DNA of 64,000 nt from Patescibacteria group bacterium (GTDB taxonomy: Bacteria; Patescibacteriota; Patescibacteriia; Veblenbacterales; UBA10138): assembly GCA_018817715.1 (NCBI GenBank), contig JAHITT010000006.1:218804-282803 (forward strand). The letters are read 5' to 3'. Under the pieces are notes generated by a model. The model saw only the letters and a list, made by a program, of their open reading frames with translations, had not been told where the DNA came from and ran no database searches. The translations under genes and the position numbers were made by a program. Positions 1 to 64,000 of the stretch are shown here, in pieces (within the stretch, counting starts at the first letter, position 1; the number at the start of each line of letters is the position of its first letter).

Positions 1-598
1 GAGCCACGATAGTTAACAGAGTGGCATAACTGGCAATATTATAAGGCACACCCAAAGCCATATCGCAGCTTCTTTGATAAAGCTGCATATCCAGTCTGTT
101 ATTTACCACATAAAATTGAAACAAAACATGGCAGGGTAAAAGGGCCATTTTGGGTAAATCCGCCACATTCCAGGCGCTTACTATTAACCTACGGGAATCA
201 GGTTTATTTTTTATTTCTTCAATAACCCAATTTATTTGATCTACGTAACTTTTTTGGTAAGACTTGGCAGATTCATCCCAAGTGAATTTTTCCCATCTGC
301 GCCACTGATAACCATAAATCGGACCCAAATTTCCTTGTTCATCAGCCCAAGCATCCCAAATAGGCGTATGGTCGGTTAAATTATCATCGTGGATATTAGT
401 AGCACCATGCAAAAACCATAAAAGTTCTCTAACTATACTTTCATACTTAACCTTTTTAGTGGTTACCAAAGGAAAACCTTGGCGTAAATCATACTTACGC
501 TGAGCGCCAAATAAAGAAATAGTGCCCGTACCAGTACGATCGGTCTTAGTTTCGCCTTTGTCTAAAACTTCCTGCAGTAAACTTAGATATTGTTGCAT
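1..598 (-). CDS. thyA: Thymidylate synthase ThyA (partial, C-terminus lies beyond the window start)
   Basis: Minus-strand translation from ATG at 598-596 reads [59 protein letters not shown]..., which is the canonical ThyA N-terminus and dUMP/folate-binding core. The ORF has no stop within the window. Confidence 0.85.
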
Positions 599-760
599 TT
601 GATTATTTTAGCCCTAACTAGCCAATTGGCAGATAGGATAACAATAAAAAATAATAACTTTTATTCTTTTATTAATTATACCTTATAGCTTGACTGAGTG
701 ACAATTCAAGGTTAAGGTAGAGGCAAATAAACAAAATGTCCATTAAAAATGGAGTCAAAA

Positions 761-1429
761 ATGAATAATTATAGAGACTATAATAATAAAACTTCTTTAG
801 AGAAATGGTTAAATCTCCCTATAAAAAAATTAAAAACCGTATTAAGGTGGGGTGATTTTAAAAACCATAAACAAAGAGAAAATACTCTAGAACATACCGT
901 AAAACAAACTCTCATAACAATCATAGCCATAATAATAGAGTATGGAGAAAAAGCCACCAAAGATCCTTTCTTCCTTCTGGTGGTCTCAGCCCTAATTCAT
1001 GACTTTGGGGAAAGACCAAAAAGAAAAGCCAATAAAAAATTTGGCTATGACCAATCGGTAGAAGAAAAAAATAACGGTGATAAAGAAGCTATACAAAATA
1101 CTGAAAAAAAAATTATGTATGCTTACTTAGATAGCTTACCGATTTCCAATCCAGAAATTAAAGACCTAATAATAGATTTCTTTATCGAAGCCTATGAACT
1201 TCAATATGAACAGACTGATTTGGGTAAATATTTCAACAGTCTAGAAAAATTGGGTTATATTACCCATGCTATTGACGAATGCTTAGAACAAAATACGGAA
1301 TACAGTAAAGTCCTACGAGATCACTATGTTGATTTATCAGAATATTCTAAAAAATTCAAAAGCATTCATTTTCTTTTCTCAGAAAATAAAGACTTGATTG
1401 ACTCTGCTATCGATTCAATAAACAAATAA
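761..1429 (+). CDS. HD-domain phosphohydrolase, YfbR-like 5'-deoxynucleotidase family
   Basis: The ORF track starts at 749, but GGAG at 751-754 sits 6 nt before the ATG at 761 (MNNYRDY...). Motifs: LEHTVKQTLITI... and ALIHDFGE (the H...HD...D metal-binding pattern of HD hydrolases, similar to E. coli YfbR SEHSLQV...YHDASE). Lys-rich, 222 aa. Confidence 0.55.
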   Translation: MNNYRDYNNKTSLEKWLNLPIKKLKTVLRWGDFKNHKQRENTLEHTVKQTLITIIAIIIEYGEKATKDPFFLLVVSALIHDFGERPKRKANKKFGYDQSVEEKNNGDKEAIQNTEKKIMYAYLDSLPISNPEIKDLIIDFFIEAYELQYEQTDLGKYFNSLEKLGYITHAIDECLEQNTEYSKVLRDHYVDLSEYSKKFKSIHFLFSENKDLIDSAIDSINK

Positions 1430-1433
1430 TTCT

Positions 1434-1470
1434 CAAGGCTTGCTCTTTTATAAAGGCAAGCCTTGATTTA
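1434..1470. terminator. Bidirectional intrinsic terminator between convergent HD gene (+) and dut (-)
   Basis: Perfect 10-bp stem caaggcttgc (1434-1443) / gcaagccttg (1456-1465) with a 12-nt loop, flanked by T-rich runs on both strands. Confidence 0.5.
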
Positions 1471-1893
1471 TTTCCCCGTACTACCCCAACTACCTTGACC
1501 GCGGGAAGTATCGTCTAAGTCCTCCACTTCTTCCACTTCTACGGATAAAACCGGTTGAATTAATATTTGCATAACTTTTTCACCAGCCTTAAAAGTATAA
1601 TCCTGATTGCTGGTATTAAATACGACTAATTTAAGTTCCCCGCGAAAACCACTGTCTATAACCCCGGCCATAACCTTTAAACCAGCTTTGGCCGCTAAGC
1701 CAGATTTATCCCAACACAAACCCACATAGCCTTCCGGTATAACCATAGCAATACCGGTACGAATATCAGTTAAACGTTGGCCTGCTGGAACCACATAGTC
1801 CTCTAAAGCAAACAAATCTAAACCAGCATCATAAGGATGCACATAAGAAGGCACTTTAGCTCTTGCATCCAACTTTTTGACTAATAATTTCAT
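1468..1893 (-). CDS. dut: dUTP diphosphatase (dUTPase)
   Basis: 141 aa. Motifs AGLDLFA, GVIDSGFRGEL and C-terminal RGQGSWGSTG match dUTPase motifs I, III and V. Confidence 0.9.
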   Translation of the reverse strand: MKLLVKKLDARAKVPSYVHPYDAGLDLFALEDYVVPAGQRLTDIRTGIAMVIPEGYVGLCWDKSGLAAKAGLKVMAGVIDSGFRGELKLVVFNTSNQDYTFKAGEKVMQILIQPVLSVEVEEVEDLDDTSRGQGSWGSTGK

Positions 1894-1941
1894 AATAACT
1901 AAATCAAAAATTAAATAGGCCCTACACTGACTTTATAAAAC

Positions 1942-2520
1942 TTACTTCTTTAAATTCTTTTTGCCCATTATCTTTTCATCTATTTGTCGGTACAAACCAA
2001 TTAAATCCTTATCATTAACTAACTTAACATCAGCTTTTTTACCTAAACGACGAATAAATAATTCTGTTGGTAATTTTTCTTCCCGTTTAAAATCGGCCAA
2101 ACTAAATTTACTTTCCCCTACTTTTTCACTTCTTGATTTAGCCCGCTTAAATCTAACCTCTACCGGAGCGGTTAAATAAATTAACTTAAAACCGGCCAAA
2201 GACTTTAAAATTTCATATTCAATAGGGTGTCTTAAACCATCAATAACCACTCGAGCATCTTTTTTTAATTGCAATTTATTCTTAATGGCTTGAGCCAAAA
2301 CCCCACCACCAAATCTTTCTCGTAAAGCGCCCACTAAATTAGCTTCGTTCAGTCTAGTTACGGGCAAATCCAATGTTCTTAAAATATCCACCAATAATTT
2401 GGAAAAACGATAACCTTTAAAACCATATTTTTTAATTAAATAACGAGCCGACATTTCCTTACCAGCCAATTTTTCTCCGACAAAAACCAGTATTATTCTT
2501 TTATTTGATTCTTTTTTCAT
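1942..2520 (-). CDS. P-loop nucleoside-monophosphate kinase family protein (putative dNMP kinase of the thymidylate cluster)
   Basis: 192 aa. N-terminal P-loop ILVFVGEKLAGKE has an atypical Glu after GK. VIDGLRHPIE resembles the DGFPR NMP-binding motif of adenylate/UMP-CMP kinases. Specificity is unknown. Confidence 0.45.
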   Translation of the reverse strand: MKKESNKRIILVFVGEKLAGKEMSARYLIKKYGFKGYRFSKLLVDILRTLDLPVTRLNEANLVGALRERFGGGVLAQAIKNKLQLKKDARVVIDGLRHPIEYEILKSLAGFKLIYLTAPVEVRFKRAKSRSEKVGESKFSLADFKREEKLPTELFIRRLGKKADVKLVNDKDLIGLYRQIDEKIMGKKNLKK

Positions 2521-2531
2521 TTGGTACTTAT

Positions 2532-2573
2532 AAAAAATCCGTTGCTTAGGGCTTTAACCCCTAGCAACGGATT
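2532..2573 (-). terminator. Intrinsic terminator downstream of dcd
   Basis: 15-bp near-perfect stem atccgttgc(t)tagggg / cccctagcaacggat (2537-2573) with loop ctttaa. On the minus strand it is followed by a TTTTTTAT run (plus aaaaaa at 2532-2537). Confidence 0.6.
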
Positions 2574-2580
2574 TGGCAAT

Positions 2581-3138
2581 TTAAGATTTAAAATTTTCGT
2601 GAATCTTACTAGCCTGCGGATCAGACGCTCCATAATACTTATGTGAAGAATCATAAGGATTTTCCGCTGGCGAAGACATGGGCATAAAAGCCACCTGGGC
2701 TATGGCCATATTGGCGTATAATTTAACCGGTAAGTTACCAATATTATGAAGCTCTAAAGTCGGCTTTAAAGAATTACCTGGATCGATAAATCCGGCTGTG
2801 GCATGCACAATAATGCCAATGCGGCCTAAGCTAGATTTACCTTCCAAGCGAGCTACCATATCGTTTCCTAAAGTAATTTTTTCTACCGTAACACCCAAAG
2901 CAAATTCACCGGGATGTATTATAAAAGGTTTATCGTCACTAATTATTATTTCCTCCATTAAATCGGCAATCGGCTCCTTAACATCTATAAAAGCATGTGA
3001 GGTGTGCCGAAAAATTAAAAATTTTTTATCCAAATGCAAATCTACCGAAGCTGGTTGCACCGAACCTTCTAACAAAGGATCAATGCCGATTTTTTTATCC
3101 TGTAAATACTTCTTAATGTCACGATCGGATAATATCAT
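2581..3138 (-). CDS. dcd: dCTP deaminase
   Basis: 185 aa. MILSDRDIKKYL...IDPLLEGSVQPASVDLHLD...PGEFALGVTVEKI...LEGKSSLGRIGI, the canonical Dcd N-terminus and dUTPase-like fold motifs. Confidence 0.85.
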   Translation of the reverse strand: MILSDRDIKKYLQDKKIGIDPLLEGSVQPASVDLHLDKKFLIFRHTSHAFIDVKEPIADLMEEIIISDDKPFIIHPGEFALGVTVEKITLGNDMVARLEGKSSLGRIGIIVHATAGFIDPGNSLKPTLELHNIGNLPVKLYANMAIAQVAFMPMSSPAENPYDSSHKYYGASDPQASKIHENFKS

Positions 3139-3227
3139 AAGCTAATAAATAATTAATAGTCTTGATTTTAATCTAAATTATTTAAATTTACCCACTCACC
3201 AACCTTGGCTTTTATCTTAAAATAGAC

Positions 3228-3998
3228 CTAAACAGAACTCACCTTAATAGCCGGTCCCATAGAAGTACACAAAGTAAAACTACGAATATAAGTACCTTTA
3301 GTGGCCGCTGGCTTGGCGCGCTTAATCGCCTCCAATAAGGTACTAATATTATCTGCTAATTTAGTAGCATCAAAAGAAAGTTTTCCAACCATTTGGTGCA
3401 AATTACCAGTACTGTCTAACTTAAAATTTATTTTACCTTTGCTTAATTCTTTAACCGCCTGAACAACATCTGGCGTAATAGTTTCGGTTTTAGGGTTAGG
3501 CATTAAGCCTTTTTGTCCTAGAATTTTAGCAATCGGAGCTAACTGACGCATAATATCTGGCGTGGCCACAGCAATATCAAAATCACAACGGCCAGTAGTT
3601 TGAATTTCCTTAATCAACTCTTCACCACCCACCAAAACTGCGCCGGCTTCTTTAGCGGCTTTGACTTTATCTTCAGAACAAAAAACTGCCACGCGTTTTT
3701 GTTTGCCTAAACCATGAGGCAAAACAGCTGAACCGCGCACCTGTTGATTAGCTTGTTTTACATCCACACCCAAACCAAAATGAGCTTCTATGGAAGCGTC
3801 AAACTTGGTAGCTGGCATTTTTTTAAGCAAATCTATAGCTTCTGTTAAACTATAAATTTTACTCTTGTCTATTAACTGACTGGCGGCAGCATAACGCCTA
3901 CCACCTTTATTCTTGGCCTTTATACCGACCGATTGTTCTTTGGTCATAAGACTGTCCTTGACGTGGTACAAACCCTCTGCCTTAAGCCGAGGTCCCAC
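3228..3998 (-). CDS. rplA: 50S ribosomal protein L1
   Basis: FDASIEAHFGLGVDVKQANQQVRGSAVLPHGLGK...VGGEELIKEI, typical L1, directly downstream of rplK. Confidence 0.9.
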   Translation of the reverse strand: MGPRLKAEGLYHVKDSLMTKEQSVGIKAKNKGGRRYAAASQLIDKSKIYSLTEAIDLLKKMPATKFDASIEAHFGLGVDVKQANQQVRGSAVLPHGLGKQKRVAVFCSEDKVKAAKEAGAVLVGGEELIKEIQTTGRCDFDIAVATPDIMRQLAPIAKILGQKGLMPNPKTETITPDVVQAVKELSKGKINFKLDSTGNLHQMVGKLSFDATKLADNISTLLEAIKRAKPAATKGTYIRSFTLCTSMGPAIKVSSV

Positions 3999-4015
3999 AT
4001 ATTAATAAATAAATT

Positions 4016-4444
4016 TTAATCCTCTACTGTAACACCCATTTGCCGAGCCGTACCTTCAATAATCTTCATAGCACCCTCTAAATTATTGGCATTTAAATCT
4101 GGCATTTTTTTCTCGGCTATTTCCTTAACCTGTTTCTTGGTTATTTTACCTACCTTAGTCTGCAAGGGTTTACCAGAACCCTTTTCTATGCCAGCTGCTT
4201 TTTTAATAAGTTCAGCGGCCGGCGGTGTTTTGAGTATAAAAGTATAAGTTCTATCTTCAAAAACCGTTATTTCTACTGGAGTTATTTCGTTTCCTTTGTC
4301 TTTGGTAGCGGCATTAAACTTGGTACAAAACTCTTGAATATTAAGACCATGCTGACCCAAAGCTGGACCAACTGGCGGAGCTGGATTAGCTTTACCGGCT
4401 GGAATTTGTAATTTAATTACTGTCTTTATTTTCTTGCTAGCCAT
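4016..4444 (-). CDS. rplK: 50S ribosomal protein L11
   Basis: Start moved to the ATG at 4444 ([44 protein letters not shown]...), the L11 signature. The track ORF carries a 15-codon N-terminal extension. Confidence 0.9.
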
Positions 4445-4510
4445 AAAATTAATGAATAGATAACTATCCGCCAAAGGCGGACCCGCCACTGGCGGGAAAT
4501 TTAAAGTAAA

Positions 4511-5056
4511 TTATAATTTCTGAATTTGCAAAAAATCCAATTCTACTGGAGTTTCTCGACCAAACATAGAAACTAAAGCCTTAACCTTACCGCGCGCCTC
4601 ATCCACTTCAGAAACCTTGCCTTCAAAATCCTTAAAAGGACCATCGACAATTTTAACCGGCGTACCAGGCGTAACATCTATTTGATACTTGGGCTCTTCT
4701 ATACCCATTCTTTTTTGTAAGGCCTTTATTTCGTCCTCGGCAATCGGCGTCGGCGTCGTGCCGGCACCAATAAATCCGGTAACATTGGGGGTATTACGAA
4801 CCACATACCAAGAATCGTCCGTTACCTGCATTTCCACTAACACGTAACCAGGGAAAATTTTTTCTTCCACTATACGACGCTTGCCATTTTTAATACGAAT
4901 TTTCTTTTCTGTAGGAATAAGCACGTTAAAAATCCTATCTCCCATATCCATTGATTCAATACGTTGCTTTAAATTACGAGAAACATTTTCCTCGTAACCG
5001 GAATAAGTATGCAGAGCATACCAACGCCTACCTACGCCACTTGTTTGCCTAGACAT
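4511..5056 (-). CDS. nusG: Transcription antitermination factor NusG
   Basis: RWYALHTYSGYEENV... NGN domain and C-terminal KOW (GTPVKIVDGPFKDFEGKVSEVD). Sits in the secE-nusG-rplK-rplA order. Confidence 0.9.
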   Translation of the reverse strand: MSRQTSGVGRRWYALHTYSGYEENVSRNLKQRIESMDMGDRIFNVLIPTEKKIRIKNGKRRIVEEKIFPGYVLVEMQVTDDSWYVVRNTPNVTGFIGAGTTPTPIAEDEIKALQKRMGIEEPKYQIDVTPGTPVKIVDGPFKDFEGKVSEVDEARGKVKALVSMFGRETPVELDFLQIQKL

Positions 5057-5067
5057 AAATTAAATCT

Positions 5068-5256
5068 TTAAAAACCTAACAATCTTTCCAAACCAAGATT
5101 CAAAAAGTAATCAATCGCACCTAAAAAAACCGCCACAGCTAAAGATATCCCAATAACCAGCAAAGTATGCTGGGTGGTTTCTTTTTTGGTTGGCCAGGCT
5201 ACTTTTTTAAATTCCTGGTAAGAATTTTTTAGATAATCTGTCAATAAATTAGCCAT
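5068..5256 (-). CDS. secE: Preprotein translocase subunit SecE
   Basis: 62 aa with a single C-terminal TM helix (TLLVIGISLAVAVFLGAIDYFL) and the conserved position upstream of nusG. Confidence 0.8.
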   Translation of the reverse strand: MANLLTDYLKNSYQEFKKVAWPTKKETTQHTLLVIGISLAVAVFLGAIDYFLNLGLERLLGF

Positions 5257-5312
5257 AAAATATTCCTTTATTAGCTCCTAGCCTTAGGCTACAAGCTATT
5301 TTAGACTCTTTT

Positions 5313-5339
5313 AAAAGGCCCGTGTCAGGCCTTTTACAA
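5313..5339. terminator. Hairpin terminator between the giant ORF and secE
   Basis: aaaaggcc-cgtgtca-ggcctttt, an 8-bp stem with short T runs on both strands. Presumably ends the pheST-gyrB-giant transcript before the secE promoter. Confidence 0.4.
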
Positions 5340-5393
5340 AACGAATAATATCAACCTTTATTAAATATGTCAAACTGGAACTATTAAGTTAAT

Positions 5394-8300
5394 CTAGCGA
5401 ATAATTGATCCAGAAAACTTCCTTTCACCATGTTCCCTAGACGATCCATTACCAAACTCCACATAATTATCGCTAAACGAAGACTTGGGAATATCAGCTA
5501 CCAAATCCTGAACTGATTCCGAAACCTTGATATCAGGCAAAACTGACTGCAAGCGTTTGTTTAACAGTGCTGCGTCTAAGCCTACACTTGACATAGCCTC
5601 CTGAGAAACCGACACAGATATTTTAGCTTCGGGTATTTCTTTTTTTATGGATTTATATTTTTTAACAATCGATATAATATTACTGATAAGAATATCCGGC
5701 GACTTAGAGCCATAAACTCTATCCATTACAAAAGACATTTCCTGGTTTCCCGCGGTGTCCTTGGTAGGTACAAAAAATACTATCTCATCAGAAATACTAC
5801 CCTTATCTTTCTCGGTCTGGTTTATAATGAAAAATTTATTAGAGTCACCAAAAGCCAAATTAGTGTCATTGTTTATCTCCTTTCTTAGGCAACCCAAACA
5901 TTGACGCATATTTTCTATTATCAAATTCAAATCCTTAGTTAAATGACTAACCACCATAGTATTAGTACTCTCCGAAAAAACAATTTTCTCAATATCAGCC
6001 AAACGTTTTTTCAACAACTCATGATTCTCTAAATGACTACTTTTCTTTATTTTGATAAAATATTCTTTTACTTTATCTAAAGTGATCTCTAAATCTTTCA
6101 TTTTTTCTTTAATAGAAGAAAGATAATTATTAACTTCTTTTTTTTCTTCCAAACTTATCTTATTTTCATCCTTAACTACTAAATTTTCTAAATAAATAAT
6201 ATCTTTACCTAAAGCCAAAGCTCCCGATGTTTGGGTAAAACTTTCACCCAACCTATTAAATATCTCTATAATCTTTTGTGATGGCGTAAGTCTTTCCCCT
6301 AATTCATTGATATTTCTTTCTACTCCTTCTTCCTGCATTTTACTAATCATATTGGAAACTAAACTAAAAGGCTGTAACTTATCTTGCGTCTGCTTTATTT
6401 TTTCTTTAGTCCAACCACCTATCCCTAATATTTCCGCCAATCTCGCCTGCAAAGCTTTTTCCTTGTCATCAAGGGTTATATCTTTACCATCCAAACTACC
6501 ATAGACTTTAGCTAAAACGGCCCCCACTTGCCTCCCTTCTATCTGCAATATCCTCATAATTTCCTTATCTAATTTATCTGGATAAATATCGGGGTCGGCC
6601 AATTCATCAATATTTCTTTTAATATTGCCTAATTTAATATCTACTGTTTCAATACTACCTACTATACTACTCATAACTTCTTCTTGTAATAATTGCTGAA
6701 ACTCTTCAGCTTTATCCAAGCTAATACCAGCTACCTCCAAAGACAAAGAAGCTATCTTAGTTTTATTTTCTAAAATAGGTTTAACTAATTTTATTTGTTT
6801 ATCCGAAAGGTATTCTTCTAATATAATAGCTTTATTCTCGCGAAAATCAGACCATTTACTGTTCAATTCCAAACCTAAAAATAAAGCTACCAAAGCTTCT
6901 TTAGTTTCATTACGGTTATTAATATTTCCTATATAACGGACACAATTATGAACAGATCTTATATGTTCTTTAGTAAAATTTTCCGGAACATTTATAATAC
7001 CAAAACGTTCCTTAAAACTATTCTTAACAACTTCCACTAATCTTACTTTTTCTGCAGACAAACAATCAGCTTTTTCTTTTGGGCTATTTTTTAAATTATT
7101 TACTAACTCACGGATAGTCAATCTAACTCCAACCAAATCCTTAGCCTGATAACTTGGCTCGCCCTCATCATCTATTTTTTGCAAAATTATTAACTGCGCT
7201 TGGTATAAAGGCAAAAGTTCTGTTAAGACAATTTTCATTTCTTTAGCTGATAATTCAGCAAATAATGATTCAAAGGTTGTATATAAACTTGGTGCCGCCT
7301 CTATTATATCATGTGATAAATTATAAAATTCAGCCTTGTCATCTTGTGGCCATCTTTCCCGATTCATTCGATTTTCCTGATTTGTTAACAATTCTTTAAT
7401 TTCCTTAATTGTTCGACTGGCTGTGGATTTACTCCTAGAAACAACATTAAATTGATAGACTAAATTTCCTAAAGACTCAACATATTTTAATGTCCCCGCC
7501 CCACCCATCTGATCTATAAAATTAGTGACTGCTAATAAATTTAAAGGCACTATTTTATTATCGCCCTTCAAAAATTCTATCCATTCTTTATGCATACTAC
7601 CAAAAGCGGCATCTTTATAATCACTGTTAAATAAATTTAAAATCCTGGTTTTATTTTCCGAGGTCAGATTTAATTTATTTTCTTGCTCAGCTACGTCTAT
7701 ATAACTATACAAACCCGCCGGCCACTCATTATCTTGAAAATCAACTTTTTGCTGTCCTTCTAAACCAGGGATTTGCAAAACCTGCTCACATTTTTCCGGC
7801 GAATAATCTATCAAAATTTCGTATAATTCCTGAATTGAATAACTGTTGCCAAAATATTTTATGTGACTTTTTAATTTATTTATTATACCGGTTCGAATTT
7901 CTAACTCCTGCACCGAACACTCTTTTAAAGAATCATATATCCAAAGCCAATTATCCATTAAAATATCCTTATCTATCAGATTAATTATGTCTTTTATAAC
8001 ATTAATTTTTTCCGGATTATTGGCTACAGTTTTTAATATCTGATTATTTCTATATCCATCCCAAATACTTTTTAAATTATTAATAAATTCCACGGGTGTT
8101 TTAACTAAAACATCTTTTTCCTCTTGATCAGTTAATTTACCGTATAAAAAATCATATAAATCTGACGGCACCAATAAACCAGAATTGTCCGCCTGTCTTA
8201 ACCCTGTAACCAATTTATTATATCCTCGGGTGTCTACCGCTTTATCTAACTGACCATTATTCAAAAATACTACTATTTTACTTTCTAAAATTTTTTGTTT

Positions 8301-10643
8301 TACTTCGTCAATATTTATATTTATATCTTTTGAATACTTATCCTTATCCAACAAAGAATCAAAAGCTTTTTCTCTAAACTCTAAAGATAATCCCTCAAAT
8401 AAAGAACTTTTTTCTTTAAATAAACGATAAAGTTTATTAACATCACTGCTAGAATAAACATCTACCAAATTAACAAAATATTCATTTTCTATGTCTGGCC
8501 TCAACTGACCTGATATTTCAATCAAAGTTTCAATAGCATAAATACGTAAGTTAATCGACCTAGCAGTGTCTTTTAAAATCTCTTTATATTTATCTAAATT
8601 GCTATTTATAATCTCAATTGACTGTTGGTGGCCACTCCTTTTTATATCTCTTAATTTGGCCCAATTCTTACTTTCAAAAGCTTGTTCAATAATTTTTTCA
8701 CTATGGTTATCTAAACAAATTTTATTTTCCCCAATTAAATTAAAATTGCTAACAAATTTATTTATATTATTATAACCATCGGCATAGTTTATATAATTAC
8801 CCTCTTCAATTATTTTTGTTATAGAATTAATTACTTTATCTCTGGATAAACCAAAAATTTTTATAACCTCTTCAAAATAATTATCGGGTTTATTTTCATA
8901 ATCATTAGATGATAACACCAAATCTACCAACATTTTTTCTATGGCCGTACAAACTTCTTTATCAGCTGTAATAAAAAACTTATGCGTTTCCGGATAATAA
9001 TCATCTATAAACTTTTTAATGTCTTTGGCCTCTTTAAATGATCTTAACCTACTTTCATTACACAAAGCTTTTTTAACAGCCAAAGCTCTAGCCGACTTAT
9101 CTTCAGGTAACCAATCAAGGCTGAATTTACTGTCCATATGTTCCAAATCATCCAAATCAGCTAATTCTATCTTTGATAAATACAACTTTTTCAATCTTTC
9201 TTGGGTTTCCGAATTATTATCATTAAATTTCTCAATATTAAAATTCTTTAAAATCCTTTCAATTACATACTTATGATAATTATAACCAAGCAATTCAATA
9301 ACCCCTTTAACTAAAGCCTGCTTAAATTCTGCCTCGGTAAAACCAGCTTTAATTTTTAAATTATTTAAATTATCATAATTCACCCCGTTCTTATCCCTTA
9401 ACAAAAATTCCACAGCTACTTCAACGACCTTTTTAATTATATTGTCTGGAACGCCAATTTTTTTTAAAACACCAAAAGTATCATCTACCTTAAAATCAAA
9501 AGATAAACTATAAGCAATACCGTTTATAAAATTCTCGGTCTGGCCATAATTATTTATAATATCTAACCAATCTTCTGGTTTAAGAATATCTTGCGATCTC
9601 TCAATACTGTAAAAAATATACTCGTCAGCGCTTTTATCTTTTATTCTATCAATAAGATATTCTTTTTCCCTTAACCGTCTTTTTTCTCTTAACTCCTTAA
9701 AATCAAATTGATTTTCTTTAAGGGAAAAATAATTCAACAATCTTTCATCTTTATAACCCTCATTATTAATATAAGAATCTTCAAACTTATTAACGGCAGC
9801 TATTTTGGCTTTGTCAGAAGATAAAAAATCGTCAATGAATTTATAATGCTTTCTTAATTTATCACAGTCTTCTTGATTACTTATTTTTTCTCTCACTAAT
9901 TGATTTATAACAGATTGTTCGAATTCTTCTTCGGTAATATTAAAAATCTTCTTGTAATCCCCCAAAACATCTCGCTCATAATCATTATTTCCTCTAAACC
10001 AAAAAACATTATGCACTAATCCTTTTAAAGCCTTAGCTTTTATCTCTGGCAAATCAGCCTTGATACCAGAAGATTTAAAATCTCCAAAATTAATTTCTTC
10101 AATTGATTTTTCTCTACTTAAATTTTTTTCCCTATCCTCTTTTATATAACCATAATCATCTCTATTAATCCTGTCCTTATCATTAATAAGTTCGCCGTAC
10201 TCAATCCTATGCAACCAATTACTCTGCTTAAAGTTATTAAATAAATCGCTTTTAAAAAAAGCGTCGTCTATATCATAATATTTTTTAAAATCTAAAAGAA
10301 TGCCTTTATAACCACTAAGTCCATCTCCCGTCTTTAACATCCTTTCTACCTGTTTAACAACTAAATTCTTAACGTAATCTGATTTTATAACTTCTGGGGG
10401 AAATTTCTCAGCATAATCATTAATAGCATAAAGATTCGGGCGTAAAGAAGCTTTGTCTTCTTCGGTATAATTCAAATATTTAATGTATTTTCTAAGTTCT
10501 AACCTATCAGCTGGGGACAAATCAAAAGAATACAAGAAATCTTTTTCTTTCTTGCATTCTATATCTTTATTAAAATCTAGTTCCTCTTGTAAATCAGAAG
10601 GGTTATTTTTTATTGTTTCTTTACTAACCCCGTCCTTAAACAT
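5394..10643 (-). CDS. Giant hypothetical protein (1749 aa), acidic, K/E/D/N/I-rich, predicted soluble and alpha-helical, no recognizable domain
   Basis: Uninterrupted 5.25-kb ORF. Its ATG (10643-10641) lies 3 nt after the gyrB stop (10649-10647), so it is translationally coupled to gyrB. No Walker, HExxH, Cys-cluster or TM motifs detected by eye. Its GC is clearly lower than flanking gyrB/pheT. Confidence 0.7.
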   Translation of the reverse strand: MFKDGVSKETIKNNPSDLQEELDFNKDIECKKEKDFLYSFDLSPADRLELRKYIKYLNYTEEDKASLRPNLYAINDYAEKFPPEVIKSDYVKNLVVKQVERMLKTGDGLSGYKGILLDFKKYYDIDDAFFKSDLFNNFKQSNWLHRIEYGELINDKDRINRDDYGYIKEDREKNLSREKSIEEINFGDFKSSGIKADLPEIKAKALKGLVHNVFWFRGNNDYERDVLGDYKKIFNITEEEFEQSVINQLVREKISNQEDCDKLRKHYKFIDDFLSSDKAKIAAVNKFEDSYINNEGYKDERLLNYFSLKENQFDFKELREKRRLREKEYLIDRIKDKSADEYIFYSIERSQDILKPEDWLDIINNYGQTENFINGIAYSLSFDFKVDDTFGVLKKIGVPDNIIKKVVEVAVEFLLRDKNGVNYDNLNNLKIKAGFTEAEFKQALVKGVIELLGYNYHKYVIERILKNFNIEKFNDNNSETQERLKKLYLSKIELADLDDLEHMDSKFSLDWLPEDKSARALAVKKALCNESRLRSFKEAKDIKKFIDDYYPETHKFFITADKEVCTAIEKMLVDLVLSSNDYENKPDNYFEEVIKIFGLSRDKVINSITKIIEEGNYINYADGYNNINKFVSNFNLIGENKICLDNHSEKIIEQAFESKNWAKLRDIKRSGHQQSIEIINSNLDKYKEILKDTARSINLRIYAIETLIEISGQLRPDIENEYFVNLVDVYSSSDVNKLYRLFKEKSSLFEGLSLEFREKAFDSLLDKDKYSKDININIDEVKQKILESKIVVFLNNGQLDKAVDTRGYNKLVTGLRQADNSGLLVPSDLYDFLYGKLTDQEEKDVLVKTPVEFINNLKSIWDGYRNNQILKTVANNPEKINVIKDIINLIDKDILMDNWLWIYDSLKECSVQELEIRTGIINKLKSHIKYFGNSYSIQELYEILIDYSPEKCEQVLQIPGLEGQQKVDFQDNEWPAGLYSYIDVAEQENKLNLTSENKTRILNLFNSDYKDAAFGSMHKEWIEFLKGDNKIVPLNLLAVTNFIDQMGGAGTLKYVESLGNLVYQFNVVSRSKSTASRTIKEIKELLTNQENRMNRERWPQDDKAEFYNLSHDIIEAAPSLYTTFESLFAELSAKEMKIVLTELLPLYQAQLIILQKIDDEGEPSYQAKDLVGVRLTIRELVNNLKNSPKEKADCLSAEKVRLVEVVKNSFKERFGIINVPENFTKEHIRSVHNCVRYIGNINNRNETKEALVALFLGLELNSKWSDFRENKAIILEEYLSDKQIKLVKPILENKTKIASLSLEVAGISLDKAEEFQQLLQEEVMSSIVGSIETVDIKLGNIKRNIDELADPDIYPDKLDKEIMRILQIEGRQVGAVLAKVYGSLDGKDITLDDKEKALQARLAEILGIGGWTKEKIKQTQDKLQPFSLVSNMISKMQEEGVERNINELGERLTPSQKIIEIFNRLGESFTQTSGALALGKDIIYLENLVVKDENKISLEEKKEVNNYLSSIKEKMKDLEITLDKVKEYFIKIKKSSHLENHELLKKRLADIEKIVFSESTNTMVVSHLTKDLNLIIENMRQCLGCLRKEINNDTNLAFGDSNKFFIINQTEKDKGSISDEIVFFVPTKDTAGNQEMSFVMDRVYGSKSPDILISNIISIVKKYKSIKKEIPEAKISVSVSQEAMSSVGLDAALLNKRLQSVLPDIKVSESVQDLVADIPKSSFSDNYVEFGNGSSREHGERKFSGSIIR

Positions 10644-10646
10644 AAA

Positions 10647-12674
<2,028 letters not shown>

Positions 12675-12694
12675 TTATCTATCAAAAAATATAA

Positions 12695-15076
12695 TTAAAT
12701 ATCAAATTTAGCTTTAAATTTTTCCTGCAGTAATTTAACAACCTTCTTTTCCACCATGTCTGCTTCGGTCGAAGTTAAGGTTTTAGCCTGACTACGCAAA
12801 ACAAGTCGCAAAGTCAAAGCATTTTTAAGCTGATAATAACCAAGATAATCCACGCTTTCAATTAATTCATCAGCCTTAATAAGCAAATCATAAATTGTTT
12901 GCCAATTAATTTCTGTCGGATACTCTGCCACATTAAAAGTTATATCCCTATCTATAGCTGGATAGGCTGGAATTTTTTTATACAATACAGTTGCTGTCTC
13001 AGCCGGCAATAAATCTAAATCTATTTCACAAAAAGCCATTGTATAACCAGCTTTTTGAATTTTACCACCCTGAACCACTTTTTTATCTGCTAAAAGTACT
13101 TCGAATCCTTCCAATGAATCCATTTGTTTATTGGCCCATTTAACCAACTCACCTAATTCTACCAAATTAAATATTTTTTTAACTGCCCCTTTTAATTCTT
13201 CAAAAATATCTTTATAGGTCTGTTCTGTTGAGCTAATTAAACAAAGAACTAAATGATGGGATTGAATTTTTGTTATGTCATCTGTTTCTATAGTTTTATT
13301 AAAAACTCGACCCATCTCGTACATTTTTATTATTTTATTTTCACCCAATATTTTAAAATTATTAGTCACTTGGTCTAAAACCAACCCGACTAACATCTGT
13401 CTTAAATAAGGTTGTCCAGCATCTACAGGATTAACTAATTCCAACCTAGCTTCTTTAACAGCTCCTAATAAATCTTTTTCCCCCACAAACGAATAAGTCA
13501 TTGTTTCGTGCCAACCTAACGAAGCTAACAAATCTCTTATTTTCCAGCGCAGTTCTTGTTTAGGATCTTTAGGCGGTGGAGTAATGGGAAACTTAGGTAA
13601 AATTTTAGGCAATTTACCATAGCCATAAATTCTAGCCACTTCTTCCACTAAATCTTCAGGAATCGTTATATCGCGCGTGGCCCTAAAACTGGGCGGCGTA
13701 ACAATTAGTTGGTCCCCTTTATCTTCCACTTTAAATTCCAAACGGCTTAAAATTCCTATAACTTCTGGTTTGCCAATATCGGCTCCTAACCTACGCCACA
13801 GCCATGGTAAAGATAATTCAATTGGTTTTATTTTTATGGGTTTAGGATATTCATCCACCACCCGACTTACCACCTTGGCGCTCGGTATTATTTCCATAAT
13901 CAATTTAACCACTCGGCGCAAAGCTATTTCAGATAATTCTGGATCCAAAGATTTTTCAAATCTAACCGAAGCCTCGGTCCTAAGGCCTAGTTTAGCCGAA
14001 GTTTGCCGAATATTTATAGGTTCAAAATTAGCGCTTTCTAAAACTATGGAAATGGTATTATTATCTACTTCACTATTATTGCTGCCCATTACACCGGCAA
14101 TCGCTATAGCCTTTTTTTTATCAGCAATCACCAGCATATCTTCAGTTAATTTTCTCTCCACACCATCTAAAGTAATTATTGTTTCGCCTGACTTAGCCGG
14201 GCGCACTAAAATATCCGGACTGGCTAGTTTGGCTAAATCAAAAGCATGCAAAGGCTGCCCCAATTCCAATAAAACATAATTGGTAATATCCACAATATTA
14301 TTTACAGACCGCACACCTAAACAAGTTAAAATTTGTTTAAGCCATTTGGGTGACGGACCGACTTTTAAACCAGACATTACCACGCCCAAATAACGCTTAG
14401 CTTTGGCTTTATCTTTAAGACTAACCCTTAAAGCTACTTCTTTAACTGTTGACTCTATTGCTGGCGGCTCGGGTAAATTAAAAGGCACCTGCCAAATAGC
14501 GCTAAGTTCTCTAGCTAAGCCAACATGCCCCCACAAATCCGGCCGATGGGTTAAAGATTTATTTTCTATATCTAAAATAACATCATCATAAGCCAAAGCT
14601 TCTGCTAGCGGCGTACCTGGTTTAGCTTCCAAATCTGTTAAATCCATAATACCCTGCTCCACTGCCTGATCATCGGGTAAAGCTAACTCCTCGGCCGCGC
14701 AGGCCATGCCTTGGCTAGTCTGACCCCGAATAACTGCTTCTTCCAATTTTATAAAATCGCCTTGGCCATGCCACTTTACCATGGCACCAGGTTTGGCTAA
14801 GGCCACTTTCATACCTTGACGCAAATTCACCCCGCCGCAAACTATAGTTACGGATTCTTTACCAATATCCACTTGAGCCATTTTTAATTTGTCTGCCTGA
14901 GGGTGGCTATAAACTTCCGTTACCTGCCCCACCACCACGTTTTGCAATCTTTGCGACTGATTAACCACCTCTTCTACTTCCACCACGCTCATAGTTAAAG
15001 CCTCCATTAATTCCTGATCGGATAATGGTTTGGGTGGTTGAACAAATTTTTGCAATAATTGCCAGGAAATTAACAT
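12695..15076 (-). CDS. pheT: Phenylalanine--tRNA ligase beta subunit
   Basis: 793 aa. N-terminal tRNA-binding domain (VVGQVTEVYSHPQADKLKMAQVDIG), B3/4 and B5 regions, C-terminal anticodon-binding-like domain. Directly downstream of pheS. Confidence 0.9.
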   Translation of the reverse strand: MLISWQLLQKFVQPPKPLSDQELMEALTMSVVEVEEVVNQSQRLQNVVVGQVTEVYSHPQADKLKMAQVDIGKESVTIVCGGVNLRQGMKVALAKPGAMVKWHGQGDFIKLEEAVIRGQTSQGMACAAEELALPDDQAVEQGIMDLTDLEAKPGTPLAEALAYDDVILDIENKSLTHRPDLWGHVGLARELSAIWQVPFNLPEPPAIESTVKEVALRVSLKDKAKAKRYLGVVMSGLKVGPSPKWLKQILTCLGVRSVNNIVDITNYVLLELGQPLHAFDLAKLASPDILVRPAKSGETIITLDGVERKLTEDMLVIADKKKAIAIAGVMGSNNSEVDNNTISIVLESANFEPINIRQTSAKLGLRTEASVRFEKSLDPELSEIALRRVVKLIMEIIPSAKVVSRVVDEYPKPIKIKPIELSLPWLWRRLGADIGKPEVIGILSRLEFKVEDKGDQLIVTPPSFRATRDITIPEDLVEEVARIYGYGKLPKILPKFPITPPPKDPKQELRWKIRDLLASLGWHETMTYSFVGEKDLLGAVKEARLELVNPVDAGQPYLRQMLVGLVLDQVTNNFKILGENKIIKMYEMGRVFNKTIETDDITKIQSHHLVLCLISSTEQTYKDIFEELKGAVKKIFNLVELGELVKWANKQMDSLEGFEVLLADKKVVQGGKIQKAGYTMAFCEIDLDLLPAETATVLYKKIPAYPAIDRDITFNVAEYPTEINWQTIYDLLIKADELIESVDYLGYYQLKNALTLRLVLRSQAKTLTSTEADMVEKKVVKLLQEKFKAKFDI

Positions 15077-15091
15077 GTTATAAAAACAAAA

Positions 15092-16132
15092 TTAAAATTG
15101 TTTTAAAAATCTTAAATCACCGCTTAAAAATAATCTAATATCATCTATTTTATAACGCATCATAGCTAAACGAGATAAACCTAAACCAAAGGCCAAACCC
15201 GAATACTTTTTAGGATCAATACCGCCGGCCTTTAAAACATTAGGATGAACCAAACCACAAGGCAAAAGCTCTACCCAACCGCGCTGTTTACACACACTAC
15301 AACCTTGCCCGGCACAAATAAAACATCTGATATCCAATTCAAAGCCGGGCTCCACAAAAGGAAAATAACCCGGCCTAAGCCGAACCTCTACCTGACGTTT
15401 AAAAATACCAGCCAATAATTCAGACATAACAGCCACTAAATTAGCAATGGAAATATCGGTATCTATAACCAAACCTTCCATTTGCCAAAAAGTATGCTCG
15501 TGCGAAGCATCAGTAGCTTCGTACCTAAAAACTCGCCCCGGCACCACGGCTCTAAGTGGTGCTCCGTATTCCTTCATGGCCCGAATTTGCACCGGCGAAG
15601 TATGTGTCCTTAATAACCAACGATTAACTGGCTGACCGCCTTTAACATAAAAAGTATCTTGGGTATCGCGCGCCGGATGCCAAGCAGGAATATTAAGTGC
15701 TTCAAAATTATGATATTCGTCTTCCAACTCCGGACCATCCAATACCCTAAAACCCATAGACCTAAAAATATCTTCCAAGTCCCTTTGCACCTGCATTAGT
15801 GGATGAATTGAACCTACTGGCAATTTTTTACCCGGCACAGTTACATCAATTGCTGATTTATCTAAAGATTCACCAGTTAAGCCCTGAAGTAATCCCTGAT
15901 AAGCTGTTTGCAATTCATTTTTTATCTGATTAGCTAATTGACCTAAAACCGGCTTTTCTTTTTCTATAGTGTCTTGGAGTAATTTTAAAAGATGACTTAA
16001 TTCACCCTTACGACCTAAATATTTTTGTCGCCAAACTTCCACCTCGGCCGAGGATTTTATTTTAGCCACTTCTTGAAGAGCAGTCTCTTTTAATAATAAA
16101 AAATTATCGCGTAAGGACACAATTTTAATCAC
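15092..16132 (-). CDS. pheS: Phenylalanine--tRNA ligase alpha subunit
   Basis: 346 aa, class II core: FRVLDGPELEDEYHNFEALNIPAWHPARDTQDTFY, motif 2/3 (GLAFGLGLSRLAMM). Confidence 0.9.
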   Translation of the reverse strand: MIKIVSLRDNFLLLKETALQEVAKIKSSAEVEVWRQKYLGRKGELSHLLKLLQDTIEKEKPVLGQLANQIKNELQTAYQGLLQGLTGESLDKSAIDVTVPGKKLPVGSIHPLMQVQRDLEDIFRSMGFRVLDGPELEDEYHNFEALNIPAWHPARDTQDTFYVKGGQPVNRWLLRTHTSPVQIRAMKEYGAPLRAVVPGRVFRYEATDASHEHTFWQMEGLVIDTDISIANLVAVMSELLAGIFKRQVEVRLRPGYFPFVEPGFELDIRCFICAGQGCSVCKQRGWVELLPCGLVHPNVLKAGGIDPKKYSGLAFGLGLSRLAMMRYKIDDIRLFLSGDLRFLKQF

Positions 16133-16514
16133 TAACCGTCGAGCGGCGGCCGGTTAAAGCCAAAAATTCCAATAAACTTAAAGTCAAAATCAACAATAAT
16201 AAATTCCACCAAGTAAGCAAACCATTAACTTGCAAAAATAAAGAAATAATAACTATAACCGACAACCACACAGCTTGCCTAAAAGAAACCGAAATCTGTC
16301 TGAATAAAACCTCATCTTGGCGCCTAAAATAACGCCAAGTAAACCCCAACAAGGTTAAACTACCAACTAAACTTAAAAATAAAGCCAAATAAAAGAAAAC
16401 CAATCCCATGGTGCCCGCCACCTCGGGATTAAGATAATTTATGACCAGGAGAAAAGCACCCCAGGAAACAAGGGTGCCTAACGACATCCATATAAGATAA
16501 TACTTAAGCTTCAT
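16125..16514 (-). CDS. Hypothetical 4-TM membrane protein
   Basis: 129 aa with four hydrophobic helices. Overlaps the pheS start by 8 nt (likely co-transcribed). Confidence 0.5.
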   Translation of the reverse strand: MKLKYYLIWMSLGTLVSWGAFLLVINYLNPEVAGTMGLVFFYLALFLSLVGSLTLLGFTWRYFRRQDEVLFRQISVSFRQAVWLSVIVIISLFLQVNGLLTWWNLLLLILTLSLLEFLALTGRRSTVSD

Positions 16515-16629
16515 ATTTGGCTAAAAATGCGAAAAAAGTATCTAAAGAACACTACTTAATTATAGCATGTTTTAGGCTTTGTTACAAGCTATGATTAAGT
16601 AACTAAAATTAGTTGCTTTATGGCTAAAA

Positions 16630-16926
16630 TTAGGCAAAAATCCTTAATCGATAAACCTTACCATTAAGCTTAGATCTTAAACTGTCTATAATATCAATTT
16701 CTAACATTCTTAATTCACTAGCCAAGCCGGGCGAAGACAAAGAAACTTCCAAAGTATCACCCCTTAAAACAGCTCGGCGAACCGCCTCAGCCGCGCTTTT
16801 ACCAAAGCGAGTAGCCACCTCTTGTTTAAAGGCCTCCGCCACCATAGAAGCCTCTACCGCACCAGCCACTCCTTGCTGACGCAGTCTATCGGCTAATAAT
16901 TTCTTAATTTCTTGAAACATAATCAA
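16630..16926 (-). CDS. DUF721/DciA-like small protein
   Basis: 98 aa. ...GDTLEVSLSSPGLASELRMLEIDIIDSLRSKLNGKVYRLRI resembles the conserved core of DUF721 proteins usually found near gyrB/recF. Assignment is by pattern memory only. Confidence 0.4.
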   Translation of the reverse strand: MIMFQEIKKLLADRLRQQGVAGAVEASMVAEAFKQEVATRFGKSAAEAVRRAVLRGDTLEVSLSSPGLASELRMLEIDIIDSLRSKLNGKVYRLRIFA

Positions 16927-16951
16927 TTAAAAAAGACTATCTCTTATCGTT

Positions 16952-19948
16952 TTAAGATAACCCTATTTTACGATAATGACAATCATGATTTATTTTTTCA
17001 TCTAACTGGGCAAAAGAATCATTTTTTATAGTGGCCACAACAGAATCAATCAAAGTTACATATTCTTCTTTAAAAGAACTAAGCTGTTTAGGGCTAGCCA
17101 AAAAGAGTTCAGTTAATTTATCGGGCTCTAAATACCAATACTGCCCACCGACTACTTTTTCCTTTAAAAAACTTTCAGCTGCCAACTGATAAATTATCAA
17201 TTGATCGCGATCTACTTTTTCTAAATTTTTTATAGCGCTACCACCAGTTTTATAATCAATAATCACCACCCCATCGTCCACCCGATCCAAACGATCTATT
17301 TTACCAGTAAATTTATAAGGCCCCATACCCACTTTAAACATTTTTTCTAAATATTTAAGGTGAGGTTTGGTTTTTAAAAAATTTTGATAAAAATTATCCA
17401 ACTGTTTGGGACCGCGCTGATTTCGATATTTTTCTTTATCTGTCTTATTATCATACCAATCATCTATCCAAGATTGCTGGTAATAATCCAATAATTGCTG
17501 CTTGGTTGGCAAAGCCGCTGGGGTAACTTTTCCTTGGGAAAACAAATCGCCCTGCTGTAAACCTTGACTTTGCCTATAAAAACGCAAAAACTTTTCCAAA
17601 GTATTATGAATTGTTATACCAAAACTCATAGCCCCAGAACCTGGCAAAGGTAAATTAAATAAATATTTATATTTGTATTCCAAGGGACACTTTCTAAAGG
17701 TAGACAAAGAACTGAAAGAATGACTTTTGGGCAAACGATAAGTTGCTTTGTTTAAACCAGCTAAATTAACCACCTCTAAGCTTTTATCTAAAGTTTTATT
17801 AATTACTTGTTTAGTCGGTTCAATTAACCCCAATTCATAAAGAAAACAAGAAGGCTTACGAACAATTTTACCAAAGTAATCCTTAGCCTGGGTTAAAAAA
17901 ACTCCCTGCTTGGCCCTGGTTAAAGCTACATAAAATAAACGCCTTTCTTCCTGCAAATGCACATCCCCGTCCGGTAAAGTTTCTTTAATAAATTCCACGG
18001 GCAAAGCAATTGATTCCCGCCGCTGAGTACTGGGAAATCGACGATCAATCAGTTGAACAACAAAAACATACTTCCATTCCAAACCTTTAGCCGAGTGAAC
18101 AGTAATTACTTTAACCGTATCGGGACCTTCTTCATAATCAGCTGGCAATTCGCCTTCTTCCCCGGCTTCTATTTCCAAAGACAAATAATTCAAAAAACCA
18201 ATTAAGGATTTGTCGCTACTAGCTTCTTCAAAATTTTGTAACCGCTTATAAAAAGTGCCCAATAAAGTAGCTTCCCGTTCTGGGGAATCTATTTTAGCTA
18301 AACGGGTATTATAACCTAAATCATTTACTAAATTAACATATAGCTCGGCCACGCTTTTTTGTTTAGCTAAAGAACTGTGTTTGGCTAAAACGTCTAATAA
18401 GTTTTGGCAAATTGTTTCGGCTGCCGAACTTAAAGACAAGGTTTGCCTAACCTCTACAGCTTGGTACAAAGAAATCGTTTTCTTCTTGGTATAGGACAAA
18501 AGTATAGCCAAGTCGGCTGGCGGCAAAGAAAAAAACTGAATAGTTAAAACACGATACAAAGATTCACTGTCTTGATAATTACCTAACAACCTTAAATAAC
18601 TAATAATTTCTAAAATAATCGGCTCTTGATACAAACCCTTGCTGGCCACATAATCAAAAGGCAACTGACTAGCTTTTAATTGTCGTAAAAAAACACCAGC
18701 CGAAGAATTGGCCCTGACTAATATGGCAAAATCACTCCAATTAATCTGCTCCTGCTTTTTTAAGTCTAATATTTTTTTAACCACCCCCTTAGCCTCATCA
18801 TCGGCCGTCATAAAACTTAAATATTCTATATGACCTTTATCCAGACTGACGGATTTTAATTTTTTAGAAAATTTAGTTGTTTTATTACTTAATTTAGCCT
18901 CCAATCGATAAGGGTTATTTAACTGAATAAACTTATAAGCCAAATCCAAAATATTTTGTCGGCTACGATAATTGGTATTTAAAAATACTTCTTTAGATTT
19001 AGGATAATCCTTTTTAAATTCTAAAATATTAGACAAAGAAGCGCCTCGAAATTTATAAATAGACTGATCGTCGTCACCAACCATAGTTATATTCTGATGG
19101 GCGGCTAGTAACTTAATTAATTCATATTGAGAATGATTGGTATCCTGAAACTCATCCACCAAAATATACTTAAACTTTTTTTGAAAATATTCCAAAACTT
19201 TTGGCCGCCTCTTAAATAACTTAAGGGTGTAATTAATTAAATCACCAAAATCCAAATAACCCTTAGCCAATAAAAGTTGCTGATAAGTCTGATAAGCTCG
19301 GGCCACCTCCAAAAGTCGAGCCGCTTCCGCTTCATCGCCGGAATTTTGCTCATTAACAGTTTTTATTTTTTGTTTTTTAATTTTTGTTTTTTTGGCCTTT
19401 TTTAAATACTCTACTGAACCACTGTCTAAAACCCTATTCTGAGCTAAGTCCAAATATTGCTCCGGCCAAATTTCTTCATCCTTGGCCCGAGAAAAATGCT
19501 GCAATAAAGCATGAATAAATCTGGTAGGGTTACCCAAAGGGCGATAATAATCCAAATTAAACTTATCCAAATTATTCCTAACCAAAATCCACTGCTCAGT
19601 CTGATTTAACAATTTAAAATCACTCGGCAAGCCTATTTCCAAAGCGTAATCTTTTAATACTCTCTCAGCAAAAGCATGAAAAGTCATTAACCAAACATCC
19701 ACATAACCCAAAGGCAATAACTTATCTACTCTTTCTTCGGTTTCCAAAGCTGCCTTGTCGGTAAAAGTTAAAGCTAAAATTTCATCTGATTTAGCTAAGC
19801 CCTGCTGAATTAACCAAGCCACTCGCTTAGTAATAACAGTTGTTTTACCCGTACCGGCCCCGGCCACAATTAACAACGGGCCGGACTTATGAGTTACCGC
19901 TTCAATTTGCTGATTATTTAAACCCACTAATAATTGATTATCAGACAT
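16952..19948 (-). CDS. ATP-dependent DNA helicase, UvrD/PcrA (SF1) family, with C-terminal PD-(D/E)XK RecB-like nuclease domain
   Basis: 998 aa. Walker A LIVAGAGTGKTT, motif II VDEFQDT, motif VI-like region. The C-terminal approx. 250 aa carry a Cys-containing Cas4/RecB-like nuclease pattern (CPLEYKYKYL...GKIDRLDRVDDGVVIIDYKTG...QLIIY...CHY). Confidence 0.8.
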   Translation of the reverse strand: MSDNQLLVGLNNQQIEAVTHKSGPLLIVAGAGTGKTTVITKRVAWLIQQGLAKSDEILALTFTDKAALETEERVDKLLPLGYVDVWLMTFHAFAERVLKDYALEIGLPSDFKLLNQTEQWILVRNNLDKFNLDYYRPLGNPTRFIHALLQHFSRAKDEEIWPEQYLDLAQNRVLDSGSVEYLKKAKKTKIKKQKIKTVNEQNSGDEAEAARLLEVARAYQTYQQLLLAKGYLDFGDLINYTLKLFKRRPKVLEYFQKKFKYILVDEFQDTNHSQYELIKLLAAHQNITMVGDDDQSIYKFRGASLSNILEFKKDYPKSKEVFLNTNYRSRQNILDLAYKFIQLNNPYRLEAKLSNKTTKFSKKLKSVSLDKGHIEYLSFMTADDEAKGVVKKILDLKKQEQINWSDFAILVRANSSAGVFLRQLKASQLPFDYVASKGLYQEPIILEIISYLRLLGNYQDSESLYRVLTIQFFSLPPADLAILLSYTKKKTISLYQAVEVRQTLSLSSAAETICQNLLDVLAKHSSLAKQKSVAELYVNLVNDLGYNTRLAKIDSPEREATLLGTFYKRLQNFEEASSDKSLIGFLNYLSLEIEAGEEGELPADYEEGPDTVKVITVHSAKGLEWKYVFVVQLIDRRFPSTQRRESIALPVEFIKETLPDGDVHLQEERRLFYVALTRAKQGVFLTQAKDYFGKIVRKPSCFLYELGLIEPTKQVINKTLDKSLEVVNLAGLNKATYRLPKSHSFSSLSTFRKCPLEYKYKYLFNLPLPGSGAMSFGITIHNTLEKFLRFYRQSQGLQQGDLFSQGKVTPAALPTKQQLLDYYQQSWIDDWYDNKTDKEKYRNQRGPKQLDNFYQNFLKTKPHLKYLEKMFKVGMGPYKFTGKIDRLDRVDDGVVIIDYKTGGSAIKNLEKVDRDQLIIYQLAAESFLKEKVVGGQYWYLEPDKLTELFLASPKQLSSFKEEYVTLIDSVVATIKNDSFAQLDEKINHDCHYRKIGLS

Positions 19949-20014
19949 TATTTATTATAAAAAACTGTGCCACTCCTGTAGTGTAACACAGCCAAAAATA
20001 TATTTTAATGGCAA

Positions 20015-20461
20015 TTATACCCTTTTAACCAACAACTGCCGACTGGTACCTGTTTCTTGCCAAAAAGCGTAATAATTTTCCACGGCTAAACCCAATAACT
20101 CAACCTCTAACACCTCCTGAGCAATTTCTAAATCAATCAAATGAGCTGTTTGTTCGGCTAATTGATCTTTAAAATTATTCTGCTGCCCATAAGCTGAACA
20201 ATCGCTATGATTAATCAACGACACTTTACCGATTTTATCTACCTCCCTAGCCTTAGTAATTTGTTTCAAAACTTCTTCCCTTTGTCCTAAACCTTCTCTA
20301 GCTAATAATTGCCCGCCACCAGGCAAACTAAAACGACGGCTATTAACCAGCCAACCCTGCTCACTTAACCACTTATCTAAACCCGGCTGAATTTCTTCAT
20401 CCGAACAATGAATAATAACTAGCTTCTTATCCACCATTTTGTCTATTGATAAATTATTCAA
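20015..20461 (-). CDS. Hypothetical protein at the 3' end of the atp operon
   Basis: 148 aa. Overlaps the atpC start by 8 nt. Paired motifs LVIIHCSD and LINHSDCSAYG. No confident family assignment. Confidence 0.45.
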   Translation of the reverse strand: MNNLSIDKMVDKKLVIIHCSDEEIQPGLDKWLSEQGWLVNSRRFSLPGGGQLLAREGLGQREEVLKQITKAREVDKIGKVSLINHSDCSAYGQQNNFKDQLAEQTAHLIDLEIAQEVLEVELLGLAVENYYAFWQETGTSRQLLVKRV

Positions 20462-20897
20462 CTTTTATACTCGGTCGCTTAGTATCATGATGACGACGAG
20501 CCACCTTAAGCCTAGCCAACTCTTTTTCCAATTTAGCAGCTAAAGCCGTGTAATCAGTAGCTTCGGCTGTACGAGATTGCTCCATAGTCTGTTTGGCTCT
20601 GTGCCTAGCTTCTTCAGCTCGCTGAATATCTATTTCATCGAATCTTTCGGCTGTATCGGCCAATACCACCACTTCTCCGGGACGAATATTTATAAAACCA
20701 CCCGAAACTGCCAAAAATAATTCCTGATCTTTAATTTTTATCTTAACTTCTCCTGGTTGTAAATTAGCCACCAAAGGTAAATGGTTGGGTAAAATTGTTA
20801 TTTCCCCCATTTGGGTAGGCAAAGTAACCGCTTCCACAGCTGGCGCGTCAAAAACTACTTTTTCTGGAGTGGCTATTTGAAAATGAAAAGTTTTCAT
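20454..20897 (-). CDS. atpC: ATP synthase F1 epsilon subunit
   Basis: 147 aa, FHFQIATPEKVVFDAPAVEAVTLPTQMGEITILPNHLPLVANLQPGEV... typical epsilon beta-sandwich plus helical tail. Confidence 0.85.
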   Translation of the reverse strand: MKTFHFQIATPEKVVFDAPAVEAVTLPTQMGEITILPNHLPLVANLQPGEVKIKIKDQELFLAVSGGFINIRPGEVVVLADTAERFDEIDIQRAEEARHRAKQTMEQSRTAEATDYTALAAKLEKELARLKVARRHHDTKRPSIKVE

Positions 20898-20932
20898 AAA
20901 AATTCCTGATTGATAATTCCTAATACTATTTT

Positions 20933-22327
<1,395 letters not shown>

Positions 22328-22344
22328 TTAAATTAAATTATAAA

Positions 22345-23280
22345 CTAACCAGCAATAGCCACTCGACCGCCGGTAATATCGGCTAATTCAGCTGTAATAG
22401 CCGCTTGCCGAGCTTGATTAAAGATTAAAGTTAAATCATCCATCATATCTTTGGCTGCATCTGAAGCATTACGCATGGCCATCATCCGAGCCGAATGTTC
22501 CGAAGCATCCGATTCTAACAAAGCTTGATAAAGTTGGGTTTCTAACAAACGAGGCATCAATTGATTCAAGACCTGTTCGGGCGACGGTTCAAATAAATAT
22601 TTGTAATTAAAAGTCGCTGGTGTTTTTTTAACAGACGACTGAAGCGATTCTTTGGCTCCCACCTGGCCTAAATATAAATCGTCGGTTTCAATTTCTATGG
22701 GCAAAAGTTGTTTTAATCTAGGTTTTTGATTAATTGGAGAAATAAAATCAGTATAAGCCATAATTATTTTATCATAGCGACCGGATAAAAAATCGCTTAT
22801 TATCATTTGGGCAATCGGTCTTATTTCATCCAACCGAGTGGTTAAATCAGCTTTAACAAATTCAGCCACTATAGTATGTCCGCGACGAAACATTATATCA
22901 CGACCTCTTTTACCAACAGCAATTAAATCAGCTTCCAAATCAACCGACTGTTTTTTATGATTAGCTAAATACTGATGAACTTTATAAGTTAACTGATGGT
23001 TAAAGCCACCACATAATCCACGGTTAGAAGTTATCAAAATCAAACCAACTCGTTTTACCTGGTCAGTCTTTTTTAACAGGGGGTGATGAGACGATTTAGT
23101 GCGCTTAATAAGGTCACCTAACAATTCCCAGCCCAAATTAGCATAAGTTCTGGTAGCCAAAACATTAGCCACCGCACGCCTCATTTTAGAAGCTGACACC
23201 AATTCCATTGCTTTGGTTATTTGCCTAGTGCTTTTGATTGACCTAATTCGTCGTTTTATTTCTCTAGTTGCTTGGGGCAT
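22345..23280 (-). CDS. atpG: ATP synthase F1 gamma subunit
   Basis: 311 aa, N-terminal IKRRIRSIKSTRQITKAMELVSASKMRRA and C-terminal helix ...ITAELADITGG, the gamma signature. Confidence 0.9.
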   Translation of the reverse strand: MPQATREIKRRIRSIKSTRQITKAMELVSASKMRRAVANVLATRTYANLGWELLGDLIKRTKSSHHPLLKKTDQVKRVGLILITSNRGLCGGFNHQLTYKVHQYLANHKKQSVDLEADLIAVGKRGRDIMFRRGHTIVAEFVKADLTTRLDEIRPIAQMIISDFLSGRYDKIIMAYTDFISPINQKPRLKQLLPIEIETDDLYLGQVGAKESLQSSVKKTPATFNYKYLFEPSPEQVLNQLMPRLLETQLYQALLESDASEHSARMMAMRNASDAAKDMMDDLTLIFNQARQAAITAELADITGGRVAIAG

Positions 23281-23320
23281 AAATTTACTACTAATCTATA
23301 GCTAACAGCTATAGATTAAA

Positions 23321-24829
23321 TTACATTTTTTTAACATCAGTAATAACCTGTTTTAATTCGTTTTCTGAATCAGCTGTTAATTCTCCCTGTTCTTTAATCT
23401 TTTTTAAAACTGACTGATCTTTCAAATAATCAAGTAGCTTATTCTCCCAAATCCTAACCTCTTCTACTGGAATATCATCCATATAACCATTAACCAAAGC
23501 GTATAAAACTGCCACCTGGCATTCTACCAGCATAGGTTCATACTGACCTTGTTTTAAAATTTCAATGGTGCGTTTGCCTCGTTCAATTTGTTTTTTAGTA
23601 GCTTCATCTAAATCCGAACCAAATTGAGCAAAAGCGGCTAATTCTCGATACTGGGCCAAATCCAAACGCAAGCGACCAGCCACTTTTTTCATAGCTTTAA
23701 TTTGAGCAGCCGAACCCACACGCGAAACAGACAAACCGGAATTAACAGCTGGTCTAATACCTTGATAAAATAAATCACTTTCCAAATAAATCTGCCCATC
23801 GGTTATGGAAATTACATTGGTTGGAATATAAGCTGAAACATCACCGGATTGAGTTTCGATAATCGGCAAAGCAGTTAAACTGCCACCCCCATTTTCTTTG
23901 GACATTTTAGCGGCCCGCTCTAACAAGCGGGAATGCAAATAAAACACATCACCCGGATAAGCTTCTCGTCCAGGCGGGCGCCTTAACAATAAAGAAATTT
24001 CCCGATAAGCCACGGCATGCTTAGATAAATCATCGTAAACTACCAAAACATCCTGGCCTTTATCCATAAAATACTCACCAATAGCACAACCGCTATAAGG
24101 CGCTAAATAAGACAAGGCCGCTGGATCCGAAGCACCAGCTAACACCACGGTGGTATAAGCCATAGCGCCGGCCTCTTCTAATTTAGCAACCAAACGAGCG
24201 ACTTTAGATTCCTTTTGGCCAATGGCCACATAAATACAAGTTACACCAGCTCCTTTTTGGTTAATAATAGTATCAATGGCCACAGCTGTTTTACCAGTCT
24301 GCCTATCACCAATAATTAACTCCCTTTGACCGCGACCAATGGGAATCATTGAATCAATGGCCTTAATACCGGTTTGCAAAGGCGTATTAACTGACTGTCT
24401 AGTGATAACACGAGGAGCAATTCTTTCTACTGAATAAAAATCCTTAGTGTTAATAGTTCCTTTACCATCCAAAGGCTCACCCAAAGGATTAACTACCCGA
24501 CCGACTAAAGATGGACCAACCGGTAAAGATAAAATTTTGCCAGTTGACTTAACTATATCACCTTGTTCAACAGTTAAATAATCACCCAAAATCATTACAC
24601 CAACCTGATCAGTTTCCAAATTCAAAGCCACACCCATGACACCATTACCAAATTCTAACATTTCCGCAGCCATACAATCACTTAAACCAGCCACCTTGGC
24701 TATACCATCACCCACTTCCAAAACAGTACCAATCTTTTCCACAGTAACAGTTGATTGGAAATTCTTTAACTCCTCTTCTAAGGTCTTTAACAAAGTATCC
24801 TTAGTTGAATTTTTAATCGCATCTTTCAT
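23321..24829 (-). CDS. atpA: ATP synthase F1 alpha subunit
   Basis: P-loop GDRQTGKTA. 502 aa with conserved alpha-subunit blocks. Confidence 0.95.
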
Positions 24830-24866
24830 AAGCTTTTATAACAAATTAATAGAAAATTATTTAAGA

Positions 24867-25277
24867 CTAATTATTACTCTGTCCAGATAAATTAAGGTAC
24901 AATTTGTCTAATTTACCCTTTAAAGAGGCATCAAAACGAGTATCATCTATTTTCAAAATAGCGCCGCCTAACAAATGAGGCTTAATAACCGTTTTTAATT
25001 CCACTTCTTTATCTAGTTTCTTAGATAACTCTTGGCTCAACGATTCCAAAATTTTATCAGTCGTTGGACGACCCAAGGTTAATTCAATCGGTTTAATATT
25101 TTGGTGCTCATTCCATAACCGCTCAACTTCTTTAATAATTCTATCCCGCCAAGTAAAATGCTTATGGCGATAAACCAATTGCCAAAAATTTTTGGTCAAC
25201 TTTATTAAACCAGTTGGCGACTGATTTTTAGACAATTCCAAATAAGTTTCAGCGTAATGACGTGGGGTGTATCTCAT
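24867..25277 (-). CDS. atpH: ATP synthase F1 delta subunit (OSCP), short form
   Basis: 136 aa. C-terminal ...IKPHLLGGAILKIDDTRFDASLKGKLDKL matches the delta/OSCP C-terminal motif. Position between atpF and atpA. Confidence 0.7.
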   Translation of the reverse strand: MRYTPRHYAETYLELSKNQSPTGLIKLTKNFWQLVYRHKHFTWRDRIIKEVERLWNEHQNIKPIELTLGRPTTDKILESLSQELSKKLDKEVELKTVIKPHLLGGAILKIDDTRFDASLKGKLDKLYLNLSGQSNN

Positions 25278-25282
25278 AAAAA

Positions 25283-25786
25283 TTATTTCTTTTTTCCAGC
25301 CTCTTCCACTGCCTCTTTAATTAAATCGGCATCTACCGCCTGAGCCGGCGCCTTGCCCACAATTTTAGCTAAAGCCGAAGTTACTAATTTGGCGGCCTGC
25401 TGCCTTAAAACTTGTATTTGAGTTTGCTGTTCGGTGGCAAAAGCTTGCCTAGCTGATTCAATAGCCAAAGCCGCCTCTTGCTTCACCTTGATCATAACTT
25501 CTCGGCCTTTATCCACAGCTTCTTTTTCCGCTTGACTAATAATTAATTGAGATTGCTTTTTAGCTTCAATAATCATTTCTTCTTTTTTGGCTTCCAATTG
25601 TTTTAAATTTTCTTCCATTTGACGAGTTTGTTCTAAACTTGAACTTATGCGATCTTGACGTTTATTTAAAAAATCCATCAAAGGTTTATAAACAAATTTA
25701 TACAAAACCGCCATGATTACCAAAAAATTCACTATCTGAGCGACAAGTAATTTCCAATCTATACCCAAAGCATTTAATAATTCCAT
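25283..25786 (-). CDS. atpF: ATP synthase Fo subunit b
   Basis: Start trimmed to the ATG at 25786 (MELLNALGIDWKLLVAQIVNFLVIMAVLYKFVYKPL...). One N-terminal TM followed by a long charged coiled-coil. Confidence 0.8.
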   Translation of the reverse strand: MELLNALGIDWKLLVAQIVNFLVIMAVLYKFVYKPLMDFLNKRQDRISSSLEQTRQMEENLKQLEAKKEEMIIEAKKQSQLIISQAEKEAVDKGREVMIKVKQEAALAIESARQAFATEQQTQIQVLRQQAAKLVTSALAKIVGKAPAQAVDADLIKEAVEEAGKKK

Positions 25787-25874
25787 AAAAATTCTTAGAT
25801 TAAATTTATCAGTGTTTAATTCACACTTGTGGTCTACGGTTATAAAACAAAAACCGTAGACCAAAAACTATAAA

Positions 25875-26141
25875 CTAAACAAACTTTATTATCAAAGCCA
25901 TTACCAATGAATAAATAGCAATAGCTTCACAAAAAGCCACAGCCAAAATCATTGGGGTTTGAATTTTAGAAGCTGATTCCGGATTACGACCAATTGATTC
26001 CATGGCTTTAGCAGCCAATTTACCAATAGCTACAGCCGGAAACATACCCCCCAAAACTATGGTCATACCGGCGGCAATACTCTTGATTACTTCCGGTGTC
26101 ATAGCTACAACGGTTTGAACCGCTTCGACTTCTGCTGACAT
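25875..26141 (-). CDS. atpE: ATP synthase Fo subunit c
   Basis: 88 aa, two-TM hairpin with GxGxGxG-like packing motif and a conserved carboxylate helix (AFCEAIAIYSLVMALII). Confidence 0.85.
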   Translation of the reverse strand: MSAEVEAVQTVVAMTPEVIKSIAAGMTIVLGGMFPAVAIGKLAAKAMESIGRNPESASKIQTPMILAVAFCEAIAIYSLVMALIIKFV

Positions 26142-26280
26142 ATGTTTATTCCTTTCTAGTAGATTAAGAACCGCTACGGCTAATTATTTTTTTATTTTGG
26201 CCGTCAGTTAAATCTACCTGAACTAATTATTAAGTACTTAGCCTTTACTTTATTTAAAAAATAAACCAAAGGTCAAATAC

Positions 26281-27051
26281 CTAGTGGCTGTGCTCAGCCG
26301 TAGCAATTGTTAAAAACACCAAAGTTAACAACGAAAACACCAAAGCTTGTACTAAACCAACAAAAATTTCCATAAATAAAAAAGGCAAGGGAGCAAAATA
26401 AGGAACTAAAGCCGAAACAACTATTAATAAAACCTCACCAGCAAAAATATTACCAAATAAACGGAAGGAGAAAGAAACTACTTTAGCCACTTCGGAAATT
26501 AACTCTAAGATGCCCACAAAAAACATTACCACTTTTTCCACACTAAAATGTTTTATTAAACCAACAAAATCCAAATATTTACCAACATGTTTAAAAAACC
26601 CTAAAATAACTATGCCAAAAAATTGGGTCCCCAGAACAGAAATTAAAGCGATCGCCAAGGTACCATTAAGGTCGGCCGAAGCTGATCGCAAAAAAGGTAC
26701 TAATACCCTCTGACCATGATGAACTTCATAAATACCAATACTACCTACGCCGGGCAACAAACCAAACCAATTGGACAATAATACAAAAAAGAAAATAGTC
26801 GCCACCAACGGAAAAAACTTTTGGGAATTTTTTTCGTCACCAGTTACACTAGTCACAAACTTAACACCAAATTCAACTATACTTTCTAATAAATTCTGTA
26901 AACCTGTCGGCACTTCGCTTAATTTTCTAATTCGCAAAGAAATACTTATTACCAACAAAAAAATAGTCACCAAAACAGCCACTATCAACGAATTCGTTAC
27001 TGCGAAGGACCCGATATGAAAAATTGGTTCAGCGGCCAATGAAATGTTCAT
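26281..27051 (-). CDS. atpB: ATP synthase Fo subunit a
   Basis: 256 aa polytopic protein. Essential-Arg helix motif FSFRLFGNIFAGEVLL. Confidence 0.9.
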   Translation of the reverse strand: MNISLAAEPIFHIGSFAVTNSLIVAVLVTIFLLVISISLRIRKLSEVPTGLQNLLESIVEFGVKFVTSVTGDEKNSQKFFPLVATIFFFVLLSNWFGLLPGVGSIGIYEVHHGQRVLVPFLRSASADLNGTLAIALISVLGTQFFGIVILGFFKHVGKYLDFVGLIKHFSVEKVVMFFVGILELISEVAKVVSFSFRLFGNIFAGEVLLIVVSALVPYFAPLPFLFMEIFVGLVQALVFSLLTLVFLTIATAEHSH

Positions 27052-27060
27052 AAACTAGGT

Positions 27061-27357
27061 TTAATTATGACTGCTATCCTGTTTATTATCAACTTTATTT
27101 GCTAGTTCTTCATCTTCTTCATAATGCATCAACTTTACTAATTTCTTATAAATCATCCAGGAAGTTACAAACATGGAAAGTACTACACCAATTAACATAA
27201 AAATCGGCGTTGAATCCAAAGCTTTGTCTAACCAGCGACCGCCTACCGCCAATATTATTAAAGGTAAAGCTATAGCATAACCCAATTCCCAAGCTAAACC
27301 TAAAGCACTGGCAAAAGATTTATCAGCTAAGGGCGCTTTGTTTTTCTGATTTTCCAT
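27061..27357 (-). CDS. AtpI/AtpZ-like small membrane protein (first gene of the atp operon)
   Basis: 98 aa, two TM helices (LGLAWELGYAIALPLIILAVGGRWLDK..., IFMLIGVVLSMFVTSW). Located at the operon head. Confidence 0.5.
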   Translation of the reverse strand: MENQKNKAPLADKSFASALGLAWELGYAIALPLIILAVGGRWLDKALDSTPIFMLIGVVLSMFVTSWMIYKKLVKLMHYEEDEELANKVDNKQDSSHN

Positions 27358-27410
27358 AATTTAATATTTTTTACTGATTAATCGTTATTTAGTCAAACTA
27401 ACGATGAAAC

Positions 27411-27439
27411 ATTATAGGCTTAACTGCGCCCAAAGTCAA
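27411..27439 (-). promoter_or_regulatory. Sigma70-like promoter of the atp operon
   Basis: On the minus strand TTGACT (plus 27434-27439), a 17-nt spacer, then TATAAT (plus 27411-27416), about 55 nt upstream of the atpI-like start. Confidence 0.45.
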
Positions 27440-27526
27440 TGGTTAAACTTTTTATTGGCTAATACTAAACAAAAAAAGGCCTAAGGTAACCCTTAATTCA
27501 AATAAAGACTTTTTAAAAATACTGTA

Positions 27527-28570
27527 TTATTCTTCTGTTTTTGGCTTTTCTAACAAGGTCGACTCTAAACCAACCGCTTGGCCGGAAATTCTTAAAATAT
27601 CTTTATCAATTTTAGCCAGTTCTTTTGAAGCAAAATTATAAGCATTAACCGTGGTGCCCAAGTGTCCGCCCAATTTTTTCATATATTCTTCGTAACTTAA
27701 CAAATGTCGGCCCAAATCTTCCACGTTCTTTCTTATTTGTTTAGCCGACTCTTCTATTTGCAAAGCCTTTAAGCCTTGCAAAACTGTTTGCAAATAAGCC
27801 AAAAAAGAAGTTGGCGAAACTATAATAACGTGCCGATCTTTAAAAGCATACTCAATTAAATCTCTGGTATTAACTTTAACTGTGCCGACTTGAGCTACCA
27901 ATAAATCATAGTAAATCGCTTCGTGCGGTATAAACATAAAAGCGAATTCCATAGTATTCTCGCTGGGCTTTACGTATTTGGAAGTTTCATCAATTCTATT
28001 TTTTAAATCAGATTTAAATAGCTTTTCCAAACGTTCTCTTTCCACAGTATCCCTTTCTTCAGCCAAACGATTATAATTTTCCAAACTAAACTTGGAATCT
28101 ATAGGAATTATTTTATCTTTAACAAAAACAACTGCGTCCACAATCGTCCCGTCTGCAAAAGCATATTGCATTTGATAACTACCTGGCGGCAACACATTTT
28201 TTAGTAAAGTTTCCAAATAATACTCCCCTAAAACCCCCCTTTGCTTGGGATTTTTTAATATATCCTGCAAACTTTTTAATTGATCAGCAAAATTTACCAC
28301 CTGACGATTAGTCTCATCTAATTTAGTAAGTCTTTCCGTAACATCACGGATAATTTTAGCTGATTCACCAAACTGACTTTGGATAGCTCGAGCTGATTCA
28401 CCCAATTTACTATCTAAAGTACGGGTTAATTCATTAAGTTGATTCTGCAACAACAACATACCACCATTATCGATTTTGGCTTCTGCTTTTAAATTATTTT
28501 TTATAAACCAAAATAAGCCAACAAACCCGGCTATTACTATAACTAATAAAACTATAAATTCTAGACTCAT
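27527..28570 (-). CDS. rmuC: DNA recombination protein RmuC
   Basis: 347 aa. N-terminal TM helix, long coiled-coil, C-terminal RmuC nuclease-like core (DAVVFVKDKIIPIDSKFSLENY...). Confidence 0.7.
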   Translation of the reverse strand: MSLEFIVLLVIVIAGFVGLFWFIKNNLKAEAKIDNGGMLLLQNQLNELTRTLDSKLGESARAIQSQFGESAKIIRDVTERLTKLDETNRQVVNFADQLKSLQDILKNPKQRGVLGEYYLETLLKNVLPPGSYQMQYAFADGTIVDAVVFVKDKIIPIDSKFSLENYNRLAEERDTVERERLEKLFKSDLKNRIDETSKYVKPSENTMEFAFMFIPHEAIYYDLLVAQVGTVKVNTRDLIEYAFKDRHVIIVSPTSFLAYLQTVLQGLKALQIEESAKQIRKNVEDLGRHLLSYEEYMKKLGGHLGTTVNAYNFASKELAKIDKDILRISGQAVGLESTLLEKPKTEE

Positions 28571-28611
28571 ATCAATTATTTTAACATAAACTATTAACTA
28601 CCGATAGATGC

Positions 28612-29448
28612 TTATTTAGACAAGTTAAATAAACCTTGAGCATTTTTTGTAGTCATTTTATCCACTTCTGCCAAACTTATTCCTTTAATGTCGGCTATTT
28701 TTTTAGCAACTTCCACCACATAAGACGGCTCATTGCGTTTACCGCGATAAGGCATCGGCGCTAAATAAGGAGCATCCGTTTCCACCATTATTTTATCCAG
28801 CGGCGTTATCTTAACAATTTCTAATAATTCAGTAGCCACATTTTTAAAAGTTATAATACCGGTAAAAGACAATAAATAACCTAAATCTAAAAAAATTTTA
28901 GCCTGCTCTTTATTACCTAAAAAACAATGGGCTACGCCTTTAGGCAAACAACCTTGGCGCTTGGCTTTTTCTAAAATATTAAGCAAATCATTGTAAGCTT
29001 CTCGGCAATGAACTATTAAAGGCAAATTAAGTTCATAGGCTAATTCCAATTGCTGCCAAAATAATTCAGCTTGCTTAACCTTCAATTCTTCTAATAACAC
29101 ACCTTTAGGACAATGATAATAATCTAACCCACACTCCCCTATGGCCACCACTTTAGAATAAGACTTGGCCAAATCAAAATATTTTTGTTTATTAAAAATT
29201 TCGGCTCTAGTAGTAAAATGATCTTCTTCCTCGTCCACCTCCTGCTCGTAAAGATGTATAGGATGAAGACCTACGGCAGCGTAAAAATTATTTTTGTCGT
29301 TTGTCATTTGCGCAGCCCGTAAACTGGTATCCCACTGACTGCCAACATTAATTATTTTGTCTACCCCGGCCTTAAGCGCTCGAATAATAACTTGATTTAA
29401 ATCATCCTTAAAGGCCCGAAAGTTTAAATGACAATGGGTATCAATCAT
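28612..29448 (-). CDS. tatD: TatD-family metal-dependent DNase/hydrolase
   Basis: MIDTHCHLNF..., GECGLDYYH..., HCREAYNDL..., ETDAPYL: the TatD signature motifs. Confidence 0.85.
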   Translation of the reverse strand: MIDTHCHLNFRAFKDDLNQVIIRALKAGVDKIINVGSQWDTSLRAAQMTNDKNNFYAAVGLHPIHLYEQEVDEEEDHFTTRAEIFNKQKYFDLAKSYSKVVAIGECGLDYYHCPKGVLLEELKVKQAELFWQQLELAYELNLPLIVHCREAYNDLLNILEKAKRQGCLPKGVAHCFLGNKEQAKIFLDLGYLLSFTGIITFKNVATELLEIVKITPLDKIMVETDAPYLAPMPYRGKRNEPSYVVEVAKKIADIKGISLAEVDKMTTKNAQGLFNLSK

Positions 29449-29532
29449 AAATAATAAAATTATGAAGCACGAATCAAGGATTAAGAGTGAAGTGCTAACC
29501 CAAACTTCTAATTCTTACTTGTTTATTCTAAT

Positions 29533-30072
29533 TTATTTTGGTATTGGTAAATTTAAACTAGGTACGTAAGGCTGAATTTGTTTAATTATATCCGGCAACA
29601 AAGGCACCAACACGCTAGCAAAAGCAATCAACCTGGCAGCTACACCAGAAGCCGCAATAGAATTTTCCACTAACAAAGGTAAAGGCAAACGACTGGCAAA
29701 ATAAAGAGTTAAACCTAAAACTAAGGCTCCTTCCAAAAACCCCAAAACAGCCCCGGCTAACCGGTTAACAGTCGCCAAGAATGGTATAAAACGCAAAAAA
29801 TTAAAAGTTCGGTCCAACAAATAAAAAATAAAACCCACCAAACGATTAACTACTATAAAAATTATCAAAAAGCTGGCCAAGGTTACCCAACCACCACTAA
29901 TACCCAACCAACTATTAAGCCAGGCGCTAAGCACGTCATAATAATGCCCAGCTAACCAAGCGCCGGCAATAGTGCCAAGTAAAGAACCGGCCATATGAAT
30001 TATACCGAACCAAAAACCAAACCAAATAAACCCAAAGACAGTTAATATTAAAAGTAAGTCAAGAAGGGTCAT
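29533..30072 (-). CDS. cvpA: CvpA-family membrane protein
   Basis: 179 aa, four TM helices, N-terminal LLDLLLILTVFGFIWFGFWFGIIHMAGSLLG typical of the CvpA/colicin V production family. Confidence 0.55.
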   Translation of the reverse strand: MTLLDLLLILTVFGFIWFGFWFGIIHMAGSLLGTIAGAWLAGHYYDVLSAWLNSWLGISGGWVTLASFLIIFIVVNRLVGFIFYLLDRTFNFLRFIPFLATVNRLAGAVLGFLEGALVLGLTLYFASRLPLPLLVENSIAASGVAARLIAFASVLVPLLPDIIKQIQPYVPSLNLPIPK

Positions 30073-30113
30073 AGAAGTAAAAATTAAAAAGTTAAAATAT
30101 GAAATTAAAAAGT

Positions 30114-31568
30114 CTATTTTTTATCTAGCCTCGGAAATAATGGTTCGGACTTAACAATTTTTTCAGCTTTAAATACGTTTATAATTTTTTTGCTAGTTTC
30201 AGGCATAAACGGCTCAAGCAAACCAGAAATCATAATTAAAATACTAACCCAATTAGACAATAATAATTTAACGTCTAATAATTTACTTTCTTTTGCCAAT
30301 TGCCAAGGTTTTCTTTCTTCTATTTCTCTATCTATTCTTCTAGTTTCAGTCATAATATAATCAAGGGCATCGTTAAAACGGAAATTATTTATAGAGTTAA
30401 TTATTTTCTCCTTGGTGAGAGATAAATTTAAATTTTTATTTATAATCTCTTCACTATAGGGTTCAAATTTATAGTCACTAAAATATCTCTCCATCATATT
30501 TGTCACTCTAGAGAAAGTATTACCTAGCCCATTAGCTAAATCAGACTGATAACGTTGCCTGAACCTGCTTAAAGAAACATCTCCATCACTAACAAAAGGA
30601 ACTTCGGCCATTATCAAGTATCTGGCCGCTTCTACGCCAAACTCTTTTACCAAATCGTTAGGGTCTATAACATTACCTAAAGACTTGGACATTTTTTGGC
30701 CGTCAATAGTAAAGAATCCATGGGCGGCAATAGTGCCGGGCAGGGGTAAATCAGCCGCCATTAACAAGGCCGGCCAAATAACCGCGTGAAACCATAAAAT
30801 ATCCTTGGCCATTAAATGCAAATTAGCCGGCCAAAACCCTTTACCTTGATGGGTAAACTTGGTGGCGGAATAATAATTTATTAAAGCGTCCACCCAAACA
30901 TAAATAGTTTGCGATTTATCCCATGGCACGGCCACCCCCCAACTAACACCGACCCTAGAAATAGAAATATCTTGCAAACCCTTTATTATTTTACCAACCA
31001 CTTCATTTTTTCTGGTTTCCGGAACAATAATATAATCTTTGTTATCCAAAGCCTGTAGTAATTTATCGCTAAAAGCGGATAATTTAAAAAAATAATTAGT
31101 TTCTTTTTGTTGAATAGGTTCGGCATTAGGATGTAAGGGACACTTTCCATTAACCAAATCATCTTCTTGCAAAAACTTTTCACAACCCACGCAATATAAA
31201 CCCTCGTACTTATCTTGGTAAATGTAACCATTATCAAAAATCTTCTGCAATAACTCTTTAACAACTGACTCATGGTTAGAATCAGACGTTCTTATAAAAT
31301 AATCGTAAGAGATATTCAAATTGGACCAAGCGTTTTTAAATTGCTCGGCATTTTGATTAGCAAATACCAAAGGCTCTAAATCGGCTTGAATAGCTGATTC
31401 CTGAACTTTAGCACCATGCTCATCTGTACCAGTTAAAAAGAAAACCTCTTCTTCTTTTTGCTTATGCCAACGCGCCAAGACATCAGCACATAAAGTCGTA
31501 TAAGCGTGACCTAAATGTGGTTTATCATTAACGTAATAAATTGGCGTGGTAACAAAATATTTAGTCAT
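30114..31568 (-). CDS. metG: Methionine--tRNA ligase (short form)
   Basis: HIGH motif (PHLGHAYTTL), KMSKS (QKMSKSLGN). 484 aa, no C-terminal tRNA-binding extension. Confidence 0.9.
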   Translation of the reverse strand: MTKYFVTTPIYYVNDKPHLGHAYTTLCADVLARWHKQKEEEVFFLTGTDEHGAKVQESAIQADLEPLVFANQNAEQFKNAWSNLNISYDYFIRTSDSNHESVVKELLQKIFDNGYIYQDKYEGLYCVGCEKFLQEDDLVNGKCPLHPNAEPIQQKETNYFFKLSAFSDKLLQALDNKDYIIVPETRKNEVVGKIIKGLQDISISRVGVSWGVAVPWDKSQTIYVWVDALINYYSATKFTHQGKGFWPANLHLMAKDILWFHAVIWPALLMAADLPLPGTIAAHGFFTIDGQKMSKSLGNVIDPNDLVKEFGVEAARYLIMAEVPFVSDGDVSLSRFRQRYQSDLANGLGNTFSRVTNMMERYFSDYKFEPYSEEIINKNLNLSLTKEKIINSINNFRFNDALDYIMTETRRIDREIEERKPWQLAKESKLLDVKLLLSNWVSILIMISGLLEPFMPETSKKIINVFKAEKIVKSEPLFPRLDKK

Positions 31569-31572
31569 AAAA

Positions 31573-32250
31573 TTAATGGTTTCCTTCTATAACAATAACA
31601 AATTCTCCCTTAGTCGACGAATTTTTTAACTGCTCTATTATTGCAGCGGCTGAACCGCGATAAATAGTTTCAAACATTTTGGTTAATTCACGGCCGACCA
31701 CCAACTGCCTATCCGGCATTATTTCCTGCAAAGCTGTTAAAGCTTTGATAATACGATGAGTGGATTCAAAAAAAACAATTACTGACGAATAATTTTTTAA
31801 TTCTTTAAAAAAAGTCTGCCGACCTTTTTTGTGAGGTGGCCAACCCAAAAAAATATAAGATTGAGTGTTAAAACCGCAAACTGACAAAATAGTTGTAACA
31901 GCCGAAGGTCCGGGAATCGGTATTACTTTTAATCCTTGGGCGGTGGCAGCGGCCACTAGCTGTCCACCTGGATCCGCTATCCCCGGCGTACCCGCATCGC
32001 TGGCATAAGATAAAATATCGCCCGCTTGCAAACGCTTAATTATTTCCTCTGTTTTACCAGCAGATGAATGATGGTGCCAACTCAACAACGGTTTGTTTAT
32101 TCCGTAATGATTTAATAATTTCTTAGTTACTCGAGTATCCTCACAAATAACAGCGGACGAAGCGGTTAATAACTTAAGAGCCCGAGCCGATATATCATCT
32201 AAATTACCTATAGGAGTGGCTACCAAATAAAGTGTACCAGCCATAACCAT
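31573..32250 (-). CDS. rsmI: 16S rRNA (cytidine1402-2'-O)-methyltransferase RsmI
   Basis: LYLVATPIGNLDDISARALKLL...VICEDTRVTKKLL, tetrapyrrole-methylase fold, RsmI N-terminus. Confidence 0.8.
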   Translation of the reverse strand: MVMAGTLYLVATPIGNLDDISARALKLLTASSAVICEDTRVTKKLLNHYGINKPLLSWHHHSSAGKTEEIIKRLQAGDILSYASDAGTPGIADPGGQLVAAATAQGLKVIPIPGPSAVTTILSVCGFNTQSYIFLGWPPHKKGRQTFFKELKNYSSVIVFFESTHRIIKALTALQEIMPDRQLVVGRELTKMFETIYRGSAAAIIEQLKNSSTKGEFVIVIEGNH

Positions 32251-32258
32251 AGTAAATT

Positions 32259-33344
32259 TTAAACCTGCCCCTCAGCTTCAACTTTTTTGGCGGCCGCCCG
32301 CTTATCAAAAACATCAGAAAATATTAAAGCGCCAATCGTAGCCAAAGGAATGGAAATTATAGCACCCATTACACCACCTAAATTAAAACCAACCATAATA
32401 ACCAGAATTGATACTATGGGGTTAAGACCAACCGACCGCTTCATTATCGTAGGCACAATAATATTATTTTCTAATTGTTGAACTATGATATAAAGAACCA
32501 AAACCATTAAAGCTTGAATAGGTGACACAGCCAAAGCAATAAAAACAGCCGGAATACCGCCTAAAATAGGCCCTAAATATGGAACAATCTCGGTTAAACC
32601 AGCCCAAAAGGCCAACACCAAAGCATATTGCATTACTGAACTAGACAAACCAATAAAATTCAAAATCCAAAATCCAAAATAAGTCATTAAACCGATTATT
32701 AACATTAGTAGTAATTGTCCGCGCAACCAGGCGCTCACCTTTACCCTAATGCGATTTATTAAATCAGCTGCGTAAGCTTGTTTAGCTTGAGGTGTAACAG
32801 AATAGATAAAACGTCGTAAACCCTGCTCATCAACTATTAAATAAAAAGTTATTACCAAAGCTATAATAAATTGAGCTAAACCGCCGAATAAACCAGCTAC
32901 AGAAGATAACACTGAATTAGTGCCGCTAGCCAAAGTTGAACCTAATGATTGCAAAGCTTGCTGCAGAGCAGCAGCCACTTCGTCATGACTATTAGTTTGC
33001 AAAGCCGCCAAACCAGAAGCAATTTTATTATAGTAATAAGGAAAACTGCCAGCTAATTGAGTAAGTTGAGTAACTAAGGCTGGTACCAATAATAAAACTC
33101 CCAAAGAAATTATGGATAATAAAGCAATATAAATTATTACCACGCCTAAAGACCGAGGTACGCGATAACGATTCATCCAATCAACCCAAGGATCCAGAGC
33201 TGTTGACAAAACAATCGACAAAAGAATAATGCCTAAAATATCCAATACTTGATAAAAAACGTAAATCAAAAAAACTACCAAAACTATCCGCCATAAGGAC
33301 ATAAAAGATATATCTATAGTTCTTCCTTCGTTGATTGCTGTCAT
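32259..33344 (-). CDS. AI-2E family transporter (UPF0118 permease)
   Basis: 361 aa, about 8 TM helices with the characteristic N-terminal ...LDPWVDWMNRYRVPRSLGVVII block. Confidence 0.65.
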   Translation of the reverse strand: MTAINEGRTIDISFMSLWRIVLVVFLIYVFYQVLDILGIILLSIVLSTALDPWVDWMNRYRVPRSLGVVIIYIALLSIISLGVLLLVPALVTQLTQLAGSFPYYYNKIASGLAALQTNSHDEVAAALQQALQSLGSTLASGTNSVLSSVAGLFGGLAQFIIALVITFYLIVDEQGLRRFIYSVTPQAKQAYAADLINRIRVKVSAWLRGQLLLMLIIGLMTYFGFWILNFIGLSSSVMQYALVLAFWAGLTEIVPYLGPILGGIPAVFIALAVSPIQALMVLVLYIIVQQLENNIIVPTIMKRSVGLNPIVSILVIMVGFNLGGVMGAIISIPLATIGALIFSDVFDKRAAAKKVEAEGQV

Positions 33345-33361
33345 AAAATTATCGGTTAAAT

Positions 33362-34630
33362 TTAAACAAAATATTTTAACATTTTTTGGCTTGATTTAAA
33401 CGGCCCAATCAAAGCCAAAGTTAAACGCTTAAAATCAATTATTTTAAAGGCTGCTCTCTTAATATCCATAGTAGTCACTGCGTCGAATTCACGCAAATAA
33501 TCCGGCCAAGTTTTTAAACTGTTTTCTAACAAATATTGGTGAGCCGACCACTCAGCCTGACGAGCCGAGTTTTCCATTAATAAAGTAATACTGCCCTTAC
33601 CATACTCTTTAGCCTTGTTTAATTCTGCTTGGCTAACACCTTTTTTTAAAACTAACTCTAATTCTTCTTTTATTAAAGTTAGAGCTTTAGATAAACGACT
33701 TTTATCCAAACCGGCCATAATAGCAAATACCCCAGTATTATGATAGCGTTCCAGGTCCGTCCTAATGGAATAACACAAACCTTCTTGTTCCCGTAAACGC
33801 ATAAATAACCGAGAACTCATGTTACCGCCCATAATAACCGATAACAGCTTAACAGCTGGTAATAATTTGTGACCAGCGCCCACGGAAGGAAAGCCCAAAG
33901 CCAGCTGGACCTGGGCTGTTTCTTTGTAATTAACCGACCAACGTGGCGAGCTATAATTAGGCTTAAAATTATTATAAACCACTTTTTTCCCTTGGGCCGA
34001 TAAATGATTCAAATTGTCAGCCAACATTTTTTTTAAATTAGATGGCAAACGACCAGCTACTACTACCACCATGTTTCTAGGATTATAATTAGTCTGCCAA
34101 TAATTCACCAACTGCCGACGATTCAGATCATTCACTGATTCTTTACTACCACTTACCAAAGGCGCCAAACTAGAACCCTTAAATAATTCCTGCTCTAATA
34201 CGTCACCTATAAACATAATGGGATTATCTTGGTACATGTTTATTTCTTCAGCCACCACTTTTTTTTCTTTAACCAATTCCGCTGATTCAAAAATAGGACG
34301 AGTTATCATATCAGCCTGTACTTTCAAAGCCAAGGGTAAATGTTGGGCAGCAGTTTTAATATAATAACCAGTATATTCCTTACCAGTAAAAGCATTATAT
34401 TCCGCGCCCACACTGTCCAAAACCTGAGTTAAATCTCGCGCCGTTGGATAATTTTTAGAACCCTTAAATAACATATGCTCCAACAAATGCGACAAACCCT
34501 GCTGATTTTTAGTTTCCAAACGGGAACCGGCTTTTACCATTGTCAAAACAGTGGTGGTGGCTGTACCCGACATCGGTGCCAACAAAATAGGTAAACCGTT
34601 TTTTAAACGGCTGTATTTTAATAAAGCCAT
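33362..34630 (-). CDS. M16-family zinc peptidase (insulinase-like)
   Basis: Inverted zinc motif HLLEHMLFKGS (HxxEH) plus downstream Glu block. 422 aa. Confidence 0.8.
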   Translation of the reverse strand: MALLKYSRLKNGLPILLAPMSGTATTTVLTMVKAGSRLETKNQQGLSHLLEHMLFKGSKNYPTARDLTQVLDSVGAEYNAFTGKEYTGYYIKTAAQHLPLALKVQADMITRPIFESAELVKEKKVVAEEINMYQDNPIMFIGDVLEQELFKGSSLAPLVSGSKESVNDLNRRQLVNYWQTNYNPRNMVVVVAGRLPSNLKKMLADNLNHLSAQGKKVVYNNFKPNYSSPRWSVNYKETAQVQLALGFPSVGAGHKLLPAVKLLSVIMGGNMSSRLFMRLREQEGLCYSIRTDLERYHNTGVFAIMAGLDKSRLSKALTLIKEELELVLKKGVSQAELNKAKEYGKGSITLLMENSARQAEWSAHQYLLENSLKTWPDYLREFDAVTTMDIKRAAFKIIDFKRLTLALIGPFKSSQKMLKYFV

Positions 34631-34633
34631 AAA

Positions 34634-36043
34634 TTAACTAACCAATTTGGCTTTTAAATAATCAACTAATTTTTCCAAAGTAATTCTCTCCTGCTTCATA
34701 TTGTCCCTTTCTCTAACAGTTACCGCCCGATCTTGCAAAGATTCAAAATCAATAGTAACACAATAAGGCGTACCTATTTCATCTTGCCGGCGGTAACGTT
34801 TGCCAATGGATTGTGTTTCATCGTACTCTACCCGAAAATTAGGCCTTAATAAGTTTTCAATTTCCTGACTCAAAGGAGCCAGCTCCGTATTTTTAGAAAG
34901 AGGTAAAATAGCCACCTCAATCGGAGCTAAAGACACTGGTAATTTAAGAACAATTCTGGTTTCTGTAACGCCTTCTTTAGTTGTAGGCACTTCCTCTTCA
35001 CAATAAGCTTCTAATAAAGTCACTAAAACAGTTCTCTCTAAACCCATAGAAGGCTCAACCACATGCGGCATTAAACTTACCTTAGTCACCGGATCGGTAT
35101 AAGTTAAATCTTGATTGGCATGTTTAGCATGCTGGGATAAATCATAATCCGTCCGGTAAGCTAGCCCATAAAGCTCCTTTAAACCAAAAGGATAATGATA
35201 TTCAATATCTACCGTACGTTTGGAATAATGTGCTCTTTCACCATCTTCTATTTCATGAAAAACCAACTTATCAGACCGAACGCCTAAAAACTTTAACCAA
35301 TCTTTCATAACCTCAAGCCATCTGTCAAAAGCTTCGGCCCAATCTTGAGGATTCACAAAATATTCTAATTCCATTATTTCAAACTCCCGGGTTCTAAAAA
35401 TCCAATTACCGGGCGTTATTTCATTACGAAAAGCCTTACCTTGTTGAGCTATACCAAAAGGTAATTTTTTTCTTAAAGTCTGCTGAATAATTTTAAAATC
35501 AGTAAACATACCAGCCGCTAATTCCGGGCGCAAATAAACTTCCGTACCTTCTTCGGCTACCGGACCCATATTGGTTTTAAACATTAAATTAAACTGCCGA
35601 ACTGCTGTTAAATCGCCATTGCACTCCGGGCACTTAATATCCGACCATTCCACTGGCTTTTCTTTACTATAACCTGGCTCCAAACTTTTACCTTCTAACA
35701 AATTATCAGCCCTAAAACGCTTTCGGCATTTTTTACAATCCACTAAAGGATCCGTAAAATTCTGCAAATGTCCCGAAGCTTCCCAAACTTGGCTATTCAT
35801 TATGATACTACTCTCTAAAAAAACCATATCGGCCTGTGAATAAACAAAATGTTTAAGCCAGGCCTGACGAATGTTATTTTTTAAAATCGCGCCGTAATGT
35901 CCCCAATCCCAACTATTAGCCAGTCCACCGTAAAGCTCGCTACCGGCAAAAATAATGCTCCGCTGTTTACAAAGCTGCATTACTTTATCTAACAAATTAC
36001 TATCCTTTACCTTTTGATTATTAACCATAAAAATATCCGCCAA
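34634..36043 (-). CDS. glyQS: Glycine--tRNA ligase (alpha2 dimeric type)
   Basis: 469 aa, class II motifs (FAGSELYGGLANSWDWGHYG..., RPELAAGMFTDFK, GLERTVLVTLLEAY). Single-chain eukaryote/archaeal-type GlyRS. Confidence 0.9.
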   Translation of the reverse strand: MADIFMVNNQKVKDSNLLDKVMQLCKQRSIIFAGSELYGGLANSWDWGHYGAILKNNIRQAWLKHFVYSQADMVFLESSIIMNSQVWEASGHLQNFTDPLVDCKKCRKRFRADNLLEGKSLEPGYSKEKPVEWSDIKCPECNGDLTAVRQFNLMFKTNMGPVAEEGTEVYLRPELAAGMFTDFKIIQQTLRKKLPFGIAQQGKAFRNEITPGNWIFRTREFEIMELEYFVNPQDWAEAFDRWLEVMKDWLKFLGVRSDKLVFHEIEDGERAHYSKRTVDIEYHYPFGLKELYGLAYRTDYDLSQHAKHANQDLTYTDPVTKVSLMPHVVEPSMGLERTVLVTLLEAYCEEEVPTTKEGVTETRIVLKLPVSLAPIEVAILPLSKNTELAPLSQEIENLLRPNFRVEYDETQSIGKRYRRQDEIGTPYCVTIDFESLQDRAVTVRERDNMKQERITLEKLVDYLKAKLVS

Positions 36044-36368
36044 CTAATGTGAATTATGGCTATACTGTAATAGATTTTCAGCCTTTTGGCAAGTTAATAA
36101 ATTTTCAAATCACTTTTTTAAAACTCTCGTTTTAATCAAAATTTAAACCCAATTTAAAAATCAAAATATTAGTCAAAATAAACAAATAATATATACACCA
36201 ATAACGTAATTATTATAAAAAGTACCTATTAAGAATCTGCTCTTAAAGGATACTTTTTGTGTATGCCAATCTGTTTATTTAGCCATAATTCATAAATTAC
36301 GGTCAATATTTTGCCACATGGAATAAACTGCCTTAGTTTATAATTCTTAATTAAAAATTTTACTTCCC

Positions 36369-39002
36369 TTACAACTCCACGCCTTTTTCCACTCGGACTA
36401 CGCCGCCCGGCTCCAGTACCACCACATCACGACGACGTAATTTACCAGTTAATAGATATTTAGCCAACGCACTATCCACATTATCTTGAATAGCCCGCTT
36501 TAAAGGACGAGCACCATATAACGGATCAAAACCTTTCTTGGCTAATTCTTTAATTGCTTCGGGTGTAGCCTTAAGACGAATATTTTTAACCTCTAACTGT
36601 TTGGCTAATTTATTAAGAAGTAAAACAGTAACTTTCTCAATCTCCTCTAGACTTAAAGGTTTAAAAACGACTATAGCATCAAAACGATTCAAAAATTCCG
36701 GCCTAAAATAATCTTTTAACTTTTGGCGCACCAACTGCTCCCGAATTTCTGCCAAAGATTGTCCAGCGCCCAAGCTATCTTGTATAAATTCCGTACCAGC
36801 ATTAGAAGTGGCAATAATTATAGCATTACTAAAATCCACTAAACGACCATTAGCATCTTTAACCCGACCTTCGTCCAAAATCTGTAAAAAAATATTAAGC
36901 ACATCGGGATGAGCTTTTTCTAATTCATCCAACAACAACAAACAATAAGGATTCCGCCTAATACTTTCCGTAAGATACCCTTCACCTTTCTTACCCTGCG
37001 GAGCGCCTAATAACAAATGAATACTATCCGAAGCTTGATACTCCGACATATCTAATCTAACCATTTCTTTATCACTACCAAAGTATTCACCAGTAACTAC
37101 CTTGGCCAATTCAGTTTTTCCCACACCAGTCGGCCCCAAAAATAAGAAAGAGGCTACCGGTTTTTTATCGTCCCGCAGATTAACCCTGGCCCGACGCAAA
37201 GCTTCGGCTACCAAACGCACCGCCTCGTCTTGACCAATAATTTTACGATGCAATATTTCTTCCAAATTAATTAATTTGGCGCTTTCTTGTTCTGTTACCT
37301 GAGTTAAGGGCACATGAATCTTACCGGCTAATAAACTGGCAATATCCTCACCTTTAATGATTGATTTTTTACCACGTTGCTCCCTAATAAAAACCGCTGT
37401 TTCATCACATAAACTCATAGCCTTTTCTGGTAAGCGCCGGTCGGGCAAATAACGCTTGGTCAACTTAACAGCCGTTTCCAAAGCGCCATAACTAAAATAA
37501 ACTTGGTGTTTATTTTCTAAACGAGGCACATATGATTCCAAAACCTGTATAGCCTCATCATCCTCTTGTTCATTAACTTCTATTTTTTGCAAGACTTGTC
37601 CTAAGGCACTATCTTCAAAATTATTATTCCAATCAGTCTGACCAATGGTCGCCACCACCAGTAAACCATATTTAGTAATAGCGTTAGCCATCATATCAGC
37701 CAAACTAACCGCTTCCGACCCTTGGCTAGTAGACCCCAACAACTGCCCAATATTTTCCACCACTAAAACAATATTACCAGCATGAACTGCCTCCATTAAA
37801 GCCTGCCATAAACGTTGAGCCGCTTGATCAGCTGAAGTATTGCCCAAAAGTTGTGGTAAAGATAAGGTAACCAACCTTTTATCTCGCAAAATAGGTGGCA
37901 CCTCATCCGCCGCCATAGCTTGAGCCAAACCTTCCAACAAAGAAGTTTTGCCAACTCCAGGATCACCAGTTAAAACAACGCTATGCGACCCGCCTTCTAT
38001 TAAACGGTATATTTCCTCCACTTCTTTTTCCCGACCAACACAAGGGGCTAAATAACCTTGAGCGGCTAAATAGGTTAAATCCCTACCTAAATAATTCAAC
38101 AAGGGCGTAGCCACAGCCAAATAAGCCCTGTCCAAAGATTTTTTAGGTCTTAAACCAGCTAACTTCAACTGCCTTTGTCTTAATAATCTTAAGCGGCGCC
38201 GTAAGCTAAACCAAGCTGTAATATTAATAATTGATTGAGTAGTTACTGACATTTCTTCCCAAACATCACGGATATTACTTTCGCTTTGCGATAAAGCCAC
38301 TAACAATTCCGTAACCTCTATTCGCCGACTGTGTCTAGTCAGGGCTAAAGTAGTGGCGGCCTGCCAAACTTTTAAACTATCAGCTGACAAACCAACCGCC
38401 TTGGAACCAGCAGTCGGACAATCATTTAAAACTTTTTTTAAAACAGATACAAATTTTACATTATCTAAACCTAAACGTCCTAACACCCGACCAGTCGTTG
38501 AATCCTCCAGCGCCCCAGCTAAAAAATGAATCGGCTCTACTTGCGAATGTTTTAATTTACCAGCATAGCGATAGGCTTTTTCCATAACACGCCAACAACC
38601 TTCACTTAAATATTTATCAACTTCTATTAAACTGGCCGAGGCTGGCAAAACTGGATACCAAGTATTTTCTCTGTCTATCCTGTACCAAACGTAACAAAAT
38701 AACAAAATAGCCGCCCAAAAAAACTTAGCGCCAGTAGCCGGTGGCAATATAATTTGCCAACTAATATAACCAACAACAGCAATAATCGATTGTAAAAAAA
38801 ATCCCAAACAAACTAAAGCGGCTAATAAAATTAATAAAACAACCAGACGATAAATTAAAATCTTCCAACGCCGGACTGTTAAAGCGTTCAAGTTATAATT
38901 TTTTTGCCAGATTATTTCTAAAACAGACATAATTAAATTAACAACCAATAAAAGGAAACGGGTAACAGTAAAAGCCAAAGTAATATCAATAACAAATACC
39001 AA
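36369..39002 (-). CDS. Clp/Hsp100-family double AAA+ ATPase with N-terminal transmembrane extension (start uncertain)
   Basis: Clp-N-like repeat region (MEKAYRYAGKLKHSQVEPIHFLAGAL...), NBD1 Walker A VLTGDPGVGKTS, NBD2 Walker A FLGPTGVGKTELAK, Walker B LLLLDELEKAH, sensor-2 GARPLKRAIQ. No IGF/L ClpP-docking loop seen. The first approx. 120 codons of the track ORF are hydrophobic (3-4 predicted TM helices). Confidence 0.8.
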   Translation of the reverse strand: MVFVIDITLAFTVTRFLLLVVNLIMSVLEIIWQKNYNLNALTVRRWKILIYRLVVLLILLAALVCLGFFLQSIIAVVGYISWQIILPPATGAKFFWAAILLFCYVWYRIDRENTWYPVLPASASLIEVDKYLSEGCWRVMEKAYRYAGKLKHSQVEPIHFLAGALEDSTTGRVLGRLGLDNVKFVSVLKKVLNDCPTAGSKAVGLSADSLKVWQAATTLALTRHSRRIEVTELLVALSQSESNIRDVWEEMSVTTQSIINITAWFSLRRRLRLLRQRQLKLAGLRPKKSLDRAYLAVATPLLNYLGRDLTYLAAQGYLAPCVGREKEVEEIYRLIEGGSHSVVLTGDPGVGKTSLLEGLAQAMAADEVPPILRDKRLVTLSLPQLLGNTSADQAAQRLWQALMEAVHAGNIVLVVENIGQLLGSTSQGSEAVSLADMMANAITKYGLLVVATIGQTDWNNNFEDSALGQVLQKIEVNEQEDDEAIQVLESYVPRLENKHQVYFSYGALETAVKLTKRYLPDRRLPEKAMSLCDETAVFIREQRGKKSIIKGEDIASLLAGKIHVPLTQVTEQESAKLINLEEILHRKIIGQDEAVRLVAEALRRARVNLRDDKKPVASFLFLGPTGVGKTELAKVVTGEYFGSDKEMVRLDMSEYQASDSIHLLLGAPQGKKGEGYLTESIRRNPYCLLLLDELEKAHPDVLNIFLQILDEGRVKDANGRLVDFSNAIIIATSNAGTEFIQDSLGAGQSLAEIREQLVRQKLKDYFRPEFLNRFDAIVVFKPLSLEEIEKVTVLLLNKLAKQLEVKNIRLKATPEAIKELAKKGFDPLYGARPLKRAIQDNVDSALAKYLLTGKLRRRDVVVLEPGGVVRVEKGVEL

Positions 39003-39289
39003 ACCACTATAACAACCAAGCGGATAATCTTAACCAACAAAATTAAAAAACGAGCCAATAAACTGATTAATCGACCCTGCCAGGAATAATCTTGATACAT
39101 TGGCTTAAAAAAACTACGAACAAAAAGACCAAGGGCTAATTTTTGTCGATTAATCCTAAAAGATCTCCAACACCAAACTGCCACCTTAACCAAACCTTTT
39201 GAATACCACCAGACGGGAAAACGAATAACATCCAACAAAAATTCCAGCGGGATACTCATAAGTTGTCTAGCGGCCATATAATCTGCCAT
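38933..39289 (-). CDS. Hypothetical membrane protein overlapping the Clp-like gene start (possible upstream portion of the same gene via frameshift)
   Basis: 118 aa, strongly hydrophobic C-terminus (LLILLWLLLLPVSFYWLLI). Overlaps the next ORF by 70 nt in a different frame. T-rich DNA makes hydrophobic ORFs likely in all frames, so confidence is low. Confidence 0.3.
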   Translation of the reverse strand: MADYMAARQLMSIPLEFLLDVIRFPVWWYSKGLVKVAVWCWRSFRINRQKLALGLFVRSFFKPMYQDYSWQGRLISLLARFLILLVKIIRLVVIVVWYLLLILLWLLLLPVSFYWLLI

Positions 39290-39361
39290 ATGTTTCAGTG
39301 TAACTAGTTTTATACCTCAAACTAATAAATTTTATTATTTCTTTAATCTTGATTTTTAATT

Positions 39362-41263
39362 TTATCTAACTACTACCCCCTTACCTTGAGCAGCCAAATC
39401 ATCTTCTAAATCAGTTGTAACTAATTTACTAGTGGCTATAACATCGGCTCCAGAAAAAGAATCCCGCCCGCTAGCTGTGCTAGTTTTAATAAGTACTAAT
39501 ATTTTATCAGCATCATACTCAGCCGGTGTCACAGCCACCTCAAACGAAGCCTCTGGCGCTGGTGATATATTTCCCGCCCAAGCTACTACCTTATCCAATC
39601 GCCAACTTACTTCTCGAGTATTCGGATTATAAGCCACATTACCTAAACTAGCCGTTGTTTGGCCGGTCCAACTAACACCTAAAGGTAAGGTAGCGGTTAT
39701 TTCCGCTTTTTCTAAATCATTAAGGCTGTTGTTTAAACGCCAAAATAAAACATAAGTGGTCGTTTGATTCACCTGAGGTGGTAAGGGTCCCGAACCTAAT
39801 TTAATAAGCTGGTCAGTATAATACCGCCCCTCAGCCGATAATTTTAAAACCGTATTAATTTTAGTGGTAATTACATTAGACTCAGATAAAACCGGCTGTA
39901 AATCTTTATCCCTTAACTGTTGTCCGGAAGCTTTAGCCTGGGTATTAAAACTAGCAGCTGTTCTTATGCCTGCTGGTAAAACCGATTTCAATTTTATACT
40001 CCATTTCAGAATAGCCCGACCGCCTGGCTGTAAAGCTTGTAAACTGGCTAATTCCCGTCCGGTCCAAACTATGGTTCCCTCGGCTCCCTCTGGCCGACCA
40101 CCGCCTTCATCCTTCAAAGTAAGCCAATCCAAATAATTACCATCTATTTTTATTTCTACATTAAGATCGGTTACCGGCTTATCACTTTCGTTGGCTAATA
40201 ATAATTGATAAGACATTTCCTGGCCTAAATCAGCCGAGCTTTTTAAAACTACATCGTTAACCGTTAGACTCACCTTAAGTTGCGGTTTAATAACGTTAAC
40301 TTCTAAAATTTTTTCTTCTTGAACTATAAACTCAGACTGTTGACCATTTACACCCACTGCCAAAGCAAAAGGTTGTTCGCCAGGTACAGCGCTTAAGGTA
40401 AAACGTCCTTTAAATTCCACAATTGATTCTTGATTAGGCTCTAAATCGGGTAACAACCAAACATTATTACTGTAATCAGTTTTAATTAATTCTGGAATAG
40501 TTAATTCAAAACCACCAGGCGAAACAAACCTAATTAATAAACCACCAATCTCTTCTGAAGAACTATTACGATAAGTGGCTTTAAACAAAGCTTCTTGATC
40601 CAAAACCAACTCTTTAGGACCGGTTACTTCTAAATTTATAACTGAAGCTATTAACTCCGTGCCAAAACTTAAACTTTTAGAATATTGCGCCCGAACATTA
40701 TCCGGCTCATAAGACAACAAAACTCCAAAATTTTTAGTTTCACCAACCTGACCAACTAATTGACCTTTTATAATTATTTCGCCTTTAGTTTTACCAGCAA
40801 TCGTTGGTAAAATAAAATTAGTTCCTCCTTCGTTAACCGCCATAGGTTCAGACGCCATAAAAGTAAAACCATCCGGATAGCGTAAGTTAATATCAATAGC
40901 TTTAAGACCAACTGTTTGGTTATTATTATAAGTTAAACGATATTCCACTGTTTGCCCGGAAGGCACAGCCGAAGGACCAATTAATGCAAAATCTATCGCT
41001 TCTTCACCAAATTTATCAGCCCCACTAAAAACAAAAAAACCCGCCACAGCTAAAACTAAAGCGGTTGTTAACAAACCAATTAAATACCACCAAAAACGAC
41101 GGCGCTTAGCTTCTTTTAAAGCCTCCGGCAAATCAACTTCTCCTGAGCGATTATAAAAATTACCTAAAGCCTGTTCAGCTTGTTTTAGGTCTTTAGCTTT
41201 GCTAATAGCCGACTGATTATCAGCTGGCGAGATGGTAAAATCGTTTACTCTACTAGGTTTCAT
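39362..41263 (-). CDS. Membrane-anchored surface protein with DUF11/CARDB-like repeat domains
   Basis: 633 aa. About 55-aa cytoplasmic N-terminus, a single TM anchor (WWYLIGLLTTALVLAVAGFFVF), then repeated approx. 100-aa beta-rich modules (e.g. ...VEYRLTYNNNQTVGLKAIDINLRYPDGF..., ...MSYQLLLANESDKPVTDLNVEIKIDG...) typical of DUF11 conserved-repeat cell-surface proteins. Confidence 0.6.
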   Translation of the reverse strand: MKPSRVNDFTISPADNQSAISKAKDLKQAEQALGNFYNRSGEVDLPEALKEAKRRRFWWYLIGLLTTALVLAVAGFFVFSGADKFGEEAIDFALIGPSAVPSGQTVEYRLTYNNNQTVGLKAIDINLRYPDGFTFMASEPMAVNEGGTNFILPTIAGKTKGEIIIKGQLVGQVGETKNFGVLLSYEPDNVRAQYSKSLSFGTELIASVINLEVTGPKELVLDQEALFKATYRNSSSEEIGGLLIRFVSPGGFELTIPELIKTDYSNNVWLLPDLEPNQESIVEFKGRFTLSAVPGEQPFALAVGVNGQQSEFIVQEEKILEVNVIKPQLKVSLTVNDVVLKSSADLGQEMSYQLLLANESDKPVTDLNVEIKIDGNYLDWLTLKDEGGGRPEGAEGTIVWTGRELASLQALQPGGRAILKWSIKLKSVLPAGIRTAASFNTQAKASGQQLRDKDLQPVLSESNVITTKINTVLKLSAEGRYYTDQLIKLGSGPLPPQVNQTTTYVLFWRLNNSLNDLEKAEITATLPLGVSWTGQTTASLGNVAYNPNTREVSWRLDKVVAWAGNISPAPEASFEVAVTPAEYDADKILVLIKTSTASGRDSFSGADVIATSKLVTTDLEDDLAAQGKGVVVR

Positions 41264-42005
41264 AGCGTAATAAATTACGTAACACTTTTAGTGTAGCAAT
41301 TTCTCGACCAACTTGGCCAGAAATATAATTAACTAAAAAAGGCAAAATGCCCGCCGCCGCCTTATCCTCAAAATTGGAATTATTACGACTAACCAGACCT
41401 TGTAAACCACTAACTGATAATAAAACATTTTTTTCTCCTTTACTTAAACAACTTTGATGATAAAAACCGTGCTGGACCCAGTTGTAAACTACTGGATTAA
41501 CCAATTCTTTTTTACATTTATCACAACGGCTTAAGGCCACAGCTAAACCTTGGTGCTTTAACAAATGTAAAATATAACCAGCTAAAAGTTCTTTAGCTGC
41601 CGGACGCCAAAGCTTAACTTGTTTAGGTAAATAACTAATTAATTTAAAATATTTTTCCAATAACTCCAAAAGATAAGGATCACTTTGTCCCGGCTCGGTA
41701 AAAATATCCACTAATTCTAAAAGAGTCTGGCTCAAAATTAAACTAGGTAAATAATAAGGTGGCTTTAAATAAATTTCTTCCAAGCGCACCGAAGCTAAAT
41801 GGTCGAATTGTTTACCATGCGCCCCCATTAAATAAATCTTATGACCCGGCCACAAATGTCCAGCCATTTTAGAAATAATTTTTTGGCTACCAGTGGCTAA
41901 TAAATTTATTTTTCCCTGCTTTTCGGTTAAAATCGTATAAAGCCTATCCCTTTCTTTAAAGGGTCGCATTTTAATAACAAAAGCAGAAGTTAAGTAAGTG
42001 GACAT
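41253..42005 (-). CDS. recO: DNA repair protein RecO
   Basis: 250 aa. N-terminal OB-fold region (AFVIKMRPFKERDRLYTILTEKQGKINLLATG), C-terminal Zn-finger-like CDKCKK...H..C. Confidence 0.65.
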   Translation of the reverse strand: MSTYLTSAFVIKMRPFKERDRLYTILTEKQGKINLLATGSQKIISKMAGHLWPGHKIYLMGAHGKQFDHLASVRLEEIYLKPPYYLPSLILSQTLLELVDIFTEPGQSDPYLLELLEKYFKLISYLPKQVKLWRPAAKELLAGYILHLLKHQGLAVALSRCDKCKKELVNPVVYNWVQHGFYHQSCLSKGEKNVLLSVSGLQGLVSRNNSNFEDKAAAGILPFLVNYISGQVGREIATLKVLRNLLRYET

Positions 42006-42006
42006 T

Positions 42007-43218
42007 TTATTTAAAAAATATTTTAGGCAACTTCCGACTTAATAACCAAACTAAACGAGGCACCTTTAACATTAACTCATATTGATAATTAAAAAATATA
42101 TCAAAAGCATCTGCTGGAGATAGTTTACCCAAACCCTCTATTAAACTATCCCAATCATCGTCAGTAAACTTATGATAAACTAATTTTGAAATTAAATAAG
42201 ATTGATACCAACGTCTAGCAAAAATTTCTTGCCATTTAGTTTGATAAATATTCTTTAAAAAATTATTATCTTGCTTATTTTTAATAACTTCATTAATACT
42301 TTGAGCCGCTAAACGACCGGCTTTCATGGCATGACGAATTCCCTCATAAGCCAAAGCATTAGCTGTAAAAGCGGCATCACCTATTAAAATAATATTTTTC
42401 TGCCCATGATTTTTAACACCCGAATTCACATATCCACCACCACCATGTATTTCAATTGGCTCTAATTTTTTGGTATGCTCAAACTTCCTTAAAAAATTTT
42501 TTAATACTTCCTTGGTATTGTATTGCTTATCTAACTGCCCAATGGAACCAATCCCTATTTTAGAAGCTTTATTATCTTCCATAGGAAATACCCAACCATA
42601 ACCCTGAGGCGCTTGGCTACCAACAAAAAAAGCCAACGTCTTTATAAAATTTTTCGGAATAGCAGTCACTTGGAGCTCAATTCCGCTAACTATATCATCG
42701 GCCAACCGATTATTAATATTTAATTTACTGTTTACAAAACCCCAATGACCGGTCGCATCCACAATAAACTTGGCTCGAACTTCTCCTTCTCCCAAAACAC
42801 CTTTGTATTTAATCCCCACATAATTATCTTCCTCCTTTATAATTTCCATAGCAGCTGTTCCAACCATAACATCCGCCCCAAAATTAACTGCCTCGTTAAC
42901 TAAAAATCTCTTCAAATCCGCAAAATTAAAAACATAACCTCTCGGATCATCATATTCCCAAATCGCTTTTTTATTTTTTGATTCAAAATAAATTTTATTC
43001 CAACTAGCCGATAAAACCGACTGCGGCAATTCAAACTCTGAAATAGTTTCTTTAGTGGTCCCTGCTGTAGAATAATTAGGTTCACCAATTTCTTGAGAAT
43101 GTTCCAATAATAAAACTTTATAACCCATTTTGGCTAATTCTCTAGCGCATTGACCACCAGCCGGACCGGCACCAATTACTATAACGTCTATATTTTTTTG
43201 ATCAACAGCTTCAGACAT
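42007..43218 (-). CDS. FAD-dependent oxidoreductase, geranylgeranyl reductase family
   Basis: N-terminal Rossmann DVIVIGAGPAGGQCARELAKMGYKVLLLE. 403 aa, with the overall block structure of GGR/ChlP-type reductases. Confidence 0.65.
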   Translation of the reverse strand: MSEAVDQKNIDVIVIGAGPAGGQCARELAKMGYKVLLLEHSQEIGEPNYSTAGTTKETISEFELPQSVLSASWNKIYFESKNKKAIWEYDDPRGYVFNFADLKRFLVNEAVNFGADVMVGTAAMEIIKEEDNYVGIKYKGVLGEGEVRAKFIVDATGHWGFVNSKLNINNRLADDIVSGIELQVTAIPKNFIKTLAFFVGSQAPQGYGWVFPMEDNKASKIGIGSIGQLDKQYNTKEVLKNFLRKFEHTKKLEPIEIHGGGGYVNSGVKNHGQKNIILIGDAAFTANALAYEGIRHAMKAGRLAAQSINEVIKNKQDNNFLKNIYQTKWQEIFARRWYQSYLISKLVYHKFTDDDWDSLIEGLGKLSPADAFDIFFNYQYELMLKVPRLVWLLSRKLPKIFFK

Positions 43219-43258
43219 TTTAATAAAATTAAATAAATAACTGTTACAATACTACATT

Positions 43259-43732
43259 CTAAGAATTATTTTTTCTTTTTTCTAATATTTCCTTGAGCGC
43301 TGCCCGCAACATTTGCTCACTATTTCTGCTTTCTAATTTATTACTTAATTCATGAATTTCGGCAAAAGCCCCAGGCCTTTTTCTATCAAAATTTTCCAAA
43401 TCTTCTATTTCTTGTTTAATAAACTCGTCAGACGCATTAGCGTACCTGGCTTCCATCTTACTAACATAGTCTTCCCACTCCTGTTTAATTTTTTTAATTT
43501 GTTCAGCTGTTGGCTCTACTCCAACACTACCATTTTCCTGAAAAACCAAACCAGCTCCTTCTTTTAACATTTTTCTCTTGTTAACTTCTCTGTCAATTTC
43601 CATCATCTGCTCCTCAGTATACGGCGCCGACCAGGCCTTTTCTTTTCTAACCTGTTTAAGTAAAACTAAATCCTCAGATTCTTCCTCCTTTTTTATTTCT
43701 GGTTGATTGATTGTTGGTTTTTCAAAATCCAT
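43259..43732 (-). CDS. Hypothetical acidic coiled-coil protein
   Basis: Start trimmed to MDFEKPT... (43732) to avoid overlap with the ileS 3' end. Glu/Lys-rich. No motif recognized. Confidence 0.4.
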   Translation of the reverse strand: MDFEKPTINQPEIKKEEESEDLVLLKQVRKEKAWSAPYTEEQMMEIDREVNKRKMLKEGAGLVFQENGSVGVEPTAEQIKKIKQEWEDYVSKMEARYANASDEFIKQEIEDLENFDRKRPGAFAEIHELSNKLESRNSEQMLRAALKEILEKRKNNS

Positions 43733-43757
43733 AAAACTAATAACTAATGATAAAAAA

Positions 43758-46679
43758 TTATTTTTTAATTTCCACGGTAATAATCTGTCCCTCAACTTCC
43801 ACTTGCTCTGACAAAGGTTGGTCAGTAAAAAACACGGCTTTAGCCAAAATAGAACGTTTTAACCATTCTTGATCAGCCTTACTAACAACTTCTTTTAATT
43901 CTATTGAACAACTAATTTTAATTTCTACCAGATCATTTATGGTTAATTTCAGTTTCTTTCGCAAAGCATTAATCTGCCTAATAAATTCCCTTTGCAACCC
44001 TTCTGCTTTAAGTTCAGGGGTAATATTGGTATCTAGATTGACTGATAATTCCCCAACTGAAGTAAGGTCCACTTCTTTAACATTTATTTCGTCTTCTATT
44101 ATATAATAATATTCTGATGATAAATCAAAACCAGTGATAGTAAGTTTATTTAGGGGCTGACGAATTTTTATTTTAGCCTCAGCTCGTTCGGCCAAAGCCA
44201 ATTCTACTATTTTCCTTAAACCCGACATTTTGGTTAACATTTCATTATCAAACTTGGACAACTCATTACTTTGAGGCCAAACCGCCAAATGAACAGACTC
44301 TAAATCACCCTTTATTTTTTGATAAATATTTTCCGACAAAAACGGCGTAAACGGCGCTATAAGCAAAGTAAGCTGGTACAAAACATAACCCAAAGTACTA
44401 ACAGCCGCTTGTTTATCCGGGCTTTCTTGCTTAAACCGATCGCGACTTCTACGCACATACCAAGTAGACAACTCGTTGATAAACAAGGACAAACTGCGAC
44501 CAGCTTCGGTAACCTCGTATTTTTCCAAATTATCCGTGACTTTATTTACCAACTGCTGTAATAAGGCCAAAATCCATTTATCCAAAATATTATCAGTTGT
44601 TGGTTTAACTTTGGACAAAACCGCCTCAGCCGAGTACAACTGATAAAAAGACACTACGTTAAGCAAAATTAAAAAATTCTTTTTTATCACTTCCGCCACG
44701 GCCAGCGGGTCAAAATTCTTGGGTTCACCCGGCTGGTTCATAGTGTAAAAATGCCAACGCACCGCATCAACTCCGAATTTTTCTATCATTTCCCAAGGAT
44801 CCACAATATTGCCTTTGGATTTAGACATCTTTTGCCCGCGCTTATCGTTGATATGGCCTAAACAAATAACATTTTTATAAGGCGGAGTTAAATTATCTTC
44901 CTTTAATTCTTTTATGGCACCGGATTTTTTAAGCAAAGTAGCCACCGCCAGCAAAGTGTAAAACCAACCTCGGGTTTGATCAATCGCTTCGGCAATAAAA
45001 TCAGCCGGGTAATGGTTCTGTAAAGCCTCAGCACTTTTAGGTTTATGCGGATAACCCCACTGAGCAAAAGGCATACTACCGGAATCAAACCAACAATCAG
45101 CCACTTCTGGCACCCGTTTCATAATTCCGCTACCGCATTTTTTACAAGCCCAAGACACCTCGTCTATAAACGGCCGATGAACATCAAAATCAGCTGCTAA
45201 AGATCGACTGGATTTTTCGCTTAATTCCGCCAAACTACCTATTACTATTTTATTTTTACAATTCAAATTATCGCACAACCAAATAGGTAGTGGCGTACCC
45301 CAATAACGTTCGCGCGAAATAGCCCAATCCTTTATACCTTCTAGCCATTCACCAAAACGACCGGATTTAATATGCTCGGGTTGCCAATTTATTTTGGCAT
45401 TGGCTTGTTTTAAATCTTCCCGCAAAGCCGACATCTTAATAAACCAAGACGGCTTAGCATAATAAAGTAAAGGCGTAGAACAACGCCAACAAGAAGGATA
45501 ATCATGTTTGTATAATTCCTGTTTAAACAATAATCCTTTATCTGACAAAAAATTGATAATACTTTCTTCAGTTTTATTATCTTTAACAAATTGCCCGCCT
45601 AACCCAGGTACTTCTTCAGTAAATAAACCATTATCATCTACGGTATGATGTTTAGGTAACCCTACTTGATTGCCCAAGTTAAAATCGTCCTCACCGTACA
45701 TAACAGCTGTGTGCACTACACCAGTACCATCGGTCGTGGTAACAAAATCAGCTGCGTAAACCTGATGCGACTTATCATTTTGCAAAGCTTTAACATTAAA
45801 CAATGGTTCATATTTTAAATTAATCAATTCATTACCTTTGTATTCATGCACTTTTTCAATGGCTTGGCCAACTAAAACTTTATCTACCAAATCCGCAGCC
45901 AAAATTAAAAGCTCTGGCTGGTTATTTATTCTTACTCCCACATATTTTATATCTTCCCCCACCGCCAAAGCTACATTTCCTGGCAAAGTCCAAGGCGTAG
46001 TGGTCCAAGATAAAATATAAGTATTATCATCAGCTGTAAAATTGCCTATTTTTTGCCCAGACTCAACTTTAAATTTAACATAAACCGATTTGTCCTCAAC
46101 TAACTTATAACCCTGGGCCACTTCGTGGCTAGACAAACTAGTACCGCATCTGGGACAATGGGGCACCACTTTATAATCCTGATATAAATAACCAGCCTTA
46201 TCCACCTGCTGTAAAATCCACCACAAACTTTCTATATAACTGTTATCGTAAGTAATGTAAGGATTGTCTAAATCCAACCAAAAACCCATGCGAGTGGTTA
46301 ACTTTTCCCATTCGCTTTGATATTTCCAAACATCTTCCTTACATTTAGCATTAAATTCTTTAACGCCGTATTTTTCTATATCCGGTTTGCCCTTAAAACC
46401 CAATTCCTTTTCCACTTGCAATTCCACTGGCAAACCTTGTGTATCCCAACCAGCCTTACGCTCCACCAAATAACCTTGCATGGTCTTAAATCTGGGTATT
46501 AAATCCTTAAATGACCGGGCCAATACATGATGAAGCCCAGGCTTACCATTGGCCGTAGGTGGACCTTCAAAAAAAACAAAACTGCCTTGAGGGCTGTCTT
46601 TTTGCAGGGTTTTTTGAAAAATTTTATTAGCCTGCCAAAACTTTAAGATTTCTTGTTCAACTTGGGAAAAATTTAACAT
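43758..46679 (-). CDS. ileS: Isoleucine--tRNA ligase
   Basis: Start set at the ATG at 46679 (MLNFSQVEQEILKFW...). HIGH-region PPTANGKPGLHHV, KMSKS (QKMSKSKGN), zinc knuckles CPRCGTS / CWRCSTP. Editing domain present. Confidence 0.9.
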   Translation of the reverse strand: MLNFSQVEQEILKFWQANKIFQKTLQKDSPQGSFVFFEGPPTANGKPGLHHVLARSFKDLIPRFKTMQGYLVERKAGWDTQGLPVELQVEKELGFKGKPDIEKYGVKEFNAKCKEDVWKYQSEWEKLTTRMGFWLDLDNPYITYDNSYIESLWWILQQVDKAGYLYQDYKVVPHCPRCGTSLSSHEVAQGYKLVEDKSVYVKFKVESGQKIGNFTADDNTYILSWTTTPWTLPGNVALAVGEDIKYVGVRINNQPELLILAADLVDKVLVGQAIEKVHEYKGNELINLKYEPLFNVKALQNDKSHQVYAADFVTTTDGTGVVHTAVMYGEDDFNLGNQVGLPKHHTVDDNGLFTEEVPGLGGQFVKDNKTEESIINFLSDKGLLFKQELYKHDYPSCWRCSTPLLYYAKPSWFIKMSALREDLKQANAKINWQPEHIKSGRFGEWLEGIKDWAISRERYWGTPLPIWLCDNLNCKNKIVIGSLAELSEKSSRSLAADFDVHRPFIDEVSWACKKCGSGIMKRVPEVADCWFDSGSMPFAQWGYPHKPKSAEALQNHYPADFIAEAIDQTRGWFYTLLAVATLLKKSGAIKELKEDNLTPPYKNVICLGHINDKRGQKMSKSKGNIVDPWEMIEKFGVDAVRWHFYTMNQPGEPKNFDPLAVAEVIKKNFLILLNVVSFYQLYSAEAVLSKVKPTTDNILDKWILALLQQLVNKVTDNLEKYEVTEAGRSLSLFINELSTWYVRRSRDRFKQESPDKQAAVSTLGYVLYQLTLLIAPFTPFLSENIYQKIKGDLESVHLAVWPQSNELSKFDNEMLTKMSGLRKIVELALAERAEAKIKIRQPLNKLTITGFDLSSEYYYIIEDEINVKEVDLTSVGELSVNLDTNITPELKAEGLQREFIRQINALRKKLKLTINDLVEIKISCSIELKEVVSKADQEWLKRSILAKAVFFTDQPLSEQVEVEGQIITVEIKK

Positions 46680-46721
46680 AATTAAAGATATTATACTTAT
46701 TTTTGCTAATATTAGCAAACT

Positions 46722-46754
46722 AAAAAACCTTAACCCATTTAAAATGGCTTAAGG
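46722..46754 (-). terminator. Intrinsic terminator after argS
   Basis: Hairpin ccttaaccc-atttaaaat-gggttaagg (plus 46728-46754), followed on the minus strand by TTTTTT (plus aaaaaa at 46722-46727). Confidence 0.5.
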
Positions 46755-46790
46755 CCTAATAACCAACCTTTTTCTTTATTTTAAATTCTG

Positions 46791-48503
46791 CTACATTTTT
46801 TCCACTACATTAATACCCAACAAAGACAAACCTTGCTTTATAATATCAGCCGACGTCTTAACTAACTTTAATCGGCTCTTTTTTAAACCAGCTGGCGCCT
46901 GTAAAACTGGCGCTTGTTGATAATAAGAATTTACAGCTGCTGATAATTCATATAAATACAAAGCCAGCAAATGCGGGCCCTGCTCTTTGGCAGCCCGAAC
47001 AATCGCTTCGGGATATTGTGCCAGCTTACGTAATAATTTTTTATCCAACTCGTCAGTATAAACCAATGTTTTTTGACTAATTTTAGTGGCTGAACCAGCT
47101 TTACGTAAAATACTTTTTAAACGAACATAAGTATATTGCAAATAAGGTCCACTATTACCTTCCAAACTTAACATTTTTTTCCAATTAAAAGTAATATCGG
47201 TTTGCCTATTCTGCGATAAATCATTGTACTTAACCGCCCCCAAACCAACCACTTGAGCAATTTTAGTTTTAGCCTGCTTGGTCAATTTAGGGTTCTTTTT
47301 TTCCACAACTTCTTTAGCCAAAACAACCGCTTTGTTCAAAACTTCTTCTAATTTTATTATCTTACCTTCCCGAGTAGCTAATTTTTGTCCATCCTCCCCC
47401 AGCACTAAACCAAATTTAACATGTCTAAGATCAGTTTTGTCGGCATAACCTATTTTTTTAGCCAAGGCAAAAACTTGTTCAAAATGTAAGGATTGTTCAT
47501 TACCAACCGCGTAAACTATTAAATTGGGTTTAAAGGTTTTAACTCGGTAACGAATGGCTGCTAAATCACGAGTAGCATACAACGAAGCGCCATCGCCTTT
47601 TTGCACCAAACAAGGAGGTAAACCTTCTTTGGTTAAATGAACAACAATAGACTCATCGGCATTTTTAATAGCCAACTTCTTTTTTAATAAATCTTTTACC
47701 ACTCCTTGCAACATTGGCTCATAAAAACTCTCGCCTGTTAAATAATCAAACTTAACGCCTAATTGACGATAAATTTTGTTAAACTCTTTTAATGATTCCC
47801 TTTTAAACCAATTCCACACACGAACATTGGCTTTATCACCTTTTTCTAATTTTAAAAATTCAATTTGACCCTGCTTAACAAGCTCTGGGTCTAATTTCAT
47901 AGCTTCATGAAAACGAATATACAATTTAAGTAGTTCCGCTATCGGATCAGCTTGAATGGTTTTTTTGTCGCCCCACATTTTATAAGCAGCCAATAATTTG
48001 CCAAATTGTGTTCCCCAATCCCCCAAATGATTCAAACGAACAACCCGAGCGCCCAAAGCTTCGTAAATATTAGCTAAAGCCTGCCCAATAAAAGTAGACC
48101 TAATATGCCCAATGTGCATCGGTTTAGCTATGTTGGGCGAAGAATATTCCACTATTATTTTTTGTTTTTTAAGTAAGGCCCGACTTTGACTTTTAGTAAG
48201 GGTTGATAATTGTTCAGCCAAAACTTTTTCTTTTATCCAAAAATTAATAAAACCCGACCCGGCAACTTGTATTTTAGTGACTATTTTATTTAAAATGGCC
48301 GAAGATTCTAATTCCTCCACTAATTGTTCAGCTGTTTGTCTAGGTGGCACACCCCAATGGCTAGCAATTTTTAAAGCCACGGTGGTCGTATAATCACCAT
48401 TGGTTAAATCCTTAGTTGGTGTAACCTCAGCCACCAAAGGATTTAGTTGCCAATGCTTTTGCAAGACTTTAGCTAACTCTTTTTGAATTATTTCACTTAA
48501 CAT
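46791..48503 (-). CDS. argS: Arginine--tRNA ligase
   Basis: 570 aa. HIGH-region SSPNIAKPMHIGHIRST, class I core, C-terminal anticodon-binding DALR-type domain. Confidence 0.9.
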   Translation of the reverse strand: MLSEIIQKELAKVLQKHWQLNPLVAEVTPTKDLTNGDYTTTVALKIASHWGVPPRQTAEQLVEELESSAILNKIVTKIQVAGSGFINFWIKEKVLAEQLSTLTKSQSRALLKKQKIIVEYSSPNIAKPMHIGHIRSTFIGQALANIYEALGARVVRLNHLGDWGTQFGKLLAAYKMWGDKKTIQADPIAELLKLYIRFHEAMKLDPELVKQGQIEFLKLEKGDKANVRVWNWFKRESLKEFNKIYRQLGVKFDYLTGESFYEPMLQGVVKDLLKKKLAIKNADESIVVHLTKEGLPPCLVQKGDGASLYATRDLAAIRYRVKTFKPNLIVYAVGNEQSLHFEQVFALAKKIGYADKTDLRHVKFGLVLGEDGQKLATREGKIIKLEEVLNKAVVLAKEVVEKKNPKLTKQAKTKIAQVVGLGAVKYNDLSQNRQTDITFNWKKMLSLEGNSGPYLQYTYVRLKSILRKAGSATKISQKTLVYTDELDKKLLRKLAQYPEAIVRAAKEQGPHLLALYLYELSAAVNSYYQQAPVLQAPAGLKKSRLKLVKTSADIIKQGLSLLGINVVEKM

Positions 48504-48650
48504 AATGGGGTTATTATACTACGAAAAGTAAAAAGCCAAAAGTAATCCCTCCAACCTAGCACCTTTAAAATTTTAATTCTTAAACTTTAAATAATTTATT
48601 GATTTAAATTACTAATTAATGAATTGATTCATATTTTATTTTCTATATTA

Positions 48651-48677
48651 CAAAAACCCTCTATATTACTATAGAGG
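48651..48677 (-). terminator. Intrinsic terminator after rplT
   Basis: Stem ccctctata / tatagagg (48657-48677) with loop ttac. The minus-strand T-run corresponds to plus caaaaa at 48651-48656. Confidence 0.5.
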
Positions 48678-48696
48678 ATTTAGATAATAACTAATC

Positions 48697-49050
48697 TTAT
48701 TTACTCTCAGTCAAACTTTCAACCAATTTCTTAAACACTTCCGGATATTTTTGAGCCAACTGCGACAAAACTTTACGGTCTAAATCTATCTTGGATTTTT
48801 TAAGCAAATCAATAAACCGACTATAACTTATACCGTATTCGCGCACCGCCGCGTTTAATTGAACCTGCCACAAACGACGTTGAACTCCTTTTTTATCCCG
48901 ACGATGGGCAAAAGCATAAGCTCCAGCCTTACGCACAGCTGGTTTAGCTAATTTTATTTTACTTTTTCTGCCCCAGCGGTAACCTTTAGTTTTTTTAAGA
49001 AGATTGGTTCGCCGCTTTAAATGCATGACACCCCGTTTTACTCTGGCCAT
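48697..49050 (-). CDS. rplT: 50S ribosomal protein L20
   Basis: MARVKRGVMHLKRRTNLLKKTKGYRWGRKS..., canonical L20. Confidence 0.95.
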   Translation of the reverse strand: MARVKRGVMHLKRRTNLLKKTKGYRWGRKSKIKLAKPAVRKAGAYAFAHRRDKKGVQRRLWQVQLNAAVREYGISYSRFIDLLKKSKIDLDRKVLSQLAQKYPEVFKKLVESLTESK

Positions 49051-49079
49051 AGATGTTGTTTAATTTAAAAAAATAAATA

Positions 49080-49274
49080 TTAGGCGCCCTTAATAAGTTT
49101 GCGTACGGCTGGCACGTTGACTTTAGCCAACTCTGTGTCGCGTCGTTTACGCCTAGTCACGGTAGAAGTTTCCCGAGCATTAAAATGGCTCTGACCAGCC
49201 GTTCTTTTTAATAGCTTTTTTCTACCAGTAATCTTAAAACGTTTGGCTGTCGCCTTATGTGTTTTTACTTTCAT
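49080..49274 (-). CDS. rpmI: 50S ribosomal protein L35
   Basis: MKVKTHKATAKRFKITGRKKLLKR..., canonical L35, 64 aa. Confidence 0.9.
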   Translation of the reverse strand: MKVKTHKATAKRFKITGRKKLLKRTAGQSHFNARETSTVTRRKRRDTELAKVNVPAVRKLIKGA

Positions 49275-49299
49275 ATAGTTTTATAAACAATTTTACTAA

Positions 49300-49884
49300 T
49301 TATTCTGCTTCTTCTGTTTTAGTCTTAACCGCCGACTTGCTTTTACCAATCTGCATATTCAACCGGCCACCCATTTTGGAAAGTGGCACTTCTACCACCG
49401 CATCGTCACCTATTTCCCTAACAAATTTCATCATATTTTCCCTAGCTAAATCCATATGAGCTCGTTCGCGCCCTCGTAAACCCATTTCTAATTTTACTTT
49501 GTGTCCTTCATCTAAAAATTTTCTAGCCTGCTTTAAACGCATATCTTTATCGTGTTGACCTATTTTAAAAGATAGTCTAATACCTTTTACTTCAATTTTT
49601 TTAACTTTAGCCTTTTGGGCTTGAACAATCTTACTTTGCTTATATTGAAACTGGCCAAAATCCATTATTTTAACAATGGACGGCCGAACTGTCGGATTTA
49701 CTTCCACCAAATCCAAACCTTGTTCTTGTGCCAAAGCCAAAGCTTTAAAAGTCGGCATAACCCCTAATACCTTACTGTCGTCGTCTATAACTTGTACTTC
49801 GGGAATACGAATATACTGATTAATCCGATAACGCGGTCTAATTCTTTGGGGTTTGGCCCGGTTTGATCTACGTCTTAAAATAAT
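49300..49884 (-). CDS. infC: Translation initiation factor IF-3 (non-AUG, probably AUU start)
   Basis: The track ORF starts at an internal Met (49758). The in-frame upstream sequence ...IILRRRSNRAKPQRIRPRYRINQYIRIPEVQVIDDDSKVLGV aligns with the IF3 N-terminus (RPNRINGEIRAQEVRLI...). It is open back to tandem ATT codons at 49884-49879, matching the AUU start that infC classically uses. Start is approximate. Confidence 0.7.
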   Translation of the reverse strand: MILRRRSNRAKPQRIRPRYRINQYIRIPEVQVIDDDSKVLGVMPTFKALALAQEQGLDLVEVNPTVRPSIVKIMDFGQFQYKQSKIVQAQKAKVKKIEVKGIRLSFKIGQHDKDMRLKQARKFLDEGHKVKLEMGLRGRERAHMDLARENMMKFVREIGDDAVVEVPLSKMGGRLNMQIGKSKSAVKTKTEEAE

Positions 49885-49977
49885 GGTGGAGATTAATAAT
49901 AAAATGATTAAACTAAAAAATTAAACCAATTAAAGTTAAATTTCTTTGTTTAATTTCTAATTCATAATTCTACTTTA

Positions 49978-50363
49978 TGGTGGAGGTGACGGGGATTTGC
50001 ACCCCATGTCTAGCTACTAAGACAATATATTGGCTCCAGGTTCAGTACCGCTAAGTACCAAAAACGAATCAAGCGGTACCAAAGTTCGTTTTTGGATTGC
50101 CTTGAATTATCAAATCATTAAACGCAAGACAAACGCTTAACAATCGGCCCGATAAATGACATTCCCTTAGATTATCAGACATGTGTCCAAAGGAACGGCT
50201 AAAGCTTAATTAAGCTAAAGCTGGCGCAAAATTCAAAGAAGCAAAAGCTCCCTTAAACTTGCTGACAAATGACTTGGCATTTGTAAGAGTGCGATTTTTT
50301 ACGAGACCCGCCACTCGACCTGCTAACATATCACTTAATAACTATCGAATTGTAAACACCCCC
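49978..50363 (-). ncRNA. ssrA: tmRNA (SsrA)
   Basis: Minus strand 5' GGGGGUGUUUACAAUUCGAUAG... and 3' ...GGGGUGCAAAUCCCCGUCACCUCCACCA. A 7-bp acceptor stem pairs GGGGGUG with CACCUCC (one G-U), with T-arm and encoded CCA. Internal tag ORF GCC AAG UCA UUU GUC AGC AAG UUU AAG GGA GCU UUU GCU UCU UUG AAU UUU GCG CCA GCU UUA GCU UAA encodes (A)KSFVSKFKGAFASLNFAPALA*. CUCGUAAAAA precedes the tag region as in E. coli tmRNA. smpB is adjacent. Confidence 0.8.
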
Positions 50364-50418
50364 CACTATTAGCCATTAGCTATTGGCTAATAGTGCCGAG
50401 TGTTTACTTTAAAATAGT

Positions 50419-50865
50419 TTACTTTTTTAATGAACGACTTAACTCGCGCTTGGTTTCACGTTTTCTTAAAGCGTCCCTTTTATCATAACGCGTTTTTCCC
50501 CGCGCTACAGCTATTTCAAGTTTGATAAACCCGTGCCTAGTATAAACAGAAACGGGTACCACTGTCAAGCCTTTTTCCCTTTGTTTACCCAACAAATAAC
50601 CAAGCTCTTTGGCTTTAAGTAGTAGCTTGCGATCGCGAATCGGATCATAAGCCACTTGCCATCCCTTAGCGGGCGGATAAGCTGCAATATTAAGCCCGGT
50701 TATCCATAATTCGCCCTGTTTAGGTATTACATAAGCCCCATGCAAATTAATCCGACCGCCTTTAGCCGATTTTACTTCCGCACCTTCCAATACCAAACCG
50801 GCCTCGAATTTATCCAGGATTTGATAATCGTGTCGGACTTTTTTATTATCAGCTAAAATAGGCAT
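50419..50865 (-). CDS. smpB: SsrA-binding protein SmpB
   Basis: 148 aa. ...NKKVRHDYQILDKFEAGLVLEGAEVKSAKGGRINL... with a basic C-terminal tail, canonical SmpB. Immediately upstream of ssrA. Confidence 0.9.
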   Translation of the reverse strand: MPILADNKKVRHDYQILDKFEAGLVLEGAEVKSAKGGRINLHGAYVIPKQGELWITGLNIAAYPPAKGWQVAYDPIRDRKLLLKAKELGYLLGKQREKGLTVVPVSVYTRHGFIKLEIAVARGKTRYDKRDALRKRETKRELSRSLKK

Positions 50866-51414
50866 AATTCTATTTTAAATTGTTTTACTTAAATAGGCTA
50901 ACATTAAACCACAGCTCTCTAAACTTGACAATAAATTATATTTATTTAAAGATAGGCCTACTAAAACAAACTTAGGTAAAAAAATGGATTCTAAAACATT
51001 AATTGATTTACTCTTTATAGATATAACAATAGTAATAATAGTATTACTTGTGTATCTATACATAGAAAGACGCCGTAAAAAAATATTTTTATACGGCAAA
51101 CAAAATGGTTTTTTAACAAAATATTGGGGCAATTTAAAAAATTACCGCTTTAATTTTTCTCTGTCTCTATCTCTGTCTAAATTTAAAAAATTTAGACTTC
51201 CCAAAATAGAACCCCTTAAAATACTTAATCTATTTAATCTTAATTTAAAAAAATTAAAACCTAAATTATTAATTAACAAAAAAAATACTGAAGAAATTAT
51301 TAAAAAAGACTTACCTCCTCCAAATGACAAAAAATTACTAATAATAAGCTTATACTTAATAAGTATAGGAATAATGAGTTTAATTTATTTAATAATTTAA
51401 ATGAGGGTTAATAA

Positions 51415-51555
51415 AATGGGACTTAAAGATCTTTGGGAACCAATAACTTATATTGCCGGGGCTGGAATATTAGTAATATTCTGTTTTTTTATAAAAGATA
51501 AAATCAAAAAAATAAAAAACAACAAATTGCCACGGTTCTATCGCCCAGAAAAATA
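51415..51555 (+). CDS. Possible small membrane peptide (46 aa)
   Basis: ATG at 51415 (MGLKDLWEPITYIAGAGILVIFCFFIKDKIKKIKNNKLPRFYRPEK*). One hydrophobic helix. Followed 20 nt later by a strong terminator. Below the ORF-track length cut-off, so low confidence. Confidence 0.25.
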
Positions 51556-51576
51556 ACATTGAATTGTTTAAACTAG

Positions 51577-51615
51577 ACTCCGCACTTCCTTTGGTTGTGC
51601 GGAGTATTTTTTTAT
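51577..51615 (+). terminator. Intrinsic terminator
   Basis: 9-bp stem actccgcac (51577-51585) / gtgcggagt (51597-51605), 11-nt loop, then aTTTTTTTat (51606-51615). Confidence 0.55.
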
Positions 51616-51842
51616 GGAACCACACAACTTAACAACTGTGATATCTCTCCATACCCATCCAGTCTGCCATGCGACATCCGCCGAAGCTAACTTACGTTTA
51701 TAGCTGGCAACTAATCCACACCACCTTCACCCACTTCCTTAACTAAAGAGCGTTTTTAGACGGAGGCGGATAAATATTCAACATTTTAAGATATCCTAAC
51801 CTCATAGCCACCTTATCGCCAAAGCTCTTAAAAACTTGCTTG

Positions 51843-51878
51843 CGGGGATTTATGTCCACGTGGACATAAATCCCCGCA
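51843..51878. repeat. 36-bp perfect palindrome (18-bp arms, CACGTG centre)
   Basis: gcggggatttatgtccac|gtggacataaatccccgc. T-runs occur on both strands just outside it (aaaggcttttta on plus; aagcaagttttt on minus), so it could act as a bidirectional terminator or a dimeric-protein binding site. Confidence 0.7.
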
Positions 51879-51910
51879 AAGGCTTTTTACCATATAACAA
51901 GTGTTCTTTT

Positions 51911-51990
51911 GTCATTGCGAGGGAGCACAACGACCGAAGCAATCTTAAATCAGATTGCCACGTCGGCTTTACAATCTCCTCGCAATGACA
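51911..51990. repeat. Hairpin repeat, family member A (12-bp perfect inverted arms around a 55-nt loop)
   Basis: gtcattgcgagg (51911-51922) ... cctcgcaatgac (51978-51989). The loop contains a second stem, gcaatct-taaatc-agattgc. The arm core GTCATT-GNGAG resembles the 26-mer family below. Confidence 0.6.
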
Positions 51991-52027
51991 GGCTAATTAA
52001 TTTATAAATTTTTTTGACAAAATAAAT

Positions 52028-52066
52028 AAGCCGTACAATTAATAATTATAATTAATGTACGGCTCT
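52028..52066. terminator. Bidirectional hairpin terminator after membrane-protein gene 52076-52546
   Basis: agccgtaca-attaataattataattaat-tgtacggct, with T-rich runs on both strands. Confidence 0.45.
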
Positions 52067-52075
52067 TTTAATATT

Positions 52076-52546
52076 TTAGAGAAACGTTTTCAGGCTGTTA
52101 ATAAATGCTGGAGAAAAACGTTTTTTATCCTCCTGGATTAATTTTGCTTTTTTCGCCAGCAAATCATTAAAATTAGAAATTGCTTTGCTTAAGCCTCCTA
52201 CCACAACAGCCAAACCGATAACCAAATACGCCAAACCTTTAAAAAACAAATATATAAGGGTAAAGAGATTATAAAAACCTCTGGCATAATTGGCACGGAC
52301 ATTTAGATATTTAATACAGATAATTACCGACAAAAACAGAAACAATAACAAGAACATATTCAGAAAATCTGTACCTAGTAAAACGCCTGCGTTAAATGGT
52401 TTGGTAATATTAAACCTTGGATCCTGACCAACCTCATAAAGCACCATTAATATAAGATTAATAAATGCTACAAAGGTTATAATAGCGAATAACAGGAGAA
52501 AAAAATCAATAATTGTTTTTTTAATAAACAACATTGCCTTTTTCAT
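52076..52546 (-). CDS. Hypothetical 4-TM membrane protein
   Basis: 156 aa, hydrophobic helices (FFLLLFAIITFVAFINLILMVLY, FLNMFLLLFLFLSVIICI, LFTLIYLFFKGLAYLVIGLAVVVGG). No motif recognized. Confidence 0.55.
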   Translation of the reverse strand: MKKAMLFIKKTIIDFFLLLFAIITFVAFINLILMVLYEVGQDPRFNITKPFNAGVLLGTDFLNMFLLLFLFLSVIICIKYLNVRANYARGFYNLFTLIYLFFKGLAYLVIGLAVVVGGLSKAISNFNDLLAKKAKLIQEDKKRFSPAFINSLKTFL

Positions 52547-52601
52547 TTTTTTGCCTTTTGGTTGTTAAAGTTATTTTTTTATTTTAATTTTTTAACTATC
52601 T

Positions 52602-52630
52602 ATCATACACCCAAAACCGCCTTTTGTCAA
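52602..52630 (-). promoter_or_regulatory. Sigma70-like promoter for gene 52076-52546
   Basis: Minus strand TTGACA (plus tgtcaa 52625-52630), 17-nt spacer, TATGAT (plus atcata 52602-52607), about 55 nt upstream of the ATG at 52546. Confidence 0.45.
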
Positions 52631-52765
52631 TACTTAAAGAACAAAAAGGCTAATACTAAACAAATATAGGTAAAACCAAATGTTCTACAATCTATTATAA
52701 ACTATTTTTAATAAAAACATTAATAAATACAACCAAATGTAAATAAAATGTCTTGGGTCCAGCTA

Positions 52766-52793
52766 TTGACAAAATCAACAGTTATGCTATGAT
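52766..52793 (+). promoter_or_regulatory. Strong sigma70-like promoter with extended -10 (divergent from the previous one)
   Basis: TTGACA (52766-52771), 16-nt spacer, tgcTATGAT (TG at 52785-86, -10 at 52788-52793). Drives transcription toward the hairpin repeats and the signal-peptide protein gene. Confidence 0.5.
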
Positions 52794-52839
52794 ATAACGT
52801 TACAGTTTTTTACTCTAGAACCTTAAAAAATAGTTGCTT

Positions 52840-52926
52840 GTCATTCTGAACAAAGTGAAGAATCTTATATTTGTTATTTTTGTATATTGCTTAAATTTAG
52901 AGATCCTTCGCTACGCTCAGGATGAC
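52840..52926. repeat. Hairpin repeat, family member B (26-nt inverted arms, 34-nt loop)
   Basis: gtcattctgaacaaagtgaagaatct (52840-52865) and its inverted partner agatccttcgctacgctcaggatgac (52901-52926). 20/26 complementary plus G-U pairs. Confidence 0.65.
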
Positions 52927-52950
52927 AAATACTAATAAACAATAATAAAG

Positions 52951-53055
52951 CCCGGTGTTGGCAGGTTTAACTACCCCGTCGACGGGTAGTGTTTTTATGA
53001 ACCTGCCAGGCGTCGCCGGGTATAAAATTCAAAAGCAGACTGCGCCGTCTGCAAC
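52951..53055 (+). promoter_or_regulatory. GC-rich structured leader / attenuator-like element upstream of the beta-barrel-like gene
   Basis: Nested stems ggcaggtt...aacctgcc enclosing the palindrome ctaccccgtcgacgggtag followed by tgttttta (terminator-like), then a second stem gcagac-tgcgcc-gtctgc (53036-53053), directly before RBS AAGGAG (53058-53063). Confidence 0.4.
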
Positions 53056-53069
53056 ATAAGGAGTACAAA

Positions 53070-53600
53070 TTGAAAAATCTACTAACAACCATCGTCGTCA
53101 TCTTTTTGATGACTGTATCCGTTTTTGCTCAAACAAAAACGGATAAGGCTATCCGATTTTATCCCAGCTACATATTTGTGGCTGGTGTACGCGCACATAA
53201 CGGACCCGGCTTGGTAATTTCCTTGCCAGGAGAAACCGGCAAATTCCGCGTAATGTTTTTTGCCAAATCTCTAGCTTGGGGCGTTTATGAAGAACGAGGG
53301 CTAGGTCTTGAATATTCTAAGTTATTAAACCAACCCACTGACAACCCTCGGTACCGTATTACTGGTGGTACAATCTACAGCGTCGAAAATCTATATGGTG
53401 ACGCTAGGTTGCCGGAAAAAATGTTAACCCTATATTGCGGCGGAAGCATGGTGTACGATATAACTTCATTCTTAACAACTGAGGTCGTACTGGCACCAGC
53501 ATTTACCACTCTGGTGAGTTTACCATCGGATTATTGGTTCCGTACGGATGGCTCACAATTTGGTTTATCCGGACGTATCGCTTTCAGGTTTAAAATGTAA
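53070..53600 (+). CDS. Secreted beta-barrel-like protein (OmpX/OmpW-like small outer-membrane-protein architecture), TTG start
   Basis: TTG at 53070, 6 nt after AAGGAG. Signal peptide MKNLLTTIVVIFLMTVSVFAQ-TK. Alternating hydrophobic/aromatic beta-strand pattern throughout, C-terminal ...GRIAFRFKM. GC markedly higher than the genome background. Confidence 0.55.
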   Translation: MKNLLTTIVVIFLMTVSVFAQTKTDKAIRFYPSYIFVAGVRAHNGPGLVISLPGETGKFRVMFFAKSLAWGVYEERGLGLEYSKLLNQPTDNPRYRITGGTIYSVENLYGDARLPEKMLTLYCGGSMVYDITSFLTTEVVLAPAFTTLVSLPSDYWFRTDGSQFGLSGRIAFRFKM

Positions 53601-53657
53601 AAAGGAAAAACAGTAAAAATAATTAAATAATTAAAAACCAATTAAAAAGGTGACAAA

Positions 53658-54437
53658 ATGACTAACCTTGAAATAATATTAATCGTAATTGCAAGTTCTT
53701 TGGTAATGTCTGGTTTAATCGGCCTAGCAATTTATCTTACACGCCGACAAAACCAAGACGATCTTAATAACACCAATCCTTGCCACGGACCATTACCAGT
53801 ACCCAACTCAAATATACACATACCGGAACAAAATATTCCATTAACAGCCTGGCTAAATATGTGCAACAGAAGACGTATGCCAGTTTGGGGATGGTTCATG
53901 ATTGGATTATTATTTGTTCTAACCGTTGTATTTTTATCATTATTTACTTTGGGCAACCAAACATCAGCCACTAACACTGAAAAACCTGAAGCTGTCACTA
54001 CTATCAATACTCCAGTTCCGGCACCATTACCTGTTCCACAATTTCCAAATGATTATGCAAAAAAAGCCGACGTTGATTCTGCAACAGCAAAAATAACCGG
54101 TGCGATATCGCAACATGATAAAAACTTAACTGACCACCGTCAATCTTCCGGCCGCGGATACGCCGCTGCCAAAAAACAACGCGAAGAAATTCTCACTGTT
54201 GTTAATGCAAATGGCGGTAAATTAGACAACATCTCAAAACAAGTCGCTGACCTTGACGCCAGTATCACCTTACTTAGGGGCGAACTCATCATAATGGTAG
54301 ATGAATTAAAAACCGCACTAGCCGATTCATCTACTACCCAAAAAATCAATTCCTTAACGGACGAAATTAACCAGCTCCGTTTACGAATTGAAACTTTGGA
54401 AAAACAAAAAAATAATCTAGTCGGCGACCCCGATTAA
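53658..54437 (+). CDS. Hypothetical membrane protein with Pro-rich linker and C-terminal coiled-coil
   Basis: 259 aa, two TM helices (IILIVIASSLVMSGLIGLAIYL; VWGWFMIGLLFVLTVVFLSLFTL), a PxP-rich segment (TPVPAPLPVPQFP), then heptad-like ...LDASITLLRGELIIMVDELKTALADS...INQLRLRIETLEKQKNNL. Confidence 0.5.
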   Translation: MTNLEIILIVIASSLVMSGLIGLAIYLTRRQNQDDLNNTNPCHGPLPVPNSNIHIPEQNIPLTAWLNMCNRRRMPVWGWFMIGLLFVLTVVFLSLFTLGNQTSATNTEKPEAVTTINTPVPAPLPVPQFPNDYAKKADVDSATAKITGAISQHDKNLTDHRQSSGRGYAAAKKQREEILTVVNANGGKLDNISKQVADLDASITLLRGELIIMVDELKTALADSSTTQKINSLTDEINQLRLRIETLEKQKNNLVGDPD

Positions 54438-54459
54438 TCTACAAAAATATAATATTGAC

Positions 54460-54493
54460 AGAGACTGCTCACAAGGCAGTCTCTATTTATTTA
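54460..54493 (+). terminator. Intrinsic terminator of the 53070-54437 transcription unit
   Basis: 9-bp stem agagactgc / gcagtctct with loop tcacaag, then atttattta. Confidence 0.5.
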
Positions 54494-54511
54494 CTTAAAT
54501 AACTGTATTAG

Positions 54512-54582
54512 AGATTCTTCGCTACGCTCAGAATGACGTTAGACAGTCATCCTGAACGAAGCGCTAGTGAAGTGAAGGATCT
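54512..54582. repeat. Hairpin repeat, family member C (26-mer plus inverted partner, 8-nt loop)
   Basis: agattcttcgctacgctcagaatgac (54512-54537), identical to the copy at 54908-54933 and 24/26 to the copy at 52901-52926. Partner gtcatcctgaacgaagcgctagtgaagtgaaggatct (54546-54582). Confidence 0.7.
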
Positions 54583-54584
54583 CG

Positions 54585-54866
54585 CTATTCAATTAAATCT
54601 CTAAATTCCGGATTAATCGTTTTAATTAAATCTATTTTTCTTTGCCTAGTCCAACCTTTTATTTTCTTTTCTACAGTAATAGCCTGCTGTGGCGAACTAA
54701 ACTCTTCAAAAAAGACTAATTTATTTACTTTATATTTATTGGTAAATCCAGGCACTAACTTATTCTTATGTTCATGCATCCGCCTATCTAAATTATTAGT
54801 CACTCCGGTATACAAAACCGTATTGCTTTTATTAGTAACAATATACACATAACAACGTTTAATCAT
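54585..54866 (-). CDS. GIY-YIG nuclease-superfamily small protein (YhbQ/UPF0213-like)
   Basis: 93 aa. CYVYIVTN...VLYTGVTNNLDRRMHEHKN contains the GIY, YIG, conserved Arg and Glu positions of the GIY-YIG fold. Flanked on both sides by identical 26-bp direct repeats. Confidence 0.8.
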   Translation of the reverse strand: MIKRCYVYIVTNKSNTVLYTGVTNNLDRRMHEHKNKLVPGFTNKYKVNKLVFFEEFSSPQQAITVEKKIKGWTRQRKIDLIKTINPEFRDLIE

Positions 54867-54907
54867 ACCCTCCTATGATTAATTATTAGACTGTTTTTTT
54901 AAAATTA

Positions 54908-55044
54908 AGATTCTTCGCTACGCTCAGAATGACAATGAAAATAAACGCAACGAAGAATAATAATAAAAATATAATACAGCTTAAAATGACAACAAAAAAA
55001 CCTGGCTCAGAATGACGACACAAATAAACGTGACTAAGAATGAC
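54908..55044. repeat. Hairpin repeat, family member D plus degenerate partial copies
   Basis: agattcttcgctacgctcagaatgac (54908-54933), degenerate partner ...cgcaacgaagaata (54945-54958), then partial cores aaaatgac (54984-90), gctcagaatgacg (55005-17), actaagaatgac (55033-44). Confidence 0.6.
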
Positions 55045-55069
55045 ATCAAGACAAACTAAGGAGGTAAAA

Positions 55070-58000
55070 TTACTTTTCCTTTAATAATTTTTCGGCTTTT
55101 TCTATAGCATCTTGGGCTTTAAGCCTAGCTTCCAATTCCTCAGCCTGGCGAATAGCCTCCTGAGCGGCGATTTTAGATTTTTCTAAATCCGAATTAAGCT
55201 TAACAGATTCAACATTATTAATTTTATCATCTACAACAGCTGGCTTATCCACAATCTCAACCTGACTAACTGTTTGCTGAGGAGTTATTGACTGTTCCAC
55301 TGCCTGAACATTATCACCTTTAAAATGCCAACTAGCTAAAACGCCCTTTTTATCTACAAAATACTGATGCAAGTTCTCCCCAACCGTGCCACTATTAGCT
55401 CCTTGTAATTTAGGCTCCATATCATGAAACCAATTTTCTATGGTGGAATTATTATTAAACATTAAAAAACCTTTACCAAAATGATTTTCCAAACTAGAAA
55501 GTTTAAAATCTTTTACATCCATAGACATTATTTGTCTGGCTTCCTCGTTACTAAAATCCGCGCCTAATTTACTTAAAACAACCTGCTCATTCAAAGCTAT
55601 GCGATTGGCTATTTGTTTATTATCTAAATAAAAACTTTCATTAAAATGAGATTTATCTGCTATAGGCAATTCCACCGCCTTATTTAACAAAGGTGTTTTA
55701 ACATCAGCAATAAATTTATCTCCCTCAACAGTCCAGCCCAAATTTTTATCTGAACTATAAAACATTTTATCCACAAACCTGTAATCCACCGACTTAAAAC
55801 CATTACCTTTTATAGTTTGGCCTATTTCCCATAACTTATTAGCTTTGGTTGGTGATAAATCCGCTAAATTTGTTTTAGTTGACAAATAACTACCAAAATC
55901 CGTATCCCGCAAATACTGCGGCGCTTTACTACCCACGTGTTCGGCCAATTCAGTTATACGGCCGCTCTTAGCGCTTTGTAGGGTGGTTATTATATCGGCC
56001 TTATCTAATCCAGTATGACCAGCTGACCACTCAGCCACCAACAACTTATCGGCCGCTCCCCAATTTTGACCAGCTTCGCCTATAGCCTTGTCTACCTTAT
56101 CGATTGTTTGGTTAAAAATTTCATAAGATGATTGAACTTGGTTAGCATAATCATCACCATAATCAGCCGCATCTACTGAATAAAGTATTTCGTGACTTTG
56201 ACTGTCCACCAATAAACTACCTTTAGTGCCATCTTGACCCAAAAACTCATAAGCTGTTAAACCGCTATTACCGCCAGCTGGCATAGCCGTTTCCACTAAA
56301 CTTCCTTGTTTATATTCGCTGTTCCACCAATCTAGGTTTTCAGTTTTTATAGGCTCAACCTCAATAGTTTTAGGAATCGGCGCCTGCTGATACACATCTT
56401 GACTATCTAAACCCTGGCCAAATTCGTAATGGGCCTTGCCATCAGCCCCTATAACAAAACGAATTTGCTCGCCTTGAGCTGAACTTTTTAATCTTAATTC
56501 CCCTTGTTCAGTAACATAACCTTCATCTATAGCTGTTTGATGCGCTAACCTATTGGCAAATTCTCTAACAGCTTTGCTATTAGTTAAATCACCGTCAAAA
56601 CCGAATTTTTTAGGATTATCTAAAATCTGCTCAATAGCTTTGTGTTCTATACCCTCGCCCGAACCAACAGTTGCTATGTCTATATCTTTCTGCCAACGGA
56701 CAGTTATTTCTTCAGCTGTTGGCACCTTATTACCAGCAAACATTTCCGGATGGTTGGCTTTAAAATTCTGTAATAATTCCGGTGTCATTGATTGGCCATT
56801 AATTTTGGTATTTGATATTGCTTCATCCAAGGCGCGCAAATAATCAGCCTGGGTTTTTATAGTAGTCGCATCCGCTGTTTGTAAATCAGGAATCTTAAAA
56901 CCATATTTATGAGACAAAGCATCTATAACCGCACCGTCCTGCAAAGTACTTTCTGAAAATTGAGGCGAACTAGATTGATTTATTATTTCCGAAACATCTT
57001 GCGTTTTTGAACCACTGCTAAATAAATGCCCAGCGCCTTCTTTAACTAAACCACCCAAATAGGCAAACCCAGCACCTAAGGCAGCACCTTTGGTTATCTG
57101 CCATAATAATTTAGAGGCTTTGCGACTACCTACTATATCTTCATGTGTTTTAATAAAACTTTTTAGTCTTTGCTCAATAGTTAAACCATCCACATCCACC
57201 AATAATTTACTATCGCCAGCTACAACCGTCGTTTCCGCCAAACTTAAATATTTTAATAGTTCATATTTATTAAACAAATTTTTATCATTGGCGCCAAAAT
57301 CTATCAAACCCTTATCCAGTTTATCTTTGGTATAAAAAATTCTAGTTTTTAACAAACCTCTTAATTCCTGTTTCTTTTCCTCGTCAGCCGACTCGTAATC
57401 ATTTAATAATTTTTCTATTTTCCCCTTAGCCTGTTCAGCTGTGACAAAAGCCTTATCAGCTTTTTTTAAACCAGCTTCATATAATTGAGCATTTAAACGG
57501 CTACTTTCTTCTATGGCTTGCAAAATATTTCCATGTAATTCTCTTACTTCCTGGGGTATTTCGTGAGTGGGATCGTCTATATCGACCACATTACTAACCA
57601 ATTGTTTAACTTCCAGTAATTCTCGAGCCCTTACTAATCTTTCTTTATTAGCTTTAATTTTTTCCTTTAAATTTTTTTCGTCTTTAGAGGTAAAATCCAC
57701 ACCGCGTCGACGAGCTGATTCTGTTTCCGCCATATCCTGCTTAAACCTGCGCCAAGCCAAAGTAGCGCCTGAAGCAGCCGCTACCACTGGCGCTGCCCAA
57801 ACGCCTAAAGCACCCGCTACTAAGGCCCGACTACCCAAACCACCTAAAAAGTAAGTACCTCTTTCTGTGGCCACATTACCTAAAGCTTTAACCCAAAATT
57901 TATTCGAATCAACCTGCTTTAAAGCTTTCTCTATATTAGGGTTAGCTTTAAATAATCTTTCCATTTGTACCTGATAATCAATATCCTTGGTTGCCAAAGC

Positions 58001-59128
58001 GGCTTCTTTGTCATTACCCAACTTATCTTTTTTTAACTGCAACAAATCAGCTAAAGCCTGTTTGTAATCTTTCTTGGCTTGGCTGAATTCTTTTTGCTCT
58101 GTGCGACTAGCGGCTGGCAAAGACCATTCATAGGGTATTTTACTAAAAATCGTGGCTGCTTTATTAAAATTGGCTAATTTGGCCTGGTCAGTTGAATTTA
58201 ATTCTTGACGGCTACCACCAACCGCAACTTTAACATAGTCCTCAGCTCGACCCCCGTAAGATACTTCTATTTGCCCTAAACTATTAATTGTTGCATCCAA
58301 TCCACTATCCTTTATTATTGTTATTAAAGCTTCCATATCAGCCCGCTGCTCGGCCAAACCACCCTGTTTGGACTTGGTATATTTAACCTTGGTTTCCTTG
58401 GCTACATAATATTTTTTAAGCAGGTTTCTTTTAATTTTAGTAAAAAATTTAGATTCACCTGTTTCCTTCTTATAATCATCTAAAGCTTCACTTTTTATTC
58501 TGGATAAAGTCGTTTGCTTTAAATTTTCCAATAACAAAGCTTGCTGACCAACAGTTAAATCAACAAAACCGGGAACACTATTTAATTCTTCTGGTTTTAT
58601 GTTAAAAAATTTGGCAAACTCAACTGCTAACTTATCTGCTCTAACAACCTCTGGCGCCATTACCGGCTGAACCGGTTCGGCCTCCACAACCGACTGATCC
58701 ATTACTACTGGCTCCACCTGAGAAGAATTGTCCGTTTTTTTATCTACTGACGGCAAACCAACTTGATTTTTATATTCTTCCATAAAACCTTTTAAGGCTT
58801 TTCTAATCTCACTATTGGTAGTTCGCTTAATTTTATTCTTATCCAACCAATCTAAATCGTCTTTATTTAATTTACTTAACCCACCTTTTTTTAATATAGA
58901 AAAAGATTGATTATAATTTTCCTCGGTTAAAGGAATAATATTTATAACCCCTTTTAATTTCTCTGGCTCTTTCTCTTGACTAATTTTGGTAATATTATCA
59001 GCGGCCTGAACAAAAGCCTCATCAAAATCAGCCGGATTTACTTTGTCCACAGAACCACTGTTGGCAGAATCTTCCTTACCTTGATTAAGCAATTTGTTTA
59101 TCTCGTCTTGTGATAATATCTCAACCAT
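55070..59128 (-). CDS. Large hypothetical membrane-associated protein (1352 aa)
   Basis: Continuous 4.06-kb ORF. Two Gly/Ala-rich hydrophobic segments (GTYFLGGLGSRALVAGALGVWAAPVVAAASGATLAW at about aa 430; GAALGAGFAYLGGLVKEGAGHLF at about aa 690). C-terminal Ala/Glu/Lys coiled-coil (AAQEAIRQAEELEARLKAQDAIEKAEKLLKEK). No catalytic motif recognized. Confidence 0.65.
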   Translation of the reverse strand: MVEILSQDEINKLLNQGKEDSANSGSVDKVNPADFDEAFVQAADNITKISQEKEPEKLKGVINIIPLTEENYNQSFSILKKGGLSKLNKDDLDWLDKNKIKRTTNSEIRKALKGFMEEYKNQVGLPSVDKKTDNSSQVEPVVMDQSVVEAEPVQPVMAPEVVRADKLAVEFAKFFNIKPEELNSVPGFVDLTVGQQALLLENLKQTTLSRIKSEALDDYKKETGESKFFTKIKRNLLKKYYVAKETKVKYTKSKQGGLAEQRADMEALITIIKDSGLDATINSLGQIEVSYGGRAEDYVKVAVGGSRQELNSTDQAKLANFNKAATIFSKIPYEWSLPAASRTEQKEFSQAKKDYKQALADLLQLKKDKLGNDKEAALATKDIDYQVQMERLFKANPNIEKALKQVDSNKFWVKALGNVATERGTYFLGGLGSRALVAGALGVWAAPVVAAASGATLAWRRFKQDMAETESARRRGVDFTSKDEKNLKEKIKANKERLVRARELLEVKQLVSNVVDIDDPTHEIPQEVRELHGNILQAIEESSRLNAQLYEAGLKKADKAFVTAEQAKGKIEKLLNDYESADEEKKQELRGLLKTRIFYTKDKLDKGLIDFGANDKNLFNKYELLKYLSLAETTVVAGDSKLLVDVDGLTIEQRLKSFIKTHEDIVGSRKASKLLWQITKGAALGAGFAYLGGLVKEGAGHLFSSGSKTQDVSEIINQSSSPQFSESTLQDGAVIDALSHKYGFKIPDLQTADATTIKTQADYLRALDEAISNTKINGQSMTPELLQNFKANHPEMFAGNKVPTAEEITVRWQKDIDIATVGSGEGIEHKAIEQILDNPKKFGFDGDLTNSKAVREFANRLAHQTAIDEGYVTEQGELRLKSSAQGEQIRFVIGADGKAHYEFGQGLDSQDVYQQAPIPKTIEVEPIKTENLDWWNSEYKQGSLVETAMPAGGNSGLTAYEFLGQDGTKGSLLVDSQSHEILYSVDAADYGDDYANQVQSSYEIFNQTIDKVDKAIGEAGQNWGAADKLLVAEWSAGHTGLDKADIITTLQSAKSGRITELAEHVGSKAPQYLRDTDFGSYLSTKTNLADLSPTKANKLWEIGQTIKGNGFKSVDYRFVDKMFYSSDKNLGWTVEGDKFIADVKTPLLNKAVELPIADKSHFNESFYLDNKQIANRIALNEQVVLSKLGADFSNEEARQIMSMDVKDFKLSSLENHFGKGFLMFNNNSTIENWFHDMEPKLQGANSGTVGENLHQYFVDKKGVLASWHFKGDNVQAVEQSITPQQTVSQVEIVDKPAVVDDKINNVESVKLNSDLEKSKIAAQEAIRQAEELEARLKAQDAIEKAEKLLKEK

Positions 59129-59177
59129 ATTATTTATTACTTAATTATCTTAACAGATAATACTACAACTAAAATAA

Positions 59178-61040
59178 CTATTTGTCAATAATTAAAGGTA
59201 AGTTAACGGCCAAACACTTGCTTTTTTTCTGTTCCAAAATCTTTGGATGACTCATACCGTTAGCTATCTGATCTTTTAATAAAACAGACTGTTCAACTGG
59301 ATTTAAATGACTGTACTTTTGTTTAATAACCTGGCTAACCGATTCGGTAATGTATTCCTTAACTTCGGCGTCCAATATGTTTAAATGGGTTAATTCCTCT
59401 TCGTTTAAAGCCCGACTAAACCGCAAACCGTTATATTCAAATTTCTCTTGGGTAGATTCAACTTCTTTAGATTTAACCTGATTTTCGCCTGATAATTGGT
59501 AATCTGGTACTACAGCTTTAAGTAATTGTTCTAAACTAACTTTTTCTCCACCATTACCCGGACGCATAACCATTTGTTTATTTACTTTAAGGGCCCCGGG
59601 TAAATCAATATTAGCCAATAAATCGCTATTAGGTTTAAAACTGGTTACCAAATAACCACCTCGCTCAATATCATAATTTATAAAACCATCAAAACCATAG
59701 GCCCGGGCGGCCACAGCGCCACCAAACGATTTATCGCCTCTTTTATGTTGATTTAAAAATAATCTCCCCCAATCAGCCGCTACAATTAACTGCTTATTTT
59801 TAATAAGCTCCTCGTCTGATTTGTTTAAAACCTGATCAGCTTGTTTAATTATACTAACTTGTTCTTGACCTACTTTATCTAACTTTAACAATACTTCTTC
59901 TTTTTTATCGTTATTAATAATTTTTTCCAATAACGTTTTATCTAGCGGTTCGTTTAACAATTCACCATCCAGCTCCACTTGCTGTTTTTTGTTTAAAGGT
60001 AATCGCCATTTTTTTAATTCTAAAAACCTGTTTATTCTCTCCTTAACATAAAGATACTCCTGCTGTTGATTAAGCGCCCGGTGCAACCCACGCAAACTTA
60101 AATTACTACTGCGCCAATCTTCCTTGGTTTTTATTAAGTCATAATGCATGGACTTAGTGGCCAAATCCACTATGACCCGCAAAGCCTCATCTTTATTTTT
60201 TAAAATACCTTGCTCCTGTAAAACCTTATATAATACTTCAGCCGAAGAAGTTTCTTGAGCCGCTTTAACTAAACCATTATTTAATTCATTTAGCTCTTCA
60301 TTATCACTAGTTAATTCCGGTTTAGTCCAATTATTAAGTAAAGCATTTTCTAAACCAGTTTTTTTTATCAGCAATAAAACCGCTTTGGCATTACTATCAG
60401 ACGTATCTTTAAGATAAACAATTGGCTGATTATTTCTTTTTTTATCAACTGTTTTTTGCCAGCGGCCACTATCAACAAAATAACACCACAAACTCTCGGT
60501 GGCTCTAACAGTTTTGTCCAACAATTCCGGTTTTTCTTTAAAGGCCGCTTGATTAAATTCTTGGCCCAACCAAGCCGACATTTTTTTATTTAGATTAACC
60601 AAAGAAAAATCTGCTTCCGGCTTAATGGCTGGCGATTCTTTTTCCCTGATTGTATTCATAAGCTCCTGCCGTCTAGCCTCCCAAGGTAATTCTTTTGCAG
60701 TTGGCTCAGACCGAAGATTTTCGTAATAAGCTGCTTCCTCAAACAAAGCCGCAGCTTGATCACCTAAAACATTCCTACCTTGTCTTAATTCTTCGATCTT
60801 AGTTTGATAATCCGTATAAAATTGTTGTTTAACTTCTACGGGAATGGTTTGGGCTTTATCAGGCCCAAAAACCGTTTCTATAAATTTATCAACTGATTCA
60901 TTATTAACGCTTAAACCAGTCCAAAGGTTATCATTAAAGGATGTATCTAAAGAATCAACCAACCAAGCATATTCCGAACTTTGTCTAATTTGTTCAGTGG
61001 TTTTATAAACTTCCTGATTGTCTAAATTTTCTTTTTTCAT
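59178..61040 (-). CDS. Large hypothetical protein (620 aa), soluble, no recognizable domain
   Basis: ORF immediately upstream of, and co-oriented with, the 1352-aa gene (49-nt gap). No signal peptide or TM. Acidic and helical. Confidence 0.6.
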   Translation of the reverse strand: MKKENLDNQEVYKTTEQIRQSSEYAWLVDSLDTSFNDNLWTGLSVNNESVDKFIETVFGPDKAQTIPVEVKQQFYTDYQTKIEELRQGRNVLGDQAAALFEEAAYYENLRSEPTAKELPWEARRQELMNTIREKESPAIKPEADFSLVNLNKKMSAWLGQEFNQAAFKEKPELLDKTVRATESLWCYFVDSGRWQKTVDKKRNNQPIVYLKDTSDSNAKAVLLLIKKTGLENALLNNWTKPELTSDNEELNELNNGLVKAAQETSSAEVLYKVLQEQGILKNKDEALRVIVDLATKSMHYDLIKTKEDWRSSNLSLRGLHRALNQQQEYLYVKERINRFLELKKWRLPLNKKQQVELDGELLNEPLDKTLLEKIINNDKKEEVLLKLDKVGQEQVSIIKQADQVLNKSDEELIKNKQLIVAADWGRLFLNQHKRGDKSFGGAVAARAYGFDGFINYDIERGGYLVTSFKPNSDLLANIDLPGALKVNKQMVMRPGNGGEKVSLEQLLKAVVPDYQLSGENQVKSKEVESTQEKFEYNGLRFSRALNEEELTHLNILDAEVKEYITESVSQVIKQKYSHLNPVEQSVLLKDQIANGMSHPKILEQKKSKCLAVNLPLIIDK

Positions 61041-61126
61041 TAAAGGAATTTTAAACCTATTATCTTCTCTAATTTTAGCCTATTACCATAAGACAGGCAA
61101 TTATTTTACACGCTTTTCCAAAAGGC

Positions 61127-61155
61127 TTGAAAGGTTTAAAAACCTATGCTATATT
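61127..61155 (+). promoter_or_regulatory. Candidate sigma70-like promoter for tRNA-Asp
   Basis: TTGAAA (61127-61132), 17-nt spacer, TATATT (61150-61155), about 95 nt upstream of the tRNA. Confidence 0.35.
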
Positions 61156-61251
61156 GGCAAAGCTTATTTAGTTTTTGCCCCATTTTTAAAACTAGATAAA
61201 TTCCATACTAAACGGGATTGAATTTAAAAAATAAATACTTACGTACTAAGC

Positions 61252-61326
61252 GGGCTCGTGGTGTAGCCCGGTTAACACGTCTCCCTGTCACGGAGAAGAT
61301 CGCCGGTTCGAATCCGGTCGGGCCCG
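61252..61326 (+). tRNA. tRNA-Asp (anticodon GUC)
   Basis: Manual cloverleaf: acceptor GGGCTCG/CGGGCCC (one T-G), U8, D-stem GTGT/ACAC, anticodon stem TCTCC/GGAGA with loop CTGTCAC (GTC), T-arm GCCGG-TTCGAAT-CCGGT, discriminator G. CCA is not encoded. Confidence 0.85.
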
Positions 61327-61353
61327 CTTAGTACGTAAAACCAAAAAAAGGTT

Positions 61354-62160
61354 CTAATTAACCTCTTTTTTATTTAAAAATTTAAACCAAGTCAATTTAA
61401 GCAACCACAATAAACCAATAACCGTTGTTAACCCGGCCAACCACCAGCCGGCTCTTAAGCCTAACCAAAGTGACTGCTCATCTAGTCTGATAGTTTCCAA
61501 AATTATTCTCAATAAACCACTTAATAATAAATACCAAGCTATTAACCAACCAGCTGTTTTTTTACTCTTAAAACATCTTAATAAAAATAAACCAATAATT
61601 AACAAGCCAATAAACTCATAAAAAAATACTGGGTGAAAATAGCTAAAAGACTGGTAAATTTCCGGCCGCAATTGTTGAACAATTGGGATACCCCAAGGCC
61701 AATTAGTTGGTTGGCCAAATAATTCCTGATTAAAATAATTTCCCCAACGCCCAATAGCTTGGCCAATAGCCAAGCTAGGCGCTAGTAAATCAGCCACCAC
61801 CACAAATTTAATTTTTTTAATTCGGCTATAAAGCCAAGCAGCCGCTATTCCGCCAATTAAACCGCCCTGCCAAGCCAGACCGCCCTGCCAAAAAAACGGT
61901 ATCGCCGACCAGTGATCTTTAAAATACCACCACTCAAAATAAAAAACATCCACTAATCGAGCACCAATTAAACCAACTAATAAAAGCCAAAAAAATAAAT
62001 TATCCAAATCTAAAAAAACAATTGGCCGTTTTTTAAGCCTCAGTCTAGCTATAAAATAAGCCACCGCCACAGCTAAACCAAACAACAAACCATACCAATG
62101 AAAAATCAACGGTCCGATAGTAAAAATTATTGGCGAAGGAATAAAATCGTGAAAAAACAT
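61354..62160 (-). CDS. lgt: Prolipoprotein diacylglyceryl transferase
   Basis: 268 aa polytopic protein. HWYGLLFGLAVAVAYF... and the Lgt signature GRWGNYFNQELFG. Confidence 0.85.
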   Translation of the reverse strand: MFFHDFIPSPIIFTIGPLIFHWYGLLFGLAVAVAYFIARLRLKKRPIVFLDLDNLFFWLLLVGLIGARLVDVFYFEWWYFKDHWSAIPFFWQGGLAWQGGLIGGIAAAWLYSRIKKIKFVVVADLLAPSLAIGQAIGRWGNYFNQELFGQPTNWPWGIPIVQQLRPEIYQSFSYFHPVFFYEFIGLLIIGLFLLRCFKSKKTAGWLIAWYLLLSGLLRIILETIRLDEQSLWLGLRAGWWLAGLTTVIGLLWLLKLTWFKFLNKKEVN

Positions 62161-62245
62161 AATAACTGGAATATAGAATTAAGAATCCAGAATCATGGAT
62201 AAATCCACTAGTTATATCTACCGTCTAATATCAAAGGTAAACTAA

Positions 62246-62842
62246 CTATCCGCCGATCAATTTGCTTTGTATAATTTCTTTTAATTTGGTCCAATCGACC
62301 ACTGGCTCACCATTTAACAAAAAAGTCGGCGTAGCATTAACCTGGCGCCCGTCACCCTCTTTTATATCCTGCCTAACTTCATTAGTTTTAGCCTTACTAA
62401 GTAAACAGGCAGAAAATTTTTCTTTATCTAAATTAAGCTCACCCGCGTAATTTATTAATTCTTCTTCGGAAAAATTAGGTTGGTTATCAAATAATTTATC
62501 ATGGTACTGCCAAAACTGTTCCTGATCATTGGCACATTCAACTGCCAAGGCCGCCCGGAAGGCTTGAGTGTGAATCGATATCAAAGGGTAATGCTTAAAT
62601 TCCAAACGTAATCGGTCGCCAAAAGTAGCCATTAAATCTTTTAATAAAGGCTGAGCAGCCTTGCAAGCCGGACACTGAAAATCAGAAAATTCTGTTAAAA
62701 CCAAACTAGCTTGCTCATTACCCGCAATAGGCCGAGGTGACTGAATATCTGGATAATTAGGCACCGACAGTTTAAGCCACCAAACTACCAATAACAAAAC
62801 TACCACCCCGACCACAATAAACAATATTTTCTTTACTGACAT
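62246..62842 (-). CDS. Membrane-anchored DsbA-like thiol:disulfide oxidoreductase
   Basis: N-terminal TM anchor, thioredoxin-fold active site FSDFQCPACKAA (CPAC). Confidence 0.75.
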   Translation of the reverse strand: MSVKKILFIVVGVVVLLLVVWWLKLSVPNYPDIQSPRPIAGNEQASLVLTEFSDFQCPACKAAQPLLKDLMATFGDRLRLEFKHYPLISIHTQAFRAALAVECANDQEQFWQYHDKLFDNQPNFSEEELINYAGELNLDKEKFSACLLSKAKTNEVRQDIKEGDGRQVNATPTFLLNGEPVVDWTKLKEIIQSKLIGG

Positions 62843-62846
62843 TATT

Positions 62847-63602
62847 TTACTTATTTAAAATTTGATCAACTACCGACTTTACCTGCTCATAAGGCAAAGC
62901 GCCTTCCAAAGGCTGGCCGTTAACAAAAGTGGTCGGCGTACCGCCTACGCCATAAGCTGAACCTTCTTGTAAATCAGTTTGAACTTTCTGAGCCATTTCA
63001 CCACTATCCAAACAAGTTTTAAACTTAGCTTCGTTAACCCCCACTTCTTTGGCCAAAGCCGGTAACTTATCTAAAGCAAAGCCCGTGCCAGTAGCTGTAG
63101 TACGTTCAAAAATCTTATCAATAAACTGCCAATATTTATCGGCTCCGCCCAATTTACCCACACATTCAGCTCCTTCAGCTTCTTTTTGAGCGTTAGCATG
63201 GAAAGATAAAGGGAAATGCCGATAAATCCAAGCGATTTGCCCAGGATAATCCGCCATTATTTTTTTCATACTGTCATGAAATTTTTGACAAAAAGGACAT
63301 TCCAAATCAGAATATTCGATCATAACAATAGGTGCGTCCTTACTACCTCTTAGATAATCACTATCCTTAACAGCAATATCAACCGGCCCTAAAGATGGTT
63401 GCTGAGATGGATTATTATCAACCGGTAAATTAGCTGACGGATTACTGGTAGCTGTTTTTTTGCTAAAACTTCCACCAGAAAAGGAAAAAGCTACTGCCAC
63501 GATAAAACCAATTAAACTTATAGCGGCTACCCCCACCACTAAACCCATAATAAAGCTTAGTTTAGGAGAAACACCATTAAAAATACTAGGTCGATCTGTC
63601 AT
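62847..63602 (-). CDS. Membrane-anchored DsbA-like thiol:disulfide oxidoreductase (paralog)
   Basis: TM anchor (LVVGVAAISLIGFIVAVAF), active site YSDLECPFCQKF (CPFC), DsbA-like helical insertion. Confidence 0.75.
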   Translation of the reverse strand: MTDRPSIFNGVSPKLSFIMGLVVGVAAISLIGFIVAVAFSFSGGSFSKKTATSNPSANLPVDNNPSQQPSLGPVDIAVKDSDYLRGSKDAPIVMIEYSDLECPFCQKFHDSMKKIMADYPGQIAWIYRHFPLSFHANAQKEAEGAECVGKLGGADKYWQFIDKIFERTTATGTGFALDKLPALAKEVGVNEAKFKTCLDSGEMAQKVQTDLQEGSAYGVGGTPTTFVNGQPLEGALPYEQVKSVVDQILNK

Positions 63603-63728
63603 AAACTTAATTAATAAATAATTATACGATTAAAGTTGTTTAATTGTAGCATAATACTAACCAGTCAGTCTAAAATAACACTATAACTACTGTTTACTAT
63701 TAACTGGCTTATCTTTGCTAAAAAATTT

Positions 63729-64000
63729 TTATTTTTTTAGATCCTCTTTCAAAATCGCTGTAATTAATTTTTCCCAAACTTCTAAAGGCAAAACTCCTTC
63801 TACTTTACGACCATTAACAAACCAAGCTGGCGTGCCTTGAACCCCAGCCTTTAAACCAACTGCCAAATCCTCTTCTATTTCTTTAACTATTTTCGGATCA
63901 TTCAAGCAGGCCTTAAAATTGTTCATATTCAAATTTAAATCAGTCGCCAAATTAAGATATAAAGAATTTCCTAATTCATTCTGCCGATCAAATAACTTGT
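63729..64000 (-). CDS. DsbA-like thioredoxin-fold protein, C-terminal part (5' end beyond the window)
   Basis: The track ORF begins at an alternative start (63950), but the frame stays open to the window end. The C-terminal block ...GVQGTPAWFVNGRKVEGVLPLEVWEKL matches the cis-Pro/C-terminal region of DsbA-like proteins. Third tandem paralog. Confidence 0.5.
   Translation of the reverse strand, partial: KLFDRQNELGNSLYLNLATDLNLNMNNFKACLNDPKIVKEIEEDLAVGLKAGVQGTPAWFVNGRKVEGVLPLEVWEKLITAILKEDLKK

Follow-up and report, generated by a model that had tools for sequence, protein, structure and literature searches.

What occupies the roughly 270 nt between a strong promoter and the first gene downstream of it, and whether this stretch acts as a small RNA in its own right, as a switch or as part of the message that it precedes, are the questions raised by this locus, which we addressed through computational analysis of the window (the whole stretch of DNA under analysis, 64,000 nt in length) and of loci encoding related proteins. 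The promoter proposed in an initial annotation of the sequence was found as described: a sigma-70-type site on the plus strand (52766-52793; 11 of 12 matches) comprising a -35 TTGACA (52766-52771), a 16-nt spacer and a TGcTATGAT, in which an extended -10 TG (52785-52786) precedes the -10 hexamer TATGAT (52788-52793). This site ranked first in a 3-kb promoter scan, and transcription is predicted to start at approximately 52799-52802, about 7 nt past the -10. A second, divergent promoter on the minus strand (52630-52602) drives the upstream minus-strand gene. The window as a whole is AT-rich, and its DNA was found again on a 531-kb metagenome contig.

Downstream, an AAGGAG ribosome-binding site (RBS; 53058-53063) and a TTG start codon (53070-53072), both on the plus strand, open the reading frame of the first gene. 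Initiation at this TTG yields a complete signal peptide, while the internal ATG selected by gene callers costs 13 residues; since the first plus-strand gene thus starts at 53070, the leader of its transcript would be ~270 nt in length. The gene (53070-53600, plus strand) encodes a 176-aa, presumably secreted or envelope protein with a signal peptide and a predicted 8-stranded beta-barrel. The product of the second gene (53658-54437, plus strand) is 259 aa long; its N-terminus includes a hydrophobic stretch, and its Pfam matches are weak and of coiled-coil type. A terminator-like hairpin on the plus strand (54460-54484; 10-bp stem AGAGACTGCT/GGCAGTCTCT), located 3' of gene 2, is the probable 3' end of this two-gene operon transcript.

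The family of the 176-aa protein is tiny: clustering at 50% identity resolves it into only four clusters within a set of 1.84 billion representative proteins (three recovered by a word-based search and the fourth by a profile). Among the contigs encoding this family, structured leaders occur in five distinct versions, and L011 has a short leader without structure. We distinguished two main types among them: type A, which comprises the leader of the window (identical to those of L003, L004 and L005) and that of L009, and type B, which comprises the leader of L001, near-identical to those of L012 and L013, and that of L002, which is the same as that of L006. The remaining two leaders (L010 and L011) are more distant. 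Synteny, with SmpB and tmRNA nearby, holds in all loci that reach far enough, L001 and L002 being short contigs. Further orthologues were sought in genome-collection scans, which returned none, and in one metagenome scan, which returned only the known L002/L006 lineage. The hexamers, spacing and TG of the promoter are unchanged in all five distinct orthologous leaders that carry it (L010 included), and L011 has a different promoter of its own (TTGACA-17-TAAGAT). The RBS and a TTG or GTG start are likewise kept across types A and B.

The transcript of this region had been proposed to bear a long, highly structured untranslated leader, and this proposal was upheld by folding statistics as well as by the conservation of its architecture and RBS in orthologous loci. 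The 276-nt leader folds at -89.2 kcal/mol, compared to -55.8 +/- 4.6 kcal/mol for dinucleotide-shuffled sequences (z of -7.3, matched by 0 of 200 shuffles), and its 3' half alone retains a z of -4.9 against shuffles; the orthologous leaders fold comparably (z of -5.9 to -9.2). Furthermore, independent folds of the leaders of the window, L009, L001 and L002 place the modules in an identical order. A search of Rfam 15 at gathering score recovered only the tmRNA (49978-50363) and a tRNA-Asp in the window and no leader family in four orthologous loci, and relaxing the threshold to E<=10 added only noise on the first hairpin (HP1) of the leader; the Rfam/Infernal scan suggested in the initial annotation therefore linked the leader to no known family. 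We also considered protein-coding explanations and rejected them: the leader ORFs of 33-44 aa that might represent leader peptides or small proteins are repeat-derived or unconserved, and every frame through the 3' hairpins (HP2-HP3) contains stops in at least one type.

The first module of the leader is a 5' box, CGTTAyAGTTTTTT...GAACnTTAAAAA (52798-52831, plus strand), whose sequence is conserved out to the distant L010. RNAalifold analysis of the orthologous leaders detected no consensus pairs in this box or elsewhere in the 5' segment, and the box could work either at the DNA level, as part of the initially transcribed sequence, or as unpaired RNA. One reading of this end of the transcript is a translational switch: pairing of CAGUUU..UACUCU with GGAGUA.AAAUUG, which spans the RBS and start codon, would draw the leader into a ring and hold translation off until the helix opens, with a single-stranded linker further downstream serving as a ribosome standby site. 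The minimum-energy structures predicted for the window, L009 and L002/L006 do contain such a closing helix, and the RBS has a pairing probability of 0.77-1.0 in all leaders; however, shuffling of the 5' segment leaves that probability nearly as high (mean 0.70-0.77), only L009 beats all of its shuffles, shuffled versions pair the start codon more than the native sequence does in L006, L001 and L010, and L001/L012/L013 use another, weaker partner for the RBS region. Given these comparisons and the lack of conserved pairs, RBS pairing appears mostly compositional, as expected of a U-rich 5' end set against an A-rich 3' end, and we regard a switch of this kind as very unlikely. A 5'-end stem-loop of the ompA type was also sought, and only this same long-range RBS helix, not better than in shuffles, was predicted.

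The second module, HP1 (52838-52928, plus strand), contains the 26-nt-arm inverted repeat exactly where it had been annotated (arms 52840-52865 and 52901-52926, enclosing a 35-nt loop). Its assignment as a specific part of a riboregulator did not survive comparison, as the two arms prove to be a pair of promiscuous repeats that recur in many unrelated contigs. HP1 consists of two inverted copies of a unit of ~27 nt, (GA)GATyCTTCGCTnCGCTCAGrATGACA, and the 25-nt arm pattern GATyCTTCrCTnhGyTCAGrATGAC occurs in four full copies in the window, in addition to partial ones, where chance predicts none; the two full copies outside HP1 (54513-54537 and 54909-54933), inverted relative to each other, bracket a gene for a 93-aa GIY-YIG protein. 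Outside of the window, the exact 21-nt arm pattern was found in at least 120 contig stretches of IMG/VR. Among the matches listed, there are 149 copies of the unit on contigs that range in GC content from 0.32 to 0.71, arranged solo, in tandem or inverted, lying chiefly in intergenic DNA and showing no strong orientation bias.

Across type A and type B loci, HP1 keeps a constant position and its arms are 88-100% identical. The loop is not maintained: its length is different in L009, L006 and the window, and in L001/L012/L013 it is interrupted by an insertion of ~90 nt; L013 carries an extra insertion of ~25 nt in the left arm. At the corresponding position, L010 has a different perfect hairpin that shares only TTCTGAAC with HP1. 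Because the unit is promiscuous and the loop variable and tolerant of insertions, HP1 is a generic repeat element and not a gene-specific riboregulator, though as RNA it would still form a very stable stem. Two more specific roles for the unit were considered and set aside. A link to the GIY-YIG gene is contradicted by L009, in which this gene has no flanking units, and by the 120 viral loci with the unit, which include 0 GIY-YIG homologues among the matches listed. The left arm of HP1 and the unit at 54513-54537 also form inverted repeats around the operon, as an invertible segment would, but the downstream unit is present in the window lineage only, with none in L001, no recombinase was found, and independent assemblies share one orientation. 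Neither a target-site duplication nor a transposase link was found for the unit, and a literature search on its sequence returned primer coincidences only.

The 3' half of the leader harbors the remaining modules. HP2 (52950-53021, plus strand) is a GC-rich, three-tier rod of ~72 nt with ~27 stacked base pairs and asymmetric bulges, predicted in the minimum-energy fold and the centroid fold alike. Its outer stem (52950-52957/53014-53021) is separated from the middle stem (52958-52969/52998-53009) by a 3' bulge, GCGT, and the middle stem is separated by a 3' internal loop, GTTTTTA (52991-52997), from an inner stem, ACTACCC/GGGTAGT (52970-52976/52984-52990), that is closed by the apical loop CGTCGAC. 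HP2 is followed by a single-stranded, A/U-rich linker of 13 nt, ATAAAATTCAAAA (53022-53034), and by HP3 (53035-53052), a GC-rich 6-bp hairpin (GCAGAC-TGCGCC-GTCTGC); all of these elements lie on the plus strand. Thus, both the GC-rich nested stems, with an inner palindrome followed by a T-run (GTTTTTA directly after GGGTAGT), and the gcagac/gtctgc stem beside AAGGAG are present as initially annotated, although HP3 ends 5 nt before the RBS, which is not included in the stem and is unpaired locally.

Independent single-sequence folds return this architecture in all sequences of types A and B. The outer stem has 8-10 bp and is followed by a 3' bulge of 4-6 nt; the middle stem includes GGCA/UGCC and leads through an asymmetric internal loop to an inner stem of 7-8 bp, whose loop is 6-7 nt in length. 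Beyond the linker comes a hairpin of 6-7 bp, and 5-6 nt separate it from the RBS. The linker is 92-100% identical in all pairs of leaders of types A and B. Among the more distant leaders, that of L010 has neither HP2 nor HP3, although the promoter and the 5' box are still present, together with a hairpin resembling HP1 and a sequence, ACAATTCAAAC, resembling the linker; the short leader of L011 likewise lacks both hairpins. The HP2/HP3 module is thus dispensable for expressing this gene family and appears, from its distribution, to be a clade-specific addition or loss. An integron attC-like site, in which RYYYAAC and GTTRRRY would bound an imperfect palindrome, was also considered and rejected: GTTTAAC occurs on the 5' strand, but its partner is TGAACC and not GTTRRRY. 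No integrase was found nearby.

The sequence after the inner stem of HP2 bears directly on the proposal that the region encodes a stable sRNA of ~170 nt ending at an internal terminator. Type A places GTTTTTATGA (window; GTTTTTA) or GTTTTATAAA (L009; GTTTTA) after the 7-bp inner stem, and a terminator scan flags both as terminator-like. As the polymerase would release the inner hairpin and U-run ahead of the 3' halves of the two other stems, a degree of termination is physically possible in type A. Such an element would yield either an sRNA of ~170-190 nt or an attenuator for the beta-barrel gene. In type B, however, the U-run is missing (CTCTCAC in CUCUCACAA of L001/L012/L013; TTCTTAC in UUCUUACAA of L002/L006) while the other architecture is kept, which leaves no support for an internal terminator, or for an sRNA 3' end, as a conserved feature. 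In every type A and type B sequence, the position of the T-run is instead the 3' side of an internal loop within the longer rod. Further points against termination are the short stem (7 bp with a 7-nt loop), the absence of the terminator-like element from L010 and L011, and the failure to find a competing pairing that could act as an antiterminator against a rod that is at once the minimum-energy and centroid fold. On balance, we consider a terminator-based reading of the leader decidedly improbable.

Selection on the 3' modules was evaluated by comparing types A and B. The 103-nt HP2-HP3 block is 95-96% identical within each type and 56-62% identical between types. A covariance model built from type A alone (window and L009) nonetheless recovered type B at the exact orthologous spot in L006 (43 bits) and in L001, L012 and L013 (30-32 bits), with E-values of 3e-8 to 5e-5, and found no other match in 98 kb searched on both strands, the whole window included. 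In an alignment that was fitted to the structure of this model and that draws on five distinct leaders in two types, standard pairs fill 94-96% of the cells in paired columns, compared to 32-45% in controls with the partner columns displaced by 1-3 positions, and 15-16 of the 33 pairs have changed on both sides. Both-sided changes affect six of the eight pairs of the HP2 outer stem and five of the seven pairs of the inner stem (three C-G to U-A and two A-U to G-C), with 100% of cells pairing in either stem; in HP3, two of six pairs have changed on both sides and one on a single side (G-C to G-U), with all cells pairing. Moreover, G.U outnumbers A.C in paired columns by 12 to 2, which indicates pairing in the plus-strand RNA, as transcribed from the promoter, and not in its complement.

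Conservation within types is consistent with constraint on the same block. Between the window and L009, HP2-HP3 is 96% identical, and its four changes in 103 nt are all compatible with pairing; identity drops to ~74% in housekeeping DNA of the two lineages and to 57% in the portion of the protein gene that encodes the mature protein, and indels abound in the spacer that separates HP1 from HP2. Similarly, L001 and L006 share 95% identity in HP2-HP3 against ~80% in housekeeping DNA. Such a patchy pattern is more readily accounted for by constraint on the element than by one recently transferred tract. HP2 and HP3 therefore appear to be under selection as plus-strand RNA structures by way of compensatory changes, which, with few leaders in two types, amount to approximately one A-versus-B split. 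As to the check for covariation among homologous leaders proposed in the initial annotation, it is borne out for the HP2 and HP3 stems between types A and B but fails in L010 and L011, where these stems are absent. For lineages whose genomes are about equally distant (~74-80% identity within types and ~70% between), the divergence of the block between types (40% different) is large when set against its near-constancy within them.

The same comparison addresses whether HP2-linker-HP3 might be a riboswitch, that is, a ligand-sensing aptamer with its expression platform at the RBS, as had also been suggested. In favour of such an element are its position in a long 5' UTR directly upstream of the RBS, the covarying conserved stems and the conserved single-stranded linker. 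Apart from this linker, however, the unpaired nucleotides are not conserved: the apical loops, the bulge and the internal loop of HP2 and HP3 all differ between types A and B and leave no candidate for a conserved binding pocket. HP2 is also a simple rod and not a multi-stem junction, neither the window nor its orthologues match an Rfam riboswitch or any other leader family, and HP3 leaves the RBS free, with no mutually exclusive pairing found. These observations render a riboswitch extremely improbable.

A different alternative takes HP2 and HP3 to be selfish or mutationally generated DNA palindromes (MITE/REP-like elements or products of template switching) that play no role in expression. 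HP1, which clearly belongs to a promiscuous repeat family, offers a precedent in the same leader; HP2 and HP3 are missing from L010 and L011; and HP2 has a GC content of 50% within an AT-rich spacer and is palindromic through its centre. Indeed, apical loops are palindromic in both types (GTCGAC in type A and CGCG in type B), as is the GCGC of HP3 in type A, a property that an RNA hairpin does not need and that hints at a DNA-level process such as template switching. Replication template switching can make and repair hairpin stems in single events, thereby yielding changes that look compensatory (PMC8794818), and, in combination with the palindromic loops, this implies that part of the apparent compensation could be mutational and not selective.

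Against this reading, HP2-HP3 proved to be single-copy in the 64-kb window and in every locus fetched. Likewise, an exact 30-mer of HP2 had 0 matches in the genome collection and an 18-mer of type B had none in viral contigs; matches of an HP2 17-mer in viral contigs were dismissed as chance, since the hairpin is absent and the covariance model gave no hit in these contigs. The excess of G.U over A.C is also strand-specific in the manner that RNA predicts, and within a type HP2-HP3 is far more conserved than the spacer or housekeeping genes. Finally, the 13-nt linker has been kept between two hairpins that both differ from type A to type B, a pattern that favours change in place over independent insertions. 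We hold an origin as functionless DNA palindromes to be unlikely.

The leader and the gene behind it have followed different evolutionary paths. Identity between L001 and L012 reaches 97% in the leader and returns to that level far downstream, yet their beta-barrel genes have no blastn match to each other, identity at the start of gene 2 is no more than 82%, and the divergent segment has its 5' boundary at the start codon. Protein allele classes are distributed across leader types in all combinations: type A precedes class 1 in the window and class 2 in L009, and type B precedes class 1 in L001/L006 and class 2 in L012/L013. As both classes are found behind both leader types, the leader follows the lineage and the coding cassette is exchanged, which makes the beta-barrel gene an allele-swapping locus.

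We propose that the region comprises a promoter and a cis-acting 5' UTR of ~270 nt that sets the mRNA stability, processing or translation of the two-gene operon, a reading that we consider probable, if only slightly so. Under this proposal, the strong promoter would transcribe a four-module leader (5' box, HP1, HP2, and linker with HP3), in which HP1 would be carried along as a stable, gene-unspecific hairpin. Stable hairpins around a single-stranded site may protect the mRNA from 5'-end-dependent or endonucleolytic decay. Alternatively, the HP2 duplex may be an RNase III-type processing site, or the linker a site of cleavage or factor binding, and cleavage within the linker would leave HP3 as a protective 5' hairpin adjoining the RBS. 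With a strong, exposed RBS and a weak TTG or GTG start, the module could then set the level of a highly expressed envelope protein. A more specific and quite unlikely version of this idea is that HP2-linker-HP3 is a new, lineage-restricted cis-regulatory RNA that is read by a co-evolved trans-acting protein, RNase or RNA to set expression of the OMP-like beta-barrel; co-evolution with such a factor would explain why the module is 95-96% identical within a type and 40% different between types.

Patescibacteria (CPR) are mostly uncultured, little is known of their gene regulation, and they are usually described as lacking an outer membrane. In this group, the locus provides a concrete, conserved unit of promoter and leader with covariation support, positioned in front of what is apparently a major and rapidly exchanged envelope protein, and it thereby offers a specific target for metatranscriptomes and a candidate expression or stability cassette. 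HP1, in addition, illustrates how a promiscuous repeat unit can become a fixed part of an mRNA leader. For now, the wider importance of the leader is modest, as it is present in few metagenome lineages and its function is inferred; if the co-evolutionary reading were true, a co-evolved regulatory RNA would set expression of an OMP-like barrel in a group described as having no outer membrane.

Several known systems resemble parts of this leader. RNase III processing hairpins are known in bacterial and phage leaders, including those of rnc, pnp and T7 R1.1, and HP2 has the typical geometry of an RNase III substrate inside a 5' UTR, cleavage here being a prediction. Intrinsic terminators and 5' UTR-derived sRNAs are approached by the inner stem and U-run of type A, which fit the simple terminator consensus, and differ in that the leader does not conserve the U-run in type B and embeds the stem in a longer rod. 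REP/BIME elements, Correia (NEMIS) elements and other miniature palindromic repeats are, like HP1, short inverted units that occupy intergenic DNA and form hairpins in mRNA UTRs; the HP1 unit departs from the named REP/MITE families in its far wider host range, remaining near letter-for-letter the same across GC contents of 0.32-0.71, and HP2 and HP3 depart from all such elements in being single-copy in the DNA searched. The closest functional parallel to the favoured cis-acting reading is the ompA mRNA of E. coli, which, according to the account given in PMC2777011 (citing Emory 1992 and Arnold 1998), is stabilised by elements of its 5' UTR. The ompA leader is likewise a long 5' UTR ahead of the gene for an abundant, 8-stranded beta-barrel envelope protein, and stable hairpins in it alternate with A/U-rich single strands, the last of which contains the RBS. 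The leader described here is twice as long, belongs to a Patescibacterium, has no sequence or Rfam relationship to that of ompA, and differs from the ompA stabiliser at the very 5' terminus of the transcript, where no well-supported hairpin is predicted, its own stabilising role being a proposal. Compared with these systems, the leader appears, by its sequence and predicted folds, to be a new and narrowly distributed example of a structured, cis-acting 5' UTR, one hairpin of which is a generic repeat.

Comparison of the window with L001, L009, L012 and L013, loci fetched from related contigs, shows that the 176-aa gene (53070-53600), which encodes a predicted eight-stranded beta-barrel protein with a signal peptide, is an allele-swapping locus. 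L001 and L012 have flanks of 97% identity, yet blastn gives no match between their beta-barrel genes; the diverged stretch opens at the start codon. The proteins fall into two allele classes sharing about 36-41% amino-acid identity with each other, each of which is found behind both leader types, A and B (the two sequence versions of HP2-linker-HP3). Contig breaks also fall here, where L001 starts and where L007 and L009 end, in agreement with strain-level polymorphism. Upstream, a divergent TTGACA-17-TATGAT promoter on the minus strand (52602-52630) serves the gene for a 156-aa membrane protein; this promoter is about 93% identical in L009, in contrast to the protein, which is poorly conserved between lineages.

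The ~27-nt repeat unit, (GA)GATyCTTCGCTnCGCTCAGrATGACA, occurs in the window at 52840-52926, 54513-54581, 54909-54933 and 55005-55016. Stretches of IMG/VR contigs, at least 120 of them (L014-L133), carry it with almost no base changed. Among the matches listed, the contigs range in GC from 0.32 to 0.71, and the copies are solo, tandem or inverted and largely intergenic. A literature search found no description of the unit. Inverted copies (54546-54581 and 54909-54933) flank a 93-aa GIY-YIG gene on the minus strand (54585-54866); the gene in effect occupies the “loop” of a hairpin resembling HP1, the leader hairpin built from two inverted unit copies. A general link between GIY-YIG genes and the unit was considered as well; it is ruled out by the GIY-YIG gene of L009, which lacks flanking units, together with the 120 listed viral loci carrying the unit, all of which lack a GIY-YIG homologue.

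Further upstream of the leader lie a perfect 40-nt palindrome, TTGCGGGGATTTATGTCCAC/GTGGACATAAATCCCCGCAA (51840-51879), flagged as terminator-like on both strands, and another hairpin (51910-51990), whose arms read TGTCATTGCGAGG and CCTCGCAATGACA and which belongs to a related subfamily of repeats. A similar GTCATCC...GGAATGAC hairpin is present in the more distant relative L010, 5′ of the promoter there. Between the palindrome and an AT-rich region, a stretch of raised GC (about 0.41; 51620-51830) has no called ORF; it may represent what is left of a gene, or else an RNA that lacks annotation. At the tRNA-Asp gene (61252-61327), a bracketing 20-nt inverted repeat with 95% complementarity (61239-61258 and 61319-61338) would give the tRNA precursor a longer acceptor stem.

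Follow-up and report, generated by a model that had tools for sequence, protein, structure and literature searches.

The EzrA-type division scaffolds of Firmicutes are membrane-anchored proteins that have one N-terminal transmembrane helix and no extracellular part, and whose large cytoplasmic domain is built from long helices. In Gram-positive-type type IV secretion systems (T4SSs), coupling proteins (VirD4/TrwB/PcfC) have membrane partners, and the components VirB6/PrgH are polytopic. Phage tape-measure proteins combine long helices with Gly/Ala-rich hydrophobic segments. Hydrophobic helical hairpins, finally, are known as membrane anchors, like the colicin pore-forming domain and reticulon- or caveolin-like hairpins. 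Here, we compared these systems with a two-gene locus (genes A and B) from a 64,000-nucleotide stretch of Patescibacteria DNA, in the following referred to as the window. The features of the locus are:

59178..61040, minus strand: gene A, 620 aa (NCBI MBU1039439.1, KKC17_04435; ORF call)
59481..60593, minus strand: part of A conserved among all its homologues, aa ~150-520 (alignments)
59129..59177, minus strand: spacer between A and B, 49 nt
55070..59128, minus strand: gene B, 1352 aa (NCBI MBU1039438.1, KKC17_04430; ORF call)
58634..59128, minus strand: variable N-terminal extension of B, aa 1-165, charged and of low complexity
57029..58633, minus strand: conserved family module of B, aa 166-700, all-helical (alignments and AF2 model)
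57752..57850, minus strand: Gly/Ala-rich hydrophobic helical hairpin of B, aa 427-459 (hydropathy, alignment, and AF2 model)
57044..57088, minus strand: second hydrophobic stretch of B, aa 681-695, GAALGAGFAYLGGLV, a putative third membrane pass
55199..56992, minus strand: variable C-terminal region of B, aa 713-1310, acidic (net charge -31)
55073..55198, minus strand: terminal helix of B, aa 1311-1352, coiled-coil-like (A 19%, E 19%, K 17%)
61252..61327, plus strand: tRNA-Asp(GTC), divergent from A; boundary marker outside the module

ORF calling confirmed exactly the coordinates and sizes given in the original prediction, the shared orientation of both genes on the minus strand, and the 49 nt between them; the pair is also divergent from tRNA-Asp, as described. 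The claimed lack of an intervening terminator held as well, with no terminator-like site detected in the spacer by a consensus scan. The three terminator-like sites on the minus strand were all located within coding regions, and the scan total (8, compared to 5.0 ± 2.3 expected) was at chance level, which also applies to the one sigma-70-like match in the spacer. Upstream of the pair, the window harbors lgt and two dsbA-like genes. B is flanked by A upstream and by a GIY-YIG gene downstream, around which a handful of dispersed hairpin repeats of ~30 nt are found. These repeats are all that could be recovered of the repeat-rich accessory locus that had been proposed as a neighbor. Since other genomes show synteny over the whole surrounding block (dsbA-dsbA-lgt-A-B...smpB-infC-rplT-argS), the pair belongs to the core genome and not to an accessory island. 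GC content is uniform, and the ORFs scanned, which include part of the small ones, are housekeeping genes, including those for aminoacyl-tRNA synthetases and ATP synthase, gyrB, clpB, lgt, dsbA, and others. Neither virB4 nor pilin or type IV coupling protein (T4CP) genes were found among these ORFs, and no T4CP, FtsK, or dcw gene adjoins B within the window.

Consistent with the earlier statement that neither protein can be assigned, single-sequence and profile searches with A and B against Pfam, NCBIfam, PHROGs, PADLOC, and PDB sequences yielded no significant match, and no PHROG match fell below an E-value of 0.07. B resembles EzrA-type scaffolds in its predicted membrane anchoring and its large, presumably cytoplasmic long-helix domain, and some B homologues adjoin dcw, divIC, or ftsK genes. 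However, neither a sequence match nor a significant fold match to EzrA was obtained, and B differs by an internal hairpin, an additional hydrophobic helix, and a variable C-terminal region of ~650 aa. The likeness to the partners of T4SS coupling proteins lies in the recurrent proximity of B homologues to TrwB-like ATPase genes; in contrast, A and B match no VirB or Prg profile, and B is not polytopic. Membership of A or B among the T4SS components found no support, given the lack of Pfam, NCBIfam, and PDB matches and of virB4/T4SS clustering among the window ORFs scanned. Nor was there support for a T7SS/LXG polymorphic toxin, as neither an LXG/WXG Pfam match nor an adjacent EssC-type ATPase or immunity gene was found, the flanking genes being GIY-YIG and A. 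A repetitive adhesin, kinship to which would have spoken against the original proposal, was rejected: no signal peptide (hydropathy scan), tandem repeats, or Pfam adhesin domains were detected. Self-BLAST returned the identity match only, i.e., no internal repeats, and the sole array reported by TRF within B is a 13-nt unit with 1.9 copies (57652-57676).

The conserved module of B contains the motifs LENLKQxTLxRI, KKYYxAK, IPYEWSL, ERGxY, and xNFG..NxYxL, and the AF2 model of this core consists of long helices throughout (pLDDT ~90-97). Comparison with solved structures revealed no significant fold match; the weak top matches were spectrin, actinin, and coiled-coil proteins. The preceding extension (aa 1-165) is common only to P0002, a relative with 75% identity. 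A hydropathy scan indicated neither an N-terminal signal peptide nor any hydrophobic segment preceding aa 427, in line with the cytoplasmic-looking N-terminal region of ~420 aa described before. The hairpin at aa 427-459 (model residues 257-322; G 16%, A 27%) carries a near-invariant Arg in its first arm and a near-invariant Pro in the turn, and is followed by RRFK...RRR, with five K/R in the 15 residues after it versus two before. Its hydrophobic elements span 13-20 residues, with ~13 residues in the second arm. With ~33 residues, Ala/Gly richness, a central helix breaker, and amphipathic flanking helices, it may be compared with hairpin anchors; however, no homology to the colicin, reticulon, or caveolin-like hairpins was detected, and the B hairpin differs from them by its near-invariant Arg and its position in the middle of a 540-aa module. 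Only one of the two Gly/Ala-rich hairpins originally proposed could be retained, i.e., aa 427-459 with its two arms around the conserved Pro, whereas aa 681-695 form a single stretch of 15 residues that closes a 53-residue helix. The suggested envelope-spanning machine found no support. The region beyond (aa 713-1310) is rich in Ser, Thr, Gln, and Asn, has a K+R content of 9.5% versus 17-18% on the N-side, and is modelled as small alpha/beta domains (pLDDT 30-80); its homology is restricted to the A-paired subclade. The predicted Ala/Glu/Lys coiled-coil at the C-terminus was recovered as a single modelled helix (aa 1311-1352, pLDDT ~88).

The B family comprises 843 clusters (50% identity) at E ≤ 1e-3 and 623 at E ≤ 1e-30. 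All informative taxonomic labels were Patescibacteria, to which the family appears to be confined. Members share a ~540-aa module with LENLKQ, IPYEWSL, ERGxY, the hairpin with Arg and Pro, xNFG, and a second segment, GAxFAxxG. B of the window aligns end to end with the family profile, and most of the motifs correspond to invariant or near-invariant columns, except for the Asn of NFG, where the window reads IDFG. We regard the B family as a large undescribed Patescibacteria family of helical proteins with predicted membrane anchoring, whose predicted fold matches no PDB structure; it is new in the sense that no relative was detectable with the tools used, not in the sense of a proven new mechanism. 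Gene neighborhoods were compared for ~26 B loci, which were retrieved by motif patterns and are possibly biased, and which were placed on a rough NJ tree. The most frequent neighbor was a TrwB-like ATPase (profile match to TrwB, E 1.4e-6), adjoining B in 7 of the 26 loci. These loci fall into three distinct clades, and the gene order takes three forms: the ATPase gene follows B either immediately or beyond an ORF of ~140 aa, or it immediately precedes B. Further neighbors are FtsK directly upstream of B (two loci), mraZ-mraW-ftsI downstream (four loci in two clades), PMT_2 glycosyltransferases in the vicinity (five loci), and divIC upstream (L029), and in L004-7 B is flanked by GT4, Wzy_C, and DUF4012 genes.

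The searches yielded neither functional nor structural homologues, so the role of B is deduced from gene neighborhood and composition, and we likewise infer the topology, the interaction between A and B, and the scaffold role. Our tentative model, to which we give slightly less than an even chance, is that B spans the membrane as a scaffold and connects machinery in the cytoplasm with a variable domain at the surface, with A as a cytoplasmic partner particular to this lineage. The N-terminal ~425 residues of B would reside in the cytoplasm, followed by the Gly/Ala-rich hairpin (aa 427-459), which would dip into the membrane and return to the cytoplasm. After a further helical region of ~220 residues, the short helix at aa 681-695 could lead the last ~650 residues, which are acidic and fast-evolving, out to the cell surface, and this variable outer part might face the wall or a host cell. 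The conserved cytoplasmic module may dock cytoplasmic or membrane machinery. Candidates for this machinery are the products of genes that adjoin B in other lineages: ATPases (TrwB/VirD4-like and FtsK), division and cell-wall proteins of the dcw cluster, and envelope glycosyltransferases. A would be a soluble cytoplasmic partner of this lineage that probably binds the cytoplasmic module of B. Much of bacterial diversity falls within the Patescibacteria, whose members live in attachment to other cells and whose envelope proteins are, for the most part, functionally uncharacterized. If the B family links ATPases or division machines to the surface, it would provide a handle on the role of T4SS-independent coupling ATPases and on envelope and division organization in reduced cells. 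The A-B pair of the window is a lineage-specific elaboration of this family.

The frequent ATPase neighbors could also mean that the B family is the membrane partner of orphan VirD4/TrwB-like ATPases in a T4SS-free translocation of DNA or protein, with A as adaptor or substrate, which we consider unlikely. The occurrence of the TrwB-like gene in three clades and three arrangements (7/26 loci) argues for this possibility, and so do the two additional loci with FtsK, a member of the same ATPase superfamily, directly upstream. Moreover, VirD4-like genes in Patescibacteria lie mostly away from virB4 (only 148 of 5,713 are near it), and exaptation is possible (PMC12102498). However, the ATPase is absent in 19 of the 26 loci, no such ATPase adjoins B in the window or at the remaining A-paired loci, and B is unlike any known T4SS component. 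More doubtful still is an extended version, by which the B family and orphan VirD4/TrwB-like or FtsK-like ATPases would form a minimal T4SS-independent translocator for DNA or proteins across the envelope of these epibionts, the fast-evolving outer domain contacting the host and A acting as a lineage-specific cytoplasmic adaptor.

A second alternative concerns topology. As the 15-residue stretch and the ~13-residue hairpin arm are short for full membrane passes, B may be monotopic, held at the cytoplasmic face by re-entrant anchors with its C-terminus inside, and could act as a cytoskeletal or division scaffold like EzrA or DivIVA. This is compatible with the shortness of all hydrophobic elements (13-20 and 15 residues), with the long-helix fold and its weak best matches to spectrin, actinin, and coiled-coil proteins, and with dcw, divIC, and ftsK among the B-family neighbors. 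B furthermore contains no Cys at all, despite the DsbA-like genes nearby. The contrast in charge and composition across the second segment, however, favors an outside C-terminus, as does a family member (P0140) with a C-terminal YkuD L,D-transpeptidase domain and no further hydrophobic segment. The latter is a single case, i.e., the one informative domain fusion among 28 long family members, the others being coiled-coil noise. The C-terminal region is moreover extremely variable, which is more typical of surface-exposed parts. Taken together, these features make a monotopic B improbable in our view, though worth keeping in mind.

Regarding A, a hydropathy scan revealed no hydrophobic segments, and from its sequence A is judged to be a soluble protein. 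Its conserved region includes the motifs W..F....W, D-x-[DN]-A-[KR], ETSSAE, LRGL, and GG...A.AYG. Homology is well supported for the L028 protein (BLASTP E 8e-36), and homologue profile comparisons gave hhalign probabilities of 100 and 99.9; kinship to B was not detected (hhalign probability 0.4%). A single-sequence AF2 model of A was unusable (pLDDT 37). A-paired loci comprise the window, L002/L008 (whose contig carries only the tail of A), L001/L009, L010, L028, and L032-L036. The expected co-occurrence of both genes elsewhere was borne out: in these six lineages, every A homologue found immediately precedes a B homologue in the same orientation, except for two small ORFs between the genes in L001/L009, and the gaps between adjoining genes are 26-49 nt. 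An independent metagenome scan started from A likewise gave only loci with B directly downstream, all of the L032-type lineage, and a word-index protein search with A returned no homologue beyond A itself. The idea of an undescribed membrane-associated pair thus stands with respect to a conserved pair and a predicted membrane anchor in B, but has to be restricted, as the B family mostly occurs without A, which is limited to a single subclade. For this reason, we consider B to be the conserved component and A an addition particular to one lineage.

A and B could still be mere neighbors in a slowly rearranging syntenic block, with no joint function. The whole block (dsbA-lgt-A-B...smpB-infC-rplT-argS) is common to the window, L028, and L032, and since most A-B loci share this synteny, adjacency is weaker as evidence of function; B often occurs without A, and in L001 the genes are separated by the two small ORFs. 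On the other hand, adjacency, orientation, and short gaps are kept although A identity drops to 20-29%, pairing persists at L010 (cysS and radical-SAM genes) and L001 (LCAT and lectin genes) despite flanks that differ from the window, and the search from A found no other arrangement. We rate a neighborhood with no joint function as rather unlikely, and the best explanation remains that A and B form an operon of two genes, passed down vertically within one Patescibacteria lineage. Last, B as a mobile-element or phage relic is largely refuted and highly improbable: its long helices and Gly/Ala-rich segments resemble tape-measure proteins, the top viral-model Foldseek matches are tape-measure and tail proteins, and B is closely followed by the GIY-YIG gene and the dispersed repeats, but the BFVD matches are non-significant (best E 2.4e-3, TM ~0.06), PHROGs gave no match, IMG/VR contains no B homologue on viral contigs, and phage genes, including a tail-gene context, are absent nearby in a syntenic chromosomal position of uniform GC.

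One further candidate function for A came from a motif resemblance in two homologues to DHH/DHHA1 phosphoesterases, whose catalytic motifs are DxD, DHH, and GGGH. It has no statistical support, as five A homologues and their profiles gave no match to DHH (PF01368), DHHA1 (PF02272), or solved DHH proteins at E ≤ 10. The L001 and L032 homologues show D-L-D-A, D-N-H, and (G/A)GH at matching columns, where A of the window reads D-S-N-A, a deletion in place of DNH, and GGA.

Genes A and B are minus-strand neighbours in the window and are arranged with the adjacent features as follows:

54585-54866: small GIY-YIG nuclease gene, just downstream of B
55070-59128, minus strand: gene B, ORF of 1352 aa (NCBI hypothetical protein KKC17_04430, MBU1039438.1)
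59129-59177: gap of 49 nt between A and B
59178-61040, minus strand: gene A, ORF of 620 aa (NCBI hypothetical protein KKC17_04435, MBU1039439.1)
61252-61327, plus strand: tRNA-Asp(GTC), divergent from A

Both reading frames lie at exactly the coordinates named in the original prediction, and the divergence from tRNA-Asp was likewise confirmed. The gap had been described as free of terminators, and a consensus scan indeed detected no terminator-like site in its 49 nt; over the whole region, promoter- and terminator-like matches were at chance level. NCBI lists the source of both proteins as 'Patescibacteria group bacterium' (531-kb contig). The window has a uniform GC content (~0.35–0.39) and a steadily negative GC skew. 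The block dsbA-dsbA-lgt-A-B...smpB-infC-rplT-argS is common to the window and two loci with homologues of the pair (L028 and L032); the A-B locus is therefore part of the core genome and not accessory.

Searches of A and B against Pfam, NCBIfam, PHROGs, and PADLOC gave no meaningful E-value, even with thresholds relaxed to 10, and no PDB chain was matched by sequence or profile, in agreement with the claim that neither protein has an assignable motif. A and B are not related to each other (hhalign probability 0.4%), neither contains internal repeats, and the only repeat in their DNA is a 13-nt, 1.9-copy array inside B. No description of the B family turned up in a literature search. The pair counts as highly novel insofar as no relative was detected by sequence or fold in the databases searched.

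A word-index search with B retrieved seven relatives sharing only residues ~170–700. A search of 1.84 billion representative proteins with the alignment of this core (A1) yielded 843 clusters at E ≤ 1e-3 (623 at E ≤ 1e-30); protein lengths were 546–2933 aa. Extensions vary on both sides of the core (N-terminal: median 146 aa, range 0–1186; C-terminal: median 428 aa, range 0–1490). All informative taxonomic labels are Patescibacteria (Falkowbacteria, Moranbacteria, Lloydbacteria, Saccharibacteria, and 'Patescibacteria group'). Several TPA MAG records with B-family genes (L009, L014, L020, L025, and L027) bear the titles 'uncultured Gammaproteobacteria' or 'Bdellovibrionales', probably taxonomic mislabels of the bins. 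Tandem paralogues occur in three loci (L019:69-9179, L022:9560-18877, and L026:6671-18819); the second copy is very divergent (1721–2274 aa), and the two copies in L026 are separated by a 532-aa ORF.

No hydrophobic segment precedes B residue 427 in a hydropathy scan. Residues 427–459 read FLGGLGSRALVAGALGVWAA-P-VVAAASGATLAW (Gly 16%, Ala 27%), residues 681–695 form a single 15-residue hydrophobic stretch (GAALGAGFAYLGGLV), and both elements are present in every homologue examined. Near-invariant positions include N and Q of LENLKQ, E-W of IPYEWSL, and E-x-G-x-Y just ahead of the hairpin, an Arg within its first arm and the Pro at its turn, a Gly in the xNFG motif, and Gly/Ala of the second stretch. 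An AlphaFold2 model (B residues 153–1352, alignment of 64 sequences) reached pLDDT values of ~90–97 for model residues 10–550 (B ~162–702), which are predicted as almost entirely long helices, with a single small beta element. The first hydrophobic element was modelled as a helix-turn-helix hairpin (model helices 257–289 and 293–322), and the second terminates a helix of 53 residues. Small alpha/beta domains (pLDDT 30–80) make up the model of the C-terminal half, followed by a terminal helix (~88); the final 42 residues are Ala-, Glu-, and Lys-rich. The predicted anatomy thus stood as to a cytoplasmic-looking N-terminal part, two hydrophobic segments, and an Ala/Glu/Lys tail, but only the first of two supposed hairpins is one.

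Lacking a hydrophobic segment, the N-terminal ~425 residues of B are expected to lie in the cytoplasm. After the hairpin comes RRFKQDMAETESARR; K/R number five in the 15 residues on this side and two ahead of it, a charge pattern that fits an in-in hairpin. Beyond the second stretch, B is Ser/Thr/Gln/Asn-rich with a net charge of −31, and K+R drops to 9.5%, compared to 17–18% in the N-side regions. Among 28 long family members, the one informative fused Pfam domain was a YkuD L,D-transpeptidase in P0140; it sits at the far C-terminal end, beyond the core, with no additional hydrophobic segment. Taken together, these features favour a C-terminus outside the cell, as judged from composition and the YkuD fusion. 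The weak point is the shortness of the membrane elements (second hairpin arm ~13 residues, last stretch 15), which would suit a monotopic, entirely cytoplasmic division or cytoskeletal scaffold; given the composition shift and the P0140 fusion, we consider this unlikely. Based on gene context and composition, the best-supported reading, a tentative one, takes B as a transmembrane scaffold of a Patescibacteria-restricted family, whose conserved cytoplasmic helical module would dock cytoplasmic or membrane machinery and whose variable outer part would face wall or host; A would be its cytoplasmic partner from the same operon, specific to this lineage.

Neighbour genes of B homologues were clustered over 26 distinct loci. 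The commonest neighbour was a TrwB/VirD4-like ATPase of 822–1157 aa, adjacent in seven loci (L012, e.g., L012:13333-15801, L016, L018, L022, L024, L025, and L026), with Pfam matches to TrwB_AAD_bind and TraG-D_C and a profile match to TrwB (E 1.4e-6). These ATPases are well conserved (Walker A GQTGTGKS; 43–63% identical to the L012 protein) and accompany three separate B clades. Relative to B, their genes take three positions: directly upstream, directly downstream, or beyond a ~140-aa ORF. In three loci, this ~140-aa ORF, which is conserved and has no Pfam match, stands between the ATPase gene and B. No virB4 was found among the neighbouring ORFs examined. A specific partnership of B with such orphan TrwB-like ATPases, the most novel of the readings, appears improbable. 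Other neighbours include a bona fide FtsK 16–18 nt upstream (L020 and L027), mraZ-mraW-(ftsL-like)-ftsI after B in four loci from two clades (L011, L014, L015, and L023), divIC ahead of B (L029), PMT_2 (GT-C) glycosyltransferases divergently upstream in five loci, and flanking GT4, Wzy_C, and DUF4012 genes (L004-7). DUF4012 and MdbA-like thiol oxidoreductases are among the CPR-enriched envelope families (PMC6744442). A 758–842-aa family without Pfam match recurs on the minus strand, opposite to B, in four loci (L011:6143-8446, L012:15912-18440, L015:5599-7908, and L023:852-3128). In L003, the FtsH gene (1-1903, minus strand) may carry an intein, as it shows an Intein_splicing annotation and a faint LAGLIDADG match.

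A is rare: two protein searches with it returned only A itself. When the DNA surrounding B homologues was searched in translation, A relatives emerged in L001/L009 (767 aa, 26% identity), L010 (881 aa, 23%), L002/L008 (only the last 45 residues present on the contig, 60%), L028 (1353 aa, BLASTP E 8e-36, hhalign probability 100), and L032/L033 (903 aa, hhalign probability 99.9), all directly upstream of B and co-oriented. Gaps measure 26–49 nt; L001 is the exception, with two small ORFs between A and B. A metagenome-contig search starting from A recovered L034–L036, with a B homologue starting 34 nt downstream in all three; L034 and L035 extend the L032-type lineage by two contigs, and L036 is identical with the contig of L033. 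The A-paired B proteins also share the C-terminal region and form one clade in a rough NJ tree. An A-family HMM had no match in the remaining ~18 loci with B homologues. A thus implies B, but B usually occurs without A. Part of the adjacency could be inertia, given the block common to the window, L028, and L032; however, the pair persists among other flanking genes, namely cysS and two radical-SAM genes in L010 and LCAT-like and lectin genes in L001, making it quite unlikely that A and B are mere syntenic neighbours without joint function. The proposed undescribed membrane-associated system is partly supported: the conserved pairing and the novelty hold, and an envelope-spanning machine stays a conjecture. 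B as a phage or tape-measure relic is largely refuted and very hard to credit; no B homologues were found in IMG/VR viral contigs.

A single-sequence model of A was unusable (pLDDT 37). The L001 and L032 homologues of A contain DHH/DHHA1-like motifs (D-L-D-A, D-N-H, and GGH), which are degenerate or deleted in the window's own A, and profile searches gave no support for this relation. Directly downstream of the B homologue in L032, a gene for a 1007-aa SPFH/Band_7-domain protein (12626-15649, minus strand) occupies the position held in the window by the GIY-YIG gene and small ORFs.

Elsewhere in the window, a tmRNA gene (50000-50363, minus strand; Rfam 52.9 bits, E 1.2e-18) lies beside smpB (50419-50865) and reaches past the searched stretch; ARAGORN, run on the whole window, reported tRNA-Asp only and missed it. 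Between B and smpB, a 259-aa protein (53658-54437, plus strand) combines hydrophobic stretches with a coiled coil at its C-terminus and has only weak coiled-coil matches (DivIC, ZapB-like). Another giant ORF (5394-10643, minus strand; 1749 aa) lacks a Pfam match and shows no resemblance to B; its only match to A, over 40 aa, is not significant (E 0.23). A dispersed ~26–35-nt repeat, AGATTCTTCGCTACGCTCAGAATGAC, occurs at 52838-52926, 54508-54563, 54904-54933, and 55005-55041 in direct and inverted copies able to pair as hairpins, and flanks the GIY-YIG gene; a 28-nt, 2.2-copy tandem array lies nearby (54985-55044). The repeats resemble a small element of mobile or REP-like type that accompanies the GIY-YIG gene, and are probably the 'repeat-rich locus' of the original prediction.
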